From: Alphaproteobacteria bacterium
Lineage (GTDB): Bacteria > Pseudomonadota > Alphaproteobacteria > GCA-2746255
Assembly (NCBI GenBank): GCA_965249135.1
Contig: OZ252220.1
Coordinates: 384,001-448,000 of the forward strand
DNA length: 64,000 bases
Reading direction: 5' to 3'
Shown: piece after piece, positions 1-64,000 of the stretch
Layout of the letters: each line of letters begins with the position of its first letter
Numbering within the stretch: the stretch's first letter is position 1
Notes under the pieces: model-generated
The model's database searches: none
Seen by the model: the letters and a program-made list of their open reading frames with translations, nothing else
What the model was told of the DNA's origin: nothing
Position numbers and translations under genes: made by a program

Positions 1-1
1 G

Positions 2-136
2 CTGACCTGGGTGGATATCGTCCTGCTGCCGGTCTTTGGGCTTTCCCTCGGCCTTCTTGGCGTTGCCGGCTTCCGTTGGTGGCGGGGGCGGGAAGAGGCC
101 TTTGATATCGGGAGAGGCTTCCTAGAGAGCAGCTGA
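2..136 (+). CDS. 3' end of small membrane protein, MerF/MerT-like heavy-metal transporter (partial, runs off window)
   Basis: Frame 2 reads LTWVDIVLLPVFGLSLGLLGVAGFRWWR...ESS*, resembling the MerF second helix (LDYVLLP...); adjacent to a copper locus. Confidence 0.4.
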   Translation: MTWVDIVLLPVFGLSLGLLGVAGFRWWRGREEAFDIGRGFLESS

Positions 137-207
137 CTCTTAATCAGCGGGTCGCAATCGATACGAACGACCCCCACAGGAGGCAATCGAACCTGCGAGC
201 GCCATGC

Positions 208-720
208 CTATTCGTGGTCACGATCTTGTGAATGACCGTTTCCGTGCTCCGGCTCACCTTGGACTTCGACCGCGGGTAGGGCCATCACTCCCGTCCCGTG
301 ACGAAAGACGAGCTCGCCTCCCTTGAAGCCCGTCACCAGAAGAAGTGCCAGCGCGGGTACCAAAACGACGTAGAAAGGGTAGGGCGGCCGTTTGCTTTTC
401 TTTGCGATCCAGCCACCCCAGAGCGCCAAACCCCACCAGACCCCGGCCGTCGCCAGCGCCCAGTTCCGATGGTCCGTCATCGCCGCATGGCCTAGCGGAT
501 CGTGGGCGACCGTATAGAAGGCATGAAATCCGGCTGCCACGGTGGCCAGGGTCAGCCCGGCCCCAATCCACAGATTCCAAAACGCGGTCGTGGTGAGGCC
601 GGACGCCAAGGCGCGCCGTCGGAGAAGCGCGCCGGCCCAAAACAAGACGGCCGCCACGGTGAAAAGGGCGAGCGTGAAATGAACGAGGATCGGATGCCAA
701 TTGGGCAGGATCTCGATCAT
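208..720 (-). CDS. DUF2231-type membrane protein
   Basis: N-terminal HPILVHF motif, four hydrophobic segments, GxxGGELVF motif, His-rich tail; last gene of the cop cluster. Confidence 0.75.
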   Translation of the reverse strand: MIEILPNWHPILVHFTLALFTVAAVLFWAGALLRRRALASGLTTTAFWNLWIGAGLTLATVAAGFHAFYTVAHDPLGHAAMTDHRNWALATAGVWWGLALWGGWIAKKSKRPPYPFYVVLVPALALLLVTGFKGGELVFRHGTGVMALPAVEVQGEPEHGNGHSQDRDHE

Positions 721-721
721 T

Positions 722-1030
722 TTATTGGTTGCTCTTCATCTTCTCTTTCCGCTCTTTCATCTTTTCCTTGTGCTCCTGCATCTTGCCCATGCGTTCCTGC
801 ATCTTGCCCATGCGTTCCTGCATCTTGCCCATGCGTTCCTGCATCTTGCCCATGCGTTCCTGCATCTTCTTCATATGCTCCTGCATCATGCCTTTGCCTT
901 GCATCGTTCCTTCGCCCGATTGCATCATATGACCTTTTCCGTCCGTTTTCATGTGATGCTCGCCGAAGCTAGGCGATGCAATCAAGGCCAGCGACAATGC
1001 GAGAGCTGGAATAAAAAAGAAGTTTTTCAT
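722..1030 (-). CDS. Exported Met/His-rich low-complexity protein, putative periplasmic Cu(I) binder
   Basis: Signal peptide, EHHM, (MQERMGK)x4; RBS-like AAAGGAG upstream; co-oriented with copB. Confidence 0.7.
   Translation of the reverse strand: MKNFFFIPALALSLALIASPSFGEHHMKTDGKGHMMQSGEGTMQGKGMMQEHMKKMQERMGKMQERMGKMQERMGKMQERMGKMQEHKEKMKERKEKMKSNQ
774..868. repeat. 21-bp tandem repeat (TCCTGCATCTTGCCCATGCGT) x4.5
   Basis: Perfect copies at 774, 795, 816 and 837, partial copy at 858; encodes the MQERMGK heptads. Confidence 0.95.
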
Positions 1031-1048
1031 CGTCTTGTCTCCTTTCGG

Positions 1049-1837
1049 TTAAAACCAAAGCCTAAAACCCGTGACGAAGGAAATGCTTTGGACGTCTCCG
1101 CCTTTGTTGCGTGCGAAGTCGGCAGTGTCGCCGACCTTGTGGCTCCAGGCCACGCCCACATAAGGCGCGAACTCGCGCTCGATCTCGTAGCGCAGACGCA
1201 AGCCCGCTTCCGCCGTGCCGAGCCCCGAGCCGACGCCGATTTCCTCGACATCCTGAACCGCAAAGTTAAGCTCGGCGCGCGGTTGCAGGATCAGCCGCTG
1301 GGTGAGCAGCAACGCGTACTCGGCTTCGATGCGGGCAGAAACGTCGCCGTCTTCGCTGGCGAAGAGGGCGGCATCGACCTCGAACCAATAAGGCGCAAGG
1401 CCCTGGATACCAACAACGCCGTAGGTCTTTGACGGGCGGGGTTTGACGTCGTGCCGAACGCCAGCCTGAAAATCGAAATAAGGCGCGATGGCGCGGCTGT
1501 AGAGCACTTGGACCTCCGCCTCCTCGAAGGCGTCGTCGTCAAAGAGGTATTCGCCTTCGGTCTTCATCCAGACCTTATGGATGTCGCCGCCCACCCAGCC
1601 TTGTGCGTCCCAAAGCAGGCGCGGCGCGCCCTCGTTCGACTGGTATTCGAAGCGGTCGGCTTGCAGAAACAGCAACGTTCCGCCGCCGCTTCCCGCCTGA
1701 AGTTTGCGTTTCGCTGCCGCCATTTTTTCCGGGTCGTAATATTCCGCAGCCGCGTTCCACGTCCCGTCCTGCGCCAAAAGAGGGGCGTTAGCGGTTGCTG
1801 CCGCAACGATGCAAGCCGCGATTGCCAGACTTCGCAT
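1049..1837 (-). CDS. copB: Copper resistance outer-membrane protein CopB
   Basis: WDAQGWVGGD, GLAPYWFEVD, LRLRYEIEREFAPYVGV, C-terminal GFRLWF; directly downstream of copA. Confidence 0.93.
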   Translation of the reverse strand: MRSLAIAACIVAAATANAPLLAQDGTWNAAAEYYDPEKMAAAKRKLQAGSGGGTLLFLQADRFEYQSNEGAPRLLWDAQGWVGGDIHKVWMKTEGEYLFDDDAFEEAEVQVLYSRAIAPYFDFQAGVRHDVKPRPSKTYGVVGIQGLAPYWFEVDAALFASEDGDVSARIEAEYALLLTQRLILQPRAELNFAVQDVEEIGVGSGLGTAEAGLRLRYEIEREFAPYVGVAWSHKVGDTADFARNKGGDVQSISFVTGFRLWF

Positions 1838-3615
1838 TACCGAACCTCCGGCATCCGGTGACGCGTATGGTCCTCGCGATGCTCAGTTGGACGTATCGCG
1901 CCCGCCCGGGTCGCGCTCGCCCGGGCTGCATGTGGCCGGACGGAGACCACCTGCATCATGCCGGCGTGCATGTGGTAGAGCAGGTGACAGTGGAAGGCCC
2001 AGTCCCCAGGCGCGTTCGCGGTGATGTCGACGGATAGTTTTTCCCCCGGCTTGACGATCACCGTGTGCTTGCGCGGCTTGTGGCCCTTGCTACCGTTCAC
2101 CAGCTCGAAGAACATGCCGTGAAGGTGGATTGGATGCGGCATCATGGTGTCGTTCACCATGGTGAGCCGCACCCGTTCGCCCTCGTGAAAAAGGATGGGG
2201 TCGACGACCTCGGAAAACTTCACGCCGTCGAACGACCACATATAGCGCTCCATGTTGCCGGTGAGATGGACCTCCACCTCGCGACTCGGCAGGCGGGTGT
2301 CCGGATTTGGATCGAGACTTCTGAGCTTGGCGTAGCTGAGCGTCCGGTGCGGAACGTCTTCGAGCCCGATCCCCGGTTCGTCCAGGCGACTCGCAGGCGC
2401 CATCGCCACATTGGTGACGCCTGGACCCATCGGATGATCGTGTTCCGTCATGGCGTGGTCGCCATGCCCCGCCATGCCCATGCCCCCCGCCATGCCCATG
2501 TCCTTCATGGTGAGCAGCGGGCGGGGCCGGAGCGGCGGCACCTTTGCCGTCATGCCCGGCCGCGGCGCCAGCGTCGCGCGGCCATAGCCCGACCGGTCGA
2601 TCGACTCGGCCATGAAGGTGAAGGCGCGCTCCGCCGTAGGCTGAACGATGATGTCATAGGTCTCCGCCACGCCCATCTGGAATTCGTCGGTTTCAAGGGG
2701 GCGCAGGTTGAGCCCGTCGGCCTGCACCACCGTCATCGGCAGGCCGGGAACGCGGACGTTGAAGATTGTCGTCGCCGAAGCGTTGATGATGCGCAGGCGT
2801 ACACGTTCGCCTGGATTGAAAAGTGCGGTCCAATTGTCCTCGGGCCCGTGGCCGTTGACCAGATAGGTATAAGTAGCCCCGGTCACATCCGCGATGTCGG
2901 TCGGCGACATGCCCATGCGCCCCCACAGGAGCCGGTCGTCCAGAGCGCTCGCCAGCCCATTCGTGCGTGCGTCTGCGAGGAAGTCGGTGAAGGCGCGTTT
3001 CTGGTAATTGAGACTCTCGCCGTTTTTCTTGAGTACGGCGAACAGGCGATGCGGGTCCATGAAGGTCCAGTCGGACAGCACGATGACGTATTCACGGTCG
3101 TACGCCACCGGATCGTTGCCGGCGGGATCGATGATGAGGGGGCCGTAATGGCCGAGCTGTTCCTGCAGCCCGGAGTGGCTGTGATACCAGTAGGTGCCCG
3201 ATTGGCGGACCGGGAAACGGTAGGTGAACGTTTCGCCGGGCCCGATGCCTGGGAAGGTGATGCCCGGCACCCCGTCCATCTGGAATGGCAGCAGGATGCC
3301 GTGCCAGTGGATCGACGTGTCCTCGTCAAGGCCATTCGTGACGCGCAGGGCGATCTCGTCGCCCTCGCGCCAGCGCAAGAGCGGGGCCGGAACCGTACCG
3401 TTGATGGTAACCGCGTTGCCGGGCCGGCCATCGATGGAAACGGGCGTCTGGCCAATTTTGAGATCAAAGGCCGTTCCGGACAGGGCGTTGATGCCGGATA
3501 GGGCGTTCGTCGTTGCACCGCGCGCCCATGCCGGGAGAAGGGCTTGATAAGCGATCAATCCGCCAACCGAGGCCGCCGTCCTCAAAAATTTTCGCCGTGT
3601 AAACATTCTTCCCAC
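1837..3615 (-). CDS. copA: CopA-family multicopper oxidase
   Basis: Tat signal TRRKFL; copper motifs HWHG, WYHSH, HPIHLHG, HCHLLYHMHAGM; Met/His-rich insert. Confidence 0.95.
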   Translation of the reverse strand: MGRMFTRRKFLRTAASVGGLIAYQALLPAWARGATTNALSGINALSGTAFDLKIGQTPVSIDGRPGNAVTINGTVPAPLLRWREGDEIALRVTNGLDEDTSIHWHGILLPFQMDGVPGITFPGIGPGETFTYRFPVRQSGTYWYHSHSGLQEQLGHYGPLIIDPAGNDPVAYDREYVIVLSDWTFMDPHRLFAVLKKNGESLNYQKRAFTDFLADARTNGLASALDDRLLWGRMGMSPTDIADVTGATYTYLVNGHGPEDNWTALFNPGERVRLRIINASATTIFNVRVPGLPMTVVQADGLNLRPLETDEFQMGVAETYDIIVQPTAERAFTFMAESIDRSGYGRATLAPRPGMTAKVPPLRPRPLLTMKDMGMAGGMGMAGHGDHAMTEHDHPMGPGVTNVAMAPASRLDEPGIGLEDVPHRTLSYAKLRSLDPNPDTRLPSREVEVHLTGNMERYMWSFDGVKFSEVVDPILFHEGERVRLTMVNDTMMPHPIHLHGMFFELVNGSKGHKPRKHTVIVKPGEKLSVDITANAPGDWAFHCHLLYHMHAGMMQVVSVRPHAARASATRAGAIRPTEHREDHTRHRMPEVR

Positions 3616-3687
3616 TCATGCATGCAGCGGTCTGTGCCGCGGCGATGTGGGCGCAAGCGCAATCAAGCGGACGGTTTGCCCGCGGGA

Positions 3688-4068
3688 TTAGAGGGAGAAG
3701 GTTCGGGGTGGCTTGGGCTGGAGAGAAGGGGAATGGCCGATGAGTTTTTGCGCCTGCACCAATCCGAATGCATTGGCGGTTCCGAAGACAGGCATTCCAT
3801 TATCAAGGGCAAGGGGGGGAGGCATGGGATTCACCGCCACCGTGCAGCAGCAGGCATCCTCGCCTGGCCCCATCGGGCAATGGGCCATGCCACCGGCTGC
3901 GGCGGCCGTTCCATAGGCAGAATCCATGTGAGAAGCGGCGGCGTGGAGATCACAAGGAACGAAACCCGCCATCGCCGGGCGCTCGGCGCCAAGAAGGAGA
4001 AAAAAGCCCAAAAGAACCCCAGCGAAAAGGACCAGATTTCCTTTTGCCTTGGGGTGTGAGGACGCCAT
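3688..4068 (-). CDS. CopL/DUF2946(CutF)-like Cys/His-containing leader protein
   Basis: Hydrophobic N-terminus, HCPM...CCC cluster, C-terminal PKPPR; immediately upstream of copA; ATG at 4068 chosen as start. Confidence 0.6.
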   Translation of the reverse strand: MASSHPKAKGNLVLFAGVLLGFFLLLGAERPAMAGFVPCDLHAAASHMDSAYGTAAAAGGMAHCPMGPGEDACCCTVAVNPMPPPLALDNGMPVFGTANAFGLVQAQKLIGHSPSLQPKPPRTFSL

Positions 4069-4237
4069 GGTTGAGGATCCTTTGGTCTCGAAGTTACCGC
4101 CTAAGTGAAAGATAGACCTTCCAATAGGTGGAAGGTCAACCGAAGAATACGGCCAGGAAGAAGGATTGACGTACCGTCTCGCTCCCTCTCTCATGGGGCC
4201 GGCATTGCCACCTCATATGGGATGAATACGGGTTTCC

Positions 4238-5437
4238 ATGGTCGATTTCTCCCTTTCTCCGGAAATCCGCGACTTGCAGGTGCGCATCCGCGCCTTCGTC
4301 GCCGAACGCATTCTTCCCTTGGAGGCGGATCCGGCTTCCTTTGATGCCTACGAAAACATCGCCCCCGACCTTCTCGAAAAATTGCGTGGCGAGGCGAAAA
4401 GCCAGGGTCTCTGGGCGCTTCAGATGCCCAAGGAACGTGGCGGCCAGGGCTTGAACATGGCAGGCCTGGCGGTTGCCTATGAGGAGATGGGCCATTCCAT
4501 CTTCGGGCCCGTCGTCTTCAATGCGGCGGCGCCCGATGACGGCAACATGCTGCTGCTGAACCGCATCGGAACCGAGGCGCAGAAGGATCGCTGGCTGCAG
4601 CCGATCATCGATGGCGAGCTGCGCTCTGCCTTCGCGATGACGGAGCCGAACCCCGGCGCCGGCTCCGATCCGGGTGCGATGCGCACCGTCGCTACGAAAG
4701 AAGGCAAGAACTGGATCGTCAAGGGCGAGAAGTGGTTCACGACCGGGGCCGGAGTGGCGAAGCATTTCGTTCTCGTGGTCCGCACGTCGGACGATGAAAG
4801 ACGAGGCTTGAGCGCCTTTCTCTTCCATGGCGACCAGCCGGGCTGGGAGATCACGCGCCGCATTCCGATCATGGGACCGGAGGAGCATGGCGGGCATTGT
4901 GAGCTTCGCTTCGACGGCCTGGAAATCCCCGATGAGGCGCGACTCTTAGGAGTCGGCGACGGGCTCAAGGTCACCCAGATCCGTTTGGGCACGGCACGGC
5001 TCACCCATTGCATGCGCTGGCTCGGCATGGCGAAGCGGGCGCTGGAGATCGCCAGCCACTATGTCCGTTCGCGCGAGAGTTTCGGGATGAGGCTCTCCGA
5101 ACACGAAGGCGTCCAGTGGATGCTGGGGGAGGCGGCAAAGGAAATCGCGGTAGGCCGGCTGCTCACCCTGCACGCGGCCTGGAAACTGGATCAGGGGGAT
5201 TTCGCCCGCAAGGAGGTGGCGATGGCGAAGATCCAGGTCGCCGATACGCTGCACAAGGCGGTGGACACGGCGCTTCAGCTTTGCGGGGCGAAGGGCTACT
5301 CGAAGGACATGCCCCTTGAATGGATGTACCGCTATGCCCGTCAGGCGCGCCTCGTCGACGGTGCGTCCGAGGTCCACAAGATGGTGCTGGCCCGATTCCT
5401 GATTCAGGAAGGGAGGGAGTTCTGGTCGTGGGAGTGA
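4238..5437 (+). CDS. Acyl-CoA dehydrogenase (LvaC/ACAD10-11-like)
   Basis: AFAMTEP...GSD, GEKWF, RLVDGASEVH motifs. Confidence 0.9.
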   Translation: MVDFSLSPEIRDLQVRIRAFVAERILPLEADPASFDAYENIAPDLLEKLRGEAKSQGLWALQMPKERGGQGLNMAGLAVAYEEMGHSIFGPVVFNAAAPDDGNMLLLNRIGTEAQKDRWLQPIIDGELRSAFAMTEPNPGAGSDPGAMRTVATKEGKNWIVKGEKWFTTGAGVAKHFVLVVRTSDDERRGLSAFLFHGDQPGWEITRRIPIMGPEEHGGHCELRFDGLEIPDEARLLGVGDGLKVTQIRLGTARLTHCMRWLGMAKRALEIASHYVRSRESFGMRLSEHEGVQWMLGEAAKEIAVGRLLTLHAAWKLDQGDFARKEVAMAKIQVADTLHKAVDTALQLCGAKGYSKDMPLEWMYRYARQARLVDGASEVHKMVLARFLIQEGREFWSWE

Positions 5438-6459
5438 CGGAGCCCGCCTCCCAAACACGCCTTGAAACCTTCCTTGCCGATGCCTGTCAGGCGAATTCCG
5501 CGACGATTTTGGGGCTTCAACCCCTAACCGGCGGCGCCGTTCAGGAGAACTGGCGTCTCGACGTCACCCTTAAAGGCGGCGCTTATGAAGGCGCGCAGGC
5601 CTGGGTGCTCCGTATCACGGCACCCGCCATGATCCCGGACAGCCATTCGCGCACGCAAGAATTCGCGATCCTGAAGGTGATGGAGGCGGAAAGAATCGCA
5701 GCACCCAAGGCCCATTTCCTCTGTCGCGACGTGCACGTTCTGGGGCGCGAATTCTTCATCATGGAACGCCTGCCCGGGGTCGCCGCCGGCCACCGGCTGG
5801 TCCGGGACGCGAGTTTAGACGGCGAGGCGCTTACCGAGCGATTGGCCCAGGAACTCGGCCGCATCCATGCCATCCGGCCACCGCGCGAGGATCTGGCGTT
5901 CCTGAACCTGCCGGAGCCGACGCCGGCGCTTGAAATAGTCGCGCGCTTTCGTCGCCAAGTTGAGGCGGAAGCGGACCCGCACCCGGTTCTCGACTGGGCC
6001 CTTCGCTGGATGGCGCTGAATGCGCCGCGGCACCAGGCCCTCGTGCTCTGCCACCGGGATTTCCGCACCGGCAATTACCTGGTCGAGGCGGGCGCGTTCA
6101 CCGGTCTTCTGGACTGGGAATTCGCGAATTGGGGGGATCCGATGGAGGACGTGGGCTGGTTCTGCGCCAAGTGCTGGCGTTTCGGGGCAGTAACGCGCGA
6201 GGCGGGCGGCATCGGCCCGCGGGCGCTTTTCTACCGCGCCTATGAGGAAAGCTCCGGCTTATCCATTGATCCCGGCGCCGTCCATTTTTGGGAGGTGACG
6301 GCGCATCTCCGATGGGCGGTCATCGCCCTTCAGCAATGCGCACGCCACTTGAGCGGGACGCTGCCCTCGCTCGAGCTTGCACTCACCGGCCGACTTGCGG
6401 CAGAGATGGAGCTTGAGATTCTTGCGCTGATCGATCGATCCGACAAAGGGAGGCTCTAA
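5434..6459 (+). CDS. APH-family phosphotransferase (LvaA-like)
   Basis: HRDFRTGN and LDWEF kinase motifs; GTG start overlapping the ACAD stop (GTGA). Confidence 0.85.
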   Translation: MTEPASQTRLETFLADACQANSATILGLQPLTGGAVQENWRLDVTLKGGAYEGAQAWVLRITAPAMIPDSHSRTQEFAILKVMEAERIAAPKAHFLCRDVHVLGREFFIMERLPGVAAGHRLVRDASLDGEALTERLAQELGRIHAIRPPREDLAFLNLPEPTPALEIVARFRRQVEAEADPHPVLDWALRWMALNAPRHQALVLCHRDFRTGNYLVEAGAFTGLLDWEFANWGDPMEDVGWFCAKCWRFGAVTREAGGIGPRALFYRAYEESSGLSIDPGAVHFWEVTAHLRWAVIALQQCARHLSGTLPSLELALTGRLAAEMELEILALIDRSDKGRL

Positions 6460-6870
6460 ATGCAGGATCGCCCCACCTCGGCCCAGCTTCTGGAAGCAGC
6501 CTGTGAGGCCTTTACCCGTGGGTTGTTGCCGCAAGCTTCGGGGGAGAAGCGCTATCTGGCGCTGATGGTCGCGAACGCGATGGGGATCGTAAGCCGCGAC
6601 CTTCGGACTTCGACCCAGTCATTGAAGCAAGAACGCGAGCGTCTTCAAGAGCTTTTCTCGCTTTCCTCATCCGAAATTGCAAACTCAGACGCGCTGCAGA
6701 GCGAGGTCGAGGCGCTGAACCGACGCTTGGCCGCCGAGATCGGCGCCGGTGCCTTTGATGCACCTGTCGAGGCCCGTGAACGGGTCAAGGCCCATCTTCT
6801 CGAGACCACCCGCGAGAAGCTCCGCGCCAGCAACCCGAAGCACTTAGAGGCGGAAAGGAAAGGCGAATGA
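6460..6870 (+). CDS. DUF6285 / LvaB-like small protein
   Basis: MQDRPT..LLEA start, ...NPKH end; usual partner of APH-ACAD pairs. Confidence 0.7.
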   Translation: MQDRPTSAQLLEAACEAFTRGLLPQASGEKRYLALMVANAMGIVSRDLRTSTQSLKQERERLQELFSLSSSEIANSDALQSEVEALNRRLAAEIGAGAFDAPVEARERVKAHLLETTREKLRASNPKHLEAERKGE

Positions 6871-7184
6871 CAGTTTACCGCCCTCTGTATGGTGTCGGCG
6901 AGCTCGTCCACCATCGGCTTTTCGATTACCGGGGCGTCATCGTCGACGTCGATCCGGTCTTTCAAAACTCGGACGAATGGTACGAGGCGGTGGCCCGCTC
7001 CCGGCCGCCGAAGGACAAGCCCTGGTACCACGTCCTGGTGGACGGCGCCTTCCATCGGACCTATGTGGCCGAGCGGAATCTCGAGCCCGATGAAATGGGC
7101 GACCCGATCATGCACCCGGAGATCGGCGTTTTCTTCTCAGGCTTCGAGAAGGGGGCCTATGTGACGAACCAGCCGAAGAATTGA
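6867..7184 (+). CDS. hspQ: Heat shock protein HspQ (YccV-like)
   Basis: HRLFDYRGVIVDVDP, PWYHVLVD, YVAERNL. Confidence 0.88.
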   Translation: MTVYRPLYGVGELVHHRLFDYRGVIVDVDPVFQNSDEWYEAVARSRPPKDKPWYHVLVDGAFHRTYVAERNLEPDEMGDPIMHPEIGVFFSGFEKGAYVTNQPKN

Positions 7185-7187
7185 CGG

Positions 7188-7661
7188 CTATTTGATCTCA
7201 AAGACGTGGTAGGCGACCCCGTTCGGAATGCGCCGTCCAATCGCGATGGCCAGCACGCGGTTCAGCCAGTCGTACTTCTTGGAAGCGGTCTCGAAGCGCA
7301 TGGAACTTCGGAAATAAAGCGTCGAAGGGTCGATCTCCACGTCTTCCCAGAACCGCATGAATTTCTCCATCGTCTCCGGCGTGCCGTGGATGTAGCCATG
7401 GTAGAAGAGGTAGATGAGTTCGCCATCGTCCGTCTTGAGCTGGGTACGGACGTCGATGACCAGCGTCCCATCGTCAAGGATGCGCAGCCAATCCGCGCCT
7501 GGAGCCAGAACCTCCCCCTTCATCTTCGGGCCTTCGAATTCGCCGCCGATGACCTCGACGATCAGGCGGTGGCCGTTTTCCACCGTCTTGCCGACGTCGT
7601 GGACGGCGCCGCCCACGTAAAGCTTGATGTCGAACAGCAGCTCGCCTTGTAGCTCGGGCAA
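7188..7661 (-). CDS. DUF3237 (UPF0311) beta-barrel protein
   Basis: GGEFEGP, GADW, DVRTQLKTDDG, YFR..MRFET..KYDWLN; TTG start with GGAGAGG RBS just after the hcmA stop. Confidence 0.85.
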   Translation of the reverse strand: MPELQGELLFDIKLYVGGAVHDVGKTVENGHRLIVEVIGGEFEGPKMKGEVLAPGADWLRILDDGTLVIDVRTQLKTDDGELIYLFYHGYIHGTPETMEKFMRFWEDVEIDPSTLYFRSSMRFETASKKYDWLNRVLAIAIGRRIPNGVAYHVFEIK

Positions 7662-7676
7662 TTGTGCTTTCCTCTC

Positions 7677-9377
7677 CTAGAAGACCGGCGTTTCGCGATA
7701 GGTCCCCCAAAGCTCCCTTAGGGCCTCGACGATGTCGCCCATGGAGGCGCCTGCCTTCACCAGCTCGACGGTGAGCGGCATCACGTTCTTCGTTTCGTCC
7801 TTCGCCACCTCGACGAGTTCCTTCAACAATTGCTGAACCTTCGCTTCGTCGCGGTCTTTTCGCACCTGGTTCAGCCGCCCGACCTGGCGTTCCGTGATGG
7901 TCTCGTCGTGGGCGTGGAGTTCCACGTCCAGCTTTTCGTCTTCTTCCGTGAACCGGTTGACGCCGATCAGCGGGTATTCGCCGCTCGCCTTCTTCGTCGC
8001 CGTCTCGTAGGCAAAATCGGCGATCTGGCGCTGGAACCAGCCTTCCTCGATCAGCTTCACCGTGCCGCCATGGGCATCGACCTCGTCGAGGATGCGGAAG
8101 GTTTCCTTCTCGAAGTAGGTCGTCAGGTTCTCGACGTAGTAGGACCCGCCCAATGGGTCGGCGACTTGGCTCACGTTCGATTCCTCGGCGATGACCTGCT
8201 GGGTGCGAAGCGCCAGCTTCATCGCCTCTTCCGTCGGAATGGCGAAGGCTTCGTCCATGCCGTTCACGTGCAGGCTTTGGGCGCCGCCCAGAACCGCAGA
8301 CAAGGCCTGTAGGGTCGTCCGCACGGTGTTGACGCGATATTGCGGCTTGGTCAGTGTCGCGGCGGCCGTTCCGCAGTGGAAACGTAGCCGCATCGATTCC
8401 GGGGATCGAGCCCCGAAGCGCTCCTTCATGATCTTCGCGTAGATGCGGCGTGCCGCCCGGAACTTGGCGATCTCCTCGAAGAAGTCCCGTTGGCAGACGA
8501 AGAAGAAGGAGAGGCGGGGCGCGAAGTCGTCGACGTCGATGCCGGCCTTCGTCACCTCGTCCACATAGGTGATCGTGTTCGCCATGGTGAAGGCGAGCTC
8601 CTGCAGCGGCGAGGAGCCGGCCTCCGAGATGTGATAGCCGGAGATGTTGATCGGGTTGAAGCGCTGCATGTGCTCGGCGCAGAACGTGATGCAATCGCGC
8701 ACGATGCGCACGGAGGGCCGGATCGGGTAGATCCATTCCTTTTGCGCCATGTACTCCTTCAGGATGTCGGCCTGGATGGTGCCGGCAAGCCGATGGGGGT
8801 CGAAGCCGCGCTTCTCGCCAAGGGCGTAGTACATGGCGAGCAGGATCCAGGCCGAAGGATTGATCGTCATGGAGACGGAGATGTTTTCCAGATCGATGTC
8901 GGCGTAGAGCGCTTCCATGTCGGCCAAGGTGTCGACGGCGACGCCTTCGCGGCCGACCTCGCCGGTGCTCATCGGGTGGTCCGAGTCGTAGCCCATCAGC
9001 GTCGGCATATCGAAATCCGTCGAGATGCCGGTCTGGCCCTGCGCAATCAGGTATTTGAAACGCCGGTTTGTGTCTTCACCCGTGCCGAAGCCGGCGATCT
9101 GGCGCATCGTCCAGGTGCGGCCGCGATACATGGTCGGGTAGGGGCCGCGGGTGAAAGGATATTGCCCGGGAAGCCCGATGTCCTCGATCGGGGTATCCTG
9201 CAGGTCGAGCGCCGTATAGACCCGCTTCACCGGAATGTCACCGAAGGTGGAAAAATCCTCCTTCTGTTCCGGCTGGCGTTTCAGGAAATGGGCGAGCTCT
9301 TCCTTCTCCCACTTCTCGAGCTGCTGCTCGAGCTGTTCGCGCGCCATGTTGTCCAGGGCCTGCTTCTCGTTGATCAT
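7677..9377 (-). CDS. hcmA: 2-hydroxyisobutyryl-CoA mutase large subunit, variant copy (Q336G, Q348R, I351T, I352V, A355T, T371V)
   Basis: RQIAGFG (Ile94 specificity position), STDFD (Asp121), C-terminal YRETPVF; intact 566-aa ORF with AAGGA RBS. Confidence 0.85.
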   Translation of the reverse strand: MINEKQALDNMAREQLEQQLEKWEKEELAHFLKRQPEQKEDFSTFGDIPVKRVYTALDLQDTPIEDIGLPGQYPFTRGPYPTMYRGRTWTMRQIAGFGTGEDTNRRFKYLIAQGQTGISTDFDMPTLMGYDSDHPMSTGEVGREGVAVDTLADMEALYADIDLENISVSMTINPSAWILLAMYYALGEKRGFDPHRLAGTIQADILKEYMAQKEWIYPIRPSVRIVRDCITFCAEHMQRFNPINISGYHISEAGSSPLQELAFTMANTITYVDEVTKAGIDVDDFAPRLSFFFVCQRDFFEEIAKFRAARRIYAKIMKERFGARSPESMRLRFHCGTAAATLTKPQYRVNTVRTTLQALSAVLGGAQSLHVNGMDEAFAIPTEEAMKLALRTQQVIAEESNVSQVADPLGGSYYVENLTTYFEKETFRILDEVDAHGGTVKLIEEGWFQRQIADFAYETATKKASGEYPLIGVNRFTEEDEKLDVELHAHDETITERQVGRLNQVRKDRDEAKVQQLLKELVEVAKDETKNVMPLTVELVKAGASMGDIVEALRELWGTYRETPVF

Positions 9378-9396
9378 CGCCTATCCTTTAAGCCGC

Positions 9397-11097
9397 CTAG
9401 AAGACCGGCGTTTCGCGATAGGTCCCCCAAAGCTCCCTTAGGGCCTCGACGATGTCGCCCATGGAGGCGCCTGCCTTCACCAGCTCGACGGTGAGCGGCA
9501 TCACGTTCTTCGTTTCGTCCTTCGCCACCTCGACGAGTTCCTTCAACAATTGCTGAACCTTCGCTTCGTCGCGGTCTTTTCGCACCTGGTTCAGCCGCCC
9601 GACCTGGCGTTCCGTGATGGTCTCGTCGTGGGCGTGGAGTTCCACGTCCAGCTTTTCGTCTTCTTCCGTGAACCGGTTGACGCCGATCAGCGGGTATTCG
9701 CCGCTCGCCTTCTTCGTCGCCGTCTCGTAGGCAAAATCGGCGATCTGGCGCTGGAACCAGCCTTCCTCGATCAGCTTCACCGTGCCGCCATGGGCATCGA
9801 CCTCGTCGAGGATGCGGAAGGTTTCCTTCTCGAAGTAGGTCGTCAGGTTCTCGACGTAGTAGGACCCGCCCAATGGGTCGGCGACTTGGCTCACGTTCGA
9901 TTCCTCGGCGATGACCTGCTGGGTGCGAAGCGCCAGCTTCATCGCCTCTTCCGTCGGAATGGCGAAGGCTTCGTCCATGCCGTTCGTGTGCAGGCTTTGG
10001 GCGCCGCCCAGAACCGCAGACAAGGCCTGCAAGGCCGTCCGGATGATGTTCACTTGATACTGCGGCTTGGTGAGCGTGGCTGCCGCCGTTTGACAGTGGA
10101 AACGTAGCCGCATCGATTCCGGGGATCGAGCCCCGAAGCGCTCCTTCATGATCTTCGCGTAGATGCGGCGTGCCGCCCGGAACTTGGCGATCTCCTCGAA
10201 GAAGTCCCGTTGGCAGACGAAGAAGAAGGAGAGGCGGGGCGCGAAGTCGTCGACGTCGATGCCGGCCTTCGTCACCTCGTCCACATAGGTGATCGTGTTC
10301 GCCATGGTGAAGGCGAGCTCCTGCAGCGGCGAGGAGCCGGCCTCCGAGATGTGATAGCCGGAGATGTTGATCGGGTTGAAGCGCTGCATGTGCTCGGCGC
10401 AGAACGTGATGCAATCGCGCACGATGCGCACGGAGGGCCGGATCGGGTAGATCCATTCCTTTTGCGCCATGTACTCCTTCAGGATGTCGGCCTGGATGGT
10501 GCCGGCAAGCCGATGGGGGTCGAAGCCGCGCTTCTCGCCAAGGGCGTAGTACATGGCGAGCAGGATCCAGGCCGAAGGATTGATCGTCATGGAGACGGAG
10601 ATGTTTTCCAGATCGATGTCGGCGTAGAGCGCTTCCATGTCGGCCAAGGTGTCGACGGCGACGCCTTCGCGGCCGACCTCGCCGGTGCTCATCGGGTGGT
10701 CCGAGTCGTAGCCCATCAGCGTCGGCATATCGAAATCCGTCGAGATGCCGGTCTGGCCCTGCGCAATCAGGTATTTGAAACGCCGGTTTGTGTCTTCACC
10801 CGTGCCGAAGCCGGCGATCTGGCGCATCGTCCAGGTGCGGCCGCGATACATGGTCGGGTAGGGGCCGCGGGTGAAAGGATATTGCCCGGGAAGCCCGATG
10901 TCCTCGATCGGGGTATCCTGCAGGTCGAGCGCCGTATAGACCCGCTTCACCGGAATGTCACCGAAGGTGGAAAAATCCTCCTTCTGTTCCGGCTGGCGTT
11001 TCAGGAAATGGGCGAGCTCTTCCTTCTCCCACTTCTCGAGCTGCTGCTCGAGCTGTTCGCGCGCCATGTTGTCCAGGGCCTGCTTCTCGTTGATCAT
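9397..11097 (-). CDS. hcmA: 2-hydroxyisobutyryl-CoA mutase large subunit, canonical copy
   Basis: TRGPYPTMY, RQIAGFG, RFHCQTAA, SLHTNG.DE; matches my recollection of Aquincola-type HcmA; no B12-binding domain (supplied by hcmB). Confidence 0.9.
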   Translation of the reverse strand: MINEKQALDNMAREQLEQQLEKWEKEELAHFLKRQPEQKEDFSTFGDIPVKRVYTALDLQDTPIEDIGLPGQYPFTRGPYPTMYRGRTWTMRQIAGFGTGEDTNRRFKYLIAQGQTGISTDFDMPTLMGYDSDHPMSTGEVGREGVAVDTLADMEALYADIDLENISVSMTINPSAWILLAMYYALGEKRGFDPHRLAGTIQADILKEYMAQKEWIYPIRPSVRIVRDCITFCAEHMQRFNPINISGYHISEAGSSPLQELAFTMANTITYVDEVTKAGIDVDDFAPRLSFFFVCQRDFFEEIAKFRAARRIYAKIMKERFGARSPESMRLRFHCQTAAATLTKPQYQVNIIRTALQALSAVLGGAQSLHTNGMDEAFAIPTEEAMKLALRTQQVIAEESNVSQVADPLGGSYYVENLTTYFEKETFRILDEVDAHGGTVKLIEEGWFQRQIADFAYETATKKASGEYPLIGVNRFTEEDEKLDVELHAHDETITERQVGRLNQVRKDRDEAKVQQLLKELVEVAKDETKNVMPLTVELVKAGASMGDIVEALRELWGTYRETPVF

Positions 11098-11100
11098 CGC

Positions 11101-12069
11101 CTATCCTTCCAACCGCATCTCGGCGAGCAGATCCACCGCCGCCGTGTATGGGTTCTTTTCATGGGCCATCATCTGGCCGATCAGTGCCGAGACTTTCCCG
11201 TCCCGGTGTTTCTTGAATTCGTCGCGCAAGATTTCTTCGGCCGTCTTCAACATCCGCCGTTCGGCGATTTGCTTTTTCCGTTCGGCGATTTCGCCGGAGG
11301 ATTCGAGGGCTTGCCGATGACGGTCGACCGCATCGACAAGCCCATCGATCCCCTCGGCCTTGAGCGCGCTCGTCGCGATCACCGGGACCTCCCAGCCGGA
11401 AGCCCCCGCAAGCGTTAATCCCAACGTCATCATAGCCTTTAAGTCGACGATCGTCCGGTTCGCATCCGGCCGGTCGCACTTGCTGACGACATGGATGTCC
11501 GCAATTTCAAGGATGCCCGCCTTGATCGCCTGGATGTCGTCGCCAAGACCGGGGGCGGAGATGACGACCGTCGTGTGCGCCGCCTGCACGATGTCCACCT
11601 CGTCCTGGCCGACGCCCACCGTCTCGATCAGGACCAAATCGAAACCGGCGGCATCCAGCACATCGACCGCATCCAGCGTGGATCGCGCCAGACCACCGAG
11701 CATGCCCCGCGTCGCCATGCTGCGGATGAAGATCCCCTTATCCCCCGAAAGCTCGTTCATCCGGATGCGATCGCCGAGGATGGCGCCGCCGGAGTAGGGG
11801 CTCGAGGGATCGATGGCGACGACGGCGATCTTGCGGTCGGACTTACGGACGGCGGCCATCAATTTTCCCATCAGTGTCGACTTGCCGCTTCCGGGAACGC
11901 CGGTGATGCCGACGATGTGCGCTCTTCCCGTGTGCCGATAGATATCGGCCATGGCCGGCCGGCACTCCTCGAGGCCCGACTCCGCGCGGGTGATCATCCG
12001 CGCGATCGCGCCGATGTCGGCGGCGAGCACCCGCTCGACGAGCTCAATGGAGGGGACGGCGTTGTTCAT
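11101..12069 (-). CDS. meaH: MeaB/MeaH G-protein chaperone of B12 mutase
   Basis: GVPGSGKS, DPSSPYSGGAILGDRIRM, ETVGVGQ. Confidence 0.92.
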   Translation of the reverse strand: MNNAVPSIELVERVLAADIGAIARMITRAESGLEECRPAMADIYRHTGRAHIVGITGVPGSGKSTLMGKLMAAVRKSDRKIAVVAIDPSSPYSGGAILGDRIRMNELSGDKGIFIRSMATRGMLGGLARSTLDAVDVLDAAGFDLVLIETVGVGQDEVDIVQAAHTTVVISAPGLGDDIQAIKAGILEIADIHVVSKCDRPDANRTIVDLKAMMTLGLTLAGASGWEVPVIATSALKAEGIDGLVDAVDRHRQALESSGEIAERKKQIAERRMLKTAEEILRDEFKKHRDGKVSALIGQMMAHEKNPYTAAVDLLAEMRLEG

Positions 12070-12073
12070 GGCG

Positions 12074-13507
12074 TCACGATCCGGTCATCTTATCTTGCAT
12101 CTCCCGGAAGACATCGCGGTCGTCGATGACGCGACGCGCCTTGAAGTCCGTCCGGGGGATCGAGTTAAGGGGCACGATCTCGACCTTCGTGCGCACCCCC
12201 AACACGCGTTGCAGATTGTCGGCGACGGTGATCCGGAAGCCCGTTATTGCTTCTTCGCCACGCTCGTGGAGCTCGGACGTTGCTTCCACGCGGACCAGCA
12301 ATTCATCCATGGTGCCCTCGCGCGAGACGATGATGCGGTGTTCGCCGCCATAGCCGTCGGTCTTGTTGAGGACGGCATCGATTTCGCTCGGATAGATGTT
12401 TTCCCCGCGAATCGTGAACTGATCGTCGATACGGCCGAAGATGCCGTGCGGAAGGTGCGGATAGGTCCGCCCGCATGGGGCGGGCCCGTCGTAGCGCCAC
12501 TCCGTGAGATCGCCAGACAGCAGGCGGATCATCGGCTGCGAGGTGCGCTCCAAATGCGTATAGACGGGCGTGCCCTTCTCGCCATAGGGGACGCGCCGGA
12601 AATTCACCGGATCGCACACTTCGCTATAGACGATGTCCTGCCACATCAGCATGCCTTCCGGCGTCCCTTCCGAGCCGGCGCAGTTCATCCATGGCGACAT
12701 CTCGGCCATCGAGCCGGAGTCGTAGATTTGGGCGCCATAGATAGCCTTGATCTTGTCGCGAATCCCGGGGATCGACGCCCCCGGCTCGCCGGAGAAGAAC
12801 AGGCATTTCAGGCCGAAGCTCTTCGGGTCCAGCCCTTCCTTGCGGGCCACCTCGCCCAGGTGCAGCGCATAGGAGGGCGTTCCATAAAAAGCCGTCGGCT
12901 TCATCTGATCGAGCCACTGGGCGGCGCGCGCGCTCATGCCGGGGGCGCCGGCGCCGAACGGGAAGGCCTTCGCGTGCAGGCGTTCGGCGCCGATCATCGC
13001 GCCCCACGAACCGAGGTAGAGGCTGAAGATCGCGGCGATGAAGATCGTATTGCCGGGGCGCAGGCCCATCCCGTAGATGATTCGCGCGTGCGCATTGGCA
13101 ATCGAGTCCCAATCGCCGCGGCCGATGGCGAACACGGTGGGCGTACCGGTGGTGCCGGACGTGCCGTGGATGTGATGGATCTCCGATTCGGGGATGCAAA
13201 GGTAATCGCCGAATTTCGGTGCCCGGGTTTGGGCCTCGCGCAAATCCTGTTTCGTCACCACCGGCACCTTGTCCTCGAAATCTTCGAGGGACTTCAGGTG
13301 GTCCGGATGAAAGCCCGCGTCGTCCCACTTCCGCTTGTAGAAGGGGGACTTGTCATAGGCGTAACGGGTGATCTCCTTGAGGCGTTCGAGTATCGCCTTT
13401 TCCCGGTCGCCTGGATCCATCGTTTCGCGCTTCGGAAACCAGTAGGGGGAAGCCGGATCCGGCAGGTAATCGGGATTGAATTTCGGTGGAAATGACCAGT
13501 CTTCCAT
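12074..13507 (-). CDS. hcl: 2-hydroxyisobutyrate-CoA ligase (PaaK-like)
   Basis: GTSGTTG, SGEPG, GRIDD...RGENIYP; N-terminal WSFP...YWFP.RETM as recalled for HCL; located in the hcm operon. Confidence 0.85.
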   Translation of the reverse strand: MEDWSFPPKFNPDYLPDPASPYWFPKRETMDPGDREKAILERLKEITRYAYDKSPFYKRKWDDAGFHPDHLKSLEDFEDKVPVVTKQDLREAQTRAPKFGDYLCIPESEIHHIHGTSGTTGTPTVFAIGRGDWDSIANAHARIIYGMGLRPGNTIFIAAIFSLYLGSWGAMIGAERLHAKAFPFGAGAPGMSARAAQWLDQMKPTAFYGTPSYALHLGEVARKEGLDPKSFGLKCLFFSGEPGASIPGIRDKIKAIYGAQIYDSGSMAEMSPWMNCAGSEGTPEGMLMWQDIVYSEVCDPVNFRRVPYGEKGTPVYTHLERTSQPMIRLLSGDLTEWRYDGPAPCGRTYPHLPHGIFGRIDDQFTIRGENIYPSEIDAVLNKTDGYGGEHRIIVSREGTMDELLVRVEATSELHERGEEAITGFRITVADNLQRVLGVRTKVEIVPLNSIPRTDFKARRVIDDRDVFREMQDKMTGS

Positions 13508-13525
13508 CTCGACTTTTCCTCCCGT

Positions 13526-13942
13526 CTAGCGTGGGCCGCGTTCGGCAACCAAACGCTGCATCGTCTCGATGATGGTTTGAGGGGGCGTGTCCTGTAGCAG
13601 GACCTCCTTCACCCCGATCTTTTTTAGCTTGTCGACTTCTTCATCCGGAATCACGCCGCCGCCGGTGACGATGATATCCTCGGCCTTGTTTTCCTTCAGC
13701 AATTCGATGAGGCGCGGGAACACGGTCATGTGGGCACCGGACAGGATGCTGACGCCGATGATGTCGACGTCTTCCTGAATCGCGGCACGGACGACTTCCT
13801 CCGGCGTGCGGTGTAGGCCGGTATAGATGACATCCATTCCGGCATCGCGAAGCGTGCGAGCCACGACTTTCACGCCACGGTCGTGGCCGTCCAGCCCGAC
13901 CTTTGCGATCAGTACGCGGATGATATCTGAACCCTGGCTCAT
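13526..13942 (-). CDS. hcmB: Cobalamin-binding small mutase subunit
   Basis: DGHDRG (DxHxxG), SILSGAH, GGVIP. Confidence 0.9.
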
Positions 13943-13975
13943 GGTCGAAACTCCCGGATTTTCTCGATCGGTTTC

Positions 13976-14647
13976 TTAGGCTGCCTGGCCGCTTTGCTTG
14001 TGAAGTACGTGCTGCAGTTTTTCGCTCGCCGCCTCGACGTGTTTTTGCGCCAGCGCTTCCGCTTCTTCGGCGTCGCCTTCGGCGATGGCGTCGAGGATCG
14101 CGTCGTGCTCCATCCACACGCTCTCGCCATAGCCTTCGATGCGCAGCACCGCACTCATCACACGCCGAAGGTGATTCAAGTAAAGGCGCATCGTATCGGC
14201 GACGATCGTGTTGCCGGAAAGTTCGTAAATCAGACGGTGAAACTCCATGTCCGCGGCGATCAGCTTCGCAACGGAACCATTGGCAATCGCCTTCTGGCCT
14301 TGGGCTACGATGCGTTTGCCCCGGGTGACGTCCTGGGCCGTCGCGTGTCTGGCCGCCAAGCGCGCCGCCAAGCGGTCGAGCGCGCTTCGAAACTCATAGA
14401 GCGAACGCACGAAGCCCTCCTCGAGGGGAGAGACCATCAGCCCCCGGCGGCCGGACTTGCAGACGAAGCCCTGGCTCTTCAGCAGCATCAGCGCCTGGCC
14501 GACCGGCTGGCGGGAGACGTTGAGCTGTTCGGCGATGCTCTCTTGGGCGAGGCGCTCGCTTGGGGGGAGGCGGCCGTCGCAGATGGAATCGAGGATGGTC
14601 GTGTAGACCTGTTCCATCATACGGGGTTGGACGAGAAGCTTGCGCAC
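13976..14647 (-). CDS. GntR-family regulator (FCD domain)
   Basis: wHTH ERLAQESIAEQLNVSRQPV; FCD motifs DMEFH and EHDAILDAI; GTG start at 14647 with AGGAGG RBS. Confidence 0.9.
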   Translation of the reverse strand: MRKLLVQPRMMEQVYTTILDSICDGRLPPSERLAQESIAEQLNVSRQPVGQALMLLKSQGFVCKSGRRGLMVSPLEEGFVRSLYEFRSALDRLAARLAARHATAQDVTRGKRIVAQGQKAIANGSVAKLIAADMEFHRLIYELSGNTIVADTMRLYLNHLRRVMSAVLRIEGYGESVWMEHDAILDAIAEGDAEEAEALAQKHVEAASEKLQHVLHKQSGQAA

Positions 14648-14660
14648 GGAATCCCTCCTA

Positions 14661-14685
14661 TTTATTGGATACTGTATACAATAAA
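14661..14685. promoter_or_regulatory. Putative GntR operator 1 (TTTATTGGATACTGTATACAATAAA)
   Basis: Near-palindrome just upstream of gntR; core shared with the site at 16552. Confidence 0.65.
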
Positions 14686-14746
14686 CCGGACACGGCGCCG
14701 CCGCAAGAGGCTCGAAAAACAAGCAAATCTTTCAAACCCTTAGTCC

Positions 14747-16486
14747 TCATTCGTCCTCATTTCCGGCCTGCCAGGTGCGCTCGGCGCGGTCCCAGGCTTC
14801 CAGCGGCTGGGTGTCCGGCACCCAGGCTAGGCCCGACTTCCCATCGCCCGAGACCGCCTCGCGGGTCACCAGGACGTCGAGCACGGCCGGCGCGTTTTCG
14901 AAACAGCGTTCGATCGCATCGCCTAAATCCTCGACCCGCTCGACGCGTTCGCCATGGGCGCCAAGGGCGCGGGCCAGTGCGGCGTAATCCGAGTGGCGAA
15001 GTTCCGTGCCGACGAGGTTGCCGTCATAGGTGACGCGCTGGTCGTAGCATTCGATGTTCCAGGCGCCGTTATTGGCGACGACGAAGACCACCTTGGCACC
15101 GTGGCGGACGGCGGTGTCGACCTCGATCGCGTTGAATCCGAAGGAGCCATCCCCGGTTACGACGACGACCTGGCGGTCGGGCAGGGCAAGGGCGGCGGCG
15201 ATTCCAAACGGGACACCGACGCCGAGGCAACCCAAGGAGCCAGAGTCCATATAGGGGCCGGCCGACAGCGCCACGCGGGCGAAACTTAAGATGTCGCCGC
15301 CATCGGCAATGGTCACCGCATCCGGGGCGAGCTTCTCCTGCAAGATGCCGAGCAGGCGGTTCGGGTGCATGTGGCCGTCGCTTCCCGGTGCTGCCGTGGC
15401 GAGGAGGCGCGTGAATTTCTTCCGTTTCTTGCTGTGTTTCTCCCGCACGCCCTTCAGCCAGGCCCGGTCGACGGCGGGCTTTCGGTTGCCGGCCTCTTCC
15501 ACGATGGCGGTCAGCGCCAGCGCCGGTGTGGCCAGGATTTCAGCAAGCCCGCGCCGGTTGTCGCGAAGCTCGGATACGTATTCGGCCAGCCGTACGAAAC
15601 GCGCCTTCTTGAAGATGGCGGGCGATCCGTAGGCCAACTGGAAGTCGAGCCGTCGCCCGACGGTGAGCACGACGTCGGCTTCTGCCATCACCTGGCCGCG
15701 CAGCGAGGAAACCACCGCCGGGTGCGCATCGGGAACCAGACTGCGGCTTTCGGAGGTGTCGAGATAGACGGCATCCAGCGCATCGAGCAGGGCTAGAAGC
15801 TCAGGTCCCGCCTCCCTGGCACCGCGCCCGGAAACGACCAGCGGCCGCTTGGCGTTCCACAGCATCTCGACGGCGCGGCCCACGGCGTCGGCGTCCGGCA
15901 ACCGCTCGGGCTTCGGCTTTGCCTTTCGATGCTCCTCGAAGGCCAAATGGCCGGGCAAGTGTTCGCGCAGGAGATCGGTCGGAAAGTCGAGATAGACCGG
16001 GCCCGGCACGCAGCCGTCGCCGATCGCCCGGGCGAACGCCTCGTCGAGCGCCGGCAGCACGTGGGCCGCCTCCCGCACGGTCCGCGCATAGCGGGTGACG
16101 GAACGCAGCAGGTCCGTGTGCACCAGATCCTGGAGCGCGCCCATCCGTTCCTGGGGGCGGGGCGGCACGCCGGAGATGACGACGATCGGCGCCCGGGCCA
16201 CGTGGGCGTTGACGATGCCGGTCATCGCGTTCGTCACCCCGGGACCGGCCGTCGCCAAAACGACCCCGATGCCGCCGGTAAGTTCGGCATGGGCATGGGC
16301 CATATGGGCGGCGGCGCGCTCGTCACGGACATCCACGATACGGATCCCGCCCCGTGCGGCTTGGTCCCAGATCGGCATGACGTGACCGCCACACAGCCCG
16401 AAGATGCGGTCGATCCCACGCACGGCGAGGAATTCGGCGATCCGGCCGGCCACCGTCTCCGAGGCGGCGACGTCAGAGGCTCCCAT
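14747..16486 (-). CDS. ThDP-dependent 2-hydroxyacyl-CoA lyase (2-HIB-CoA lyase type)
   Basis: FGLCGGH..PIWD, DVRDE, GDGSFG...NN.AWNIE, C-terminal GLAWVPD.Q.L.AW lid resembling the actinobacterial HACL; ATG at 16486 with GGGAG RBS. Confidence 0.8.
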   Translation of the reverse strand: MGASDVAASETVAGRIAEFLAVRGIDRIFGLCGGHVMPIWDQAARGGIRIVDVRDERAAAHMAHAHAELTGGIGVVLATAGPGVTNAMTGIVNAHVARAPIVVISGVPPRPQERMGALQDLVHTDLLRSVTRYARTVREAAHVLPALDEAFARAIGDGCVPGPVYLDFPTDLLREHLPGHLAFEEHRKAKPKPERLPDADAVGRAVEMLWNAKRPLVVSGRGAREAGPELLALLDALDAVYLDTSESRSLVPDAHPAVVSSLRGQVMAEADVVLTVGRRLDFQLAYGSPAIFKKARFVRLAEYVSELRDNRRGLAEILATPALALTAIVEEAGNRKPAVDRAWLKGVREKHSKKRKKFTRLLATAAPGSDGHMHPNRLLGILQEKLAPDAVTIADGGDILSFARVALSAGPYMDSGSLGCLGVGVPFGIAAALALPDRQVVVVTGDGSFGFNAIEVDTAVRHGAKVVFVVANNGAWNIECYDQRVTYDGNLVGTELRHSDYAALARALGAHGERVERVEDLGDAIERCFENAPAVLDVLVTREAVSGDGKSGLAWVPDTQPLEAWDRAERTWQAGNEDE

Positions 16487-16551
16487 GCGGCGTTCTCCCA
16501 AGGGCAAATCGCATTAACTATTTGAATTATATATATTATATATTAGTTTAT

Positions 16552-16568
16552 TTGCATACTGTATACGA
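16552..16568. promoter_or_regulatory. Putative GntR operator 2 (TTGCATACTGTATACGA)
   Basis: 15/17 identical to 14665-14681; lies in the AT-rich region upstream of the lyase. Confidence 0.65.
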
Positions 16569-16589
16569 TTTACAGGGGCTTCACAATGC

Positions 16590-17369
16590 TTATCCGCCGG
16601 CCCGGGCCGTTTTCGTCCTCGCCGCCTCCGTTAAGGCGATTCGACCCACGCCAGGGAGCAGAATGGCGGGCCTTAACGGGTCGAATCCGATGACAAGACC
16701 CATAAAATTAAGCTCAAACCCCTCTTTTTGGCCATAAAGCGCGCCTAAAAGCCCAAAAAACGAGATTTGATGGCCGGTTCCACTGGGAGCGGGGGCAAAA
16801 AACCCGTAATTCAACAGAAAATCCTTGCCGATGGCCGTCGGTGGCAGCGCCAGGCCAAGCTCCGGAACGGCGCGGGCCACATAGGCCGTGAAGGTGTTGC
16901 TGTTCGGTCCCGGCCACATACGGTAATTCGAATGGGGGTAGGCCGCGATGGCGGCGCGCATTTTTTCGAGCACCGCCTCGGCTGGCTTCCCCCGGATGTC
17001 GAGGATGATTTCCGGCGCGTTTCCATACCAATGGCGATCCGGCAGGTCTTCCTCCACCGACAACGCCGGTTTGCCGAACATCGGGTACCAGCCGACCACC
17101 TGGAAGACGGTGAACCGCGCTGCCTTCGCGGGCTTTACGGCGATCCACGTGTGCACCCCGAAGATCCCCCGCCACGAAAAGGCACGCGCCGCGTAGACCT
17201 GCAGGACGGCTTCGGACGTTTCGGCCGGATCCGGCGCAATGCCTGCGCTTTGCCGATCCGCCGTCCGCCAATCGGCGTCGAACTCGACCTCGTCTGCGGC
17301 CAGGCTGACCAGCGGGCCGGCCGCGAAAAGCAGCACGAAAAGCGCCAAAATCCACTGCCATTTGGCCAT
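16590..17369 (-). CDS. DUF3750 domain protein
   Basis: WRTADRQSAG, RGIFGVHTW, YRMWPGPNSNTF, LPPTAIGKD. Confidence 0.85.
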   Translation of the reverse strand: MAKWQWILALFVLLFAAGPLVSLAADEVEFDADWRTADRQSAGIAPDPAETSEAVLQVYAARAFSWRGIFGVHTWIAVKPAKAARFTVFQVVGWYPMFGKPALSVEEDLPDRHWYGNAPEIILDIRGKPAEAVLEKMRAAIAAYPHSNYRMWPGPNSNTFTAYVARAVPELGLALPPTAIGKDFLLNYGFFAPAPSGTGHQISFFGLLGALYGQKEGFELNFMGLVIGFDPLRPAILLPGVGRIALTEAARTKTARAGG

Positions 17370-17482
17370 GAAAGGATGTTAGCATTTGCGATCGGGACGC
17401 ACTACTTTGCCTGAGTTGGCGGTAGCACTGGGGCGTGAAAAGGCTTTTGTTTTTTACCGAAGGCGCTCTTTTCTATAGTTTT

Positions 17483-17983
17483 ATGGTAAGATTTTTATTT
17501 ATTTTATTGATTTCACTGACGTTTTTTGTCGGAACTGCCCATGCCGACTTCGACGAAGGACTCAGCGCCTACAAGCAGAAAGACTTCAAGAAGGCGTTTG
17601 AAGAATGGCAGCCGCTGGCCGAGCAGGGCGACATGCTGGCCCAGTTCTACCTCGGCCTGATCTATGGCTTCGGCCAAGGCGTCGAGAAGGACCTCGCCGA
17701 GGCGATCCGCTGGTGGCGGCGGTCGGCCGAGCAGGGCAACATCGCCGCCCAGTCCAATCTCGGCTTCATGTATAAATACGGCAATGGCGTGCCCCAGGAC
17801 ATCGTGCTGGCCTATATGTGGTCGAAAATCGCGGCCACGGGTGGCGCCAGCTTTGCCAAAGCGAATCTTAAGGTCATGTCGAAGGAAATGACCGAGACGG
17901 ACATCCAAAAGGCGGAACAACTCGCCAGGGAGTGGCGGGCATCCCATCCTGCGGCCGCCGCCTCGCCGGGCGTGGCCCCTTAA
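17483..17983 (+). CDS. Exported Sel1-repeat protein
   Basis: Signal peptide; AEQG..AQ..LG..Y..G.GV repeats. Confidence 0.88.
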   Translation: MVRFLFILLISLTFFVGTAHADFDEGLSAYKQKDFKKAFEEWQPLAEQGDMLAQFYLGLIYGFGQGVEKDLAEAIRWWRRSAEQGNIAAQSNLGFMYKYGNGVPQDIVLAYMWSKIAATGGASFAKANLKVMSKEMTETDIQKAEQLAREWRASHPAAAASPGVAP

Positions 17984-17990
17984 GAATCCC

Positions 17991-18740
17991 ATGGGGTGGA
18001 ACTACCTCCGGGCGAATAACCTTGCGGCGCTTCTGTTTCTCGTTGCCATCGCGCTGGCGTCGGATGCCACGGACTATTACTTGCAATATCGCAAGGCACT
18101 CGTGCTTCGCATCGACGCGCGGGCCTTTGCCGTCGAAGAGGAAACCGGCGTTGCGATCCTCGATCGCCGGGTGATCGCCGCCATCACCCACGTGCCGCGC
18201 CATCGCTTCGTGCCGATGCGCCTCCAGGCCTTCGCCTATTCCGATGTGCCGCTGCCCGTGGGTCACGGTCAGAACATCTCGACCCCGTTTCTTATCGCGT
18301 TGATGACGGATTTGGCGCGTATCAATAAGGACGACGTCGTCTTCGAGACCGGCACGGGCGCCGGCTACCATGCCGCCGTCCTGGCCGAGCTCGGCAAGCA
18401 GGTGTACAGCGTCGAGGTCGTCGAGCCACTTGCCGGCAAAGCGTCGGACACGCTCAGGAGGCTTGGCTACGGGAACATCGAAACCCGGGTCGGCGACGGC
18501 TATTTCGGCTGGGAGGATCGGGGGCCGTTCGATGCGATCCTCGTGAAGGAGGCGGTCGACCATGTGCCGCCGCCCTTGCTCAAGCAGCTTAGCCTGGGCG
18601 GGCGCATGATCATCCCCGTCGGTCCATTGGAGGGCACCCAGGAGTTGCTCGTCATCGAGAAGGATCTTGAGGGCGTCTTGCGCAAACGAAGCGTGCTGAC
18701 GGTTCGTTTCTCTCCCCTGCAGGGCGGAAGCCGGATCTAA
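17991..18740 (+). CDS. pcm: Protein-L-isoaspartate O-methyltransferase paralog with N-terminal hydrophobic/signal segment
   Basis: VPRHRFV, GQNISTP, ETGTGAGY, GDGYFGW, PFDAI. Confidence 0.85.
   Translation: MGWNYLRANNLAALLFLVAIALASDATDYYLQYRKALVLRIDARAFAVEEETGVAILDRRVIAAITHVPRHRFVPMRLQAFAYSDVPLPVGHGQNISTPFLIALMTDLARINKDDVVFETGTGAGYHAAVLAELGKQVYSVEVVEPLAGKASDTLRRLGYGNIETRVGDGYFGWEDRGPFDAILVKEAVDHVPPPLLKQLSLGGRMIIPVGPLEGTQELLVIEKDLEGVLRKRSVLTVRFSPLQGGSRI
18596..18739 (+). repeat. 144-bp direct repeat, left copy (pcm 3' end)
   Basis: Identical to 20612-20755 except 18729 A vs 20745 G. Confidence 0.95.
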
Positions 18741-18960
18741 TTTTCAAGGCGACAGGTTTATGGGCAAGTCGCTGACTCGAAATGTCCGTGAGGTGCAAAG
18801 CTAACATTCGCCGCTTGGCCTCGAAGGTCTGCTTTTAGGCAGGAGGGGATGTTTGATGGGTTACGGAAACCGGAATTATATTGGATCGTTGACCGAGCAG
18901 GCCACTCCTCCGCACCCTAAGACTAGGTACGTCCGGCGGATCGAGGAACGGTGAGTAGTG

Positions 18961-20589
18961 ATGCACATAAGCCATGTAGAAATCAGCAATTTTCGGTCGC
19001 TGCAGTCGGTGTCGGTGCCGTTAAATACGTTCAGTGTTTTGCTTGGTGAGAACGATGTGGGGAAAACTTCATTCCTTCATGCTCTCGACAAGTTCTTCCT
19101 TGGTAAGAAGCTCGTTGATCCCAACGATTGGTTCAAGAAGGACACGGGCAACGAAATCCGCATTGTGCTCACTTTTCAGGAAGCTCCCCACGACAGGCTA
19201 AAAGATTTTTGTCGCAGCGATGGGTCAATCGTAGTGAGCAAAGTGTTTCCGTTCGGCGAAAGCCCCCAAATCAAGGCAATTCTCGACGACAATTCCGCTA
19301 TGAGCATCCCAGGGCCGATACTGAGCAAGTGGTTCTCATCGGAGCGATTTCACTTCATTCCTGTCCGTCGTGACCTTGCAGTCCAGCTCTCAATGACCAA
19401 GACCGCTCTTCTCGGAAAAATGCTACGGGCTCGAATGAAGGAAAAACTTACAGATGGGGGCACCAAGACATCTCTTGAAGAACTGGAACACCTCCTTATG
19501 GATTCAATCTCCGAGCCGAGAACAATGCTTGAGAACTTTCTGCGACAGCAGATGCACGATAATGCTGTCCGACTCGGATTTGACGATCTCGAAATCGATC
19601 CGGTGGAGGGGGTCAAGTTCGTTGTGAACTTGTCTGATGATCGCGTAGATAACGTGAAAATTGAAAATCGGGGTGCGGGAACACAGAATAACTTGATCAT
19701 CGCTCTTTTCCGGTTGGTCGCTGACCTTGCTGCCGAGGGCTACCTAATCTTGGCGATGGAGGAACCCGAAAATAGTCTTCATCCGAAGGCACAACGTCAG
19801 CTCTTGTCGGTAATCCAAGAGATTAGCGTCAAATCGCAGGTTATCGTCACCACCCATTCACCTGTATTCATCGATCGGAGCCGTTTCGAGAACAATGTCC
19901 TAATGACACGTACTGCCAGCGGGAACACCGTTGCTAAGACGTTCGATGTTTCGTTACTCGATGAGGTCCGAACCGATCTCGGAATACGGGCGTCAGACGC
20001 GCTCCTTAAGGGCGGTGGAAACTGCGCGATATTAGTTGAAGGTAGTACAGAGGAGGATGGATTTCCAACCTTCATGGAGATGTGTGGAATGAGTGAATTC
20101 CACTTGGGTATCGCAATCATCAATATGAACGGCAGCGACTCTAAAAGAGCCGAAACAATCGCCCGATTACTCTACGCATATGATATCCCCTGCATCATTG
20201 TTTTTGATCGAAATGCAGAAAACGCGGCTAAGGATTTAGAGCGCGCAGCAGCAGCCTCGCTCCCAAACATTAAAAAAGTGTTCTGCCTGAGGAAGGGCAA
20301 CATCGAAGATTACTTTCCCCTTGAAATTATTGCGGATGTCATCAATCGCGAATTAAGTCCGACAAAGGAAGTTACCGTAACTGATTTCGATTCGAGCAAG
20401 TCGGGACAAGACCGTCTCAATGATTTCAAGAAGGTTATGTACGAACACGGAGCTGGCGGATCCACCAGGTACTTGAAAAGACTCCTCGGTGGTCTCGGGG
20501 CCAGGTTGATAAAGGAACGAGCTATACCCCTCGATCCTGAACTTGTTGAAATATTCAACACTGTTAAGGCAATTGCCGATCCGGATTAG
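18961..20589 (+). CDS. OLD-family ABC-ATPase/TOPRIM nuclease (putative anti-phage)
   Basis: ISNFRS, Walker A GENDVGKT, Walker B EEPE..LHP, TTHS, TOPRIM ILVEG..EE, IEDY; visibly lower GC than its flanks. Confidence 0.85.
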   Translation: MHISHVEISNFRSLQSVSVPLNTFSVLLGENDVGKTSFLHALDKFFLGKKLVDPNDWFKKDTGNEIRIVLTFQEAPHDRLKDFCRSDGSIVVSKVFPFGESPQIKAILDDNSAMSIPGPILSKWFSSERFHFIPVRRDLAVQLSMTKTALLGKMLRARMKEKLTDGGTKTSLEELEHLLMDSISEPRTMLENFLRQQMHDNAVRLGFDDLEIDPVEGVKFVVNLSDDRVDNVKIENRGAGTQNNLIIALFRLVADLAAEGYLILAMEEPENSLHPKAQRQLLSVIQEISVKSQVIVTTHSPVFIDRSRFENNVLMTRTASGNTVAKTFDVSLLDEVRTDLGIRASDALLKGGGNCAILVEGSTEEDGFPTFMEMCGMSEFHLGIAIINMNGSDSKRAETIARLLYAYDIPCIIVFDRNAENAAKDLERAAAASLPNIKKVFCLRKGNIEDYFPLEIIADVINRELSPTKEVTVTDFDSSKSGQDRLNDFKKVMYEHGAGGSTRYLKRLLGGLGARLIKERAIPLDPELVEIFNTVKAIADPD

Positions 20590-20611
20590 GTTCGGAACAC
20601 CGGCTAGGAAG

Positions 20612-20755
20612 GGGCGGGCGCATGATCATCCCCGTCGGTCCATTGGAGGGCACCCAGGAGTTGCTCGTCATCGAGAAGGATCTTGAGGGCGTCTTGCGCA
20701 AACGAAGCGTGCTGACGGTTCGTTTCTCTCCCCTGCAGGGCGGAGGCCGGATCTA
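20612..20755 (+). repeat. 144-bp direct repeat, right copy (orphan pcm 3' fragment)
   Basis: Duplicate of 18596-18739. Confidence 0.95.
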
Positions 20756-20765
20756 GCCGCCGGAT

Positions 20766-21710
20766 CTAACCAGCGGGTGGCGGGTTGATGGCCTGGTGCT
20801 CGATGAGCCAGTTGCGGCTCACCCGGATGATCGTCTCCATCAGCTCGCGGTCGCCCGGCATCATGTGATCCGATTTTAATGTCACGATCGTCTTCGGCTC
20901 CGGCAGCAACGCGCGCAGCCGTTCGACCGTCTCGAAGGGCACGAGGCGATCGTCGCTGCCGTTCAGCAGCAGGAATTCCCCTTTCAGATGGGGAAGGTGA
21001 TGGACCGGCTCGAGCTCACGCAAGCCAAGCACGGCAAGACCGGTAAGCGTACCCCGAAGCCACGCCGGTTCCTTGCGAAAGGCGAACCGGAAGATCGGTG
21101 CAAGATCGGCCCCGCCATAGGCGATGATCGAGGGGCCGATCCGCATCCCATGCAGGCGCGCCATGTGATGGACGGCGGGCAGGTAGAGCGCGCCGAGGCT
21201 GAAGCCGAGCAGGCTGGTCCGCCCGTCCGACCAGGCTTGCCCGCGTGCCCAGCTGAGGACGGCAAGGATTTGGGCCGGCACCTGGCGGGAGGCCCGCCGG
21301 GCGGCCAGCATCCGTCGCGGCCACCATGCTTCGTACCAGGCCTCCCTCGACAAGGGATAGTCATAGCCGATCACCGCGTTTGCGCCCGCCTTCGGCACCT
21401 CAAAGATGCTGCGCTTGCCGGTGTCGAAACCGCCAAGCAGGATCACGGTGGCAAGGCCGCCTTCCGGCGTCGCCTCGGGCAGGCTTAAGGAGATCTCGAC
21501 CGCATCGAAGCCTTCGAGGCCAAGGGTGATGGCCGTACACACGCGGTGCGGCTCGCACGCCATGGGCTGTTCGCGTAGCAGGCGCGCCGGCGGGATATTG
21601 TCTTGGATGAGCGCCAAGGGGTCTTTCATCTTTTCATGGCCGATCCAGCCACCAAGGAAGAGGATGCCGGCGCCCAAGACGAAAAGAATACCGAGAAGAA
21701 GTGTTTTCAT
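20766..21710 (-). CDS. Membrane-anchored alpha/beta-hydrolase-fold protein
   Basis: N-terminal TM segment, GFSLG nucleophile elbow, NGSDD..VP, SDH. Confidence 0.65.
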   Translation of the reverse strand: MKTLLLGILFVLGAGILFLGGWIGHEKMKDPLALIQDNIPPARLLREQPMACEPHRVCTAITLGLEGFDAVEISLSLPEATPEGGLATVILLGGFDTGKRSIFEVPKAGANAVIGYDYPLSREAWYEAWWPRRMLAARRASRQVPAQILAVLSWARGQAWSDGRTSLLGFSLGALYLPAVHHMARLHGMRIGPSIIAYGGADLAPIFRFAFRKEPAWLRGTLTGLAVLGLRELEPVHHLPHLKGEFLLLNGSDDRLVPFETVERLRALLPEPKTIVTLKSDHMMPGDRELMETIIRVSRNWLIEHQAINPPPAG

Positions 21711-21740
21711 CGAGACTTCCTCCGATCCTTCGGCTTCCTC

Positions 21741-21782
21741 ATTCCCAGGGCGCCAATTCCCAGGGCGCCAATTCCTAGGGCG
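21741..21782. repeat. 15-bp tandem repeat ATTCCCAGGGCGCCA x~2.8
   Basis: Seen directly, upstream of the hydrolase start. Confidence 0.8.
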
Positions 21783-21891
21783 AAGGGATAAGGATTGTCG
21801 CACGAAGCGGAGGAAAGGGAAGGGCCGGACCTTTTTGGCCAGACCTTTCCTTGTTAGGCCAGGCCCTTCCTTGAAAACTGGCCTTGAAAAC

Positions 21892-21967
21892 TGGCTCCCC
21901 GGGTCGGACTCGAACCAACGACACAGCGGTTAACAGCCGCTTGCTCTACCAACTGAGCTACCGGGGA
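21892..21967 (-). tRNA. tRNA-Asn(GTT)
   Basis: TCCCCGGTAGCTCAGTTGGTAGAGC...CTGTTAA...GGTTCGAGTCC...GGGGAGCCA, 76 nt. Confidence 0.96.
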
Positions 21968-22159
21968 TCATCGGACGCGACCGAGCAAAACCGCGCATCG
22001 CACCGTTTCGCTATATAGCAGAGCCCGCAATACCTTGCCAGCATCCGATGCGCCTTCACAAAAGCTTAAACGCCCGGAAATCCTGGGGGAATGGCGGAAT
22101 CTTGCTATGCTTGTGTCGGCGTGAAGGAACGGCAAGGAGAACCGAAACGTGTCGCAACG

Positions 22160-22360
22160 ATGGCGGCGTTTAAAAGCCCGGGCGTGGTGCGCCGGGCGAC
22201 GTTCGTGGCAATCGTCGTCGGGACCCTTTTGAACCTGATTAACAATTATGGCGTTTTCTTGGGCGAGGCGCCGAGCCTTACCTTGGCCATGAAGATGGGC
22301 CTGACTTATATAGTGCCGTATGGGGTCTCAAGCTATAGCCAGGCTTTTTTAACTCCTTAA
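22160..22360 (+). CDS. NrtS-family small membrane protein
   Basis: RA..VAIVVGTLLNLIN...LTYIVPY.VSSY pattern. Confidence 0.7.
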   Translation: MAAFKSPGVVRRATFVAIVVGTLLNLINNYGVFLGEAPSLTLAMKMGLTYIVPYGVSSYSQAFLTP

Positions 22361-22430
22361 CCATTTCAGGCTAGAGAGGAAGGGCCAAGCTGGAGGTGAA
22401 AAGACCGGCGCAGGTTCGGGCATGGAGTGC

Positions 22431-22504
22431 TGGAGGCGCGGGCCGGAATCGAACCGGCGTACACAGATTTGCAGTCTGCTGGATAACCACTCTCCCACCG
22501 CGCC
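22431..22504 (-). tRNA. tRNA-Cys(GCA)
   Basis: GGCGCGGTGGGAGAGTGGTT...CTGCAAA...GGTTCGATTCCGGCCCGCGCCTCCA, 74 nt. Confidence 0.96.
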
Positions 22505-22675
22505 GGTTGTTTTTCGTGTTGGGCTTGAATACCCCGGAAGGGCCAGAGATATAGGACCTGACCAAAGGGCGGTCAAGCAACGCGAAGCCCTTGAAAACCC
22601 GGCTTCCGAGCGTCGTTGTGTTCGCAACGTCCGGAAAGTATAAACGGTTCCCCGATTGATCGATCGAGAGATTTC

Positions 22676-23332
22676 ATGACCGATTTTGCTGCCGCCCGAC
22701 GGAACATGGTGGATTGCCAGTTGCGGCCGCATGAGGTGGCCGATCCGGGCATTATTGCCGCCATGCTCGACGTGCCGCGCGAGCGTTTCGTGCCCCCAAA
22801 CTTTCAGGGTGTCGCCTATATCGATGAGGACTTGGCCGTCGGCGAGGGACGCTACGTGATGGAGCCGATGGTGCTCGGGCGGCTCTTGCAGCTTGCCGAG
22901 ATCGGGCCCGACGACGTCGTGCTCGATATCGGCTGTGGCAGCGGCTATTCGGCCGTCGTGATCGGGCGTTTGGCGGGCACGGTCGTTGCCCTTGAGAGCG
23001 ATCCCGCCCTGGCAGCGACGGCAAGCGAACGGTTTACCGAGTTCGATTGCGACAACGTGGCCGTCGTGGAGGGGGCGCTGGCAGAAGGCTGCCCGGCCCA
23101 GGCCCCCTTCGATGTGATTTTCATCGACGGCGCCGTGGCGGAAGTGCCGGCGGCGATCACCGATCAGTTGAAAGAAGGCGGGCGTTTGGTAACGGTCGTG
23201 ACGGCCAAGGCGCGGGTCGGCCAAGGCGTCGTCATGATCCGCTCCGGAGACTGCGTGGGGTGCCGCGCCGTCTTCGACGCGGCAACGCCGCTCCTGCCGG
23301 GTTTCGCGGCCAAGGAAGAGTTTGTCTTCTAG
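22676..23332 (+). CDS. Protein-L-isoaspartate O-methyltransferase family protein
   Basis: ARRNMVDCQLRP, VPRERFVP, DIGCGSGY, FVF end; conserved position upstream of tolC-popZ. Confidence 0.88.
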   Translation: MTDFAAARRNMVDCQLRPHEVADPGIIAAMLDVPRERFVPPNFQGVAYIDEDLAVGEGRYVMEPMVLGRLLQLAEIGPDDVVLDIGCGSGYSAVVIGRLAGTVVALESDPALAATASERFTEFDCDNVAVVEGALAEGCPAQAPFDVIFIDGAVAEVPAAITDQLKEGGRLVTVVTAKARVGQGVVMIRSGDCVGCRAVFDAATPLLPGFAAKEEFVF

Positions 23333-23392
23333 CGAATCTTATATTAATATTTAGCTGTAAATTTACATCAATTCTCTTCATCGACGGGATTT

Positions 23393-24787
23393 GTGGCAAA
23401 GGGGACTTCGAGATTGGGCAAGGCGGTCCGAGCAGTCCTGAAGGTCTGCGCGTTTCTTGTGGCCGGTGCGGCGCCGCTGACGGCTGCCGCCCAGACCCTT
23501 GAAGCAGCCCTTGCGGCCGCCTACCAGAACAATCCGACGCTCCAGGCCCAACGGGCCCAGCTTCGGGCGACGGACGAAGCGGTCCCGCAGGCGATGGCTG
23601 GCTGGCGGCCGACGATCACGGTGAGTGGCGAGACGGGGCAAAGCAGCGTCGATGGGAATCTCTTTGCCCAAACCACCGGCAGTCAGTCCCGCTCTCCCTC
23701 GAGCGTGAGCCTCGACGTTGCACAGCCGCTCTTCCGGGGCGGCCGGACCTTCTATGAGACCCGCCGCGCCGAGGACCGCATTCAGGCCGAGCGCGCGCGC
23801 CTTCGCGTCGTCGAGGCGCAAGTCCTCCTCGATGGCGCCGTTTCCTTCATCGACGTCGTGCGCGATCAAGCCGTCGTCGAGCTCAACGTCAACAACGAAC
23901 AAGTGCTCCGGCGTCAGCGGGAAGCCGCCGGCGACCGCTTCGAGGTCGGTGAAATCACCCGCACGGATGTCGCCCAGGCCGAAGCGAGGCTGGCCGGCGC
24001 GCGCGCCGGCCGGATTCGGGCGGAAGGAAACCTCGCTTCCTCGCGAGCGGCCTTCAAGAAGGTGATTGGCGTTGTGCCCCAAGAACTTGTCGAGCCCTTC
24101 GCGCCAAGGGACCTGCCCCAGGCTCGGGAAGTGGCCCTTCAGAGTGCCGCCAATTACTTTCCAGGCGTGATCTTGGCGGCGTTCAACGAGAAGGCCGCCA
24201 AGGAAACCATCAATATCGTCGAGGGCGAACTCTTGCCGACGGTTTCTCTGAATAGCGAAATCAGCAGGGCCAAGGAGCAGTTTTCTACCGTCGATGACAC
24301 GGAACGGGTCGCGGTCAGCGCGCAGATGACGGTGCCGCTCTATCAAGCCGGCACCGTCTATTCCCGGTTGCGTGAGGCGCGTCAGGTCGCCGGCCAACGC
24401 AAAGTCGAAGTCGAAGAGGCGCGCCGGCAAGCCATCGAGCAATCGGCCCGCGCCTGGTCGGACCTGGAAGCGGCCCGCGCCAGCATCGCCTCTATCGAGA
24501 CCCAGGTCGAAGCCTCCACCATCGCCCTTGAGGGCGTCCAACAGGAGGCCCTCGTCGGATCGCGCACCGTGCTTGACGTGCTGGATGCCGAGCAGGAACT
24601 TCTCGATGCAAAAGTGGAGCTGGTTCAGGCCCAACGGGACGAATTCGTGGCCAGTTTTCGCCTGAAGTCGGCGACCGGCGTGTTGACGGCGGAAGCCCTG
24701 GGACTCCCAGTTCGGGCCTACGATATGAACAAGCACTACGACGAAGTCCGGGATAAATGGATCGGCTTCGGCAGCGATCCGGAGTAA
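23393..24787 (+). CDS. tolC: TolC-family outer membrane protein
   Basis: AYQNNPTL, FEVGEITRTDVAQA, GSRTVLDVLDAEQEL. Confidence 0.9.
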   Translation: MAKGTSRLGKAVRAVLKVCAFLVAGAAPLTAAAQTLEAALAAAYQNNPTLQAQRAQLRATDEAVPQAMAGWRPTITVSGETGQSSVDGNLFAQTTGSQSRSPSSVSLDVAQPLFRGGRTFYETRRAEDRIQAERARLRVVEAQVLLDGAVSFIDVVRDQAVVELNVNNEQVLRRQREAAGDRFEVGEITRTDVAQAEARLAGARAGRIRAEGNLASSRAAFKKVIGVVPQELVEPFAPRDLPQAREVALQSAANYFPGVILAAFNEKAAKETINIVEGELLPTVSLNSEISRAKEQFSTVDDTERVAVSAQMTVPLYQAGTVYSRLREARQVAGQRKVEVEEARRQAIEQSARAWSDLEAARASIASIETQVEASTIALEGVQQEALVGSRTVLDVLDAEQELLDAKVELVQAQRDEFVASFRLKSATGVLTAEALGLPVRAYDMNKHYDEVRDKWIGFGSDPE

Positions 24788-24907
24788 TCGGACTCCCCGC
24801 TAGGGGCTTCTTATTCTGGCGTTTTTTCCGGGACTGGCTTAGGGTTAACCAATTGTTTTCCGGGACCGGCTAAGGCTTGGCTGGCCACGGTTGATAGGTG
24901 CGGACGA

Positions 24908-25603
24908 ATGATGGAAAGCCCAGAACAAACACCTGCCACAGAGGAGGGGGGCGAGGATCAGGGGGAACCCTCTATGGAGGAGATTCTCGCGTCCATTCGC
25001 CGTATCATTTCCGAAGACGAAGAGGCTGGTGAGGGGGAGCAGCCGGCCGACGCCGATTCGGAAGCGGCGACTGCCGAAGCAGGTGCAGAAGAAGCAGGGG
25101 CGAGCGAAGAAGACGTTCTGGATCTCACCCAGATGGTCACGAAGGACGGGGACGTGGTGGATCTCGCGGAAGGGAAAGAACCGGAGACGGAGATGACGGC
25201 AGAGGCGGACGAACAGGAAGAAGCCCCGGAGGAGACCGAGCCGGAAGCGGCGCCGGCGGACGAAAACGAGCTCGTGCTCGAAGACGCCGAGCCTGACGAG
25301 GCGGAACCGGCCGCCGAGGAAGCGGCAGCCCCGCCGGCCGCCGGCGACGACGATTCGCTTGTTTCCCCGCCGACGGCGGCCGCCGCGACCGAATCCTTCG
25401 AAGAACTTGCGAAGGCCGTCACCAAGGAAGAGGGGACCGGGACCCCGCTTGCTTCCATCCCCGGTAAGACCTTGGAAGACATCGTCAAGGAATTGCTGCG
25501 CCCGATGCTGAAGGAATGGTTCGACCAGAATCTTCCTTCGCTCACCGAAAAACTGGTACGAAAAGAGGTCGAGCGGGCTGCTCGCCGGGCCGAAGAACTC
25601 TAA
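24908..25603 (+). CDS. popZ: Polar organizing protein PopZ (DUF2497)
   Basis: EPSMEEILASIRRIISED, acidic linker, TLEDIVKELLRPMLKEWFDQNLP; tolC-popZ-valS synteny. Confidence 0.93.
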   Translation: MMESPEQTPATEEGGEDQGEPSMEEILASIRRIISEDEEAGEGEQPADADSEAATAEAGAEEAGASEEDVLDLTQMVTKDGDVVDLAEGKEPETEMTAEADEQEEAPEETEPEAAPADENELVLEDAEPDEAEPAAEEAAAPPAAGDDDSLVSPPTAAAATESFEELAKAVTKEEGTGTPLASIPGKTLEDIVKELLRPMLKEWFDQNLPSLTEKLVRKEVERAARRAEEL

Positions 25604-25693
25604 ACTCCCACGCGATTTGGATGCATCTAGGCTACGGCGGTCCGTGGCCATGGTTCGTTTTGCTTGAAAAGGTGAGGCAACGTTCCCAACGCA

Positions 25694-28327
<2,634 letters not shown>

Positions 28328-28389
28328 ATGCCGTTCCGGCATTAGAATGACGCGCCGATGATTAGGGCTGATGATTAAGGAAGAGACCC

Positions 28390-30114
28390 ATGACCCGCAA
28401 GTTTGACGAAAAGCAAAACCTGCCGAGCCGTTACGTCTCCGTCGGAGCGGAAAGCGCGCCCCATCGCGCCTTCTACTATGCGATGGGGTTGACGGAGGAA
28501 GAGATCCATCAGCCCTTCGTCGGCGTCGTGACAAGCTGGAACGAAGCCGCGCCCTGCAACATCACGCTCGACCGGCAGGCCCAGGCCGTCAAGCTCGGCG
28601 TGAAATCGGCCGGCGGCATGCCGCGCGAGTTTACGACGATCACGGTGACGGACGGCATCGCGATGGGTCATGAAGGAATGAAGTCTTCGCTCGTCAGCCG
28701 CGAGGTGATCGCCGATTCCTGCGAGTTGACGATGCGCGGGCACTGTTACGATGCGCTTGTCGGACTGGCCGGTTGCGACAAGTCGCTGCCCGGCATCATG
28801 ATGGCGATGCTGCGCCTCAACGTTCCTTCCGTCTTCATGTATGGCGGCACGATCCTTCCCGGCCGCTATGAAGGCCGTGAGGTGACCATCCAGGACGTGT
28901 TCGAGGCGGTCGGTTCTTACAGCGCCGGCAAGATGACGGAAGCGGAGCTGCACGCGCTCGAATGCGTCGCATGCCCCTCGGCCGGTTCCTGCGGCGGTCA
29001 GTTCACGGCGAACACGATGGCCTGCGTTTCCGAAGCCATCGGGCTCGCCCTGCCGGGTTCGGCCGGGGCGCCTGCCCCCTATGAATCCCGCGACGCGTTC
29101 GCCGAGAAAAGTGGCGAGGCGGTCATGCACCTACTGCGCGAAAACATCCGGCCGCGCGACATCGTGACGCGATCCGCGCTCGAGAACGCGGCCATGATCG
29201 TCGCCGCCTCGGGCGGCTCGACGAACGCCGCCCTTCATCTGCCGGCGATCGCGAACGAGGCGGGGATCGACTTCGACCTTACCGCCGTCGCCGAGATTTT
29301 CCGAAAGACGCCGTATCTGGCGGATTTGAAACCCGCCGGCCGCTACGTGGCGAAGGATCTCTACGAGGCGGGCGGCGTGCCGATCCTGATGAAGGCGCTT
29401 CTGGACGGCGGCTACCTGCACGGCGAATGCCTGACGGTGACCGGCCGGACGATCGCCGAGAACTTGAAGGAAGTCGTCTTCCCGACGGATCAGGACGTCG
29501 TGCGCCCGGCATCGAACTCGCTTTCGCCGACCGGCGGCGTCGTCGGGCTCAAAGGGAATTTGGCGCCACAAGGAGCGATCGTGAAGATCGCCGGCATGAC
29601 GGATCTCACGTTTCGTGGGCCCGCGCGTTGCTTCGATCGCGAGGAAGACGCCTTCGAGGCCGTCGAAAACCGCGCCTATGGGGAAGGCGACGTCATCGTG
29701 CTTCGCTACGAAGGGCCACGTGGCGGTCCCGGCATGCGCGAGATGCTGGCGACGACGGCGGCCATCTATGGCCAGGGGATGGGAAACAAGATCGCCCTCA
29801 TTACGGATGGCCGCTTCTCGGGCGCCACCCGCGGCTTCTGCATCGGCCATGTCGGACCGGAGGCGGCCGTCGGCGGCCCCATCGCCCTTCTGAAGGACGG
29901 CGACATGATCGCCATCGATGCAGGCAGGGGCACGATCGAGGTCGAACTCGACGATGCGGAACTCGCGCGTCGTGCCAAGGCCTGGAAGCCGAGGGACAGC
30001 GATTTCGGATCCGGCGCGATTTGGCGGTTTGCCCAGACGGTGGGGGATGCGGCCCAGGGCGCCGTCACCCATCCCGGCGCCAAGGCGGAAAAGCGCGTCT
30101 ACGCCGACATCTGA
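28390..30114 (+). CDS. ilvD: Dihydroxy-acid dehydratase
   Basis: PCN, GCDK, CGGQFTANTM, GPGMREML, TDGRFSG. Confidence 0.96.
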   Translation: MTRKFDEKQNLPSRYVSVGAESAPHRAFYYAMGLTEEEIHQPFVGVVTSWNEAAPCNITLDRQAQAVKLGVKSAGGMPREFTTITVTDGIAMGHEGMKSSLVSREVIADSCELTMRGHCYDALVGLAGCDKSLPGIMMAMLRLNVPSVFMYGGTILPGRYEGREVTIQDVFEAVGSYSAGKMTEAELHALECVACPSAGSCGGQFTANTMACVSEAIGLALPGSAGAPAPYESRDAFAEKSGEAVMHLLRENIRPRDIVTRSALENAAMIVAASGGSTNAALHLPAIANEAGIDFDLTAVAEIFRKTPYLADLKPAGRYVAKDLYEAGGVPILMKALLDGGYLHGECLTVTGRTIAENLKEVVFPTDQDVVRPASNSLSPTGGVVGLKGNLAPQGAIVKIAGMTDLTFRGPARCFDREEDAFEAVENRAYGEGDVIVLRYEGPRGGPGMREMLATTAAIYGQGMGNKIALITDGRFSGATRGFCIGHVGPEAAVGGPIALLKDGDMIAIDAGRGTIEVELDDAELARRAKAWKPRDSDFGSGAIWRFAQTVGDAAQGAVTHPGAKAEKRVYADI

Positions 30115-30126
30115 TCGCCCGGTTCC

Positions 30127-30894
30127 TTAAGCAAGCTCGCACCAGATCGGCGTGTGATCGGAAGGTTTCTCCTTTTTTCGGGGGCCCGTGTCGATCTCGC
30201 ATGCTTTGAGGCGGTCGGCGGCCTCCGGCGACAGCAGCAGATGGTCGATGCGAAGGCCAAGGTCCCGCCGCCAGGCGCCGCCCTGGTAATCCCAATAGGT
30301 GAACGCGAGCGCGTCCGGGTGACGCGCGCGAAACGCATCCGTGAGACCCAGATAGGTGAGCGCGCGGAACTTCTCCCGCGTGCGCAGGTCGTAAAGTGCG
30401 TCTCCTTCCCATCCCTGAGGCTCGTAAACGTCTTCCCTTGCCGGAATGACGTTGAAGTCACCGGCTAGCACGAAGGGCTCCTCCGTTTTCAATAGCGCTT
30501 CGGCGTGGCGCTTCAGACGGTCCATCCAACGTAGCTTGTAGTCGAATTTCTCCGTGCCCACCGGGTTCCCGTTCGGAAGGTAGACGGAGGCGACGCGCAA
30601 CGTCTCGACCAGCACTTCCACGTAACGCGCTTGGTCGTCCGCCGTCTCGCCGGGAAGGCGCTTCTCAAAGACCTCCAAGGGGAGGGCGGAAAGGATGGCG
30701 ACGCCGTTATAGGCCTTCTGACCGGCAACAGTGGCGGCGTAGCCGGCCGCCTCGATCTCGAAGAAGGGAAAGTTTTCCTCGATGGTCTTGGTCTCCTGGA
30801 GGCAGACGACGTCCGGCTTTGCCGCCTTCAGCCAGGCAAGCAGGTGGGGGAGCCGGGACTTGATGGAGTTGACGTTCCAGGAGGCGATCTTCAC
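30127..30894 (-). CDS. xth: Exodeoxyribonuclease III
   Basis: WNVNS, LQETK, GDFN, RIDH, SDHTP; GTG start at 30894. Confidence 0.93.
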   Translation of the reverse strand: MKIASWNVNSIKSRLPHLLAWLKAAKPDVVCLQETKTIEENFPFFEIEAAGYAATVAGQKAYNGVAILSALPLEVFEKRLPGETADDQARYVEVLVETLRVASVYLPNGNPVGTEKFDYKLRWMDRLKRHAEALLKTEEPFVLAGDFNVIPAREDVYEPQGWEGDALYDLRTREKFRALTYLGLTDAFRARHPDALAFTYWDYQGGAWRRDLGLRIDHLLLSPEAADRLKACEIDTGPRKKEKPSDHTPIWCELA

Positions 30895-30913
30895 CGAAAG
30901 CGTAAGCGCCTGT

Positions 30914-31255
30914 TTAGCCGACCGAGAAGGAATTGCCGCAGCCGCAAGACGCGGTCGCGTTCGGATTGCGGATCGCAAAGGCGGAGCCGATCAGGTCTTC
31001 GACGAAATCGACCTCGGCGCCGGCCAGGTATTCGCGGCTGATCTCGTCGATCACCACCTTGGCGCCGTTCCGTTCGATGACGGCATCGTCGTCGTTGGTC
31101 ACGTTGTCGAAGGTGAAATTGTACTGGAAACCCGAGCAGCCGCCACCGGTAACGGCGATGCGCAGCATGTAGCCTTCCTCCGCCTCGCTCGCCATAAGCG
31201 CTGCGATGCGTTTGGCCGCACGCTTCGAAACCGTCACTTTCGCTTCGTTTTCCAT
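30914..31255 (-). CDS. erpA: Iron-sulfur cluster insertion protein ErpA/IscA
   Basis: GGGCSGFQY, CGCGNSF. Confidence 0.92.
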   Translation of the reverse strand: MENEAKVTVSKRAAKRIAALMASEAEEGYMLRIAVTGGGCSGFQYNFTFDNVTNDDDAVIERNGAKVVIDEISREYLAGAEVDFVEDLIGSAFAIRNPNATASCGCGNSFSVG

Positions 31256-31430
31256 TGTCCTCATCTTAAGCCATCTCGGAAGCTGCGCAAAACCGCCCAC
31301 GCCGCTTCTTCTTATGTGGGAAGGATTAGGATTTCGTCAATGTTTTTAATTAGTTCCAAGGCGAACCTTCGCGGTTATCCGGGCAAGGGAAGCGTTGCGT
31401 GGCCTCGTGCCTTCGAAGTAGTGTCCGGCC

Positions 31431-32606
31431 ATGGGGCCGCTTGCCAGCTATGCCTGTCATCCGGAAGAAAGCCGCGGCCGTCGCTTTCCGGAAGAGGAAA
31501 GCCGGATGCGGACGGTCTTTCAGCGGGATCGCGATCGGATCATCCACTGCACGGCCTTCCGCCGTCTCAAATACAAGACCCAGGTCTTCGTCTACCACGA
31601 GGGCGACAACTACCGCACCCGGCTCACCCATACCCTCGAAGTGGCGCAGATCGCGCGTTCCATCGCCCGCGCGCTCGATCTGAACGAGGATTTGGTGGAA
31701 GGCTTGGCGCTGGCCCACGACCTTGGCCATCCGCCCTTCGGCCATGCCGGCGAGACGGGGCTGGACGAGGCGATGGCGGAATTCGGCGGTTTCGACCACA
31801 ACGCCCATACGCTGCGCATCCTGACCCGGCTGGAACGGCGCTATGCGGAATTCGACGGCCTGAATCTCACCTGGGAGACCCTGGAAGGGGTCGTCAAGCA
31901 TAACGGGCCGCTTGCCGGGCGTAAGGCGCAGACCAACCGGGAGGTGTCGGTCGGCATCACCGAGTACGTGCGCGAACACGATCTCGAAATCGAAAGCTTC
32001 GCCGGTGCCGAGGCCCAGGTCGCCTCCCTTTCCGACGACATCGCCTATAACAGCCACGACCTCGACGATGGCCTTCGGGCAGGCCTCTTCACGCTCAAAG
32101 ACGTCGAGGACGTTCCGCTCGCTGGCCCGGTGATCGCCGAGGTGCGGTCGCGGTATCCCGGAATCGAGATCCAGCGCCTGGTTCCGGAGACCATCCGCCG
32201 CCTGATCGATCGCATGGTGCAGGACCTGATCGGGGAAACGAAAACCCGGTTGGCGCGCACGAAGCCGAAAACCGCCCAGGCCATCCGCGCGCTGGATGCG
32301 CCCGTCGTCGCCTTTTCTGGGGCGATGGAGAAGGAAACCCAAGGCTTGAAGGCCTTCCTGATGCGGCGCATGTACCGCCATTATAAGGTGAATCGCATGG
32401 CCAACAAGGCGCGCCATGTCGTGAAGGAACTGTTCGATCTGTTGCTCCGCGAGCCGGGCTGCCTGCCGACGGAATGGCAGGAAGAAGCCGACCACCTGGA
32501 CCGGCCGGCAAGGGGGCAGCTTGTCCTCGACTACGTGGCCGGCATGACGGATCGTTTCGCGCTGGAGGAACACCGCCGCCTTTTCGACGTTTATGCGAAA
32601 AAATAA
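31431..32606 (+). CDS. dgt: Deoxyguanosinetriphosphate triphosphohydrolase
   Basis: [32 protein letters not shown]. Confidence 0.93.
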
Positions 32607-34363
32607 TGAATCTTTTCAAATACTTTCAGTCTGAAGTTTTGAATGTCATTGAAGAGATGACGGTCGCCGGTCGGCTTCCTTCGGGCATCGATTCGACGAA
32701 GATCGTCATCGAACCGCCCCGCGAGGCGGCCCATGGCGACGTTTCGACGAATGCCGCCCTGGTGCTGGCGAAGGAAGCCGGCCAAAAGCCGCACGATCTC
32801 GCCCAACGCCTTGCCCATCAACTTAAAGAGAACCCGGCTATCGTGATCGCCGAGGTGGCCGGCCCCGGCTTCATTAATCTCCGGCTCGCGGATGCCTTCT
32901 GGTACGCGCGTCTCGCCGAAATTCTGCAGGAAGGGACGGCCTATGGGGATTCGGATCTTGGCCAGGCGGAACGGGTGAACGTCGAGTACGTCTCGGCGAA
33001 TCCAACGGGACCGCTGCACATTGGCCACGGGCGGGGTGCCGTCATCGGCGACGTGCTGGCGTCGCTTCTCGAGAAGGTGGGCTACCAGGTCACCCGCGAG
33101 TTTTACATCAACGATGCCGGCGCCCAGGTCGATAAGCTGGGCCAGGCGGTCTACTACCGCTACCGCGAGCAGCTCGGCATCGATATCGGGCCGGACGTCT
33201 TCGAGGGAAGCTACCCCGGTGACTACCTGAAGCCGGTCGGACAGAAACTGGCCGAAAAATATGGCCGCGAGTGGGTGGATGCGGTCCCCGAAGACTGGCT
33301 TCCCATCTTCCGGGATTTCGCGATCGAGGAGATGGTGGCGGTCATTCGGGAGGATCTGAAGGCGCTCGGCGTCGTCTTCGACGTCTTCTCCTCCGAGCGC
33401 GCTCTGGTCGCCGAGGGCGGCGTGGATTCCGCGCTCGAAGCCCTTGATGCAAAGGGCCTCGTCTACGAAGGGATCCTCGATCCCCCGAAGGGCATGGTGC
33501 CGGAAGATTGGGAGCCAAGGCCGCAAACCCTCTTTCGTTCGACGCAGTTCGGGGACGACGTCGACCGCCCGCTCAAGAAATCGGATGGCAGCTGGACCTA
33601 TTTCGCCTCCGACATCGCCTATCACCTGGACAAGTTCCGCCGCAGCGCAGACACGATGATCAATGTCTGGGGGGCGGACCATGCGGGCTACGTCAAGCGC
33701 ATGCGGGCCGCGGTGAAGGCGATCACCGACGGTCGTGGCGAGTTGGATGTGAAGATCTGCCAGCTGGTGAACCTGTTCGAAGTCGGCGTGCAGGTAAAGA
33801 TGTCGAAGCGATCCGGTACCTTTGTCAGCTTGCGCGACGTCGTCGGCGAGGTCGGCAAGGACGTCGTCCGCTTCATCATGCTGACCCGCAAGAACGACGT
33901 GGTGCTCGACTTCGACACCGAGAAGGTGATGGAGCAGACCAAGGATAACCCGGTCTTCTATGTGCAATACGCCCATGCACGGGCCCAGTCCGTGCTTCGT
34001 CATGCCAAGGCCGAGTTTCCGAAGATCAACCTTGCTCCGGCCGCACTGGCCAATGCTCCACTCGGCCGGTTGACCGAACCCGGCGAACTTGCTCTCATTC
34101 GCAAGATGGCGGATTGGCCACGTCAGGTGGAAACGGCGGCGCGGTTTCACGAACCACACCGCCTGGCCTTCTACCTTTACGATCTCGCCGGCGAATTCCA
34201 TGGGCAATGGAACCGGGGGAACGAGGAGACGGACTTGCGCTTCTTGAGGCCGGACGATGCGGACCTTTCCACAGCCCGGCTTGCCCTCGTTTCGGGATTG
34301 GCGATCGTCATCGCCTCAGGCCTGAAAACCTTTGGGGTGGAGCCGGTGGAGGAGATGCGGTGA
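32606..34363 (+). CDS. argS: Arginine-tRNA ligase
   Basis: [31 protein letters not shown]; ATG overlaps the dgt stop. Confidence 0.96.
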
Positions 34364-35076
34364 GTTTTTTTACAAGCCGTTTCGAAGAAGAGTCGGATCA
34401 ACACCGGTCCTTTTTTCGCCGCCGCGGGTTCTATAGGTTCCTCGCAGTGCTTCTCGCATTCGGTGTTTTCGCAGGCGTCGTTCGGATCGCCTATGAGGAA
34501 GGCGTGAAATCCGGAACGCGAGCCATCCTGCCCATCGTTCGTGCGGAGAAGGAGCCGATCAAGGTGCGGCCCGAGAAACCAGGCGGCATGGCCGTGCCGT
34601 TCCAGGACAAGCTCGTCTACGGCCAACTCGCCGAGAGGGACCCGGAGCAGCCGGAGACGATCCGGCTGCTGCCGCCGCCGGAGGAGCCCGTCGCTCCTCC
34701 CGAGGCGGCCGAGGCGCCACCAAAGACCGAGCTTCTGCAACGGATGGAATCCGAAGCGACGGTCCCGCAAACGCAAACCGAGCCCGAGACGGAACCTCTA
34801 GAAGCCGCGCCAGCCCCGCCCGGCGAGAAAGGCGTTCGCATCCAGGTCGCTTCCATGCGATTCGAGACGCAGGCGAAAGTCCAATGGGCGCGGCTCCAGG
34901 AGGCCGAGCCCGATCTCTTGGGCGCGCTTAAGCTGTACGTGGAACGGGTAGATCTGGGCGAGAAGGGCGTTTTCTTTCGCGTGCAGGCGGGACCGCTAAC
35001 CGGGGTCGCGGCGGCAAAAGACCTTTGCACAAGACTTCAACAACGCAAATTAGGCTGTCTGGTTGTCCGGCCCTGA
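34360..35076 (+). CDS. SPOR-domain cell division protein (FtsN-like)
   Basis: TM segment, [12 protein letters not shown]-terminal SPOR domain; argS-SPOR-nagZ synteny. Confidence 0.85.
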
Positions 35077-36100
35077 CGAAAAATCGGCAAGGGCGCTCAT
35101 CCTGGGCTGCGGGGGAACCGCCTTAAGCGACGAGGAAGGCCGCTTCTTCCAGGATGCGAACCCCTTGGGCTTCATCCTCTTCGAACGCAATTGCTCGGAT
35201 CCTGCCCAGGTCCGCTCCCTCGTTTCGGCGTTGCGGGCGGTCGTCGGTCGCGGGGACGCCCCCGTCCTGATCGATCAGGAGGGGGGGCGCGTCCGCCGCC
35301 TCAATCCGCCCCATTGGCGGGACGCACCGCCCGCCCGCCGGTTCGGCGAGCTTGCCGAGCGCAAACCGGAGGCGGCGCTGGAGGCGGCATGGCTGAATGC
35401 CAGGCTCCTGGCGGGCGAGCTTCGCGCGCTCGGGATCACCGTCGATTGTGCACCGGTGCTCGACTTAGCCGTTGCCGGCGCCAACCCCATCATCGGCGAT
35501 CGCGCCTTCGGGAGCGACGCGGATCGCGTTTCCAGCTTAGGCAGGGTCATGTGCGAAGGCCTTCTCGCCGGGGGTGTCTTGCCAGTCTTGAAGCACCTGC
35601 CGGGACACGGCCGCGCCCGCCAAGATAGCCACTTGGCCCTGCCCGTCGTTGAGACCGCCGCGGCCGAGCTCGATGTAACCGATTTTCGTCCCTTTCGCTC
35701 CCTTGCCGACATGCCGCTCGCGATGACGGCCCATATCGTCTATACGGCCTTCGATTCCGAGAAGCCCGCCACGCTTTCGAAAACGGTCGTCGCGGAGGTC
35801 ATTCGCAAGCGAATCGGTTTCGACGGGTTTTTGATGACGGACGATATCTCGATGAACGCCCTTGAGGGCGAGCTTGCGCTTCGCGCCGAAACCGCCCTTG
35901 CCGCCGGCTGCGATGCCGTCCTTCACTGCAATGGGAAGCTTGAGGAAATGGCGGCCTTGGCCCAGGCCGTAGGTCCGCTCAAACGCGTCGCTCTCGACCG
36001 GTTTCGGCGAGCGACGGCCTTGAGGGGTGAGGCGAAGGCAAGCGAGGACATGGACGCGCTTAGGGTCCAGCTCGCGGAATTGATGGGGGAGGCGCCTTAA
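35063..36100 (+). CDS. nagZ: Beta-N-acetylhexosaminidase
   Basis: DQEGGRV, KHLPGHG..DSH, MTDD. Confidence 0.94.
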   Translation: MSGPDEKSARALILGCGGTALSDEEGRFFQDANPLGFILFERNCSDPAQVRSLVSALRAVVGRGDAPVLIDQEGGRVRRLNPPHWRDAPPARRFGELAERKPEAALEAAWLNARLLAGELRALGITVDCAPVLDLAVAGANPIIGDRAFGSDADRVSSLGRVMCEGLLAGGVLPVLKHLPGHGRARQDSHLALPVVETAAAELDVTDFRPFRSLADMPLAMTAHIVYTAFDSEKPATLSKTVVAEVIRKRIGFDGFLMTDDISMNALEGELALRAETALAAGCDAVLHCNGKLEEMAALAQAVGPLKRVALDRFRRATALRGEAKASEDMDALRVQLAELMGEAP

Positions 36101-36787
36101 GTGGACACCTCCGGCATCCTGTATACGGCTTCCGTCTGGGTCCTGCCGATCCTGCTCGCGATCACGCTGCACGAGGCGGCCCACGGTTTCGTGGCGCTTC
36201 GTTTCGGCGATGATACGGCCCTGCGGGCCGGCCGGGTCACCCTGAACCCGCTCCGTCATGTGGATGCCTTCGGCACCGTCCTGCTTCCAGCCCTTCTGCT
36301 GCTCATCCAGTCGCCGATCCTGTTCGGCTATGCCAAGCCGGTCCCGGTCGATTTTTCCCGGCTGGGTTTTCCGAAACGGGACATGATCTGGGTTGCGGCG
36401 GCCGGGCCGGGCATGAATCTCACCCTCGCCTTGCTCTCGGCGCTCGGCCTTCATCTGGTCGGTTTCTTTCCGGAAGGGGGCCAGGGCTGGATCGTCGATA
36501 CCCTTCAGAGATCTATTTTTATCAATGTGCTTCTCGCCGTCTTTAACATGCTGCCTCTACCGCCCTTGGACGGGGGCCGGGTCGCCGTCGGCCTCCTGCC
36601 CTATGAGTTGGCGGCGCGCCTCGCCAAGCTCGAGCGGTTGGGCATTCCAATTCTTTTGGGCCTGCTTTTCATTTTGCCGATGATTGGAAAACAAATCGGC
36701 GTTAATCTGAATTTGATCGCCTGGCTGGTGCTGGTTCCGGTCAAAGCGGTGGAAAGCATGATTTACACCCTCGCGGGGCTGAATTAA
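36101..36787 (+). CDS. Site-2 protease (M50) family protein
   Basis: HEAAH, AAGP, FNMLPLPPLDG. Confidence 0.9.
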   Translation: MDTSGILYTASVWVLPILLAITLHEAAHGFVALRFGDDTALRAGRVTLNPLRHVDAFGTVLLPALLLLIQSPILFGYAKPVPVDFSRLGFPKRDMIWVAAAGPGMNLTLALLSALGLHLVGFFPEGGQGWIVDTLQRSIFINVLLAVFNMLPLPPLDGGRVAVGLLPYELAARLAKLERLGIPILLGLLFILPMIGKQIGVNLNLIAWLVLVPVKAVESMIYTLAGLN

Positions 36788-36794
36788 GGAGCGG

Positions 36795-37577
36795 TTGTTG
36801 GAAGCGGAAGACACCTTCGAATCTCCGCCGATTGCCGACGCAGAAGGCCAGTTTGTCCTCAACCTGACGGGCTTTGAAGGCCCCATCGATGTCCTGCTCA
36901 GGTTGGCGCGGGAGCAGAAGCTCGACCTTGCCCAGATTTCGATCCTGGAACTGGCGGATCAGTACCTCGACTTCATTGTGCATGCGCGCAAGCAGCACCT
37001 GGAGATCGCCGCCGACTATTTGGTCATGGCGGCATGGCTCGCCTATCTGAAGTCGAAACTGCTGCTGCCGGAACCGGAGGACGACGAGGAAGGCCCGACC
37101 GCCGCCGAGATGGCCGAAGCGCTTGCCTTTCAGTTGCGCCGCCTCGAAGCGATGCAGGATTCAAGCCGCCGGCTCTTTGCGCTGCCGCAGCTGGGCCGGG
37201 ACGTCTTCAACCGGGGAAGGCCGGAGGGCATCACGATCATCGACAAGTCCGTCTATGTGTTATCGCTCTACGATCTGCTTCACTCCTATAGCGAAATTCA
37301 TGGGCGGGCCGAGGTCGGCACGCTTCATATCGAGCCGACGAATCTCTTCACGATGGAAAAGAGCCTGCGGCGGCTTTCCGCCATGCTCGGCGGCACGCCG
37401 GGTTGGCAAACGCTGATGAGCTACCTTCCGGACGTGCCCGAGGATAGCCGTCGGCGGCGCTCGGCGGTCGCCTCGACCTTCGCGGCAAGCCTTGAGCTGG
37501 TCCGGATCGGCAAGGCCGAGCTTCGCCAGGATCAAAACTTTGGGCCCCTCTACATTCGAACAAAGGACGCGGAATGA
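36795..37577 (+). CDS. scpA: Segregation/condensation protein A
   Basis: FEGPIDVLL, AADYLVMAAWLAYLKS. Confidence 0.93.
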   Translation: MLEAEDTFESPPIADAEGQFVLNLTGFEGPIDVLLRLAREQKLDLAQISILELADQYLDFIVHARKQHLEIAADYLVMAAWLAYLKSKLLLPEPEDDEEGPTAAEMAEALAFQLRRLEAMQDSSRRLFALPQLGRDVFNRGRPEGITIIDKSVYVLSLYDLLHSYSEIHGRAEVGTLHIEPTNLFTMEKSLRRLSAMLGGTPGWQTLMSYLPDVPEDSRRRRSAVASTFAASLELVRIGKAELRQDQNFGPLYIRTKDAE

Positions 37578-38266
37578 CCAACGGCCTCAATCAAAACCTG
37601 CGCATTCTCGAAGCGGCCCTGTTCGCCGCCGTCGAGCCGCTCGACGAAAAGACGCTGGCTGCGCAATTACCGGACGACGTGGATCTGTCGGCGCCGCTTG
37701 AGACCTTGCGCAGGGCATACGCGAACCGGGGCGTGACCCTGGTCAAGGTGGCCGGCAAATGGATCTTCCGCACGGCGCCGGATCTGGCGTCGCTGCTGCG
37801 CGTCGAGAAGGAAAGGAAACGCCGCCTTTCCCGCGCGGCGCGCGAGACCTTGGCCATCATCGCCTACCACGCACCGGTCACCCGCGGTGAGATCGAAGAG
37901 ATCAGGGGCGTCGCGTTAAGCCGGGGCAGCCTCGACCAGCTGCTCGAAGCGGAATGGATTCGCCCGATGGGCCGCCGCCGCACCCCGGGCCGGCCGATGA
38001 CCTGGGGGGTGACGGACGCATTCCTAGGCCATTTCGGCCTGGCCAGCCGGGACGACCTTCCCGGGATCGAAGAATTGAAGGCCGCCGGCTTGCTCGATCG
38101 GCGTCCCGCGATTTCGATCTATGCCGGCCAGGCGAACGATGAGGAAAGCCTGCTTCCTCCGGACGAGGAGGACGCGGCCGAGGAGGAAGAGGCGTTGGAA
38201 GGAGAGGGCGAGGAAGGCGCTATCATCCGCCCCTTCGAGGCGGAGGAGGAGCCTTCCGCCACCTGA
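37574..38266 (+). CDS. scpB: Segregation/condensation protein B
   Basis: LSRAARETLAIIAY..PVTR.EIEEIRGV, PGRP. Confidence 0.93.
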   Translation: MTNGLNQNLRILEAALFAAVEPLDEKTLAAQLPDDVDLSAPLETLRRAYANRGVTLVKVAGKWIFRTAPDLASLLRVEKERKRRLSRAARETLAIIAYHAPVTRGEIEEIRGVALSRGSLDQLLEAEWIRPMGRRRTPGRPMTWGVTDAFLGHFGLASRDDLPGIEELKAAGLLDRRPAISIYAGQANDEESLLPPDEEDAAEEEEALEGEGEEGAIIRPFEAEEEPSAT

Positions 38267-38366
38267 GGTCTCGAGGCCGAAGCGTTGCGGGAGCAGGGCG
38301 TTTCTGACATGATCCCGCCAGAACCAATGCCTTGGCCTCTATTCCCATGAACCTGGAGCTTTTTAG

Positions 38367-38612
38367 ATGAGCATCGGTGTTTGGCAGGTCGTCCTTGTTC
38401 TGGTCATCGTCTTGATCATCTTCGGGGCCGGGAAGCTGCCGAAAGTGATGGGCGACCTTGCGAAGGGGGTGAAGACCTTCCGTTCCGGCCTCAAGGAAGA
38501 GGATGAAGCCAAGCCCGGCGATTCCGGGTCGGCCCTGGAACAGGACAAATCCTCGACCATCAGTCCATCGGCTGAGGCCGATAGCGACAAGGACTCGACG
38601 ACGAAGTCCTGA
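38367..38612 (+). CDS. tatA: Tat translocase TatA
   Basis: IIFGAGKLP..MGDLAKG. Confidence 0.93.
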   Translation: MSIGVWQVVLVLVIVLIIFGAGKLPKVMGDLAKGVKTFRSGLKEEDEAKPGDSGSALEQDKSSTISPSAEADSDKDSTTKS

Positions 38613-38659
38613 CCGGCAACTTGCCGGTGGCGTGAACCGTACAAACCGGAATTGAGTGG

Positions 38660-38950
38660 ATGTTGGATATAGGTTGGCCGGAACTGGTCCTGATCGCCGT
38701 TCTGACGGTCGTCGTCATCGGGCCGAAGGAATTGCCGGTCGTGCTTCGCGCACTCGGGCGATGGGTGGGCAAGGCCCGCGCACTTGCCAGGGAATTCCGA
38801 GGCAGCATCGAGGAAATCGCCAGGGAATCCGAGTTGAGCGAGCTCAAGCGGATGGCTTCCGGCGAGGAACTCAAGAAAAGCATCGAGGCGCACCGCACGC
38901 CGGATGAGGCCAACTCCAGCAAGGGCTCCCCTGACGATGAGCGCGCCTGA
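38660..38950 (+). CDS. tatB: Tat translocase TatB
   Basis: DIGWPEL...VIGPKELP. Confidence 0.93.
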   Translation: MLDIGWPELVLIAVLTVVVIGPKELPVVLRALGRWVGKARALAREFRGSIEEIARESELSELKRMASGEELKKSIEAHRTPDEANSSKGSPDDERA

Positions 38951-38952
38951 CG

Positions 38953-39732
38953 ATGAGCGTGGATGAAAAGAAAATGTCGTTGCTCGATCATTTGATCGAG
39001 CTTCGCAACCGGCTTCTGTGGTCGGTGGCGGTCCTCTTCATCGTCTTCATCGGCTGCTACGTCGTCGCCGAGGACATTTTTGCCTTCCTAGTTGCGCCGC
39101 TCGCCGAAATCTATGGTGAGCAGACCGGGCGGCGGCTGATCTATACGGGGCTGACGGAGGTCTTCTTCACCTATGTGAAGGTCGCCTTCTTCACCGCCCT
39201 TGGCCTTTCCTTTCCGGTGATTGCCGTACAGATCTGGGCCTTCGTAGCACCTGGCCTCTATCGCCGTGAAAAGAAGGTCTTCCTTCCCTTCCTGCTTGCC
39301 ACGCCGGTGCTTTTCGCGGCCGGGGCGGCGCTCGTCTATTACGCCGTCATCCCGCTCGCCTGGGAGTTTTTTTTAGGCTTCGAGACGCAAGGCACGCTCG
39401 GCGGGCTGCCGATCCAGTTGGAAGCGAAGGTGAACGAATACCTCTCCCTGGTCATGAAACTGATGTTCGCCTTCGGGCTTTGCTTTCAGCTGCCGGTTCT
39501 GCTGACGCTGCTCGCCCGGATCGGGGCGGTGGACTCGGCCACGCTTCGCGCCAAGCGGAAATATGCGCTGATCGGCATTTTCATCGCCGCCGCCGTGCTC
39601 ACGCCGCCCGACCTGATCAGTCAGGTGAGCCTGGCGTTGCCGGTGCTCCTTCTTTACGAGATTTCGATCCTCTCCGTCTGTCTGGCCGAAAAGCGCCAAC
39701 GCGAAGCCGCCCCCGAAGCTTCCGCCGATTGA
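38953..39732 (+). CDS. tatC: Tat translocase TatC
   Basis: HLIELRNRL, FVAPGLY..E, LTPPD..SQ. Confidence 0.95.
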   Translation: MSVDEKKMSLLDHLIELRNRLLWSVAVLFIVFIGCYVVAEDIFAFLVAPLAEIYGEQTGRRLIYTGLTEVFFTYVKVAFFTALGLSFPVIAVQIWAFVAPGLYRREKKVFLPFLLATPVLFAAGAALVYYAVIPLAWEFFLGFETQGTLGGLPIQLEAKVNEYLSLVMKLMFAFGLCFQLPVLLTLLARIGAVDSATLRAKRKYALIGIFIAAAVLTPPDLISQVSLALPVLLLYEISILSVCLAEKRQREAAPEASAD

Positions 39733-39812
39733 CCCTGGTTGTGGCCCTGGTTGTGGACGGGCGGCCGGTTCTCCCCCTATAGTTTGGCGCTGCACGAGCC
39801 TGAGGTGCCAAC

Positions 39813-41090
39813 ATGTTCGACCTAGCCTGGATCCGGGAGCATCCCGACGCCTTCGACCGGGGCTTAGCCCGGCGCGGACTCAAGCCGCAGGCAAACGCCG
39901 TGCTCGATCTCGATCGGAAGCATCGCGCCGCCCAGACCGCCCTCCAGGAACGCCAGGAAAGGCGCAACGCCGTCTCCAAGCAAATCGGCGTTGGCAAACG
40001 GCAAGGGGCGGATACCGGCCAGTTGGAAGACGAGGTGGCGGCGATCAAGGCCGACATGCATAGGCTGGAGACGGACGCGCGCGCGCTTGGGATTGCGCTC
40101 CAGGAGCGGCTGGCAGGGTTGCCCAACCTGCCGGCCGACGACGTGCCGGACGGGCTGGATGCGGCGGCCAACAAGGAACTGAGAGTCGAAGGGAAGAAAC
40201 CGGACTTTTCCTTTGAACCAAAAGAACATTTTGAGCTTGGCGAAGGCCTCGGCCAGATGGATTTCCAGGCCGCGGCCAGGCTTTCCAGCGCCCGCTTCGT
40301 CGTCCTCAAGGGCACCCTTGCCCGGGTTGAGCGCGCGTTGGCCGGTTTCATGCTCGACCTCCACACCAAGGAGTTCGGCTATCAGGAGGTGGCGCCGCCC
40401 TGCCTGGTGCGCGCCGAAGCCCTTTTCGGCACCGGCCAATTGCCGAAATTCGGGGACGATCTGTTCCCCACGGCGAACGATTATTGGCTGATTCCCACAG
40501 GCGAGGTGCCGCTTACCAATTTGGTGGCCGAAGAAATCCTGGGCGAGGACCGGCTTCCATTGCGTTTCGTCGCGCTCACCCCTTGTTTCCGTTCGGAGGC
40601 CGGCGCCGCCGGCAAGGACACCCACGGCATGATCCGCCAGCACCAGTTCAACAAGGTCGAACTGGTCAGCATCAGCCATCCGGACCGCTCGGACGAAGAG
40701 CATGAACGCATGACGCGCGCGGCGGAAGAGGTGCTGAAGCGCCTCGAGCTGCCCTACCGCGTCGTCCTGCTTTCGGCCGGCGACATGGGCTTTGCTGCGC
40801 GCAAGACCTACGATCTCGAGGTTTGGCTGCCCGGCCAGGGGCGCTATCGGGAGATCTCGAGCTGCTCGAATTGCGGGGATTTCCAAGCCCGGCGCATGAA
40901 GGCCCGGTTCCGCCCGAAAGGCGGCAAACACACCCGCTTCCTCCACACGCTGAACGGCTCCGGCCTGGCCGTCGGGCGGACGCTCATCGCCGTCCTTGAG
41001 AATGGCCAGCGCGCCGATGGCACCATTCATATTCCCCGCGTCCTTCGCCCCTATCTCGACGGGATGGAAGCAATCGCCGCAGATGGTTGA
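39813..41090 (+). CDS. serS: Serine-tRNA ligase
   Basis: FRSEAG, HQFNKVE, EISSCSN, TLNGSG. Confidence 0.97.
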
Positions 41091-41758
41091 GCCGATGGCT
41101 GAACGGAACAGGTGCGCCTTTGGACATTGATCCACGCCAGGTCCGTCTGGTCATGGCGCTTCGCCAGGCCGGTATCCAGGATACGAACGTGCTGGCGGCG
41201 ATCGAACAGACGCCGCGCGAGCTCTTCGTGCCGACGTCTTTCCAGGAAGAGGCTTACGAGAACACGGCGCTTCCCATCGAATGTGGCCAGACGATCAGCC
41301 AGCCTTTGGTCGTCGCCACGATGACGGAGGCCCTGGAAGCCGGCCACCGGCTCCGGGTACTCGAGATCGGCACCGGGTCGGGCTACCAGACGGCGGTGCT
41401 GACGCGGCTTTTTCGCCGCGTCTACACCGTCGAGCGCTATGCGGACCTTCTTGAGGCGGCCCAGCGCCGCTTCGATGTGCTCGGCCTTCACACCATCACG
41501 ACTCGGCTCGGCGATGGTGCGAAAGGCTGGCCGGAACAGGCGCCCTTCGATCGCATTCTGGTGACGGCAGGTGCCGAGGAAATTCCACCGGCGCTCCTTG
41601 AACAACTGGCGGACGGCGGGATACTGGTGATCCCGATCGGTACCGCCGGCGAGCGTCAATATCTGGAACGTGTTCGCAAAAACGCAGGCGACATCGAACG
41701 GGAAGATCTCGGTCTTGTCCGGTTCGTTCCTCTCGTCGCCGAACCGCCGGTCTGCTAA
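41087..41758 (+). CDS. pcm: Protein-L-isoaspartate O-methyltransferase
   Basis: [28 protein letters not shown]; upstream of nlpD. Confidence 0.92.
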
Positions 41759-41830
41759 ACAAAAACGCTCGAGCTTCGGTTGAAGGCCTAAGCGCGTCCA
41801 CTTAAGATCGGGCCAAACGAAAGGGCTCGA

Positions 41831-42775
41831 ATGCACGGCAACGACATGCAGAACGGCTGGTTGCTTGGCGCCGTGTTCGCGATCGCTCTGGCGGTTGCCG
41901 GTTGCTCTGAGCCCTGGATTACCGGGAAACCGGTCGCCATCCCGGCCTCATTTCTCACCGAAAAAGGCACCGTCGTCGTCCGCAAGGGCGACACCGTCCA
42001 CGGGATCACGCGGCGTCATGGGGCGGACATCCGTTCGCTGATCGATGCGAACGGTCTCAACCCGCCGTATCTGCTTCGGATCGGCCAACGGCTCAAACTG
42101 CCGGGGCGGCGCAGCTACCGCGTGGAAAAAGGCGATACGGTCTATGGCATCTCGCGCCGGTTCGGCGTCGACATGCGGGATCTGGTGCGGCGGAATGGGA
42201 TTCGTCCACCCTATACGATCACCGTCGGCCAGAAACTGCACCTGCCGGGTAAGGCCGGCCGCGCAAGCGCGGTGGCGAGCGCAAAGGCGCCGCGCCGCGC
42301 AGGGGTTTCTCCGAAGCTGGCGAAGCTGCCGCCACGGGGCAAGCGGAATTTCCTGAAACCGGTCGAGGGAAAGGTCCTGTCTGCCTTCGGGCCGAAGGCG
42401 GACGGCTTGCACAATGATGGCATCAACATCGCCGCCGCCAGGGGAACGCCGGTTCGGGCGGCGGAGAACGGGGTCGTCGTCTATGTCGGGACCGAACTTC
42501 ACGGCTTCGGGAATCTGTTGCTCATCAAGCATGCGGATGGCTGGATATCGGCCTATGGCCATACGGACAAGCCACTCGTCAAGCGTGGCGATATCGTAAA
42601 ACGCGGCGAGCCGGTGGCGAAGGTTGGAAAATCGGGCAACGTGAAGGCGCCGCAACTGCATTTCGAATTGCGGCACGGCACCCGGGCGGTCGACCCGACG
42701 CGCTACCTTACCAGCCATCTCTTAAAAAAACGGATGCCGGCTTTAGCGGAGCGGCTTGCCGAGGCGTCCCGCTAG
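41831..42775 (+). CDS. LysM x2 + M23 peptidase lipoprotein (NlpD/DipM-like)
   Basis: Lipobox VAGC, two LysM domains, NDGINI, YGH, QLHFE. Confidence 0.88.
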   Translation: MHGNDMQNGWLLGAVFAIALAVAGCSEPWITGKPVAIPASFLTEKGTVVVRKGDTVHGITRRHGADIRSLIDANGLNPPYLLRIGQRLKLPGRRSYRVEKGDTVYGISRRFGVDMRDLVRRNGIRPPYTITVGQKLHLPGKAGRASAVASAKAPRRAGVSPKLAKLPPRGKRNFLKPVEGKVLSAFGPKADGLHNDGINIAAARGTPVRAAENGVVVYVGTELHGFGNLLLIKHADGWISAYGHTDKPLVKRGDIVKRGEPVAKVGKSGNVKAPQLHFELRHGTRAVDPTRYLTSHLLKKRMPALAERLAEASR

Positions 42776-43603
42776 ATCCTGAATGAACTGCCAGGCGACC
42801 CGGCCCGAACGCGCGCCGCGCGTCATGGACCATTCCAGCGCTTGCGTGCGAAGGGCCTCCTTCGACACGTCGAGACCGTTAAAATCCGCATAGGCCTCGA
42901 CGATTTCGAAATAGGTTGGCTGATCGCAGTTGTGAAAGCCGATCCACAGGCCGAAGCGATCGGAAAGGGAGACCTTCTCGTCGACGGATTCGCCGCCGTG
43001 AATTTCGATGGCGCGTTCGTTCTCGATCATTTCCCTCGGCATCAGATGGCGGCGGTTCGAGGTCGCGTAGAAGACGACGTTCTCCGGTCGGCCTTCGAGC
43101 CCGCCCTCCAGGACCGCCTTTAGGGATTTGTAAGCCGCATCGCGACCGTCGAAGGAAAGGTCGTCGCAGAAAAGAACGAACCGCCGCTTGCTTTGCCGGA
43201 GCAGTTTCAAAAGACGCGGCAGCGACACAACTTCCTCGCGGTGGATCTCGACAAGCGTCAGCGCGTTCCCTTCTTCCGCGTTGATCGTGGCGTGCACCGC
43301 CTTTACCAACGAACTTTTCCCCGTTCCCCTGGCGCCCCAAAGAAGCGCGTTGTTCGCCGGGTAACCCTTCGCAAAGCGACGCGTGTTTGTCAGCAATGCC
43401 TGCTTCTGGTTTTCGATCCCGCGAAGGAGATCGATTTCCACGCGGTTGACGAGAGGCACCATCTCCATGTCGCCGCTCTCCGAATGCCAGACGAAGGCAT
43501 CCGCGCTGTTGAGAGGGGCGGGCGCGTCCTTGATCGGCGCCATCCGCTCCAGCGTCTCCGAAATCTTCCGAAGAAGGGATTCGAGGTGGTTCTCCATGCG
43601 CAT
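42743..43603 (-). CDS. DUF815 AAA+ ATPase
   Basis: WGARGTGKS, FCDDLSF, ATSNRRHL, SLSDRFG. Confidence 0.9.
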   Translation of the reverse strand: MRMENHLESLLRKISETLERMAPIKDAPAPLNSADAFVWHSESGDMEMVPLVNRVEIDLLRGIENQKQALLTNTRRFAKGYPANNALLWGARGTGKSSLVKAVHATINAEEGNALTLVEIHREEVVSLPRLLKLLRQSKRRFVLFCDDLSFDGRDAAYKSLKAVLEGGLEGRPENVVFYATSNRRHLMPREMIENERAIEIHGGESVDEKVSLSDRFGLWIGFHNCDQPTYFEIVEAYADFNGLDVSKEALRTQALEWSMTRGARSGRVAWQFIQDLAGRLGKPLR

Positions 43604-43727
43604 CCTTTAGCTCAGAGCGCCCGGCAAGGCCCAAGCCGGCACGATCATAGACGATCTGGCTTGTGCTTTCCAAGGCAGGGGCGGCTAGGTATGATCCGCG
43701 CAAATCGAAGATCTTAAGGGGAGCCCC

Positions 43728-44069
43728 ATGTTGATTTCTCCAGCCTTTGCGCAGACCGGCGGCGAGCCAAGCGGCCTCGAGATGTTCCTGCCGCTCATTC
43801 TGATTTTCGTGGTCTTCTATTTTCTGCTTATCCGTCCCCAACAAAAGAAAGCCAAACAGCATCGCCAGATGGTCGCCGCTCTGCACCGGGGGGATCGGGT
43901 CATCACCGGCGGCGGCATCATCGGCACGGTTACGAAAATCGTCGATGAAGGGGAGGTTCTGATCGAGATCGCGGAAAACGTGCGGGTCCGCGTGGCCCGG
44001 CCGACGATTACGGAAGTGTTCTCGAAGCCGGAGCCGGCCGCAAACGACGACAAAGCAAAATCCAAATGA
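43728..44069 (+). CDS. yajC: Preprotein translocase YajC
   Basis: FYFLLIRPQQKK, GDRVITGGGI. Confidence 0.95.
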   Translation: MLISPAFAQTGGEPSGLEMFLPLILIFVVFYFLLIRPQQKKAKQHRQMVAALHRGDRVITGGGIIGTVTKIVDEGEVLIEIAENVRVRVARPTITEVFSKPEPAANDDKAKSK

Positions 44070-45640
44070 TTTATTTTGCCAGATGGAAAATTGTTCTGAT
44101 CCTTGCGGTCTGCGTTTTTGGTCTCGTGTTTGCGAGCCCGAACCTGTTTCGGGAAGGAGCACTAGAGGGACTCCCGGACTGGTTGCCCCATAAAACCATC
44201 AATCTTGGCCTCGATCTGCAGGGCGGTTCCCATCTTCTCCTGGAGGTCGAAGTCGATGCGGTGATCACGGAGCGACTCGAATCCCTCGTCGATAGCGTGC
44301 GCGTGACGCTTCGAAAGGCGCGCATCGGCTACAAGAACCTCGGCGTCAAAGGACATGCGGTCGCCTTCAGCCTGGTCAAGCCGGAAACGCTTGACGCAGT
44401 TCGGCAACTGATCGGTGGCCTGGATACGGACACGGCCTTCGAGGAAGGCGATGGCGGGGTGGTTCGGTTGGCCTATACGGAGAAGGCGCTGAAGGAAAGG
44501 CGCCAGCTTGCCGTCGAACAGTCGATCGAGATCGTCCGCCGCCGCATCGACGAGACGGGCACCCGCGAGCCGACCATCCAACGCCAGGGAACGGACCGCA
44601 TTCTCGTCCAATTGCCGGGCGTGAAGGACCCGGAACGAATCAAGAAGCTGCTTGGCAAGACTGCGAAGCTGAACTTTCACCTGGTCGATCTTACGACGAC
44701 GGTCGAAGAAGCGCGGGCCGGACGCATCCCGTCAGGCTCCGTCTTGCTGCCGTCCGATGACGTAGGACCCGACGGCCGGCCGGTTCAATACGTCATCCGC
44801 AAACGGGTCATGGTGCCCGGCGATACGCTGGTCGATGCCCAGCCGACCTTCGAAGACGCCCGCCCGGTCGTCTTCTTCAAGTTCGATTCGGTGGGCGGCA
44901 GGCGTTTCGGGGAGGTGACGAAGAACAACATCGGCAAGCCGTTTGCCATCGTGCTCGACGGCCAGGTGATCAGCGCGCCGGTGATCCGCTCGGCGATCTT
45001 GGGCGGAAGCGGCATCATCTCCGGCCGCTTTAGCGTGCAGGAGGTGCAGGATCTCGCCTTGCTGCTGCGCGCCGGTGCGCTTCCGGCTCCGCTGACCATC
45101 CTTGAGGAACGGACGGTGGGGCCGGGGCTGGGGGCCGATTCGATCCGCGCCGGCAAGATCGCCTGCGTGCTCGGCATGATTTTAGTGATCGCCTTCATGG
45201 TGGTGATTTACGGCCGGTTCGGGGTCATGGCGGACCTTGCCCTGATCGTGAACATGTTGTTGATCGCCGCCGCGCTCTCGCTTCTGCAAGCCACACTCAC
45301 CCTTCCCGGCATCGCCGGCATCGTGCTCACGATCGGCATGGCGGTGGACGCGAACGTGCTGATCTTCGAGCGGATTCGGGAAGAGGCGCGGGCCGGAAGA
45401 ACGCCGATCTCGGCAATCGATTCCGGCTATCGGCGCGCCTTGACGACGATTATCGACTCGAACCTGACGACGTTCATCGCCGCGGTCCTGTTGTTCCTCT
45501 TCGGATCGGGGCCGATAAAGGGTTTTGCGGTTACCCTTTCCATCGGGCTGATGACCTCGATGTTCACGGCGATCATGGTGACGCGGCTGATCATGGTCAC
45601 TTGGCTTCGGCGCGCCAAGCCGGCCGCGTTGCCGATTTAG
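44066..45640 (+). CDS. secD: Protein translocase SecD
   Basis: LGLDLQGG, GMAVDANVLIFERIREE. Confidence 0.96.
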   Translation: MIYFARWKIVLILAVCVFGLVFASPNLFREGALEGLPDWLPHKTINLGLDLQGGSHLLLEVEVDAVITERLESLVDSVRVTLRKARIGYKNLGVKGHAVAFSLVKPETLDAVRQLIGGLDTDTAFEEGDGGVVRLAYTEKALKERRQLAVEQSIEIVRRRIDETGTREPTIQRQGTDRILVQLPGVKDPERIKKLLGKTAKLNFHLVDLTTTVEEARAGRIPSGSVLLPSDDVGPDGRPVQYVIRKRVMVPGDTLVDAQPTFEDARPVVFFKFDSVGGRRFGEVTKNNIGKPFAIVLDGQVISAPVIRSAILGGSGIISGRFSVQEVQDLALLLRAGALPAPLTILEERTVGPGLGADSIRAGKIACVLGMILVIAFMVVIYGRFGVMADLALIVNMLLIAAALSLLQATLTLPGIAGIVLTIGMAVDANVLIFERIREEARAGRTPISAIDSGYRRALTTIIDSNLTTFIAAVLLFLFGSGPIKGFAVTLSIGLMTSMFTAIMVTRLIMVTWLRRAKPAALPI

Positions 45641-45643
45641 GGG

Positions 45644-46576
45644 ATGCAAATGTTCCGGATTCTCCCCGATACGCCGAAGTTCGAATTCATGCGCTGGCGC
45701 CTGATCTTCTTCGCGTTCTCAAGCCTGCTCATGCTGGGTTCGTTGGGCTTCTACTTGGCGCTGGGACTGAATTATGGCATCGACTTCGAAGGCGGCGTGC
45801 TCATCGAAGTTCGAACTTCGGCGCCGGCCGACCTTGGCGCCATGCGGGCGACGCTCGGCGGCTTGGGGCTCGGCGAGGTCGCCCTGCAGGAGTTCGGGGA
45901 ACCGACGGACGTCCTCATCCGCGTCCAGAAGCAGAAGGGCGGCGAGGAAGCCCAGCAGCGCGCCGTTGAGGCGTTGCGCGCCGCACTGGGCGACGGGGTC
46001 GATTACCGCCGGGTCGAGTTCGTCGGCCCGAAGGTGGGGGGCGAATTGATCGTGGCGGGAGTCACCGCCGTCCTTCTCGCGATCGCCGCCATGCTGGTCT
46101 ACATCTGGTTCCGTTTCGAATGGCAGTTCGGCATCGACGCCATGCTGGCGCTTACCCACGATGTCATAGCCACGATCGGGGTCTTTTCCGTCTTCCAGTT
46201 CGAGTTCAACCTCTCGACGGTCGCCGCGATTCTCACCATCGCCGGCTATTCCATCAACGACACCGTCGTCATCTACGACCGGGTTCGTGAAAATTTGCGG
46301 AAGTACAAGCGCATGACGCTGGAGGAACTTTTCGACCGTAGCATCAACCAAACCCTGTCGCGCACGATCCGAACCAGCGTGACGACGCTGCTGGCACTGT
46401 TTGCACTCTATTTCTTTGGCGGCGAAGTGATCGCCGGCTTCAGCTTTGCCATGATCTTCGGTGTTCTTATCGGCACCTATTCGTCGATTTGCATTGCCGT
46501 ACCGCTGCTCCTTTATATGAATCTTCGCCGCGATTCCGGTGCGGACGCCTCGAGCAGGGTGGAAAAAACCGAATAA
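45644..46576 (+). CDS. secF: Protein translocase SecF
   Basis: GIDFEGG, GYSINDTVVIYDRVRE. Confidence 0.96.
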   Translation: MQMFRILPDTPKFEFMRWRLIFFAFSSLLMLGSLGFYLALGLNYGIDFEGGVLIEVRTSAPADLGAMRATLGGLGLGEVALQEFGEPTDVLIRVQKQKGGEEAQQRAVEALRAALGDGVDYRRVEFVGPKVGGELIVAGVTAVLLAIAAMLVYIWFRFEWQFGIDAMLALTHDVIATIGVFSVFQFEFNLSTVAAILTIAGYSINDTVVIYDRVRENLRKYKRMTLEELFDRSINQTLSRTIRTSVTTLLALFALYFFGGEVIAGFSFAMIFGVLIGTYSSICIAVPLLLYMNLRRDSGADASSRVEKTE

Positions 46577-46586
46577 AGGGACTCGG

Positions 46587-46964
46587 ATGGATATCACGCC
46601 ACTGGTTCCGGAAGGCCTGCAGCTTATTCAAGCTTACGGCGATCGCCGTTTCCGGGTCAGCGGCGTTGCGCACGAAGGATCGCTCCTCATCTTTCCGCGT
46701 CGCACGCTTGCCTGGCAGGTGACGCGGCCCGAAGACATCACCTATGAGCTCTTAATGCCGGTCGTTGAAGCGGGCGAAACCGTCGAGGTGCTTCTTCTCG
46801 GTGCCGGAAAGGCGGCCTATCTCCTGCCCAACGCGGTGCGGGAACCCTTGCGTGCGAAAGGCATCAGTGTCGAGATCATGGACACCGGGGCTGCGTGCCG
46901 GACCTACAACGTGCTGGCCACGGAAGAACGCCTGGTGGCGGCGGCGTTGATCGCGGTCGAGTGA
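46587..46964 (+). CDS. Mth938-like (DUF498/NDUFAF3) protein
   Basis: IQAYG, MDTGAACRTYNVL..E.R.VAAAL. Confidence 0.9.
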   Translation: MDITPLVPEGLQLIQAYGDRRFRVSGVAHEGSLLIFPRRTLAWQVTRPEDITYELLMPVVEAGETVEVLLLGAGKAAYLLPNAVREPLRAKGISVEIMDTGAACRTYNVLATEERLVAAALIAVE

Positions 46965-46993
46965 AAAAAGGCGGGGTGCCGAAGCACCCCGCC
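46964..46993 (-). terminator. Rho-independent terminator
   Basis: 10-bp perfect stem GGCGGGGTGC/GCACCCCGCC with a C(UUCG)G loop on the minus strand, followed by T6. Confidence 0.85.
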
Positions 46994-47018
46994 CGAAAAT
47001 TCCGCGAAGATCGTGTTG

Positions 47019-47531
47019 CTAGTAGAGGTTCTGTGCCGAAACCATGGCATAGAGCATGGGGATCGAAAGGGCGGTGTTGAGCCGCGAGGTCAGCATGGCG
47101 GTGCGCGCGGAAGCCGCCTTCGCCTCGTCGCTGGCTTCCACCATGCCGAGGATCCGTTTCTGGTTCGGCCAGATGATGAACCAGACGTTGAAGGCCATGA
47201 TCAGGCCCAGCCACATGCCGATGCCGATGGCGGTCTGCTGCACGTCGCTGCCTTCCGTGAGGCCCAGCCCCAGCGCGTTGACCAGGTAACCGCTCCGCCA
47301 TGCCAGCAGGAGCCCGAAGACGATCGTCGCCAGCGCCGACCAGCGGAACCAGAACAGCGCCTTCGGCGCGATGTGTTTGCCGATCGCCGGCTTCAGTTCC
47401 GCCGGCAATCCCTTGGCAACGGGAATCTGGACGAAGTTGAAGTACCAGAGAAGACCGATCCACATGACCCCACTCAGGACATGCAGGTAGCGAATGAAGA
47501 AATCCACCCAGGTGGCATTGAAATATTCCAT
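47019..47531 (-). CDS. PuuD/Urate_ox_N-like membrane protein (no cytochrome c domain)
   Basis: RYLHVLSGVMWIGLLWYFNFVQ, ALFWFRW, NVWFIIWPNQK, SRLNT.LSIPML. Confidence 0.8.
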   Translation of the reverse strand: MEYFNATWVDFFIRYLHVLSGVMWIGLLWYFNFVQIPVAKGLPAELKPAIGKHIAPKALFWFRWSALATIVFGLLLAWRSGYLVNALGLGLTEGSDVQQTAIGIGMWLGLIMAFNVWFIIWPNQKRILGMVEASDEAKAASARTAMLTSRLNTALSIPMLYAMVSAQNLY

Positions 47532-47552
47532 TTCGACTCCCTTGCGTGCCGA

Positions 47553-47639
47553 TTATAAACTGCTGACCACGACGACCATCAGGACCGTCAACACGATCCC
47601 CAGAATGACCGTCCCGGAAAGCGATTCCAGAATTTTCAT
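47553..47639 (-). CDS. 28-aa single-helix membrane peptide (MKILESLSGTVILGIVLTVLMVVVVSSL)
   Basis: Not in the ORF track; AAGGGGG RBS-like sequence upstream, TAA stop 21 bp before the puuD-like ATG. Confidence 0.55.
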   Translation of the reverse strand: MKILESLSGTVILGIVLTVLMVVVVSSL

Positions 47640-47745
47640 GTCCTGAACCCCCTTGAAAGGCTGCGGCTCATGCTTCCGCACATTGGAATTACTCTAACTA
47701 TATCGTGGCGCGGGCTTCGCGGAAAGGGATAGCTGAAAATTCTTA

Positions 47746-49669
47746 GTGCGCCCCGACGGCGCGTAACACCAGTGGAGGAAGGATCCACCCAGACAGTTGT
47801 CGGTTTGATCTGGGAGCTGACAGGCGGTCTTGTCGGGTAACCGGCGGGACCGAAGTCCTGTGACAAAGGCCGCCTTGGGCGGTTGAGCGACCTTGCGGGC
47901 CGAACGCGAGTGAAGCCTGAGCAGGCCTCGAAAGTGAAGATATGGACGCCGACCCTCCTGAGATTAGGGGAAGGCCGCGTGGAACGGGGGAGTAACCGAC
48001 GAATGCACCCGTTCCGGTCCGCCGGGGTAGTGGGCACGGCACGCAAGGAAGGTGATACGGGTAATCGGGGGAGGCCCGTCGCGGGCGAGGGTAGCGGCCT
48101 CAACGTCACCTCGGGTGGCGGCGCGGGCGGGAATCGGAAAGGGTGATAGTACCGTTGATGCCGGGTAATGCCGGCGGAGGGAAGCACCCTTACTTCTGGT
48201 GCGCTTTTGACGGAGAGGAGGCGGGGTGATTGGCGATGCGCCTGCAAACACCTGAAAAGATCCGGACTCTCCAGAGGAAGCTCTATCTCAAGGCGAAGGC
48301 GGAACCGGACTTCCGCTTCTACCTGCTCTACGACAAGGTCTATCGCGAAGACATCCTGTTCCATGCCTACCGACTGGCGCGGTCCAACAAGGGCGCGCCG
48401 GGGGTGGATGGACAGAGCTTCGAGGAGATCGAGGCGATGGGGCTGGAGGGGTGGCTGTCCGGGATCAGGGACGACCTTCGCGCCAAGACGTACAGACCTG
48501 AGCCGGTGCGGCGGGCGATGGTCCCAAAGCCCGGCGGCGGCGAACGACCGCTCGGCATCCCGACGATCCGGGACCGGGTGGTGCAAGGCGCCGTCAAGCT
48601 CGTGATCGAACCGATCTTCGAGGCCGATCTCGAGCCCAGTGCCTATGGCTACCGACCGAAACGCTCTGCGGGCGATGCCGTCCAGGCGGTCCACAAGCTT
48701 CTCTGTCGCGGCTACACGGACGTGGTTGACGCGGATTTGTCCAAGTACTTCGATACGATTCCCCATGCGGAACTGATGCAATCGGTTGCGCGCCGGATCG
48801 TCGATCGCAACGTCCTGCGCCTGATCAAATTGTGGCTCAAGACACCGGTCGAGGAGACCGACGGGGATGGCAAGCGGCGCATGACGGGCGGCCGGGGGAG
48901 CACACGGGGAACCCCGCAAGGCGGGATTGTTTCGCCGCTGCTCGCCGCGCTCTACATGAACCGCTTTCTGAAGTACTGGCGGATCACCGGGCAGGGCACA
49001 AGGTTCCGCGCCGAGGTGGTGAACTATGCCGATGACCTTGTCATCCTCAGTCGCGGACACGCGAGGGAGGCCTTGGTCTGGACGCGGCAGGTGATGACCC
49101 GGCTGGGACTGACCCTGAACGAGGCCAAGACCAGCGTCCGCGATGGCCGCAAGGAGAGCTTCGACTTCCTGGGCTATAGCTTCGGCCCGCAGCGCTTTCG
49201 CAAGGATGGCCACTGGTATCTGGGGGCGAGCCCGTCCAGGAAGAGCGTGGCTCGGCTCAAGCTGAAGGTCCGAGGGCTCCTGCGGCCCGGCAACCAGGCA
49301 CCCTGGCCCGAGGCGCGACCAGCTGAACAGCGTGCTGCGCGGCTGGCCGCACTACTTCGGCTACGGGACGCGCCTGCCGGCCTATCGAGCGGTCGACAAT
49401 TACGTCTATGAGCGCGTGCGGCATTCTCTGGTCAGGCGTCACAAGGTGCCGTCGCGCGGCACCACGCGGTTCTCTGCTGGGACCGTGTTCGGGGATCTCG
49501 GCGTGCTTCGGCTGCGCCGGGTTCATCTTGGCCCCCCGCCGTGTGCCCCGGGATGAAGCCAGTCGGAAAGCCGGATGCGGGAAATTCGCACGTCCGGCTT
49601 GATGAGCGGGGAAGGGAAACGGAGTGATGCCAATGCGGTACAAACCACCGCGCCCTTCCTCGACTCTAC
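47746..49669 (+). mobile_element. Group II intron
   Basis: 5' GTGCG at 47746; domain V AGCCGGATGCGGGAAATTCGCACGTCCGGCTT at about 49569-49600; domain VI ending CGACTCTAC; rejoined flanks restore the host gene's stop codon. Confidence 0.92.
48236..49556 (+). pseudogene. ltrA: Group II intron RT/maturase (no En domain), frameshifted near 49313
   Basis: GAPGVDG, RPLGIPTIRDR, GTPQGG..SPLL, YADD, FDFLGY; domain X (LNSVLRGWPHYF) continues in another frame. Confidence 0.85.
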
Positions 49670-50089
49670 CTCTTCGACCGTCACCGTGATGACCCTCGAG
49701 ACCACGGGTGGGTCGTGGGGGATGTGGTTGTGGTCACCCAGAAGCATTTGCAGGCTGTGCTTGCCGGGCTCGAGGCTGATTTCCGCCTCCGTCTGGCCGC
49801 CGCCGAAATGCCGGTGCTGATCGTTTTTCGCGATCGGTTCGCCGAGTGGCGGCAGGCCGGTGTCGATCAGCAGGTGATGATGGCCGCCCTGCGCATGTTC
49901 GGTGCCGGCCGGTACGATCGTCAGGCCCTTCGCTCCGAAAACAAGTTTAAACGGGCTTTTCACGACGGCCCCATCGTTTGGTTCGATGAAGAACACCTCG
50001 CCCGAGGATTCCCGTTGCGTTTGTTGAGAGAAAATGACGATGGCCACCACCACCGCAATCGCAGCAAGGATGAGCAGGGATCGCTGCAC
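49523..50089 (-). CDS. DUF4399 domain protein with a 48-aa intron-derived C-terminal extension
   Basis: VFFIEP.DG, GGHHHLLID, HFGGGQTE, LEPGKH, GDHNHIPH; native end ITVTVEE at 49670. Confidence 0.85.
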   Translation of the reverse strand: MQRSLLILAAIAVVVAIVIFSQQTQRESSGEVFFIEPNDGAVVKSPFKLVFGAKGLTIVPAGTEHAQGGHHHLLIDTGLPPLGEPIAKNDQHRHFGGGQTEAEISLEPGKHSLQMLLGDHNHIPHDPPVVSRVITVTVEEVESRKGAVVCTALASLRFPSPLIKPDVRISRIRLSDWLHPGAHGGGPR

Positions 50090-50221
50090 GGCATTTTCCT
50101 TCGGTTGCTTTGCCGGTTTTACCCAGTCCCCGATAGGGGAAACGCTAGGCCTTTACCTTTGCCGCTTGTCAAAAGGCACAACGAAGACGCGGTCGGAACC
50201 GCCTGCCACCTGCAAATTTGT

Positions 50222-50818
50222 TCAGTTCTTCGGTGCCCTGGTGCCCTGATAGGTCCCTGGCCGGTCCGCCCCCGGAATGCCCCGGAGACCGCCGGAGCGG
50301 GATTTGGCATGCACGGTGATTTTCTTCGAAACCACGTAAGGCTTGAGAGGGACGCTGTTGTGATCGACCATCATGAGTTGCTCGGTGTGCTCGCCCACGG
50401 TCACCGTAATCTGCACATCCGCTTCCCCGGAAGTTCGGTTCACTATGTGAAGCACCATATTCTCCCCGTATAATTGGGAAGCACCAACTCCCGGCTTCGA
50501 CGGATCGCCATCGGTCAGGTTCGCCTGGTTTTTCCGATCGATAAAAGCCCCTTCTGGGACGGGCTGGCCGTGTGGCGGCAATTCATCGAGATCGACCAGA
50601 ACGACGACATGCCCACCGTCCTCATGCTCGACCCCTGCCTTGACACGCTTCATGTCCTTCACGCGCGCGATGACGGCGTGTGTGGGCCGTACAGTTTCCC
50701 CATCCTTCGGTGTGATGAAGGTTACCGATCCAATGGGTTCTGTTGGCTCGCATGCCGTGAGCGCCATGGCCGCCGCCAGCGACGCGACGGCAGCTAGGCT
50801 AGCCAGGCCCATTTTCAT
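50222..50818 (-). CDS. Divergent DUF4399-like lipoprotein
   Basis: Lipobox LTAC, VTFITPKDGETV, GGHVVVLVD, GEH..QL...DHN..P; ATG at 50818 with GGAG RBS. Confidence 0.65.
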   Translation of the reverse strand: MKMGLASLAAVASLAAAMALTACEPTEPIGSVTFITPKDGETVRPTHAVIARVKDMKRVKAGVEHEDGGHVVVLVDLDELPPHGQPVPEGAFIDRKNQANLTDGDPSKPGVGASQLYGENMVLHIVNRTSGEADVQITVTVGEHTEQLMMVDHNSVPLKPYVVSKKITVHAKSRSGGLRGIPGADRPGTYQGTRAPKN

Positions 50819-50896
50819 GGCTTCCTCCCTGATTGCATTCCGGTGTTCCCCCCGATCTATTGCCACTAAACTAGTAAATCCGTCAACCTTGGGCAA

Positions 50897-51748
50897 ATGG
50901 CAAAAATCGACCACCATACCTACTGCGAAGAGCAGGTCCGGCGCTTCGATCAAGACCGCTACCTTACTGCACTTTTCGCACCGGAGAAAGCAAGGCGAGG
51001 CCTTGCCGCCCTTTATGCCTTCAATCTGGAAATCGCCCGAATTCCGGAAGCCACGACGGAACCCCTGATCGGCGAGATCCGGCTTGAATGGTGGCGGGAG
51101 GCGATTGCCGGTGCCTATGCAGGAGCCCCCCGCCAGCATGCCATCGTTGCCTGCCTGGCCGAGGCCATCCATGCCCATGGCCTAACACGGGCCCATTTCG
51201 ACCGGCTGCTGGACGCGCGGTCGTTCGATCAGGAGCGCACGACCCCGGCCTCCCTCGAGGAACTAAAGGCCTATGCGGAGGCGACGTCTTCGGGCCTCGT
51301 TCGGCTCGCGCTCGAGATTCTGGGCGTGGGCGAAAACGAAGTCGCGGAGAAGGCGGCGCGCGGGATCGGTATCGCCTGGGCGTTGACCGGTCTGCTCAGG
51401 GCCGTTCCTTTTCATGGCCGCGCCGATCGCACCTACCTGCCGGGCGATCTCATGAAGGCGGCCGGGGTAAGCGTACGCCAACTTCAATCCGGAAAATCGA
51501 CGCCCGGCCTTGAGGGCATCGCGAAAACCCTTGCCGAGGAGGCGCACGCCAACCTTCGCATCGCCCGGCAGGGAAGGTCGGCGGTGCCGAAGGCGGCGGT
51601 GTCGGCCCTTCTGCTGGGGGCGCTGGCCGATGGCCACTTGCGCGTGCTTGCCAAGGCCGGTTACGACCTGTTCGACCCTAGGGTGCTGAAGCCGCAACCG
51701 TTTCGCGAGGCGCGGCTGTGGCTGCGGGCGCGGGCAGGGAATTACTGA
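50897..51748 (+). CDS. Phytoene/squalene synthase family protein (NDUFAF6-like)
   Basis: DQDRYL..LFAP, ALYAFNLE, IRLEWWRE. Confidence 0.88.
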   Translation: MAKIDHHTYCEEQVRRFDQDRYLTALFAPEKARRGLAALYAFNLEIARIPEATTEPLIGEIRLEWWREAIAGAYAGAPRQHAIVACLAEAIHAHGLTRAHFDRLLDARSFDQERTTPASLEELKAYAEATSSGLVRLALEILGVGENEVAEKAARGIGIAWALTGLLRAVPFHGRADRTYLPGDLMKAAGVSVRQLQSGKSTPGLEGIAKTLAEEAHANLRIARQGRSAVPKAAVSALLLGALADGHLRVLAKAGYDLFDPRVLKPQPFREARLWLRARAGNY

Positions 51749-51752
51749 ACGC

Positions 51753-53102
51753 CTATTCGGCGGCGGCAAGCGAAGGGGCAAGCCACGCCTCAATGTCGTG
51801 GAGCGCGCGCTCGCACATCGCCCCTTTGCGTTCTTTCCTGCCCATTTTGGTATCCCCCATTTTGGCACTCAAGGGCGGGAACAGTCCGAAATTCACGTTC
51901 ATCGGCTGGAAGGTGTCGGCGTCCGCACCACCGGTGATGTGGTTGAGCAAGGCGCCTAGGGCCGTCGTGGGCGGCGGCGGTGCGATCGGCGCCCCCTTGG
52001 CGGCGGCGGCCGCGAAGCGTCCGGCCAGGAGTCCGATGGCGGCGCTCTCGACGTAGCCTTCGACGCCGGTGATCTGGCCGGCAAAGCGTAAGTGCGGCGC
52101 CTGTTTGAGCCTTAAGCGCGCGTCCAGAAGTTTTGGGCTGTTCAGGAAGGTGTTCCGGTGCAGGCCGCCCAGACGGGCGAACTCGGCCGTCTCGAGCCCC
52201 GGGATCATGCGGAACAGGCGCGTCTGCTCGCCATGTTTCAGCTTCGTCTGAAAGCCGACCAGGTTGTAGAGCGTGCCGAGCGCGTTGTCCTGACGCAGCT
52301 GGACGACCGCGTAAGGCTTTTCCGGGTGGTGCGGGTTCGTAAGCCCGACCGGTTTTAGCGGCCCGAAACGAAGCGTATCAACGCCGCGCTCCGCCATCAC
52401 TTCGATCGGCAGGCAACCTTCGAAATAGGGCGTCGTTTTTTCCCAGTCGTGGAATTTGGTCTTCTCCGCGGCCAGCAGTTCGGCGGCGAAGGCCTGGTAA
52501 ACTACACGGTCGAGTGGGCAGTTGATGTAGTCTGCGCCATCCCCCTTGTCGTAGCGGGACTGGAACCAGGCCTTTTCGAAGTCGATGGTCTCCCGGTAGA
52601 CGATCGGCGCGATCGCATCGAAGAAGGCAAGGGCGTCCTCGCCGGTGAGATCTCGGATCGCTTCGGCGAGGGAGGCGGAGGTGAGGGGCCCCGTCGCCAC
52701 GATCACCGAGCCCCAGTCCTTGGGCGGTAGGCCCTTGACCTCGCCCCGGACGAGCGTGATGCGGGGGTCCTTTTCGATGGCCGCCGTCACCGCTCGGGCG
52801 AAGCCTTCCCGGTCGACGGCAAGGGCCGATCCGGCCGGCACCCGATGGCGATCGGCGAGCGCCAGGATCAGCGAGGCACAACGGCGCATCTCCGCATGCA
52901 GCAGGCCGACGGCGTTGGCGCTCGCATCGTCCGAGCGGAAGGAGTTCGAACAGACGAGTTCCGCCAGTTCCGCGGTTTGATGGGCCGCCGTCTCTTGCGC
53001 GGGGCGCATCTCGTGGAGCATGACTTCGATCCCGGCCTTGGCAAGCTGCCAGGCCGCTTCCGCCCCGGCCAAGCCACCGCCCACCACATGCACTTGTCTC
53101 AT
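51753..53102 (-). CDS. trmFO: tRNA m5U54 methyltransferase TrmFO
   Basis: [39 protein letters not shown]. Confidence 0.96.
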
Positions 53103-55975
53103 GCGCGCTTCCGCACCCGTTTCCGGGGGCGTTCCACCGCTTGCCTCGCCCGGCTGAGATAGGCCTTCAGGTATTGCCCGGTGTAGCTTTTCGAAACCTC
53201 CGTGACGGCTTCCGGCGTGCCCTCGGCGACGATCCGGCCGCCGCCGCCGCCGCCTTCCGGCCCCAGATCGACGATCCAGTCCGCCGTCTTGATGACCTCG
53301 AGATTGTGCTCGATGACGATGACGGTGTTGCCGCTGTCCACCAGGGCATGGAGGACCTCGAGAAGCTTGCGGATATCCTCGAAATGCAGGCCGGTCGTCG
53401 GCTCGTCGAGAATGTAGAGGGTGCGTCCCGTGGCCCGCCTGGAGAGCTCCTTCGAGAGCTTCACGCGCTGCGCCTCGCCGCCGGACAGCGTGGTCGCCGA
53501 CTGGCCCAGATGCATGTAGCCAAGGCCGACGCGTTTTAAGGTCTCCAGCTTGTCGCGGATCGCCGGCACGGCCTTGAAGAAATCGGCCGCTTCATCAATT
53601 GTCAGTTCAAGAACATCGGCTATCGATTTGTTTTTAAATTTAATTTCCAGCGTTTCCCGGTTGTAGCGCTGGCCCTTGCAGGTGTCGCAGCGGATGTAGA
53701 CGTCGGGCAGGAAATGCATCTCGATGCGGATGACCCCGTCGCCCTGGCAGGCCTCGCAGCGTCCGCCCTTCACGTTGAAGGAGAAACGCCCCGGTTTATA
53801 GCCGCGTGCAGCGGATTCAGGCAGATTCGCGAACCACTCCCGAATCGGCCCGAAGGCGCCGGTATAGGTCGCCGGATTCGATCGGGGCGTGCGCCCGATC
53901 GGGGATTGGTTGATGTCGATGATCTTGTCCAGGAACTCTAGCCCTTCGATCCGCTCGTGATTGCCGGGATGTTCCCGGGCACCGCCCAGGCGGCGGGCGA
54001 TCGCCTTGTAGAGGGTTTCGATCAGAAGCGTCGACTTGCCGCCACCGGAAACCCCGGTCACGCAGATGAAGGTGCCGAGCGGGAAGTGGGCGGTGATTTC
54101 CTTCAAATTGTGGGCGCGGGCGCCGACCACGGTGATGGTCTGGCCGTTGCGCCCGTCCCGCCGCACCTTCGGCAGGGGAATCTGGCGTTTGCCGGTCACG
54201 TATTGAGCGGTGAGGCTTGCCGGATTGGCAAACACCTTCTCCGGCAGTCCGACCGCCACGACGTGCCCGCCATGCACGCCGGCGCCAGGCCCCAGATCGA
54301 CCAGGTAATCCGCATTGCGGATCGCTTCCTCGTCATGTTCGACGACGATCACCGTATTGCCGGTGTCGCGGAGCCGTTTCAGGGTCTCCAGCAGGCGCGC
54401 ATTGTCGCGCTGGTGCAGCCCGATCGAGGGCTCGTCCAGCACATAGAGCACGCCGGTAAGGCCGGAGCCGATCTGCGAGGCGAGCCTTATCCGCTGGCCT
54501 TCTCCGCCGGAAAGGGTGGCCGAGGCGCGCGAAAGCGTCAGGTATTCGAGCCCCACATTGACGAGAAAGCCGAGGCGCGCCGTGATTTCCTTGAGGATCC
54601 GCGCGGCGATTTCCTGTTTTTGTTTCGGCAATGCCGAACCGAGCTCCGTGAACCAGCGATTCGCCTCGAGGATCGACATTTCCGTCACTTCGCCGATGTG
54701 CCGCGCTTCGATCTTGACGGCCAGCGTCTCCGGCTTCAGCCGATAGCCCCCGCAGTCCTCGCAGGGCCGTGCACTTTGGTAGCGCGAGAGTTCTTCCCGA
54801 AGCCATCCATCGTCGGTTTCGTGGTAACGCCGCTCGGTGTTCGGCACGACGCCTTCGAAGGGCTTTCGCGTCTTGTAGGTCTGGAAGCCGTCGTCATAGG
54901 CCGTCGTGACGGCCTCATCGCCGCTGCCGAACAGCAGGATCTCCCGGATGCGCTTCGGAAGCTCCTCGAAGGGCGCGTTCAGGCTGAACTTGTATTTCTT
55001 GGCCAGGCTGGCAAGCGTCTGGTTGTAGTACTGGGAGGAAGCGCTTGCCCAAGGGACAATGGCGCCTTCGCGCAGGCTTTTCGCCTCGTCCGGTACGATG
55101 AGCAGGGGGTCGAAATAGAGGCTGTCGCCCAGACCATCGCAGGCCGGGCAGGCGCCGAAGGGGTTGTTGAAGGAAAAAAGCCGGGGCTCGATCTCCTCGA
55201 TCGTGAAACCGGAGACGGGGCAGGCAAACTTGGCGGAGAAGATCGTCGTTTCCTTTGACTTCTTGTCTTCGACGAATAAAAGCCCGTCCGAAAGCTCAAG
55301 CGCCATCTCGATACTGTCGGCAAGCCGCGTCTCGATTCCCTTGCGCAGGATGAGGCGGTCGACAACGACGGAGATGTCGTGCTTCCGCTTCTTGTCGAAT
55401 GTCGGTACCTCGTCGATTTCGTAGAACTTGCCGTCGACCTTCAGCCGTTGGAAGCCGCGCTTCTGAAGATCCGCGATCTCTTTGCGGTATTCCCCTTTGC
55501 GTCCACGAACGATGGGGGCGAGCAGGTAGATCCGGTTTTCCTTCGGCATCTCCAGGATGCGGTCCACCATCTGGGAGACCGTCTGGCTTTCGATGGGAAG
55601 GCCGGTCGCCGGCGAATAGGGCACGCCGACGCGCGCATAAAGCAGCCTGAGGTAGTCGTAAACTTCCGTGACGGTGCCGACGGTGGAACGGGGATTGCGG
55701 GAGGCGGCCTTCTGTTCGATGGAAATCGCCGGCGACAGGCCCTCGATCGTGTCGACGTCCGGTTTCTGCATCAGCTCGAGGAACTGGCGCGCATAGGCAG
55801 ACAGGGACTCGACGTAGCGGCGCTGTCCCTCGGCGTAGATCGTATCGAAGGCAAGCGAGGACTTCCCGGACCCGGAAAGGCCGGTGACGACGATCAGCCG
55901 GTCGCGCGGCAGATCGAGATCGATGTTCTGCAGATTGTGTTCCCGCGCGCCGCGGATGACGATTTCCGACACCAT
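53099..55975 (-). CDS. uvrA: Excinuclease ABC subunit A
   Basis: [16 protein letters not shown], Zn fingers, two LSGGE signatures; ATG at 55975. Confidence 0.97.
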
Positions 55976-56153
55976 AGCGGGGGTGCTGCCTCGCTCATTC
56001 GAGAGGGATTTTCCACGGAATATAAGGATTGTGAGGCCATCTTGCGACTCCCAAACTGGGGTACTGGCTGAACCCATTGCGGGCCGCGACGGAAGCCCGT
56101 ATTTTCGACGAAAGGCCGGATGAAGAACGGTCGCTTTGGAGGGAGGATGAGAC

Positions 56154-56618
56154 ATGGCAGGCAGCGTCAACAAGGTGATTCTGATCGGCAATCTGGGGCG
56201 CGACCCAGAGGTGCGCACGACCCAGGACGGGTACCCCATCGTTCATCTTTCCGTCGCCACCTCGGATTCCTGGAAGGACAAGTCGACCGGCGAACGCCGG
56301 GAGCGGACGGAATGGCATCGGGTCGTCATCTTTAACGAGAAGCTTGGCGAGATCGCCCAGAAATACCTGCGGAAGGGCGCGAAGGTCTTCCTGGAAGGCC
56401 AGCTGCAGACCCGCAAATGGACGGGCAAGGACGGCAACGAGCGCTACACGACCGAAGTCGTGCTGACGCGCTATCGTGGCGAGCTTACGATGCTGGACTC
56501 CCGCGGCGGCGGTGAAGGCGCGCCGGCGCTAGAGGCGGTAGGGGCCGAAGCGGGGGGTGCGGCATCCTCCGGCGGTGCTTCCCAGGGCACCGAATTCGAC
56601 GACGAAATTCCTTTCTAG
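56154..56618 (+). CDS. ssb: Single-stranded DNA-binding protein
   Basis: [27 protein letters not shown]. Confidence 0.97.
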
Positions 56619-56745
56619 CCGCGCATTTTTAAAGCCCTTTTTCCGCCGCCGGTTGGTAGACCGGGGGGCCTGAAATCTGCTATAATTCGGCCTCGAAACG
56701 CACTCGCGAATACGGCTGTAACCAATTGAAAAGGCTGGTTTTTTA

Positions 56746-59484
56746 GTGACGCCTCCGGAACAGGCTCCACTCGATATCGAGTCCGTCGCCATCGAAGAGG
56801 AGATGAAGCGCTCCTACCTCGATTACGCGATGAGCGTGATCGTCTCGCGCGCCATTCCGGACGTGCGCGATGGCCTGAAACCGGTTCACCGGCGCATCTT
56901 TTTTGCGATGAAGGAGGCCGGCTACGATTGGAACCGGCCGTACCGTAAATCCGCCCGCGTGGTCGGCGACGTGATGGGCAAGTACCACCCGCACGGCGAT
57001 GCGGCGATCTACGACGCGATGGTGCGGATGGCCCAGGACTTCTCCATGCGCCTGCCACTCCTGGATGGGCAGGGGAATTTCGGCTCGATGGACGGCGATC
57101 CGCCGGCCGCGATGCGCTATACGGAAATCCGCCTCGGCCAGCCTGCCCACACGATGCTGGAGGACATCGACAAAAAGACGGTCGATTTCCAGCCAAACTA
57201 CGACGATTCAAGCTTTGAACCCATCGTGTTGCCGGCCTGCTTCCCCAATCTTCTGGTGAACGGAGCCGGCGGCATCGCCGTCGGCATGGCGACGAATATT
57301 CCGCCCCACAATCTGGGCGAGGTGATCGACGCGGCGTGCGCGATGATCGACGATCCGACCATTTCGATCGAGGAATTGATGGAAATCGTGCCCAGCCCGG
57401 ATTTTCCGACCAGCGGCACGATCCTGGGCAGGACCGGCGTGCGTTCGGCTTACAACACGGGCCGGGGGTCCATCGTCATTCGCGGACGCACCGCGATCGA
57501 GGAAATCGGCAAGAACCGCGAAGCGATCATCGTGACGGAAATCCCCTTTCAGGTGAACAAGGCGCGGATGGTCGAGCGCATCGCCGAGATGGCGCGCAAC
57601 AAGCAGATCGAAGGCATCTCGGACCTTCGGGACGAATCGGACCGCCATGGCGTGCGCGTCGTCGTCGAATTGCGCCGCGATGCCCAGGCCGAGGTCGTGC
57701 TGAACCAGCTTTTCCGCTTCACGCCGCTGCAGACGACCTTCGGCGTCAACATGCTGGCGCTGAACGAAGGCCGACCCGAGCTGATGAGCCTGAAGCAGGT
57801 GTTCGAGGCCTTCCTCCTTTTCCGCGAGGAGGTGATCACCCGGCGCACGATCTTTGAGCTCGGCAAGGTACGCTCGCGCGCCCATCTTCTCGTCGGCCTG
57901 GCCATCGCGGTGGCCAATCTCGATCCCCTCATCGCGCTGATCCGCAAGGCGAAGGACCCGAACGTCGCCCGCGAACAACTGATGAAGCGGGCCTGGATGG
58001 TGAAGGGGGTCGAGCAGGTCATCAAGCTGATCGACGAACCGGGGCGCGCCGTTAAGGAAGGCAAATACAAGCTTTCGGAAGAACAAGCCAAAGCCATTCT
58101 CGAACTCAGGCTGCAACGCTTGACCGGGCTCGAGCGGGACAAGATTGCGCAAGAACTGAAAGAGCTCGTCAAGCAGATCGCCGGCTATCTCAATGTGCTG
58201 CGCGCGCGCGGGAAACTGCTGAAAATCCTGCGCGATGAATTGCAGGAAATGAAGAAGCGCTTCGGGACGCCAAGGCGAACGACGATCGAAGAGGGCGAGT
58301 TCGAGCAGGACATCGAGGATTTGATCCCCCGCGAAGAGATGGTCGTCACGGTAAGCCACAACGGCTACGTGAAGCGCGTGCCTTTAAGCACCTACCGGGC
58401 CCAGCGCCGCGGCGGCAAAGGCCGGGCCGGGATGTCGACCCGGGAGGAGGATTTCGTCACCCAGGTCTTCGTCGTGAACACCCACACGTCGGTCCTTTTC
58501 TTCTCTTCGACCGGCAAGGTTTACAAGCTGAAGGTCTACAAGCTTCCCTTGGGCTCGCCCCAGTCGCTCGGCAAGGCGATGGTGAACCTGCTGCCGCTGG
58601 CGCAAGACGAGACGATTTCGACTCTCATGCCGCTGCCGGAGGACGAAGCGGACGTGGAGAGTCTCACCGTCATGTTTGCGACCAAAGGGGGCAATGTGCG
58701 CCGCAACCGGCTTTCGGATTTCGTTCACGTCATGGCGAACGGCAAGATCGCCATGAAGCTGGGGAAACGCGACCAATTGGTGAGCGTGCGAATCTGCAAG
58801 GACGACGACGACGTTCTGCTTTCCGCCCGATCGGGAAAATGCATCCGTTTCCCAATCACCGGCGTGCGGATCTTCACCGGACGGGCGTCGCTGGGCGTGC
58901 GCGGCATCCGGCTTAACAAGCAAGACCGGGTCATCGACATGTCGACCCTTCGCCACACCGACGTCGAGACGGCGATACGGGACGAATACTTGCGGGTGGC
59001 AAGCTTCCGCCGTCGCGTGGCGAATGAGGCGAACGGCGAGACGAATGGCGAGACGGCGGCACCCGAGCCCTCGGATCCGGATCTCCATGCGCGGATGGCC
59101 AAGGCGGAGGAGTTTCTCCTCTCCGTCACGGAAAACGGCTTTGGCAAGCGAAGTTCGGCCTATGACTACCGGATCACCTCGCGCGGCGGGGTCGGCATCG
59201 TCGGCATCGACACCTCGAAACGCAATGGGCCTGTCGTCGCCACCTTCCGGGTGAAGGATCGGGACCAGATCCTGCTGGTGACGGACAACGGCAAACTCAT
59301 CCGCTGCCCGGTGAACGACATTCGGATCGCCGGCCGGGCCACCCAGGGGGTGACGCTTTTCAAGGTGGCGAAGGGCGAGCACGTCGTCTCCGTCACCCGG
59401 CTCGGCGAGGAGGAAGGCGCGGTCGCCGACGGCGAGAATCCCGACGTCGAGGAAATGCTGCCACCGGAAGAAGGGGCGGCCTGA
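56746..59484 (+). CDS. gyrA: DNA gyrase subunit A
   Basis: [13 protein letters not shown], GyrA box QRRGGKG. Confidence 0.97.
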
Positions 59485-60023
59485 TGGGGAAGAACCGCAT
59501 CGGCATCTATCCGGGCACCTTCGACCCGATCACGAACGGGCATATCGACATCATCGGCCGTGCCACGAAGTTCCTGGACAAAGTCATCGTCGGTGTCGCC
59601 GAGAACGCCGGCAAGGACCCGATGTTCGAATTGGCCGTACGCGTCCATATGGTCGAGGAAGAGGTCAAAGCGCTTAATCGCGACGGCATCCGCATCCGGG
59701 TGAAGGCGTTCAGCAACCTACTCATGGACTTCGCGATCGAGAACAAGGCCTCCGTGATCCTGCGAGGTTTGCGCGCCGTTTCCGATTTCGAGTATGAGTT
59801 CCAGATGGCCGGCATGAATGCGCACCTTCACCCGCAAATCGAGACGGTCTTCCTGATGGCCTCGGAGCGCCACCAGTTCATCTCGTCGCGCTTCGTGAAG
59901 GAGGTGGGCCGCCTCGGCGGCGATGTAAGCGAATTCGTCTCGCCCCACGTACTTGCCCATATGCGGGTTCGTTTCGAGAATGGGGATCCGAAAAAGCTCA
60001 TCCAGACCTTTGAGGAAAACTGA
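59484..60023 (+). CDS. coaD: Phosphopantetheine adenylyltransferase
   Basis: YPGTFDPITNGH, RGLRAVSDFEYE. Confidence 0.96.
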   Translation: MGKNRIGIYPGTFDPITNGHIDIIGRATKFLDKVIVGVAENAGKDPMFELAVRVHMVEEEVKALNRDGIRIRVKAFSNLLMDFAIENKASVILRGLRAVSDFEYEFQMAGMNAHLHPQIETVFLMASERHQFISSRFVKEVGRLGGDVSEFVSPHVLAHMRVRFENGDPKKLIQTFEEN

Positions 60024-60042
60024 CAACAGCTTGAGAAATCTC

Positions 60043-60594
60043 ATGAAAATATGGACATTCCCGGCCCTGATTCTTGGCCTGTTCGGGCTGACGACACCTT
60101 CCGAAGCCGCCGACTTTGAGAACACGCTCTATCTCGACCTTGTGGGCGGCCGGGTGGTCATCGAATTGCGCCCGGATCTCGCCCCCAACCACGTCGCCCG
60201 GATCAAGGAGCTGGTGCGCGAAGGTTTCTACGATGGGCTGGTCTTTCACCGGGTGATCGTCGGCTTCATGGCCCAGACCGGCGATCCGCAAGGCAACGGG
60301 ACCGGCGGGTCCGGCAAGAACTTAAAGGCGGAATTCTCGGACGAGCCCCATGTGCGGGGCACCCTTTCCATGGCCCGGGCCCAGGACCCGGACAGCGCCG
60401 ACAGCCAGTTCTTCATCGTATTTGCGCCGGCCCCGTTCCTCGATGGCCAATACACGGTGTGGGGGAAGGTCACCTCCGGCATCGAAGCCGTGGACCAGAT
60501 CAAGAAGGGAAATTCCCAGGCCAACGGCAAGGTTACGGACCCGGACAGGATCTTACGCTTCCAGGTCGCGGCCGACGTCGAAACCGGGAAATAG
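60043..60594 (+). CDS. Cyclophilin-type peptidyl-prolyl isomerase (exported)
   Basis: Signal peptide, FHRVI.GFMAQTGDP, SMAR, SQFFI, YTVWG. Confidence 0.93.
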   Translation: MKIWTFPALILGLFGLTTPSEAADFENTLYLDLVGGRVVIELRPDLAPNHVARIKELVREGFYDGLVFHRVIVGFMAQTGDPQGNGTGGSGKNLKAEFSDEPHVRGTLSMARAQDPDSADSQFFIVFAPAPFLDGQYTVWGKVTSGIEAVDQIKKGNSQANGKVTDPDRILRFQVAADVETGK

Positions 60595-60640
60595 CTGGAA
60601 ACCTTCATGCCTTTGGGGGTAGGGGTGGGGCTCCTTGGAT

Positions 60641-60716
60641 GGGCCCGTAGCTCAGTTGGCAGAGCATCTGACTTTTAATCAGAGGGTCACAGGTTCGAAT
60701 CCTGTCGGGCTCACCA
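60641..60716 (+). tRNA. tRNA-Lys(TTT)
   Basis: GGGCCCGTAGCTCAGTTGGCAGAGC...CTTTTAA...GGTTCGAATCC...CACCA, 76 nt. Confidence 0.96.
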
Positions 60717-60740
60717 TTTAAACAGGCACGCGAACAACTT

Positions 60741-61226
60741 ATGCCTTCCTTCGATATCGTTTCCCGTACCGACTTGGCCGAAGTCGACAACGCCGTGCAG
60801 GGCGCATCGCGCGAGATCGCGACGCGCTACGACTTCAAGGGCAGCAAATGCTCGATCGAGCGGGCCGAGAACACGCTCACCATCAAGGCGGACGACGATT
60901 TCAAGCTGAAGCAGGTGCAGGAACTGTTGCGCGTCTATCTGGCCCGGCGCAAGGTGGACGCCGGCGCGTTTGATTTTGGAAAACCCGAGAAGGCCACCGG
61001 CAATTCACTGCGCCAGACGGTGACCATCAAGCAGGGCATCGAGCGCGAGCTTACCCAGCAGATCGTAAAGGCGATCAAGGGATCGAAGCTGAAGGTGCAG
61101 GCCGCCATCCAGGGCGACGCGATGCGCATCTCCGGAAAAAAGCGGGACAATCTGCAAGACGTGATCGCGCTGGTCAAAGCGCTAAAGATCACCCAGCCCC
61201 TTCAATACGTGAACTTCCGGGACTAA
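60741..61226 (+). CDS. yajQ: YajQ-family nucleotide/c-di-GMP-binding protein
   Basis: MPSFDIVS, RYDFKG, GKKRD.LQ, NFRD end. Confidence 0.95.
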   Translation: MPSFDIVSRTDLAEVDNAVQGASREIATRYDFKGSKCSIERAENTLTIKADDDFKLKQVQELLRVYLARRKVDAGAFDFGKPEKATGNSLRQTVTIKQGIERELTQQIVKAIKGSKLKVQAAIQGDAMRISGKKRDNLQDVIALVKALKITQPLQYVNFRD

Positions 61227-61232
61227 CTTAAC

Positions 61233-61529
61233 TCACGCCCCCTCGACGCCGACGCGCCGGCCCGCTTCTTGGAATTCTTCACGCTTGAAGGCGGGTACGG
61301 TCACGATGTGGCCGTAATTGTTCATCCGGTACCAGATCGAAAAGGCCAGCATCGCCTGGGCGTCCTTCGCCTCGACGAAGCCGACGAAGTCGTAGGGCCC
61401 CTGGACGTAGTTCGAGTATTCCATCGTGATGCCGAGCTTCTGGAACTGCTCGTAGACGATCTCCGTCCGGGTGAGCTGCTTGCCGATCCATTTCGGGTGG
61501 TGCTTGCCCAGCATGATGTATCTTGGCAT
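61233..61529 (-). CDS. GYD-domain protein (paralog 3)
   Basis: MPRY, LGI......QGPYDFV..VEA, T.PAF. Confidence 0.8.
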   Translation of the reverse strand: MPRYIMLGKHHPKWIGKQLTRTEIVYEQFQKLGITMEYSNYVQGPYDFVGFVEAKDAQAMLAFSIWYRMNNYGHIVTVPAFKREEFQEAGRRVGVEGA

Positions 61530-61543
61530 GGCCTCGCTCCTCT

Positions 61544-61849
61544 TTAGGCTTCTTCGTCCTTGGTGACGCCGATGCGTTTTCCGACCGCCTCGAATGCGGG
61601 CCGTTGAAAGACCGACATCGTCGTCATCTCGCCATAGCCTTCCGTCCGGTACCAGATCGAAAACGCCAGCATCGATTCGCCGTCCGGCGCATCGACGACG
61701 TCGATGAAGTCGTAGATGCCTTGGGTGTAGTTCGAGGATTTGATCTCAAGGCCGAGGTCTTTCACTTTCGCCGCGACCTTGTCCGTGCGTTCCGGCTGGC
61801 GGCCCATCCATGCTTCGTTGTGTTTGCCCATGATGACGTAGCGGGGCAT
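61544..61849 (-). CDS. GYD-domain protein (paralog 2)
   Basis: MPRY, YTQGIYDFIDVVDAPD. Confidence 0.8.
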   Translation of the reverse strand: MPRYVIMGKHNEAWMGRQPERTDKVAAKVKDLGLEIKSSNYTQGIYDFIDVVDAPDGESMLAFSIWYRTEGYGEMTTMSVFQRPAFEAVGKRIGVTKDEEA

Positions 61850-61882
61850 CGTTTTCCTCCCTTCGTTGCGCGCCTTTCCCGG

Positions 61883-62164
61883 TCAACCGATTCGTTTTGC
61901 AGCGCTCTCCAAGGTGGCTTCGTCGAAGGCCGGCATCGTGCTGATCCGGCCGAAGCCCTGCTTCGTGTACCAGAGCGAAAAGGCTAAGATTGCCTCGGCG
62001 TTCGGCGCCTCGACGACGTCGACGAAGTCGAACGCCCCTTGGGTGTAGTAGACGGACTCAAGCGTGATGCCGAGCTTTTCGAGCTCGGCACGCGCCGTTT
62101 TCGTCCGCTCCGCCTGGCACGTCACCCAATCCGGACCCAATTGTCCCAAGAGTACGTATTTCAT
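61883..62164 (-). CDS. GYD-domain protein (paralog 1)
   Basis: LGITLESVYYTQGAFDFVDVVEAP, TMPAF. Confidence 0.8.
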   Translation of the reverse strand: MKYVLLGQLGPDWVTCQAERTKTARAELEKLGITLESVYYTQGAFDFVDVVEAPNAEAILAFSLWYTKQGFGRISTMPAFDEATLESAAKRIG

Positions 62165-62257
62165 GAGTTCTCTCCCTGAATTTTGTGTCTCACCCTTGTT
62201 GCCTGCATAAATTTTGGCTTGGGGGAGTTTCGATTTCGAAAACCGTGCGCCTCATCC

Positions 62258-62539
62258 CTAGCAGGGCACGCTTTTACCTTCCTCCGGATCGAAGCAGCTC
62301 CCCGTCGGTTCGCAAGGATTGCACGGGTTGCAGCCGGCGAGCGTCGTGCCACCCTTCACCGCAGCCGGGTTCGGGCTTGGCATGGCCGAATTTAACTGCG
62401 GCGCCGCGTCTTGAGCCGAAAGGGCGGCTTCGGCGTAAGGGGCGGCGGACGTCATGGCGATCGCAGCGCCACCGGCGGCCAGCAGCAAGGGCAGGGCGGC
62501 GCCGGAAAAAAGCCGGGTTTTCGTGGATTTCTTTTGCAT
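62258..62539 (-). CDS. Exported Cys-rich peptide B (93 aa; ...LAGCNPCNPCEPTGSCFDPEEGKSVPC)
   Basis: GGGGGAAAG RBS before ATG 62539; signal-like N-terminus ending AEA; paralogous to 62568-62987. Confidence 0.75.
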   Translation of the reverse strand: MQKKSTKTRLFSGAALPLLLAAGGAAIAMTSAAPYAEAALSAQDAAPQLNSAMPSPNPAAVKGGTTLAGCNPCNPCEPTGSCFDPEEGKSVPC

Positions 62540-62567
62540 CGATCTTTCCCCCTGTTTCAAAAAGTTC

Positions 62568-62987
62568 TTATTTCGCATTCTCGCGCGGCCCGGAATGCGG
62601 CGTCATGAAGTCCCTGACGTCGGGCTGGGCTTCTTCGGTGTGCTTGGAGGTGCAGGGCACCGGCCGGCCGACGTCCAGATCGAAGCAAAGCTTCGTCGCA
62701 GCCTCGCTCGGGCCGCACGGATGGCAAGGGTTGCACGGATGGCAAGGGTTTGCCCCTTCGGCAAGGCGCTCATGCTTCACCGCCATTGGTTTCACCGCCA
62801 TTGGCTTCACCGCCTTCGGGTTCGGTTGGGTAGCGTTTGCGAAGGGCTGGGTGTCGGGTGCCAGGGCCGCTTCGGCGGAAAAAGTCGCAAACCCGATGAC
62901 GGCCGCCGCAGCGCCCGTGGCCAGCAGCAAAGCGGCGCCGGGTCGCCGCCTGGATGGTGAACGGGATTTCGTCAACTTTTTCTGCAT
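62568..62987 (-). CDS. Exported Cys-rich peptide A (139 aa; ...ANPCHPCNPCHPCGP...CFDLDVGRPVPC...)
   Basis: GGAG RBS before ATG 62987; signal-like N-terminus ending AEA; internal AVKPM 15-bp repeat; paralogous to peptide B. Confidence 0.75.
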   Translation of the reverse strand: MQKKLTKSRSPSRRRPGAALLLATGAAAAVIGFATFSAEAALAPDTQPFANATQPNPKAVKPMAVKPMAVKHERLAEGANPCHPCNPCHPCGPSEAATKLCFDLDVGRPVPCTSKHTEEAQPDVRDFMTPHSGPRENAK

Positions 62988-63166
62988 GGCTTTCTCCGTG
63001 CCGGCCATGAACCTTGGCTCCAGGGGCTTTTCGCTTCAAGGATAGCGGAAGGGGACTGCCTCTTGAAGCCCCGCCTCTTGAAGCCCCGGGAGCTTCGAAG
63101 CCGGGCTTTTTTGGGGCAGGGTTGGGCTATAATTGGGGCCAGATCGAACCGTTGCCTGGGCCTTTC

Positions 63167-63310
63167 ATGCCGTCCACCCGCCGCCGCAATCCCGTCGCCA
63201 AGAAGCTCGCCGCCAAGCGGTACCGCCCGAAGGTCGTCACGGACAAGACAAAATATACCCGCAAGACGAAACATAAGAAGAAGCGCACGACCCGCCGGCG
63301 CTCATCGTGA
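63167..63310 (+). CDS. 47-aa highly basic protein, ArfA-like
   Basis: RNPVAKKL...YRPKVVTDKTKYTRKTKH; TATAAT about 35 bp upstream. Confidence 0.5.
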   Translation: MPSTRRRNPVAKKLAAKRYRPKVVTDKTKYTRKTKHKKKRTTRRRSS

Positions 63311-64000
63311 ACCTCGGTCCACGACCAGGCGGAAGCCGATCAGGATGTGTTTGAGATTCCCCGGCCGCGGGTGCCAGGCGGCCGGCCGGCAGATGCCGCA
63401 GCCCTTGTCGTCCCACGAGCCACCACCTTTGACAAGGATGCGTTTCTGACCCGTGGCCGTCAGATCCTTGCCCACCAGCGTCTGCGTCCATTCGAACACT
63501 TGCCCTGCGGCATCCAGCATGCCGTAAGGGCTTGCCCCTTCCGGAAAGCTGCCGACCGGCATCGTGTCGAAGGGGCCAAGATCGTGGGTGTTCGCAAGTT
63601 CGGGCTGCCACACGTCTCCCCAGGGAAAGCGCCTTCCGTCCGTGCCGCGGGCCGCCTTTTCCCATTCCCTTGCCGTCGGCAGCCGCCACCGAAGACCGGT
63701 GCGAAGCGTCAGCCAACGGGCATAGAACTGGGCGTCGTCATAACTGACGAGGACGACGGGATGGTCTTCCCGGCCCTTGGGCGGCTTGCCATCGGCCCAA
63801 GCATGGCGGTGGGTACGCGCGTAAGGGTGGACCAGCCCGAACTGTTTCCAGGTTTCCGGCCGCACGTCCGGGGGCGGGTGGCCGGTATCGGTGATGAAGG
63901 CCGCATATTGGGCATTCGTGATCGGCGTCGTCGTAATGAAAAAGCCGGGCGTGGTAAGTTCCCGGCGCTCGACCTCGTTTTCGTACCACGCCGCCTGGCG
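63302..64000 (-). CDS. FGE-sulfatase (SUMF1/EgtB/PvdO) domain protein, 5' end outside window
   Basis: ITNAQYAAF, HPVVLVSYDDA, RLPTAREWEKAARG, FPWG, GQVFEWT, KGGGSW, IGFRLV; frame open to the window edge. Confidence 0.9.
   Translation of the reverse strand, partial: RQAAWYENEVERRELTTPGFFITTTPITNAQYAAFITDTGHPPPDVRPETWKQFGLVHPYARTHRHAWADGKPPKGREDHPVVLVSYDDAQFYARWLTLRTGLRWRLPTAREWEKAARGTDGRRFPWGDVWQPELANTHDLGPFDTMPVGSFPEGASPYGMLDAAGQVFEWTQTLVGKDLTATGQKRILVKGGGSWDDKGCGICRPAAWHPRPGNLKHILIGFRLVVDRGSR

Follow-up and report, generated by a model that had tools for sequence, protein, structure and literature searches.

Why would an operon for 2-hydroxyisobutyryl-CoA mutase contain its large-subunit gene twice, in copies that are identical except at a few buried residues? 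This question is raised by a 64,000-nt stretch of contig OZ252220.1 (here called the window) from an uncultured marine-type alphaproteobacterium.

Anatomy of the tandem hcmA pair and its operon

The two hcmA genes are both intact, start with ATG, and form a tandem array on the minus strand (Table 1). Recomputing their translations returned two 566-aa open reading frames (ORFs), each with a ribosome-binding site, and exactly the six changes from HcmA1 to HcmA2 named in the initial annotation (Q336G, Q348R, I351T, I352V, A355T, and T371V). Ile94 and Asp121, which it described as retained, were seen in both copies. The proteins are 98.9% identical, and the six differing positions are buried. Missed in that annotation was the confinement of all DNA differences to one small island: the genes differ at 20 nucleotides, all within gene nt 1005 to 1112 (108 nt), and the remaining 1,593 coding nt are identical. 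If differences were evenly spread, the chance of all 20 falling inside 108 of 1,701 nt would be about 3e-22. Eighteen lie in nt 1005 to 1068 and the other two in codon 371 (ACG to GTG), with 42 identical nt between this codon and the island; within the island, 9 of the 17 codons that specify the same residue in both copies differ. The repeat extends over 7676 to 9388 and 9396 to 11108 (offset, 1720), and therefore the 11 nt upstream of the ATG are common to both copies; they hold the AAGGA ribosome-binding site and also the meaH stop codon. On the coding strand the 7-nt linker between the copies reads CGGCTTA versus CGGTTGG at the matching place upstream of hcmA1, with 4 of 7 bases alike.

Table 1. 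Coordinates of the hcm genes, the tandem repeat, and the divergence island (positions in the window)
Feature	Position	Strand	Description
DUF3237 gene	7188-7661	-	PF11578, E 6e-41; starts 16 nt past hcmA2 stop
hcmA2	7677-9377	-	Variant large subunit; 566-aa ORF; HCGT / SLHVN; I94, D121 retained
Codon 371, hcmA2	8265-8267	-	GTG (Val)
Divergence island of hcmA2	8310-8373	-	Codons 335-356; 18 nt differences; codon 336 GGA (8370-8372)
Spacer between copies	9378-9396	-	19 nt; 9378-9388 duplicates the 11 nt preceding the hcmA1 ATG
Spacer linker	9389-9395	-	Private 7 nt; 9396 shared with base after hcmA2 stop
hcmA1	9397-11097	-	Canonical large subunit of 2-hydroxyisobutyryl-CoA mutase; 566-aa ORF; HCQT / SLHTN; I94, D121
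Codon 371, hcmA1	9985-9987	-	ACG (Thr)
Island counterpart in hcmA1	10030-10093	-	Codon 336 CAA (10090-10092)
meaH	11101-12069	-	MeaB-family G-protein chaperone; TIGR00750, 325.8 bits (cut-off 240.75)
hcl-like gene	12074-13507	-	PaaK-family acid-CoA ligase; TIGR02155, E 5e-75, below cut-off
hcmB	13526-13942	-	B12-binding small subunit; TIGR00640, 155.2 bits (cut-off 57.45)
GntR-family regulator	13976-14722	-	
2-Hydroxyacyl-CoA lyase	14747-16507	-	Actinobacterial-type ThDP enzyme; NF058623, 851.9 bits (cut-off 600)

The operon order is lyase, GntR regulator, hcmB, hcl, meaH, hcmA1, and hcmA2, and the position of the hcl-like gene agrees with the hcl-hcm clusters described in the available text of PMC7176365. 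The DUF3237 gene also comes next after the single hcmA in loci L012 and L039. A count of one hcmB and one meaH had been given for this stretch, and genome-wide there is indeed one stand-alone copy of each: hcmB is the sole stand-alone B12-binding small subunit (the other three TIGR00640 matches above the cut-off lie within open frames of 680 to 1107 aa, fused to larger proteins), and meaH is the sole stand-alone MeaB-family GTPase.

Both copies belong to the acid-CoA mutase large-subunit family (TIGR00641, acid_CoA_mut_N; 681.5 bits for hcmA1 and 670.7 bits for hcmA2; cut-off, 303.8), and both show close full-length similarity to the structurally characterized HcmA (4R3U_A; E 2.3e-296, 987 bits, residues 9 to 566 aligned without gaps). 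Their operon has the separate HcmB, MeaH, and HCL ligase of an HcmA system. The reaction that defines an HcmA enzyme is the AdoCbl-dependent interconversion of 2-hydroxyisobutyryl-CoA and 3-hydroxybutyryl-CoA. The HcmA specificity residues that Kurteva-Yaneva reportedly described in 2015 (Ile90/Asp117 in A. tertiaricarbonis numbering) are present as I94 and D121 in both copies; I94 is common to 158 of 161 homologues and D121 to 160 of 161. The HxQT glutamine and the HTN threonine are found in HcmA1, whereas HcmA2 has Gly336 and Val371 in their place. Neither copy is a member of the β-subunit family (TIGR00642, mmCoA_mut_beta; 203.6 and 200.8 bits; cut-off, 617.25).

Residues 336 and 371 and their recurrence in related strains

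The initial annotation had equated the HxQT glutamine with Gln330 of Propionibacterium methylmalonyl-CoA mutase (MCM) and placed Asn366/Glu370 on the HTN..DE strand, and alignment bears this out. In the 727-residue P. shermanii chain 1req_A, the counterpart of Q336 is position 329 (Gln330 counting Met1), and those of T371, N372, and E376 are Thr365, Asn366, and Glu370; the equivalents in human MMUT are Gln352, Thr387, Asn388, and Glu392, and in 4R3U numbering Q336 and T371 correspond to Gln332 and Thr367. MCM Gln330 presumably contacts the adenosyl group; literature searches on Gln330 of methylmalonyl-CoA mutase, or on Gln330/Glu370 with adenosylcobalamin, returned nothing useful. Every one of the 84 unbiased HcmA homologues has Q336 (79/79 from metagenomes and 5/5 congeners), 81 of 82 have T371 (76/77 and 5/5), and Gln is kept at this position in all four mutase families of the genome. 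Positions 348, 351, 352, and 355 are freely variable among ordinary HcmA proteins; other HcmA often have R348, V352, or T355, and V352 is the majority state (159/202). G336 (GGA) and V371 (GTG) are each two base changes from the canonical codon. An AlphaFold2 model predicted a strand at 332 to 336 and a helix at 344 to 363, at a mean pLDDT of 66 (below 50 over 364 to 386) from a 36-sequence alignment.

To look for the variant elsewhere, we compared A2 with a 5.8-billion-protein collection, which gave 7,989 matches at E values of 1e-100 or lower; the best 120 of these, plus looked-up members of 18 clusters, made a set of 169 proteins. Among the 169 proteins listed, 156 carry Q and T and 5 carry G and V, with no mixed form; the other 8 are fragments without one or both motifs. 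The G+V proteins among the matches listed are A2 itself, P0004, P0005, P0124, and P0127, the last four being 93 to 97% identical to A2. The full six-site signature of A2 recurs in P0004 and P0127; P0005 and P0124 each depart from a canonical twin at just 336 and 371. Across the variants, the constant residues are G336 and V371 alone, a feature overlooked in the initial annotation, as was the concerted evolution of the pair. Counting differences outside the six sites, at the protein level only, we found none between A1 and A2, none among P0004, P0005, and P0006, and none between P0008 and P0124; these three backgrounds differ from one another by 14 to 16 residues and from the P0009/P0127 lineage by 33 to 40. 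The proteins are therefore identical within a genome, diverged between genomes, and distinguished by the same retained differences, the pattern of concerted evolution at the protein level.

The possibility that the variant has no homologues was raised in the initial annotation, together with the question of whether HCGT/SLHVN homologues always sit beside a canonical copy. Four further G336+V371 proteins exist, and a canonical protein of the same background was found for three of the four. Location beside a canonical copy is indicated for two pairs by equal longest contigs (652,446 nt for both P0005 and P0006; 566,716 nt for both P0008 and P0124), from which we infer adjacency of the canonical and variant genes. 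P0004 and P0127 are encoded on contigs of 52,894 and 74,340 nt, respectively. The G form RFHCGTAAATLT had no matches in DNA scans of genome_contigs and metagenome_contigs, where sequences closely related to the window may be missing, versus at least 119 matches in genome_contigs for the canonical control RFHCQTAAATLT. Being absent from two large DNA scans and restricted to proteins that have 93% or more identity to A2, the variant is therefore a narrow and young clade. The congeners as assembled have one hcmA copy, a count that short-read assembly could produce by collapsing such a repeat. No tandem hcmA was found among 199 HcmA loci, where L115 and L180 are split or rearranged single genes, and the available portions of the literature on 2-hydroxyisobutyryl-CoA mutase contained no mention of a duplicated or Gly-bearing hcmA. 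The observations new to this study are the 108-nt confinement of the differences, the variant in four more proteins, the within-background identity, and the absence of mixed forms among the 169 proteins listed.

Assembly and origin of the divergence island

A tandem of this kind could be an assembly artefact in which two strain alleles of a single locus were placed one after the other. In favor of this possibility, the genome is of the metagenome type and was assembled as a single contig; run X1 probably represents its own sample, and the other runs hold several related strains. Against this, the junction has 7 private bases that no assembler would invent, and in each of two further assemblies a canonical protein and a G/V protein have longest contigs of the same length. 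The run evidence, which consists of contigs built from the runs only, points the same way. In X1 both island forms occur as separate 124-nt contigs with 0 mismatches (depths, 3 and 4.9), the shared arms (8.4 to 11.9) have about twice the depth of the flanks (2.1 and 6) and of the two island forms, contig breaks coincide exactly with the ends of the repeat (7705 and 11108), and surplus depth in the junction bin 9276 to 9409 fits a junction contig at about 6x. We therefore consider an artefact unlikely, to the point of being highly improbable, and the tandem claimed in the initial annotation appears real, given the private linker and the X1 depth pattern.

The other runs add some detail. In X6 the junction-bin depth is fully accounted for by the arm contig, and the exact window junction is uncovered in runs X5 to X7, where gaps in contig cover carry no weight. 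A contig from X5, a different study, has GGA at codon 336 within an otherwise A1-like island and no codon 371 change among the rows listed, which would break the G/V coupling; possibly small bubbles were merged in the contig, or the change lies outside those rows. The other G/V assemblies may have a pipeline in common with the present one, and consensus polishing of the repeat could exaggerate the identity of its arms.

The explanation that we favor, by a little over even chances, is a real pair of hcmA paralogues that gene conversion homogenizes and in which selection holds G336 and V371, with HcmA2 being a folded, cotranslated subunit with an altered pocket. Repeated gene conversion would keep the genes identical outside the island, and selection would hold the second copy different at that small stretch. 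The constant core would be Gly for Gln336 and Val for Thr371, with R348, T351, V352, and T355 as optional baggage.

A rival explanation is a recent dosage duplication followed by a neutral mosaic patch acquired through recombination with another hcmA allele; the G/V pair would then be of no adaptive value and would in time decay or be erased. R348, V352, and T355 are frequent elsewhere among HcmA proteins, synonymous divergence in the island (9/17 codons) equals that between congeners in the same stretch, and the congeners have a single copy. The island resembles an ordinary foreign allele at the DNA level, with a best match of 54/66 nt (L153) among the 199 HcmA loci, in which no donor was found; within the genome there was no donor either, the three other mutase paralogues matching at 72 to 75% over 44 to 94 nt. 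However, the possible donor lineages, namely the unbiased homologues, have G336 in 0 of 84 and V371 in 0 of 82. The pair persists in four backgrounds and outlasts the helix patch in P0005 and P0124, the opposite of neutral erasure, and 3 of the 7 linker bases have changed relative to the parent sequence while the genes are identical, a misfit with a fresh duplication. A neutral patch is thus improbable in our judgment. As a separate matter, the island is not the target of a diversity-generating retroelement, since A is the starting base in A1 for just 6 of the 20 changes and the spectrum is mixed.

Possible roles of HcmA2 and comparison with known systems

As judged from the recurrence of the same odd copy in related strains, HcmA2 is probably a functional variant rather than a product of misassembly. 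Under the paralogue-pair explanation, HcmA2 would be a folded subunit translated from the mRNA of hcmA1 and served by the same HcmB and MeaH, and the identity of all other residues would let it mix with HcmA1; gene conversion, selection, coexpression, and A1/A2 mixing are all things that we infer. Beside the cofactor and substrate, its pocket would lose the polar Gln/Thr pair and gain a cavity. On the basis of sequence, the variant could have an altered pocket and a different substrate, an altered handling of the cofactor, or the role of a noncatalytic partner.

Any account of what the changed pocket does is speculative. Our leading guess would be a shifted substrate range, for example, toward bulkier tertiary 2-hydroxyacyl-CoA esters, or altered adenosyl-radical handling. 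It is possible, and we propose it only tentatively, that HcmA2 is an active acyl-CoA mutase that dispenses with the Gln conserved in four families and, with its Gly336/Val371 pocket, does a job different from that of HcmA1. If so, it might rearrange bulkier tertiary 2-hydroxyacyl-CoA esters made by the neighboring lyase from butanone or pentanones, or it might instead control the adenosyl radical differently. The operon would then provide two specificities with one small subunit and one chaperone, possibly in mixed A1/A2 complexes, and gene conversion would keep all except the pocket identical.

Alternatively, G336 and V371 may abolish radical catalysis, so that HcmA2 would be the silent partner in an A1/A2 heterodimer or would provide a scaffold for cofactor loading or repair. 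The replaced Gln is the one conserved in every catalytic mutase family of the genome and in all 84 unbiased homologues, the identical surfaces of the two subunits make A1/A2 heterodimers plausible, and the arrangement resembles the inactive β subunit of the Propionibacterium methylmalonyl-CoA mutase heterodimer. In the parts of the sources available, engineered first-shell changes in an Hcm left 2 to 17% of wild-type turnover (PMC11599936, Suppl. Fig. 6B source data), so that Gln to Gly could simply cripple catalysis, and human MMUT Thr387Ile is listed for a B12-nonresponsive patient (PMC11998238). Yet inactivation requires no specific residue, and the same Gly and Val occur in 5 of 5 variants listed, none mixed, each being two base changes off the canonical codon; Thr to Val is isosteric and pocket preserving, and the TIGR00642 score sets A2 apart from the β-subunit family. 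A purely noncatalytic or regulatory partner is, on balance, rather unlikely.

The paralogue-pair explanation, with HcmA2 as a working variant, would have wider implications. Acyl-CoA mutases are hard to reengineer because changes near the radical center usually cripple them, and here evolution seems to have introduced and preserved two substitutions at the radical center in a protein that otherwise matches the normal enzyme. The pair would be a clean natural experiment on the role of the conserved Gln/Thr pair in Co-C bond activation or substrate positioning, and HcmA2 may be a lead for new mutase specificities and for use in 2-hydroxyisobutyryl-CoA-based synthetic pathways. It would also be a clear bacterial case of concerted evolution in which selected sites alone escape homogenization.

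Among known systems, the P. shermanii methylmalonyl-CoA mutase α/β pair (1REQ) is similar in having side-by-side paralogous large subunits, possibly forming a mixed dimer here, and the Gln altered in HcmA2 is Gln330 of its α chain. Its β chain is long diverged and has no active site, in contrast to copies that are nearly identical, differ only at buried positions, and score far below the β-subunit model. The ketone formylation systems of Desulfococcus and Desulfosarcina likewise pair a ThDP lyase-type enzyme with a 2-hydroxyisobutyryl-CoA mutase in a single cluster, and according to the accessible portion of PMC7888143 acetone, butanone, and pentanones all induce the same enzymes, which provides a rationale for handling larger tertiary acyl-CoAs; however, their enzyme lineages differ (an RcmAB-like mutase and a distant ThDP enzyme), the hosts are anaerobes, and no duplication of the large subunit is reported in that portion. 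Bacillus massiliosenegalensis JC6 also has two forms of 2-hydroxyisobutyryl-CoA mutase in one organism (HCM and RCM), presumably for different substrates or stereoisomers as far as PMC7176365 describes them, but its forms are distantly related and belong to separate systems, unlike a near-identical tandem with one small subunit and one chaperone. There is also a likeness in organization to HcmAB of Aquincola tertiaricarbonis L108 (PDB 4R3U, with MeaH and HCL): both copies align end to end with chain A, the Ile/Asp pair (94/121 here) is retained, and the hcmB-hcl-meaH-hcmA operon with a GntR regulator matches the cluster description in the available text of PMC7176365. Unlike in that system, the 2-hydroxyacyl-CoA lyase stands first in the operon here, and the large-subunit gene is doubled, the conserved Gln being replaced by Gly and the HTN Thr by Val in the second copy.

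Tandem hcmA genes and their operon

The initial annotation described two tandem HcmA subunits differing at six residues; this is correct, as the ORFs and a script comparison of the two copies agree. A direct repeat with an offset of 1720 was also independently detected at the canonical copy, hcmA1 (A1), and the variant copy, hcmA2 (A2). Identity spans 7676-9388 versus 9396-11108, and each repeat consists of the gene, 1 base past its stop codon, and 11 bases ahead of its ATG, which contain an AAGGA ribosome-binding site and the meaH stop codon. All 20 nucleotide differences fall within gene positions 1005 to 1112 (chance of about 3e-22 under an even spread), and the 1,593 coding bases outside this stretch are the same. 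The resulting changes from A1 to A2 are Q336G, Q348R, I351T, I352V, A355T, and T371V, with two base substitutions apiece at codons 336 (CAA to GGA) and 371 (ACG to GTG).

Coordinates of the hcm operon and its genes
Feature	Position	Strand	Remarks
2-Hydroxyacyl-CoA lyase, actinobacterial type	14747-16507	minus	NF058623, 852 bits versus cut-off of 600; heads mutase operon
Mutase part of operon (hcmB to A2)	7677-13942	minus	
A1	9397-11097	minus	566-aa ORF, upstream copy
A2	7677-9377	minus	566-aa ORF, downstream copy, head to tail with A1
DUF3237 gene	7188-7661	minus	begins 16 nt past hcmA2

The minus-strand gene order is lyase, GntR regulator, hcmB, PaaK-like ligase (hcl), meaH (encoding a MeaB-family GTPase), A1, A2, and the DUF3237 gene. 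The alignment of A1 with Aquincola tertiaricarbonis HcmA is gap-free (4R3U_A; E = 2.3e-296), and both ORFs retain I94 and D121, as first noted. The genome is a single 2.118-Mb contig (60% G+C, 98.75% completeness) whose close relatives carry the source label Alphaproteobacteria. Stand-alone proteins of the B12 small-subunit and MeaB types are each encoded once; the initial count of one hcmB and one meaH thus holds genome-wide for stand-alone copies, and A1 and A2 must share these partners. At G000:C1:1381516-1383636 lies a fused 722-aa methylmalonyl-CoA mutase (MCM), with no second stand-alone MeaB-type chaperone found genome-wide; the operon's meaH may also assist other mutases, or the MCM may need no chaperone.

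A lyase homologue occurs within the fetched flanks of hcmA at 8 of 80 metagenome loci and 11 of 119 genome loci, and one locus, L039, has the entire operon in the same gene order. Since lyase and mutase share one operon, the cluster covers the two known fates of 2-hydroxyisobutyryl-CoA; alternatively, it could run from acetone and formyl-CoA towards 3-hydroxybutyryl-CoA. The DUF3237 gene, which may be part of the operon, also lies 3' of a single hcmA in L012 (79% identity) and L039 (78%). Elsewhere in the window, an OLD-family ATPase/TOPRIM nuclease (AAA_15, OLD-like_TOPRIM) adjoins two ORFs of 345 and 291 aa that have no Pfam match (18958-20589, plus; 20766-23224, minus), a region that may be a small defence island, and a multicopper oxidase and CopB pair for copper resistance (1049-3615, minus) lies just upstream of an acyl-CoA dehydrogenase/APH-kinase/DUF6285 group (4238-6870).

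Recurrence and conservation of the changed residues

The recurrence of the variant in other proteins is the result that changes the picture. A large protein collection queried with A2 gave 7,989 matches at E ≤ 1e-100, and the best 120 of these, together with members of 18 clusters, brought the proteins compared to 169. The proposed search for homologues with Gly336 and Val371 was positive, yielding four full-length proteins beyond A2: P0004 and P0127 have the complete six-residue signature, and in P0005 and P0124 the changes are limited to G336 and V371. Among the 169 proteins, 156 were Q+T, 5 were G+V, none was mixed, and 8 were fragments without a motif. The G+V proteins are all at least 93% identical to A2, and every protein at most 89% identical, among the best 120 of 7,989 matches and the cluster members examined, is canonical.

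Among HcmA homologues collected without regard to the residues at 336 and 371, Q336 is present at 79 of 79 metagenome loci and T371 at 76 of 77 (one Ala), and both are present in five of five congeners. Positions 348, 351, 352, and 355 vary freely in ordinary HcmA proteins; among approximately 200, V352 occurs in 159, T355 in 33, R348 in 16, and T351 in only 2. These four positions lie on a helix (residues 344 to 363 in a low-confidence model; human counterpart Asn365-Phe379), and their i, i+3, i+4, i+7 spacing puts them on one face. The initial mapping of the HxQT glutamine to Gln330 and of the HTN strand to Asn366/Glu370 of Propionibacterium methylmalonyl-CoA mutase was upheld by alignment: Q336 matches position 329 of the 727-residue P. 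shermanii chain, which we take to be Gln330 when the initiator Met is counted and to touch the adenosyl group, and T371, N372, and E376 match Thr365, Asn366, and Glu370. The human MMUT equivalents are Gln352, Thr387, Asn388, and Glu392, a numbering with which the strand Ala349-Thr353 and variant names agree. The glutamine is kept in all four mutase families of the genome (HCM, MCM, an ECM-like 680-aa protein, and an IcmF-like protein), and the HTN threonine is missing from the ECM-like mutase.

Probable concerted evolution and the reality of the tandem

At the protein level and excluding the six sites, A1 equals A2, P0004 and P0005 equal the canonical P0006, and P0124 equals the canonical P0008, with 14 to 16 residue differences between these three backgrounds and 33 to 40 to the P0009/P0127 lineage. 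The longest contig reported is 652,446 nt for both P0005 and P0006 and 566,716 nt for both P0008 and P0124; therefore, each pair very probably shares one contig. On the initial question of whether variants sit beside a canonical copy, a shared contig is thus very probable for two pairs, from which we infer adjacency. Identity within genomes, divergence between them, and the same two constant differences make up the pattern that gene conversion leaves when selection guards those sites. P0127, the most distant background, carries the complete signature, as do the window and P0004. Most simply, the full island (codons 335 to 356 of A2, where most nucleotide differences sit) would be older, with later conversion wiping its helix part in P0005 and P0124 and sparing G336 and V371.

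Linker and island codons would favor an older duplication over a recent one for the window. In the 7-nt linker, three of seven positions depart from the parent sequence, although the genes are identical, and 9 of 17 same-residue island codons differ between A1 and A2. This is close to the level seen along that stretch between A1 and its orthologues in congeners (5/21 to 14/20 codons) and higher than whole-gene values (25 to 41%). A foreign allele could instead have been the source of the island; neither the genome nor the fetched HcmA loci yielded a donor, the best match among these loci being 54 of 66 nt.

Because all sequencing runs were examined as contigs and run X1 is probably from the window's own sample, the read evidence for the tandem is supportive rather than independent. 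In X1, the two forms of the island appear as separate 124-nt contigs without mismatches, at 8280-8403 (depth 3) and 10000-10123 (depth 4.9), compared with depths of 8.4 to 11.9 in the shared arms and 2.1 and 6 in the unique flanks. Its contigs end at 7705 and 11108, exactly where the repeat would branch the graph, and depth in the junction bin exceeds the arm contig's share by a surplus that fits a junction contig of about 6x, equal to the meaH-side branch. Run X6, from another study, has contigs with the same ends (9396-9921 and 10000-10123). In X6 and X7 the arms have about twice the flank depth (9.5 versus 5.15; 5.9 versus 2.9) and break at the start codon, which hints at two copies in other populations too, joined by a different linker; a mixture of strains could produce an identical pattern. 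Run X5, from another study, has C at 10091 and 10092 (19.4 of 19.4 depth), giving GGA at codon 336 in an otherwise A1-like island, the form seen in P0005 and P0124; the rows listed include no change at codon 371, which merged bubbles or a row beyond those listed may hide. The five congeners and the 67-kb contig L039 have the same operon with one canonical hcmA, in multi-contig assemblies where such a repeat could be collapsed. Taken with the recurrence of the variant and the concerted pattern, the run evidence makes an assembly artefact very improbable.

Contigs of several runs also end within the shared arms (for example near 9898-9921/8178-8201, 9017, and 10822), which may reflect k-mers common with mutases of other organisms or true copy differences in some strains. 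In locus L115 (3294-5347), the last 119 hcmA residues are inverted upstream of the remaining gene. The hcmA gene of congener G004 is divided between the ends of contigs C203 and C94 and matches the window unevenly (90% identity for residues 1 to 180 versus 82% for 182 to 566). Both oddities may stem from broken assemblies or mixed bins at the locus.

Possible roles of A2

The A2 changes do not appear destructive in kind: Gln to Gly would open space, and the isosteric Thr to Val would drop a hydroxyl that would have lost its partner. The perfect G/V coupling suggests that side chains 336 and 371 work together. Given these points and the two base substitutions behind each change, we favor A2 as a folded subunit whose pocket, where cofactor and substrate meet, would be reshaped and less polar. 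It would be translated from the A1 message and could form mixed complexes with A1. A serious rival is that A2 is a silent or regulatory partner, since first-shell changes in an Hcm reduced turnover to 2 to 17% (PMC11599936) and a substitution of human Thr387, which matches T371, is listed in a B12-non-responsive patient (PMC11998238). Because a lyase is encoded in the same operon, a shifted substrate range would be an attractive role for a reshaped pocket; by analogy, sulfate reducers are described as using one protein set (ThDP enzyme and B12 mutase) for acetone, butanone, and pentanones (PMC7888143).

Neither a doubled hcmA nor a mutase with this Gly is mentioned in the available portions of the literature on 2-hydroxyisobutyryl-CoA mutase and HcmA. 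The hcm operon itself is a well-known system, and the A1/A2 pair is a natural two-residue experiment at its radical center, of real interest for B12 enzymology.

Follow-up and report, generated by a model that had tools for sequence, protein, structure and literature searches.

The window analysed here is a 64,000-nt stretch of a small alphaproteobacterial genome. Its minus strand carries eight closely packed, co-oriented genes between positions 7188 and 16507, which were identified by Pfam and NCBIfam profile searches in the order lyase, gntR, hcmB, hcl, meaH, hcmA, hcmA′ and DUF3237; all gene coordinates below refer to this strand. The genomic setting of the operon is chromosomal. Gaps of 3–33 nt separate the first seven genes, and the DUF3237 gene lies 15 nt beyond hcmA′. 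An earlier note on this DNA had named the seven genes from the lyase to hcmA′, and all of them were recovered in the same order and orientation. The interval that it gave, 11101–16568, covers the genes from meaH to the lyase but leaves both hcmA copies outside. Its central observation was confirmed at the level of predicted gene functions: both known routes of 2-hydroxyisobutyryl-CoA (2-HIB-CoA) breakdown lie behind a single CoA ligase in one operon, the one hcl being common to the lyase and the HcmAB mutase.

The first gene (14747–16507) encodes a predicted ThDP-dependent 2-hydroxyacyl-CoA lyase of 586 amino acids. Its whole-protein score against the NCBIfam model NF058623 was 851.9 bits at a cut-off of 600, in agreement with the 2-HIB-CoA lyase type proposed before. 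The runner-up models stayed below their cut-offs (acetolactate synthase PRK05858, 350.9 against 587; oxalyl-CoA decarboxylase, 239 against 557), and an identity as acetolactate synthase was rejected on the former score. Among PDB structures, 7pt1, the lyase of Actinomycetospora chiangmaiensis (AcHACL), reached 622 bits and the next family 197.6. Profile and structure scores alike far favour the AcHACL family over a grouping with acetolactate synthases, which the earlier note had considered. Residues E63, L125, Q126, I485 and E486 align with E65, L127, Q128, I492 and E493 of AcHACL, equivalences that were counted on the alignment to chain 7pt1_A with a chain offset of 11. The AcHACL study describes E493 as the catalytic glutamate on a short helix, L127 and I492 as size-limiting and E65 as cofactor-activating, and it assigns the extended C-terminal lid to residues 556–590 (PMC8760513). 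The lid is kept in the window lyase, as the alignment reaches residue 577 of 586, corresponding to AcHACL residue 583; both the glutamate motif and the lid had been claimed previously. Judged from its sequence, the enzyme clearly belongs to the actinobacterial-type 2-hydroxyacyl-CoA lyase family. According to the same study, AcHACL cleaves 2-HIB-CoA with a Km of about 120 µM and a kcat of 1.3 per s, the C5 homologue is cleaved at comparable rates with the lid restricting substrates to ≤C5, and the reaction of this type of lyase is reversible (PMC8760513).

The second gene (13976–14722) codes for a GntR/FCD transcription regulator (Pfam GntR and FCD), which is found at the equivalent position in the loci L004, L005, L006 and L015. 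It is followed by hcmB (13526–13942), encoding a B12-binding small subunit of 138 amino acids (PF02310; TIGR00640, 155 bits) with DGHDRG as B12-binding DxHxxG motif, and by hcl (12074–13507), encoding a putative 2-hydroxyisobutyrate-CoA ligase of 477 amino acids. Over residues 1–474 the ligase matched PDB 6hdw, the 2-hydroxyisobutyryl-CoA synthetase (HCL) of Aquincola tertiaricarbonis, with 782 bits. PaaK structures reached at most 230 bits, and the NCBIfam PaaK equivalog gave 252.5 bits, under its cut-off of 646.3. The product of meaH (11101–12069) is a MeaB-type G-protein chaperone of 322 amino acids (PF03308, 301.9 bits; TIGR00750, 325.8 bits at a cut-off of 240.75) with the P-loop GVPGSGKST. 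The last gene of the array (7188–7661) encodes a DUF3237 protein of 157 amino acids (PF11578, 140 bits); in L006, too, hcmA is followed by such a gene, whereas in L004 it is not.

The mutase large subunit is encoded by two tandem copies, hcmA (9397–11097), which is of the standard type and scored 986.9 bits against PDB 4r3u, and hcmA′ (7677–9377) with 980.1 bits. HcmA, Hcl and HcmB are near relatives of the solved Aquincola enzymes. Both copies contain MRQIAGFG and GISTDFD, and thereby Ile and Asp at the specificity positions, where methylmalonyl-CoA mutases have Tyr (Phe in chain 5req) and Ala, respectively. I94 and D121 of hcmA align with the residues numbered I90 and D117 in Aquincola HcmA. 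At the DNA level the two copies differ by 20 nt, all within one 108-bp patch (columns 1008–1115 of their alignment A1), which spans 8266–8373 in hcmA′ and 9986–10093 in hcmA. The differences affect six non-synonymous codons (Q336G, Q348R, I351T, I352V, A355T and T371V) and nine synonymous ones. Q336 (HxQT) and T371 (LHTN) are conserved family-wide, and the pair also occurs in Aquincola HcmA and in the methylmalonyl-CoA mutases of human, M. tuberculosis and P. shermanii. hcmA has both residues. Because the conserved Gln and Thr are absent from hcmA′ (G336, V371), it was filed as a variant and not as standard HcmA.

G336 and V371 recur in two other assemblies, in the database proteins P0002 and P0003. 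Apart from these two positions P0003 and P0023 are identical, and the database places both on a contig of 652,446 nt. P0002 has the complete patch in a protein background that differs from the window copy by 15 residues. Run X1 contained separate contig pieces of 124 nt that matched each version of the patch without difference at depths of 3 and 4.9, and the depth over the parts common to hcmA and hcmA′ was about 8.5. The sample best covering the stretch is probably the genome's own source sample, so that this read check is not independent.

The lyase, hcl and a single hcmA were present in all five other species of the genus, on a single contig in four of these, whereas hcmA of G004 is set apart by a contig break. 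The most novel feature of the locus is hcmA′. The lyase is under purifying selection, with dN/dS values of 0.17 against L004 and 0.15 against L006; those of hcl and hcmA were 0.08–0.10. A survey of lyase and hcm co-localisation, as suggested earlier, revealed the pairing at 10 of 21 lyase loci from other species. All seven combined loci tested (the test left out L005, L020, L021 and L023) have a lyase over the NF058623 family cut-off. Moreover, hcl was found in each of the eight combined loci whose sequence extends to the ligase position, suggesting that the free acid is the input. At hcm-less loci the lyase adjoins a different AMP-binding ligase in five of nine examined cases, as it does on two of four plasmids, suggesting that the lyase family serves other acids too. 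Outside the genus, a lyase adjoined none of the hcl genes in the four other hcl-bearing genomes of a 401-genome class sample.

From its gene content, the genome does not support de novo synthesis of B12. The search for such genes that the earlier note had called for gave no matches to CobN, CobS or CobU in the genome and only two TP_methylase genes. The genome encodes a PduO-type adenosyltransferase and has, outside the window, a cobalamin riboswitch upstream of a BtuB-like receptor gene. Besides HCM, it encodes MCM, IcmF and a third mutase. Within the 64,000-nt window no cobalamin riboswitch was detected, and nothing therefore suggests a B12-responsive switch from one route to the other.

The search for an acetone carboxylase elsewhere in the genome, which the earlier note had also called for, yielded a diverged candidate: a three-subunit relative (hydantoinase A-like, hydantoinase B-like and gamma) is closest to the Xanthobacter enzyme 5svb (alpha 369.8 and beta 548.3 bits, against 127.5 and 316.7 bits for acetophenone carboxylase), but reached no NCBIfam equivalog. 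Its genes adjoin an acetyl/acetoacetyl-CoA-synthetase-like ligase in an unusual neighbourhood. As this is a diverged relative among OYE flavoproteins and acyl-CoA dehydrogenases, acetone is an uncertain substrate, and we regard the enzyme as a candidate acetone sink. The alpha subunit is encoded in four of the five congeners; the exception is G002, in whose 91% complete genome it was not detected. A formyl-CoA transferase, likewise sought, did not emerge, as none of the genome's four family III CoA-transferases reached the respective cut-off. No formate dehydrogenase alpha subunit scored over its cut-off in the genome, and no oxalyl-CoA decarboxylase was seen, the other ThDP enzymes that were found being acetolactate-synthase types only.

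A catabolic branch point at 2-HIB-CoA is plausible from these assignments. With somewhat better than even confidence, we interpret the locus as a vertically retained operon for the catabolism of 2-hydroxyisobutyrate-type tertiary 2-hydroxy acids, which branches at the CoA ester and in which HcmA′ is a second large subunit with an altered active site. The sequences themselves show which genes are present and in what order, how they are conserved and which residues have changed; from this we infer the lyase direction, the division of labour and the role of HcmA′ as follows. HCL would activate the free acid to 2-HIB-CoA. HcmAB, assisted by MeaH and imported cobalamin, would convert it to 3-hydroxybutyryl-CoA in the main, carbon-conserving route, and the AcHACL-type lyase would cleave the same ester pool to a ketone (acetone from 2-HIB-CoA) and formyl-CoA. 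The lyase may take what the mutase leaves, be it under B12 scarcity, after mutase inactivation or in the case of C5 homologues. Acetone could then enter via the acetone-carboxylase-like enzyme. HcmA′ would use the same HcmB and MeaH, and selection would maintain its Q336G/T371V difference in the face of gene conversion, an altered substrate range being the most likely reason.

A bolder version, which we put forward tentatively, regards HcmA′ as a neofunctionalised large subunit sharing HcmB and MeaH. Q336G and T371V would open the cavity for a different acyl-CoA, e.g. a C5 tertiary 2-hydroxyacyl-CoA, with gene conversion homogenising the rest and selection holding both sites apart. With the lyase included, what a single ligase produces would have three fates in a B12-auxotrophic, small-genome alphaproteobacterium, and lyase plus ketone carboxylase would form a cobalamin-sparing route.

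It is rather doubtful that the enzymes primarily partition substrates. In this case HCL would make several tertiary 2-hydroxyacyl-CoAs, of which HcmAB takes 2-HIB-CoA and the lyase and/or HcmA′ take homologues that the standard mutase cannot isomerise, e.g. 2-hydroxy-2-methylbutyryl-CoA. The activity of AcHACL on the C5 ester, the replacement of two polar, family-wide conserved residues by smaller or apolar ones in HcmA′ and the different ligases beside the lyase at hcm-less loci and on plasmids are consistent with it. The lyase nevertheless retains the equivalents of L127, I492 and E493 of AcHACL, the native substrate of which is 2-HIB-CoA, and the explanation overlaps with the branch point without being exclusive of it.

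Compared with a catabolic branch point, a linked assimilation of acetone and C1 units is less likely, and we consider it improbable. Here, the lyase would condense acetone or another ketone with formyl-CoA to a 2-hydroxyacyl-CoA, which HcmAB would convert to 3-hydroxybutyryl-CoA, as proposed for Desulfococcus biacutus. The reversible lyase reaction and the co-transcription of lyase and mutase, judged by gene spacing, would allow this, and such a route is proposed in sulfate reducers for a distant lyase candidate and an RcmAB-like mutase (PMC7176365, PMC7888143). The linked route, which the earlier note had offered beside the branch point, is disfavoured by the retention of hcl in this operon and in all eight informative combined loci, whereas the acetone-degrading strain is without HCL according to the 2020 paper (PMC7176365). 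The failure to find a formyl-CoA transferase over cut-off or an oxalyl-CoA decarboxylase, the acetolactate-synthase type of the other ThDP enzymes found and the separate acetone-carboxylase-like enzyme also argue against it. Finally, it is very unlikely that hcmA′ arose during assembly from two strains living side by side, or that it is a young neutral duplicate heading for loss: the single hcmA of the congeners and the dependent read check would fit, but the two further database proteins and the separate contig pieces speak for a real gene, and nine synonymous codon changes are unexpected for a fresh duplicate.

The lyase and mutase routes for 2-hydroxyisobutyrate have been described as alternatives, and the earlier note knew them from different organisms. 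This separation does not hold, as their genes are co-located on the PM1 megaplasmid and on pELW1-1. The combination occurs in model degraders as well as many uncultured lineages. Co-location makes a division of labour directly testable with respect to B12 economy, side substrates and reverse C1 condensation, and PM1 with the same gene pairing is cultured. Formyl-CoA-based C1 extension is a field in which the lyase is of interest, natural lyases that act beside a mutase being useful starting points. Furthermore, hcmA and hcmA′ represent a compact natural experiment, in which two residues otherwise conserved across acyl-CoA mutases were changed and then kept.

The pairing of lyase and mutase is not new and already exists in known degrader strains. 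The megaplasmid of Methylibium petroleiphilum PM1 (NC_008826.1, 487205–497737) carries hcmB, hcl, meaB and hcmA followed by a co-oriented lyase of the NF058623 class (741.8 bits), and a GntR regulator heads the cluster. The lyase gene of PM1 is found downstream of hcmA, whereas that of the window comes first in its operon; the genes on its flanks in PM1 are two adenosyltransferase genes, a gamma-carbonic-anhydrase-family gene and a 3-hydroxybutyryl-CoA dehydrogenase gene. The PM1 cluster is plasmid-borne with a single hcmA, in contrast to the chromosomal locus with its duplicated hcmA. No discussion of the PM1 lyase gene was found in the searchable literature. The ibc cluster 2 on pELW1-1 of the actinobacterium Mycobacterium sp. 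ELW1 likewise contains hcmB, hcl, meaB, hcmA, an FCD regulator and a lyase of the NF058623 class (684.8 bits), but there the lyase is located about 4.5 kb from hcmA past oppositely oriented genes, and cobalamin synthesis genes are adjacent. A 2026 paper mentions this lyase as a possible minor route and reports that growth of ELW1 on 2-HIBA requires Co2+ (PMC13188929). The Co2+ requirement despite the lyase indicates that the lyase does not suffice as a B12-free route in ELW1.

A. chiangmaiensis shares the lyase family, including the catalytic Glu, the size-limiting Leu and Ile and the C-terminal lid, and its lyase gene lies immediately upstream of hcl. Its genome is described as having no 2-HIB-CoA mutase, with acetone being consumed via the MimABCD monooxygenase (PMC7176365); the window has the mutase within the operon and a carboxylase as candidate acetone sink. 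The same source places lyase and mutase activities around 2-HIB-CoA together in D. biacutus, but with a lyase candidate of 22% identity to AcHACL, an Rcm-type mutase, no HCL and a pathway running from acetone to 3-hydroxybutyryl-CoA (PMC7176365). The mutase and ligase most resemble HcmAB and HCL of A. tertiaricarbonis (4r3u, 986.9 bits for hcmA and 980.1 for hcmA′; 6hdw, 782 bits for hcl), the Aquincola HcmA having Gln and Thr where HcmA′ has Gly and Val.

Eight consecutive open reading frames on the minus strand, separated by intergenic gaps of 3-33 nt, constitute the operon. The gene of a ThDP-dependent 2-hydroxyacyl-CoA lyase of the AcHACL type (14747-16507) is followed by a gntR/FCD regulator gene (13976-14722), hcmB with its DxHxxG motif (13526-13942), the 2-HIBA-CoA ligase gene hcl (12074-13507), the MeaB-type chaperone gene meaH with its P-loop (11101-12069), two copies of the large mutase gene, hcmA (9397-11097) and hcmA' (7677-9377), and a DUF3237 gene as the last gene (7188-7661). 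Lyase and mutase genes behind one shared hcl in a single locus, as described in the earlier note, were confirmed. The gene list and order given there stood, while its coordinates 11101-16568 had to be corrected because both hcmA copies fall outside. A counterpart of the DUF3237 gene is located 3' of hcmA in L006 and is absent from this position in L004, both lyase loci of other species. The lyase gene is preceded, at a distance of 82 nt, by a co-oriented DUF3750 gene (16590-17369, minus strand).

The surroundings are chromosomal (valS, argS, ilvD, scpAB and a DUF2497 gene adjoining a TolC-like gene), and the genome is a single contig of 2.118 Mb with a completeness of 98.75%. Scans for promoters (1 versus 2.8 expected) and terminators (15 versus 11.8) remained at chance level. 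A copper resistance pair (1049-3615, minus strand), composed of a CopA-like multicopper oxidase and CopB, is found a few kb from the operon. The stretch of lowest GC content in the window (0.549) harbors an OLD-family ATPase/TOPRIM nuclease (18958-20589, plus strand) adjoining a 345-aa reading frame without annotation (20766-21803, minus strand), next to tRNA-Asn (21892-21967) and tRNA-Cys (22431-22504). Its best PADLOC match was GajA (137.8 bits) with AriA and Old close behind, and no GajB-like partner was seen, so the region may be a small defence islet. A group II intron is located at 47770-49669 (plus strand; domains D1-D4, RF02003, 84.7 bits; D5-D6 end, RF00029, 44.2 bits).

The lyase scored 851.9 bits against the NCBIfam equivalog NF058623 for 2-hydroxyacyl-CoA lyases (cut-off 600), compared with 350.9 bits against the best acetolactate synthase model (cut-off 587) and 239 bits against the oxalyl-CoA decarboxylase model (cut-off 557). 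The best structural match by far was the Actinomycetospora lyase 7pt1 (622 bits; next family 197.6). Residues E63, L125, Q126, I485 and E486 align with E65, L127, Q128, I492 and E493 of AcHACL, whose roles are described in the available text of PMC8760513, and the alignment extends through the C-terminal lid. The assignment to the 2-HIB-CoA lyase type is therefore sound, and the enzyme does not group with acetolactate synthases, the outcome that would have spoken against the earlier note. The hcl product matched the solved Aquincola 2-HIBA-CoA ligase 6hdw with 782 bits (phenylacetate-CoA ligases at most 230), and the products of hcmA and hcmA' each matched 4r3u with about 980 bits. Both copies contain the conserved Ile and Asp which we take to be the HCM specificity residues I90 and D117.

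The two hcmA copies form a tandem repeat of 1720 nt. The repeat starts 11 nt upstream of the ATG, takes in the ribosome binding site and ends shortly after the stop codon; the joint contains 7 filler bases. The copies differ by only 20 substitutions, all located in a 108-bp patch of hcmA' (8266-8373; counterpart 9986-10093). Six codons alter the protein (Q336G, Q348R, I351T, I352V, A355T and T371V) and nine carry silent changes. A donor was not found in the genome, the other three mutase genes matching 73-78% over short pieces only. A diversity-generating retroelement was ruled out as source because substitutions also occur at bases other than adenine. Q336 belongs to the motif HxQT and T371 to the motif LHTN; N366 and E370 of methylmalonyl-CoA mutase (MCM), in the same motif, presumably line the active site. 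Q336 and T371 recur unchanged in Aquincola HcmA, in three methylmalonyl-CoA mutases (human, M. tuberculosis and P. shermanii) and in hcmA of six relatives; a literature text search for the MCM equivalent Gln330 found nothing. This conservation, together with the presumed placing of the MCM residues, suggests a structural role of Q336 and T371.

Among 121 HcmA-like proteins (the best 120 of 4944 matches and the window copy), residues 336 and 371 were Q/T in 118 and G/V in three, namely hcmA' and the database proteins P0002 and P0003. P0002, encoded on a 52.9-kb contig, carries the identical full patch, and its background departs from hcmA' at 15 further residues. P0003 and its Q/T twin P0023 are distinguished by sites 336 and 371 alone, and a contig of 652,446 nt is recorded for both. 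The background tracks the partner gene at the same locus, with G336 and V371 retained; this pattern is the hallmark of gene conversion counteracted by selection at two sites. Searches of JGI metagenome contigs for the G336 and V371 motifs gave 0 matches each. In sequencing run X1, probably the run behind the assembly, separate contig pieces matched each patch version without difference, at depths of 3 and 4.9 compared with about 8.5 for the shared parts. This fits two hcmA copies, as evidence not independent of the assembly. Runs X5 and X7 from other studies gave no cover in the bins 8252-8395 and 9260-9403 and carry no weight for or against, and X6 yielded 124-nt pieces at both patch places with 10 and 5 differences. 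RNA datasets were not among the runs listed as containing this stretch. We read hcmA' as a putative functional variant whose cavity is altered.

Lyase, hcl and one hcmA were present in all five other species of the genus. In G001, G002, G003 and G005 a single contig carries them in a span of about 7 kb; in G004 the lyase is on one contig with hcl, and a contig break places the remainder of hcmA on another. Neither lyase nor hcl was detected in any of the 35 other-family genomes of the relatives sample (E 1e-100). In an even class sample of 401 genomes hcl occurred in 8, the lyase in 19 and both in 6: the window's genome (G000), G001, G004, G005, G165 and G307. Adjacency of the two genes was limited to the four genomes of this genus, as they are on different contigs in G165 and about 592 kb apart in G307. 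The dN/dS values of the lyase were 0.17 versus L004 and 0.15 versus L006, those of hcl and hcmA 0.08-0.10; a gntR value of 2.18 versus L004 was dropped as an alignment artefact. The lyase is therefore a maintained gene and not a decaying passenger.

The B12 synthesis genes raised in the earlier note were searched genome-wide. CobN, CobS and CobU gave 0 matches, and only two TP_methylase genes were found, one beside CbiX; thus, the genome does not encode a de novo corrin pathway. CobQ and CobD occur together with CbiX and one TP_methylase at contig positions 1461507-1465906 (5507-9906 of stretch L029), where the CobD match has a TGA within the frame given by the genome search; these genes could be a relic or serve for partial salvage. 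The genome encodes a PduO-type adenosyltransferase, and the gene of a BtuB-like receptor is preceded by a cobalamin riboswitch (114.9 bits); no such riboswitch was found in the 64,000-nt window. Besides HCM, it encodes a methylmalonyl-CoA mutase (1243.7 bits, cut-off 876), IcmF (1853.8 bits, cut-off 1500) and a third fused mutase, so its gene content points to a heavy dependence on imported B12.

The same searches covered acetone carboxylase and formyl-CoA transferase. A three-subunit enzyme encoded at contig positions 1339175-1344220 was closest to the solved acetone carboxylase (alpha 369.8 bits, beta 548.3 bits) and reached no NCBIfam equivalog. Its genes adjoin an acetyl/acetoacetyl-CoA-synthetase-like ligase, and the alpha subunit is present in four of five congeners. 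The region (1330001-1349000) further contains three OYE-type flavoproteins, two acyl-CoA dehydrogenases, a MaoC hydratase, a family III CoA-transferase and a GntR/UTRA regulator and looks like a cluster for some ketone or cyclic substrate. None of the four family III CoA-transferases of the genome reached the cut-off for formyl-CoA transferase, no formate dehydrogenase alpha subunit scored above its cut-off, and the further ThDP enzymes identified are of the acetolactate synthase type.

On balance we lean towards a catabolic branch at the CoA ester. The hcl product would set a free 2-hydroxy acid as the entry point; HcmAB would isomerise the CoA ester to 3-hydroxybutyryl-CoA and the lyase would cleave it to a ketone and formyl-CoA. 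Both routes might be retained for B12 economy in an auxotroph, for rescue upon inactivation of the radical enzyme or for side substrates, among them the C5 homologue, cleaved by AcHACL at comparable rates according to the available part of PMC8760513. A simple B12-free bypass by the lyase is weighed down by the operon's lack of a riboswitch and by strain ELW1, which requires cobalt for growth on 2-HIBA although it has a lyase (PMC13188929, available part). As to a linked route with the lyase as the assimilating step for acetone, the retention of hcl in every combined locus whose sequence reaches it, the lack of a formyl-CoA source among the genes found in the genome and the separate candidate acetone sink lead us to argue against it.

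Co-localisation of lyase and hcm genes, suggested for survey in the earlier note, was examined with one genome per species. Genes of hcm or hcl were near the lyase in 10 of 21 loci (L004, L005, L006, L015, L017, L018, L019, L020, L021 and L023). All eight combined loci spanning the ligase position contained hcl; the sequences of L005 and L019 end short. A different AMP-binding ligase adjoins the lyase in five (L007, L010, L014, L016 and L024) of nine examined non-combined loci, out of 11 with L013 and L022 left out. All 15 tested MAG or genome lyases and four plasmid lyases passed the NF058623 cut-off (666-1018 bits). In a quick tree the hcm-linked lyases were spread over four or more separate supported groups, with ligase-linked lyases between them; the base of the tree was not resolved, so independent origins are not claimed.

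A plasmid collection held lyase homologues in 7 records, of which 4 were examined. On the megaplasmid of Methylibium petroleiphilum PM1 a reversed gntR precedes a co-oriented series that begins with hcmB, hcl, meaB and hcmA. A hypothetical gene and the first of two adenosyltransferase genes separate hcmA from the lyase, and behind the lyase come a gamma-carbonic-anhydrase-family gene, the other adenosyltransferase gene and a gene for a 3-hydroxybutyryl-CoA dehydrogenase. The carbonic-anhydrase-family gene (L039, 13806-14828) directly follows the lyase with a 4-nt overlap, which is suggestive should acetone be carboxylated or bicarbonate be required. On plasmid pELW1-1, where hcmB, hcl, meaB and hcmA occur together with an FCD regulator, the lyase is located some 4.5 kb further along. 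In the Azoarcus KH32C and Cupriavidus basilensis plasmids the lyase is accompanied by a generic ligase and by a regulator of the GntR type. In the available text of PMC7176365 (2020) the lyase-HCL cluster is presented as lacking a mutase, hcl having been seen before only with mutase genes, and that of PMC13188929 (2026, ELW1) names the lyase gene of cluster 2 as a possible minor route. Among the texts retrieved, a search with both enzyme names found only two papers, both by Rohwerder/Zahn, and one with the PM1 locus tags a single genome note, in which the lyase tag did not appear. At the gene level, the idea that the two routes are confined to different organisms is wrong because they are already paired in PM1 and ELW1. 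Compared with these systems the pairing itself is not unique to the window; new here are the conserved lyase-first operon in a B12-dependent genus with small genomes and the hcmA/hcmA' pair.

Follow-up and report, generated by a model that had tools for sequence, protein, structure and literature searches.

A very rare family of putatively exported cysteine peptides with an invariant two-cysteine loop and a variable x-P-C tract, encoded next to GYD-domain genes in an alphaproteobacterium

What could be the role of two short cysteine peptides that are encoded side by side, directly ahead of three genes for GYD-domain proteins? They lie towards the end of the window, by which we mean the whole stretch of 64,000 nucleotides of alphaproteobacterial DNA analysed here (contig OZ252220.1). 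An original prediction, made from the letters of this stretch, had described them as a paralogous pair with a repeated N/H-P-C core, and had proposed that they are either RiPP-like precursors or periplasmic metallothionein-like chelators, with the GYD trio as their partners. We call the two peptides A and B; the features of their locus are collected in Table 1.

Table 1. Features of the peptide locus in the window, listed by position (L001 is the related contig described in the text)
Feature	Coordinates	Strand	Evidence and remarks
GYD-domain protein 3 (GYD3), 98 aa, last of run	61233..61529	-	PF08734 E 6.4e-11, 42.6 bits; no leader; L001 orthologue
GYD-domain protein 2 (GYD2), 101 aa	61544..61849	-	PF08734 E 3e-12, 46.8 bits; no leader; L001 orthologue after its B-type gene (B')
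GYD-domain protein 1 (GYD1), 93 aa	61883..62164	-	PF08734 E 4.3e-16, 59.2 bits; no leader; no L001 counterpart
Peptide A gene (P0001)	62258..62539	-	93-aa precursor, 5 Cys, final residue is the last loop Cys; 4 homologous clusters
Invariant Cys-bracketed loop of A (C82-C93)	62261..62296	-	Alignment, motif count
x-P-C tract of A (C70-C76), 3 Cys	62312..62332	-	Sequence, motif count
Peptide B gene (P0002)	62568..62987	-	139-aa precursor, 6 Cys, heads run; 7 homologous clusters
B-type tail, residues 113-139	62571..62651	-	Conserved His, acidic patch, F-M-x-P-H-S-G-P-R
Invariant Cys-bracketed loop of B (C101-C112)	62652..62687	-	7 residues invariant in 16/16
x-P-C tract of B, residues 80-91, 4 Cys	62715..62750	-	Perfect 18-bp tandem duplication: period 18, 2.0 copies, 100% matches
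B spacer, 15-bp tandem repeat x2.7 encoding A-V-K-P-M units	62774..62814	-	Repeat scan; copy number varies in homologues
B leader, residues 1-40, putative Sec type	62868..62987	-	Basic n-region, about 20 hydrophobic residues, A-E-A before predicted cut; by inspection
Divergent intergenic region B/DUF7230	62988..63166		81% column identity with L001; 15-bp direct repeat at 63058-63088
DUF7230, 47-aa small basic protein	63167..63310	+	PF23876 E 7.6e-10; kept in L001; boundary, not part of the system
FGE-sulfatase-domain protein, cut by window end	63302..64000	-	PF03781 E 1.4e-40; N-terminus beyond window

Both minus-strand ORFs are present as predicted, and A and B are real, paralogous coding genes. 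They align in BLASTP with 41% identity (E 2e-10), and that they are genes follows from their homologues, from divergence biased to third codon positions, from indels of whole repeat units, from Shine-Dalgarno-like sites and from GC3. The SD-like sites, GGGGGA for A and GGAGA for B, lie 6-10 nt ahead of the ATGs, in agreement with the ribosome-binding site that had been proposed for each. Both precursors start with MQKK, after which comes a basic n-region, and the remaining elements that had been described, namely a hydrophobic stretch running to A-E-A-A-L, a spacer with N-P-x-A-V-K, the x-P-C tract and C-F-D...V-P-C, are all there. Seven occurrences of P-C-x-P-C in the six-frame translation of the window, four of them in the A and B ORFs, compare with an expected mean of 0.56 in 100 first-order Markov resamples, and within the same translation the longer patterns C-x-P-C-x-P-C and C-F-D-x3-G-x2-V-P-C are confined to these two ORFs. 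A scan of genome contigs returned a single related locus, L001, on an alphaproteobacterial MAG contig; B differs from its homologue there at 29, 25 and 52 sites in codon positions 1, 2 and 3, and in a 41-codon core 20 codons are identical, with 11 synonymous and 10 non-synonymous differences. Whole repeat units account for the indels among the homologues in a 16-sequence alignment. GC3 is 0.74 in A as in B, 0.82 in gyrA and 0.78-0.87 in the three GYD genes. That GC-rich DNA produced A and B as ORFs by chance, or that they are antisense to a 286-aa plus-strand ORF (62185-63045) that overlaps both, has next to no probability: this ORF is without a Pfam match and its GC3 is lower (0.67), and the antisense reading is ruled out by the peptide homologues, with their invariant cysteines and whole-unit indels, and by the synonymous-biased pattern of divergence from L001.

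Relatives of the pair are few. Word-seeded searches of 5.8 billion protein clusters yielded 4 A-type clusters (from 37 candidates) and 7 B-type clusters (from 212 candidates), 11 in total, and searching all 1.84 billion representatives of 50% identity clusters with a profile gave 5 proteins at E <= 0.001. The family set consists of 14 homologues beyond A and B (n=16), among them three distant members of 85-101 aa (P0014-P0016), and so far its members come from alphaproteobacterial metagenome genomes. Homologues with a conserved cysteine pattern had been called for by the original prediction, and these searches supplied them, the loop cysteine pair being invariant in all 16. At E <= 1 neither Pfam nor NCBIfam gave more than noise for any of the 16, and the family profile has no sequence match in the PDB (best E 0.13), in line with the suspicion that neither peptide belongs to a described family. 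The ESM Atlas contained no usable match for residues 72-139 of B, and the best scores for P0014 (<= 0.86) came without a family; plasmid sequences gave no tblastn match to B, PADLOC and PHROGs recognised neither the peptides nor the GYD proteins, and the repeat strings were not found in the biological literature searched. A and B thus appear to be members of a very rare, undescribed small family of exported cysteine peptides.

Export had been part of the original prediction, and inspection of the sequences agrees with it. An N-terminal hydrophobic stretch and a small-x-small site occur in every one of the 16 members, and basic residues precede the hydrophobic stretch in all except P0016, which has none there (15/16). 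A has the same layout as B, with about 20 hydrophobic residues and an A-E-A/A-L junction, and S-A-E-A-A-L occurs in 9 of the 13 A/B-type sequences. A and B therefore appear to carry Sec-type leaders, for which cleavage is predicted after A-E-A. Two other export routes were considered and rejected. An L-A-G-C resembling a lipobox (62330-62341 in A) stands directly before the x-P-C tract and is present in four of six A-type sequences and in no B-type one; at about 30 residues past A-E-A it is too distant from the leader for a normal lipoprotein site. A twin-arginine signal is suggested by R-R-R only in B and three close homologues, with none in P0010-P0016 or in any A-type sequence.

The only invariant columns of the 16-sequence alignment are the C, F, D, G, V, P and C of the 12-residue loop C-F-D-x3-G-x2-V-P-C, in which position 8, after the invariant Gly, is basic in 14 of the 16 members. 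B continues for 27 residues past V-P-C, and this tail, which the original prediction had not noticed, is the best conserved part of the family: its motifs (T-S-x-H, an acidic patch and F-M-x-P-H-S-G-P-R) are found in all eight B-type and all three distant members (11/11) and are absent from the 5 A-type sequences aligned. The A type stops at the last loop Cys in five of six sequences. It is a duplicate ending at the loop, the B type being the form with an added His/Met/acidic tail. An AlphaFold2 model built on the 16-row alignment is poor overall (mean pLDDT 52.8), and its sole secondary structure is a beta-hairpin (E100-103/E108-111) between the two invariant cysteines, in a block with pLDDT 69. 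From this weak model we infer a mostly disordered exported peptide with one disulfide-stapled hairpin.

The x-P-C tract behaves differently. Repeat and loop had both been counted as the conserved core of the peptides; this holds for C-F-D...G..V-P-C and does not hold for the repeat, which 3 of the 16 members lack and whose cysteine count varies between near-identical homologues. The tract carries no Cys in 3, two in 6, three in 2, four in 3 and five in 2 of the 16. B has 4 tract cysteines where the 94%-identical P0007 has 2, a difference of one 18-bp unit, and A has 3 where the 91%-identical P0003 has 5. Within every unit P and C are kept strictly, and the 13 A/B-type members all retain at least two units. 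The A-V-K-P-M units of the B spacer also vary in number, P0008 and P0009 having one fewer than B. Since the tract is missing from all three distant members, differs between proteins of 91-94% identity and consists in B of a perfect 18-bp duplication, it is a recent, slippage-prone accessory of one subclade and not the core of the family; it is confined to that subclade, stands ahead of the loop and grows and shrinks by tandem duplication of 9 or 18 bp. The distant members, being without the tract, imply that the ancestral function needs no extra thiols. In 4 of the 16 members the total of mature cysteines is odd, so that not all of them can be in intramolecular disulfides. A heme-binding role was rejected: the single CXXCH, C-N-P-C-H, does exist as had been noted, and it sits in the 139-aa upstream peptide B and not in A, where it had been placed; among the 16 members it occurs in B only, which leaves no basis for a c-type cytochrome or heme peptide.

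On the minus strand the gene order is FGE-like, B, A, GYD1, GYD2, GYD3, and DUF7230, on the plus strand, separates the FGE-like gene from B. Starting at B and running through A, GYD1 and GYD2 to GYD3, successive gaps are 28, 93, 33 and 14 nt, and no minus-strand terminator-like site was found among these five genes; short gaps and lack of such a site fit one transcription unit from B through GYD3. The FGE-like gene is a neighbour outside this unit, because a conserved gene on the opposite strand, divergent from B, lies in between, and it is probably unrelated to the peptides. A promoter scan of the B/DUF7230 intergenic region found no sigma-70-like site, predicted RNA folding of the A-GYD1 spacer and of the region upstream of B was no better than that of shuffles, and Rfam models matched only a tRNA-Lys in 60500-64000, with no metal-sensing riboswitch. 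The direct repeat of this intergenic region has 2.1 copies with 100% matches, is present as a single copy in L001 and has a GC hairpin with a T-run (plus strand) alongside. The DUF7230 ORF is very basic and matches several PHROG families of unknown function, and its 3' end and the stop of the FGE-like gene overlap by 9 nt; the C-terminal part of the FGE-like protein contains a C-G-I-C pair after G-G-G-S-W.

All three GYD proteins exceed the PF08734 gathering cut-off of 31.4 bits and are bona fide members of that family, a membership which explains nothing about the peptides. GYD2 is confidently modelled (pLDDT 89.4) as a beta-alpha-beta-beta-alpha-beta ferredoxin-like unit, for which a fold search returned generic matches only (ribosomal S6, olivetolic acid cyclase/DABB, Lrp/RAM and ACT; TM about 0.5-0.64); a homologue search found 3 proteins, and no sequence match to GYD2 was found in the PDB. 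As to function, the literature searched has only passing mentions of GYD. Two runs of complex prediction for GYD2 with residues 43-139 of B scored 0.00, which, being without controls, counts neither way.

L001 is syntenic with the window (gyrA, coaD, cyclophilin, ssb and uvrA). Besides DUF7230 it has a single B-type gene and orthologues of two of the GYD genes, GYD2 and GYD3, and is without A and GYD1. An FGE-like gene is missing from the 5.2 kb upstream and the 10 kb downstream of its peptide match; at the site of the FGE-like gene of the window it has a 279-aa ORF (3948-4787, plus strand) without a Pfam family and with an N-run inside. Elsewhere, equal contig sizes suggest by inference that A and B types co-occur on three other contigs (566716, 11186 and 887 nt) and, likewise, that a B type sits with a GYD2 homologue on a contig of 64928 nt. 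The idea that the GYD trio are partners of the peptides is weakened: GYD genes do follow the peptide in both the window and L001, but the two loci are syntenic close relatives and do not amount to independent evidence.

Among described systems the peptides appear most like the bufferin-type Sec-exported cysteine peptides, yet they match none of the corresponding profiles and have no MNIO or DUF2063 gene beside them. According to PMC12452194, bufferins and MNIO substrates are small, have a Sec signal peptide and functional cysteines, buffer copper in the periplasm and are modified in the cytoplasm before Sec export, and the Cys-repeat precursors called Buf_EGKCG vary in repeat number. A and B resemble the bufferins (Buf1/DUF2282, Buf2, Buf_EGKCG/oxazolins and 'CxxxxC' precursors) in the Sec leader, the cysteine peptide and the variable repeat number. 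They differ in that no Pfam or NCBIfam precursor model matches them, Buf_EGKCG and the CxxxxC types being compared by description, and in that the repeat unit has 3 residues (x-P-C) where that of Buf_EGKCG has 17, the family-wide element being a 2-Cys loop. Bufferin genes have MNIO (DUF692) and DUF2063 genes next to them, and often DoxX. MNIO, DUF2063, DoxX and radical-SAM domains were all absent by Pfam from 70 ORF translations of the window, which covers 62 kb on one side of the peptides and 1 kb on the other, and from 12 of L001; that no modifying enzyme is visible in the window, as had been remarked, is borne out by these translations, which include neither MNIO nor any other known RiPP enzyme.

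Other resemblances are more remote. Like the bacterial metallothioneins (SmtA/BmtA, PmtA), A and B are short and Cys-rich, with few aromatics and CxxC spacing. Bacterial metallothioneins are not known to have a Sec leader, fold round a metal cluster and contain many more cysteines; the family has 2-7 Cys in about 50-100 mature residues, and A and B match neither PF02069 nor its relatives at E <= 1. A literature search on bacterial or periplasmic metallothioneins brought up nothing matching the A/B peptides. Periplasmic metal carriers of the MerP type are likewise exported with a CxxC thiol pair; they form a folded ferredoxin-like domain with one site, whereas A and B, with their CxxC-spaced thiol pairs, are predicted to be disordered except for one hairpin. 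The loop is also reminiscent of Bowman-Birk-type inhibitor loops, disulfide-stapled beta-hairpins of length 9, in being short, closed by two cysteines and provided with a Pro and a basic residue; it has no sequence relation to them, its length is 12 and it occurs in no protease context.

The explanation that we prefer, although tentatively, is that A and B are unmodified periplasmic peptides which combine a disulfide-stapled hairpin with a thiol tract that can expand and would serve to buffer soft metals or redox. They would be exported via Sec and their leader cut after A-E-A; the two invariant cysteines would close the beta-hairpin after export, and the x-P-C tract would add a number of thiols that varies between strains. 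These thiols may bind a soft metal, for example Cu(I), or buffer redox in the periplasm, in either case without enzymatic modification, and the three cytoplasmic GYD proteins would be co-transcribed with the peptides. Copy-number variation of the tract, taken together with the fact that no unit has lost its P or C, argues for a function of the capacity type. Against thiol buffering, no metal-homeostasis gene is adjacent, CopA/CopB-like genes being 58 kb off, and the CxxC pairs may simply be disulfides in an oxidising periplasm. The genomic context of this explanation is drawn from two closely related loci, the window and L001.

The ancestral form without repeats needs another function, and this favours the notion that the hairpin, with the tail in the B type, is an epitope that binds a partner in the periplasm or outer membrane, resembling, for instance, the loop of a protease inhibitor or serving as the ligand of a regulator, the x-P-C tract being a tolerated expansion of a Pro-rich linker. 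Such a binding or signalling peptide, which we consider somewhat unlikely, would account for the centring of conservation on the hairpin and tail, for the disorder and variability of the remainder, for the retention of nothing else in the distant members and for the basic residue of the loop. Pfam, NCBIfam and the PDB, however, revealed no similarity to an inhibitor or signalling family; moreover, a tolerated linker sits poorly with the strict P and C of the units and with the minimum of two of them in the A/B types, which suggest selection on the thiols.

It is decidedly unlikely that A and B are RiPP-like precursors, modified in the cytoplasm before Sec export by the GYD proteins or by an enzyme encoded elsewhere and yielding a periplasmic metallophore. 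A Sec leader with a cysteine peptide is the layout of bufferins (PMC12452194), in both the window and L001 the GYD genes follow the peptides closely and in the same orientation, one of the many generic matches of the GYD fold is to small DABB-type enzymes such as olivetolic acid cyclase, and the A type mostly ends exactly on its C-terminal Cys. However, RiPP enzymes and recognition domains of known kinds were found in neither locus, models of bufferins and other precursors give no match at E <= 1, the literature searched reports no GYD activity, and the linkage to GYD genes is limited to syntenic relatives. The RiPP half of the original prediction is hence left with no enzyme behind it, the FGE-like gene being set apart by DUF7230 and absent from L001, and for it to hold, A and B would have to be substrates of the GYD proteins or of a distant enzyme. 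A more specific form of it, in which A and B are an MNIO-independent counterpart of bufferins, their x-P-C peptides modified or escorted by the cytoplasmic GYD proteins before export to become a periplasmic thiol metallophore whose unit number is tuned by 9/18-bp slippage, seems to us highly improbable.

We give hardly any credence to the proposal that the peptides are substrates of the neighbouring FGE-like enzyme, which would oxidise the tract cysteines. The sulfatase motif is C-x-P-x-R, the start of which the C-x-P units resemble, and the gene is on the same strand, 315 nt upstream; neither A nor B has an Arg at +4. The nearest solved relatives of the FGE-like fragment are ToxD (7spq) and CalU17, which are not true FGEs, DUF7230 intervenes on the opposite strand, and in L001, the one other genome examined, the peptide occurs without such a gene (1/1). 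Fusions of bufferin and FGE-sulfatase domains have been reported (PMC12452194), and apart from these the literature searched links no FGE-sulfatase to peptides of this kind.

Returning to the preferred explanation of hairpin and thiol tract, if the tract does bind metal, A and B would represent a minimal analogue of the periplasmic copper buffers of bufferin type, one that needs no enzyme and whose capacity is set by repeat slippage. Any action of the GYD proteins on the peptides would provide a first role for a domain that is widespread and of unknown function. As it stands, the family is a well-delimited orphan of about a dozen sequences in billions, and we regard it as a modest lead.

Some further observations concern the rest of the window. 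Its sole metal-related context lies at 1049-3615 on the minus strand, where a CopA-like multicopper oxidase (592 aa) and a CopB copper-resistance gene occur by a DUF2231 membrane protein. Also on the minus strand, 7677-12069 encodes two tandem 566-aa paralogues of the methylmalonyl-CoA-mutase family, with a MeaB GTPase and a DUF3237 protein after them, and 49523-51178 two adjacent DUF4399 proteins (188 and 318 aa) beside a 525-aa ORF without a family. Finally, an OLD-like AAA_15/TOPRIM protein (543 aa), with a GC3 of 0.54 that is below that of its neighbours, is followed by ORFs of 345 and 291 aa without a Pfam family, and this segment (18958-23224) may be a small acquired or defence island.
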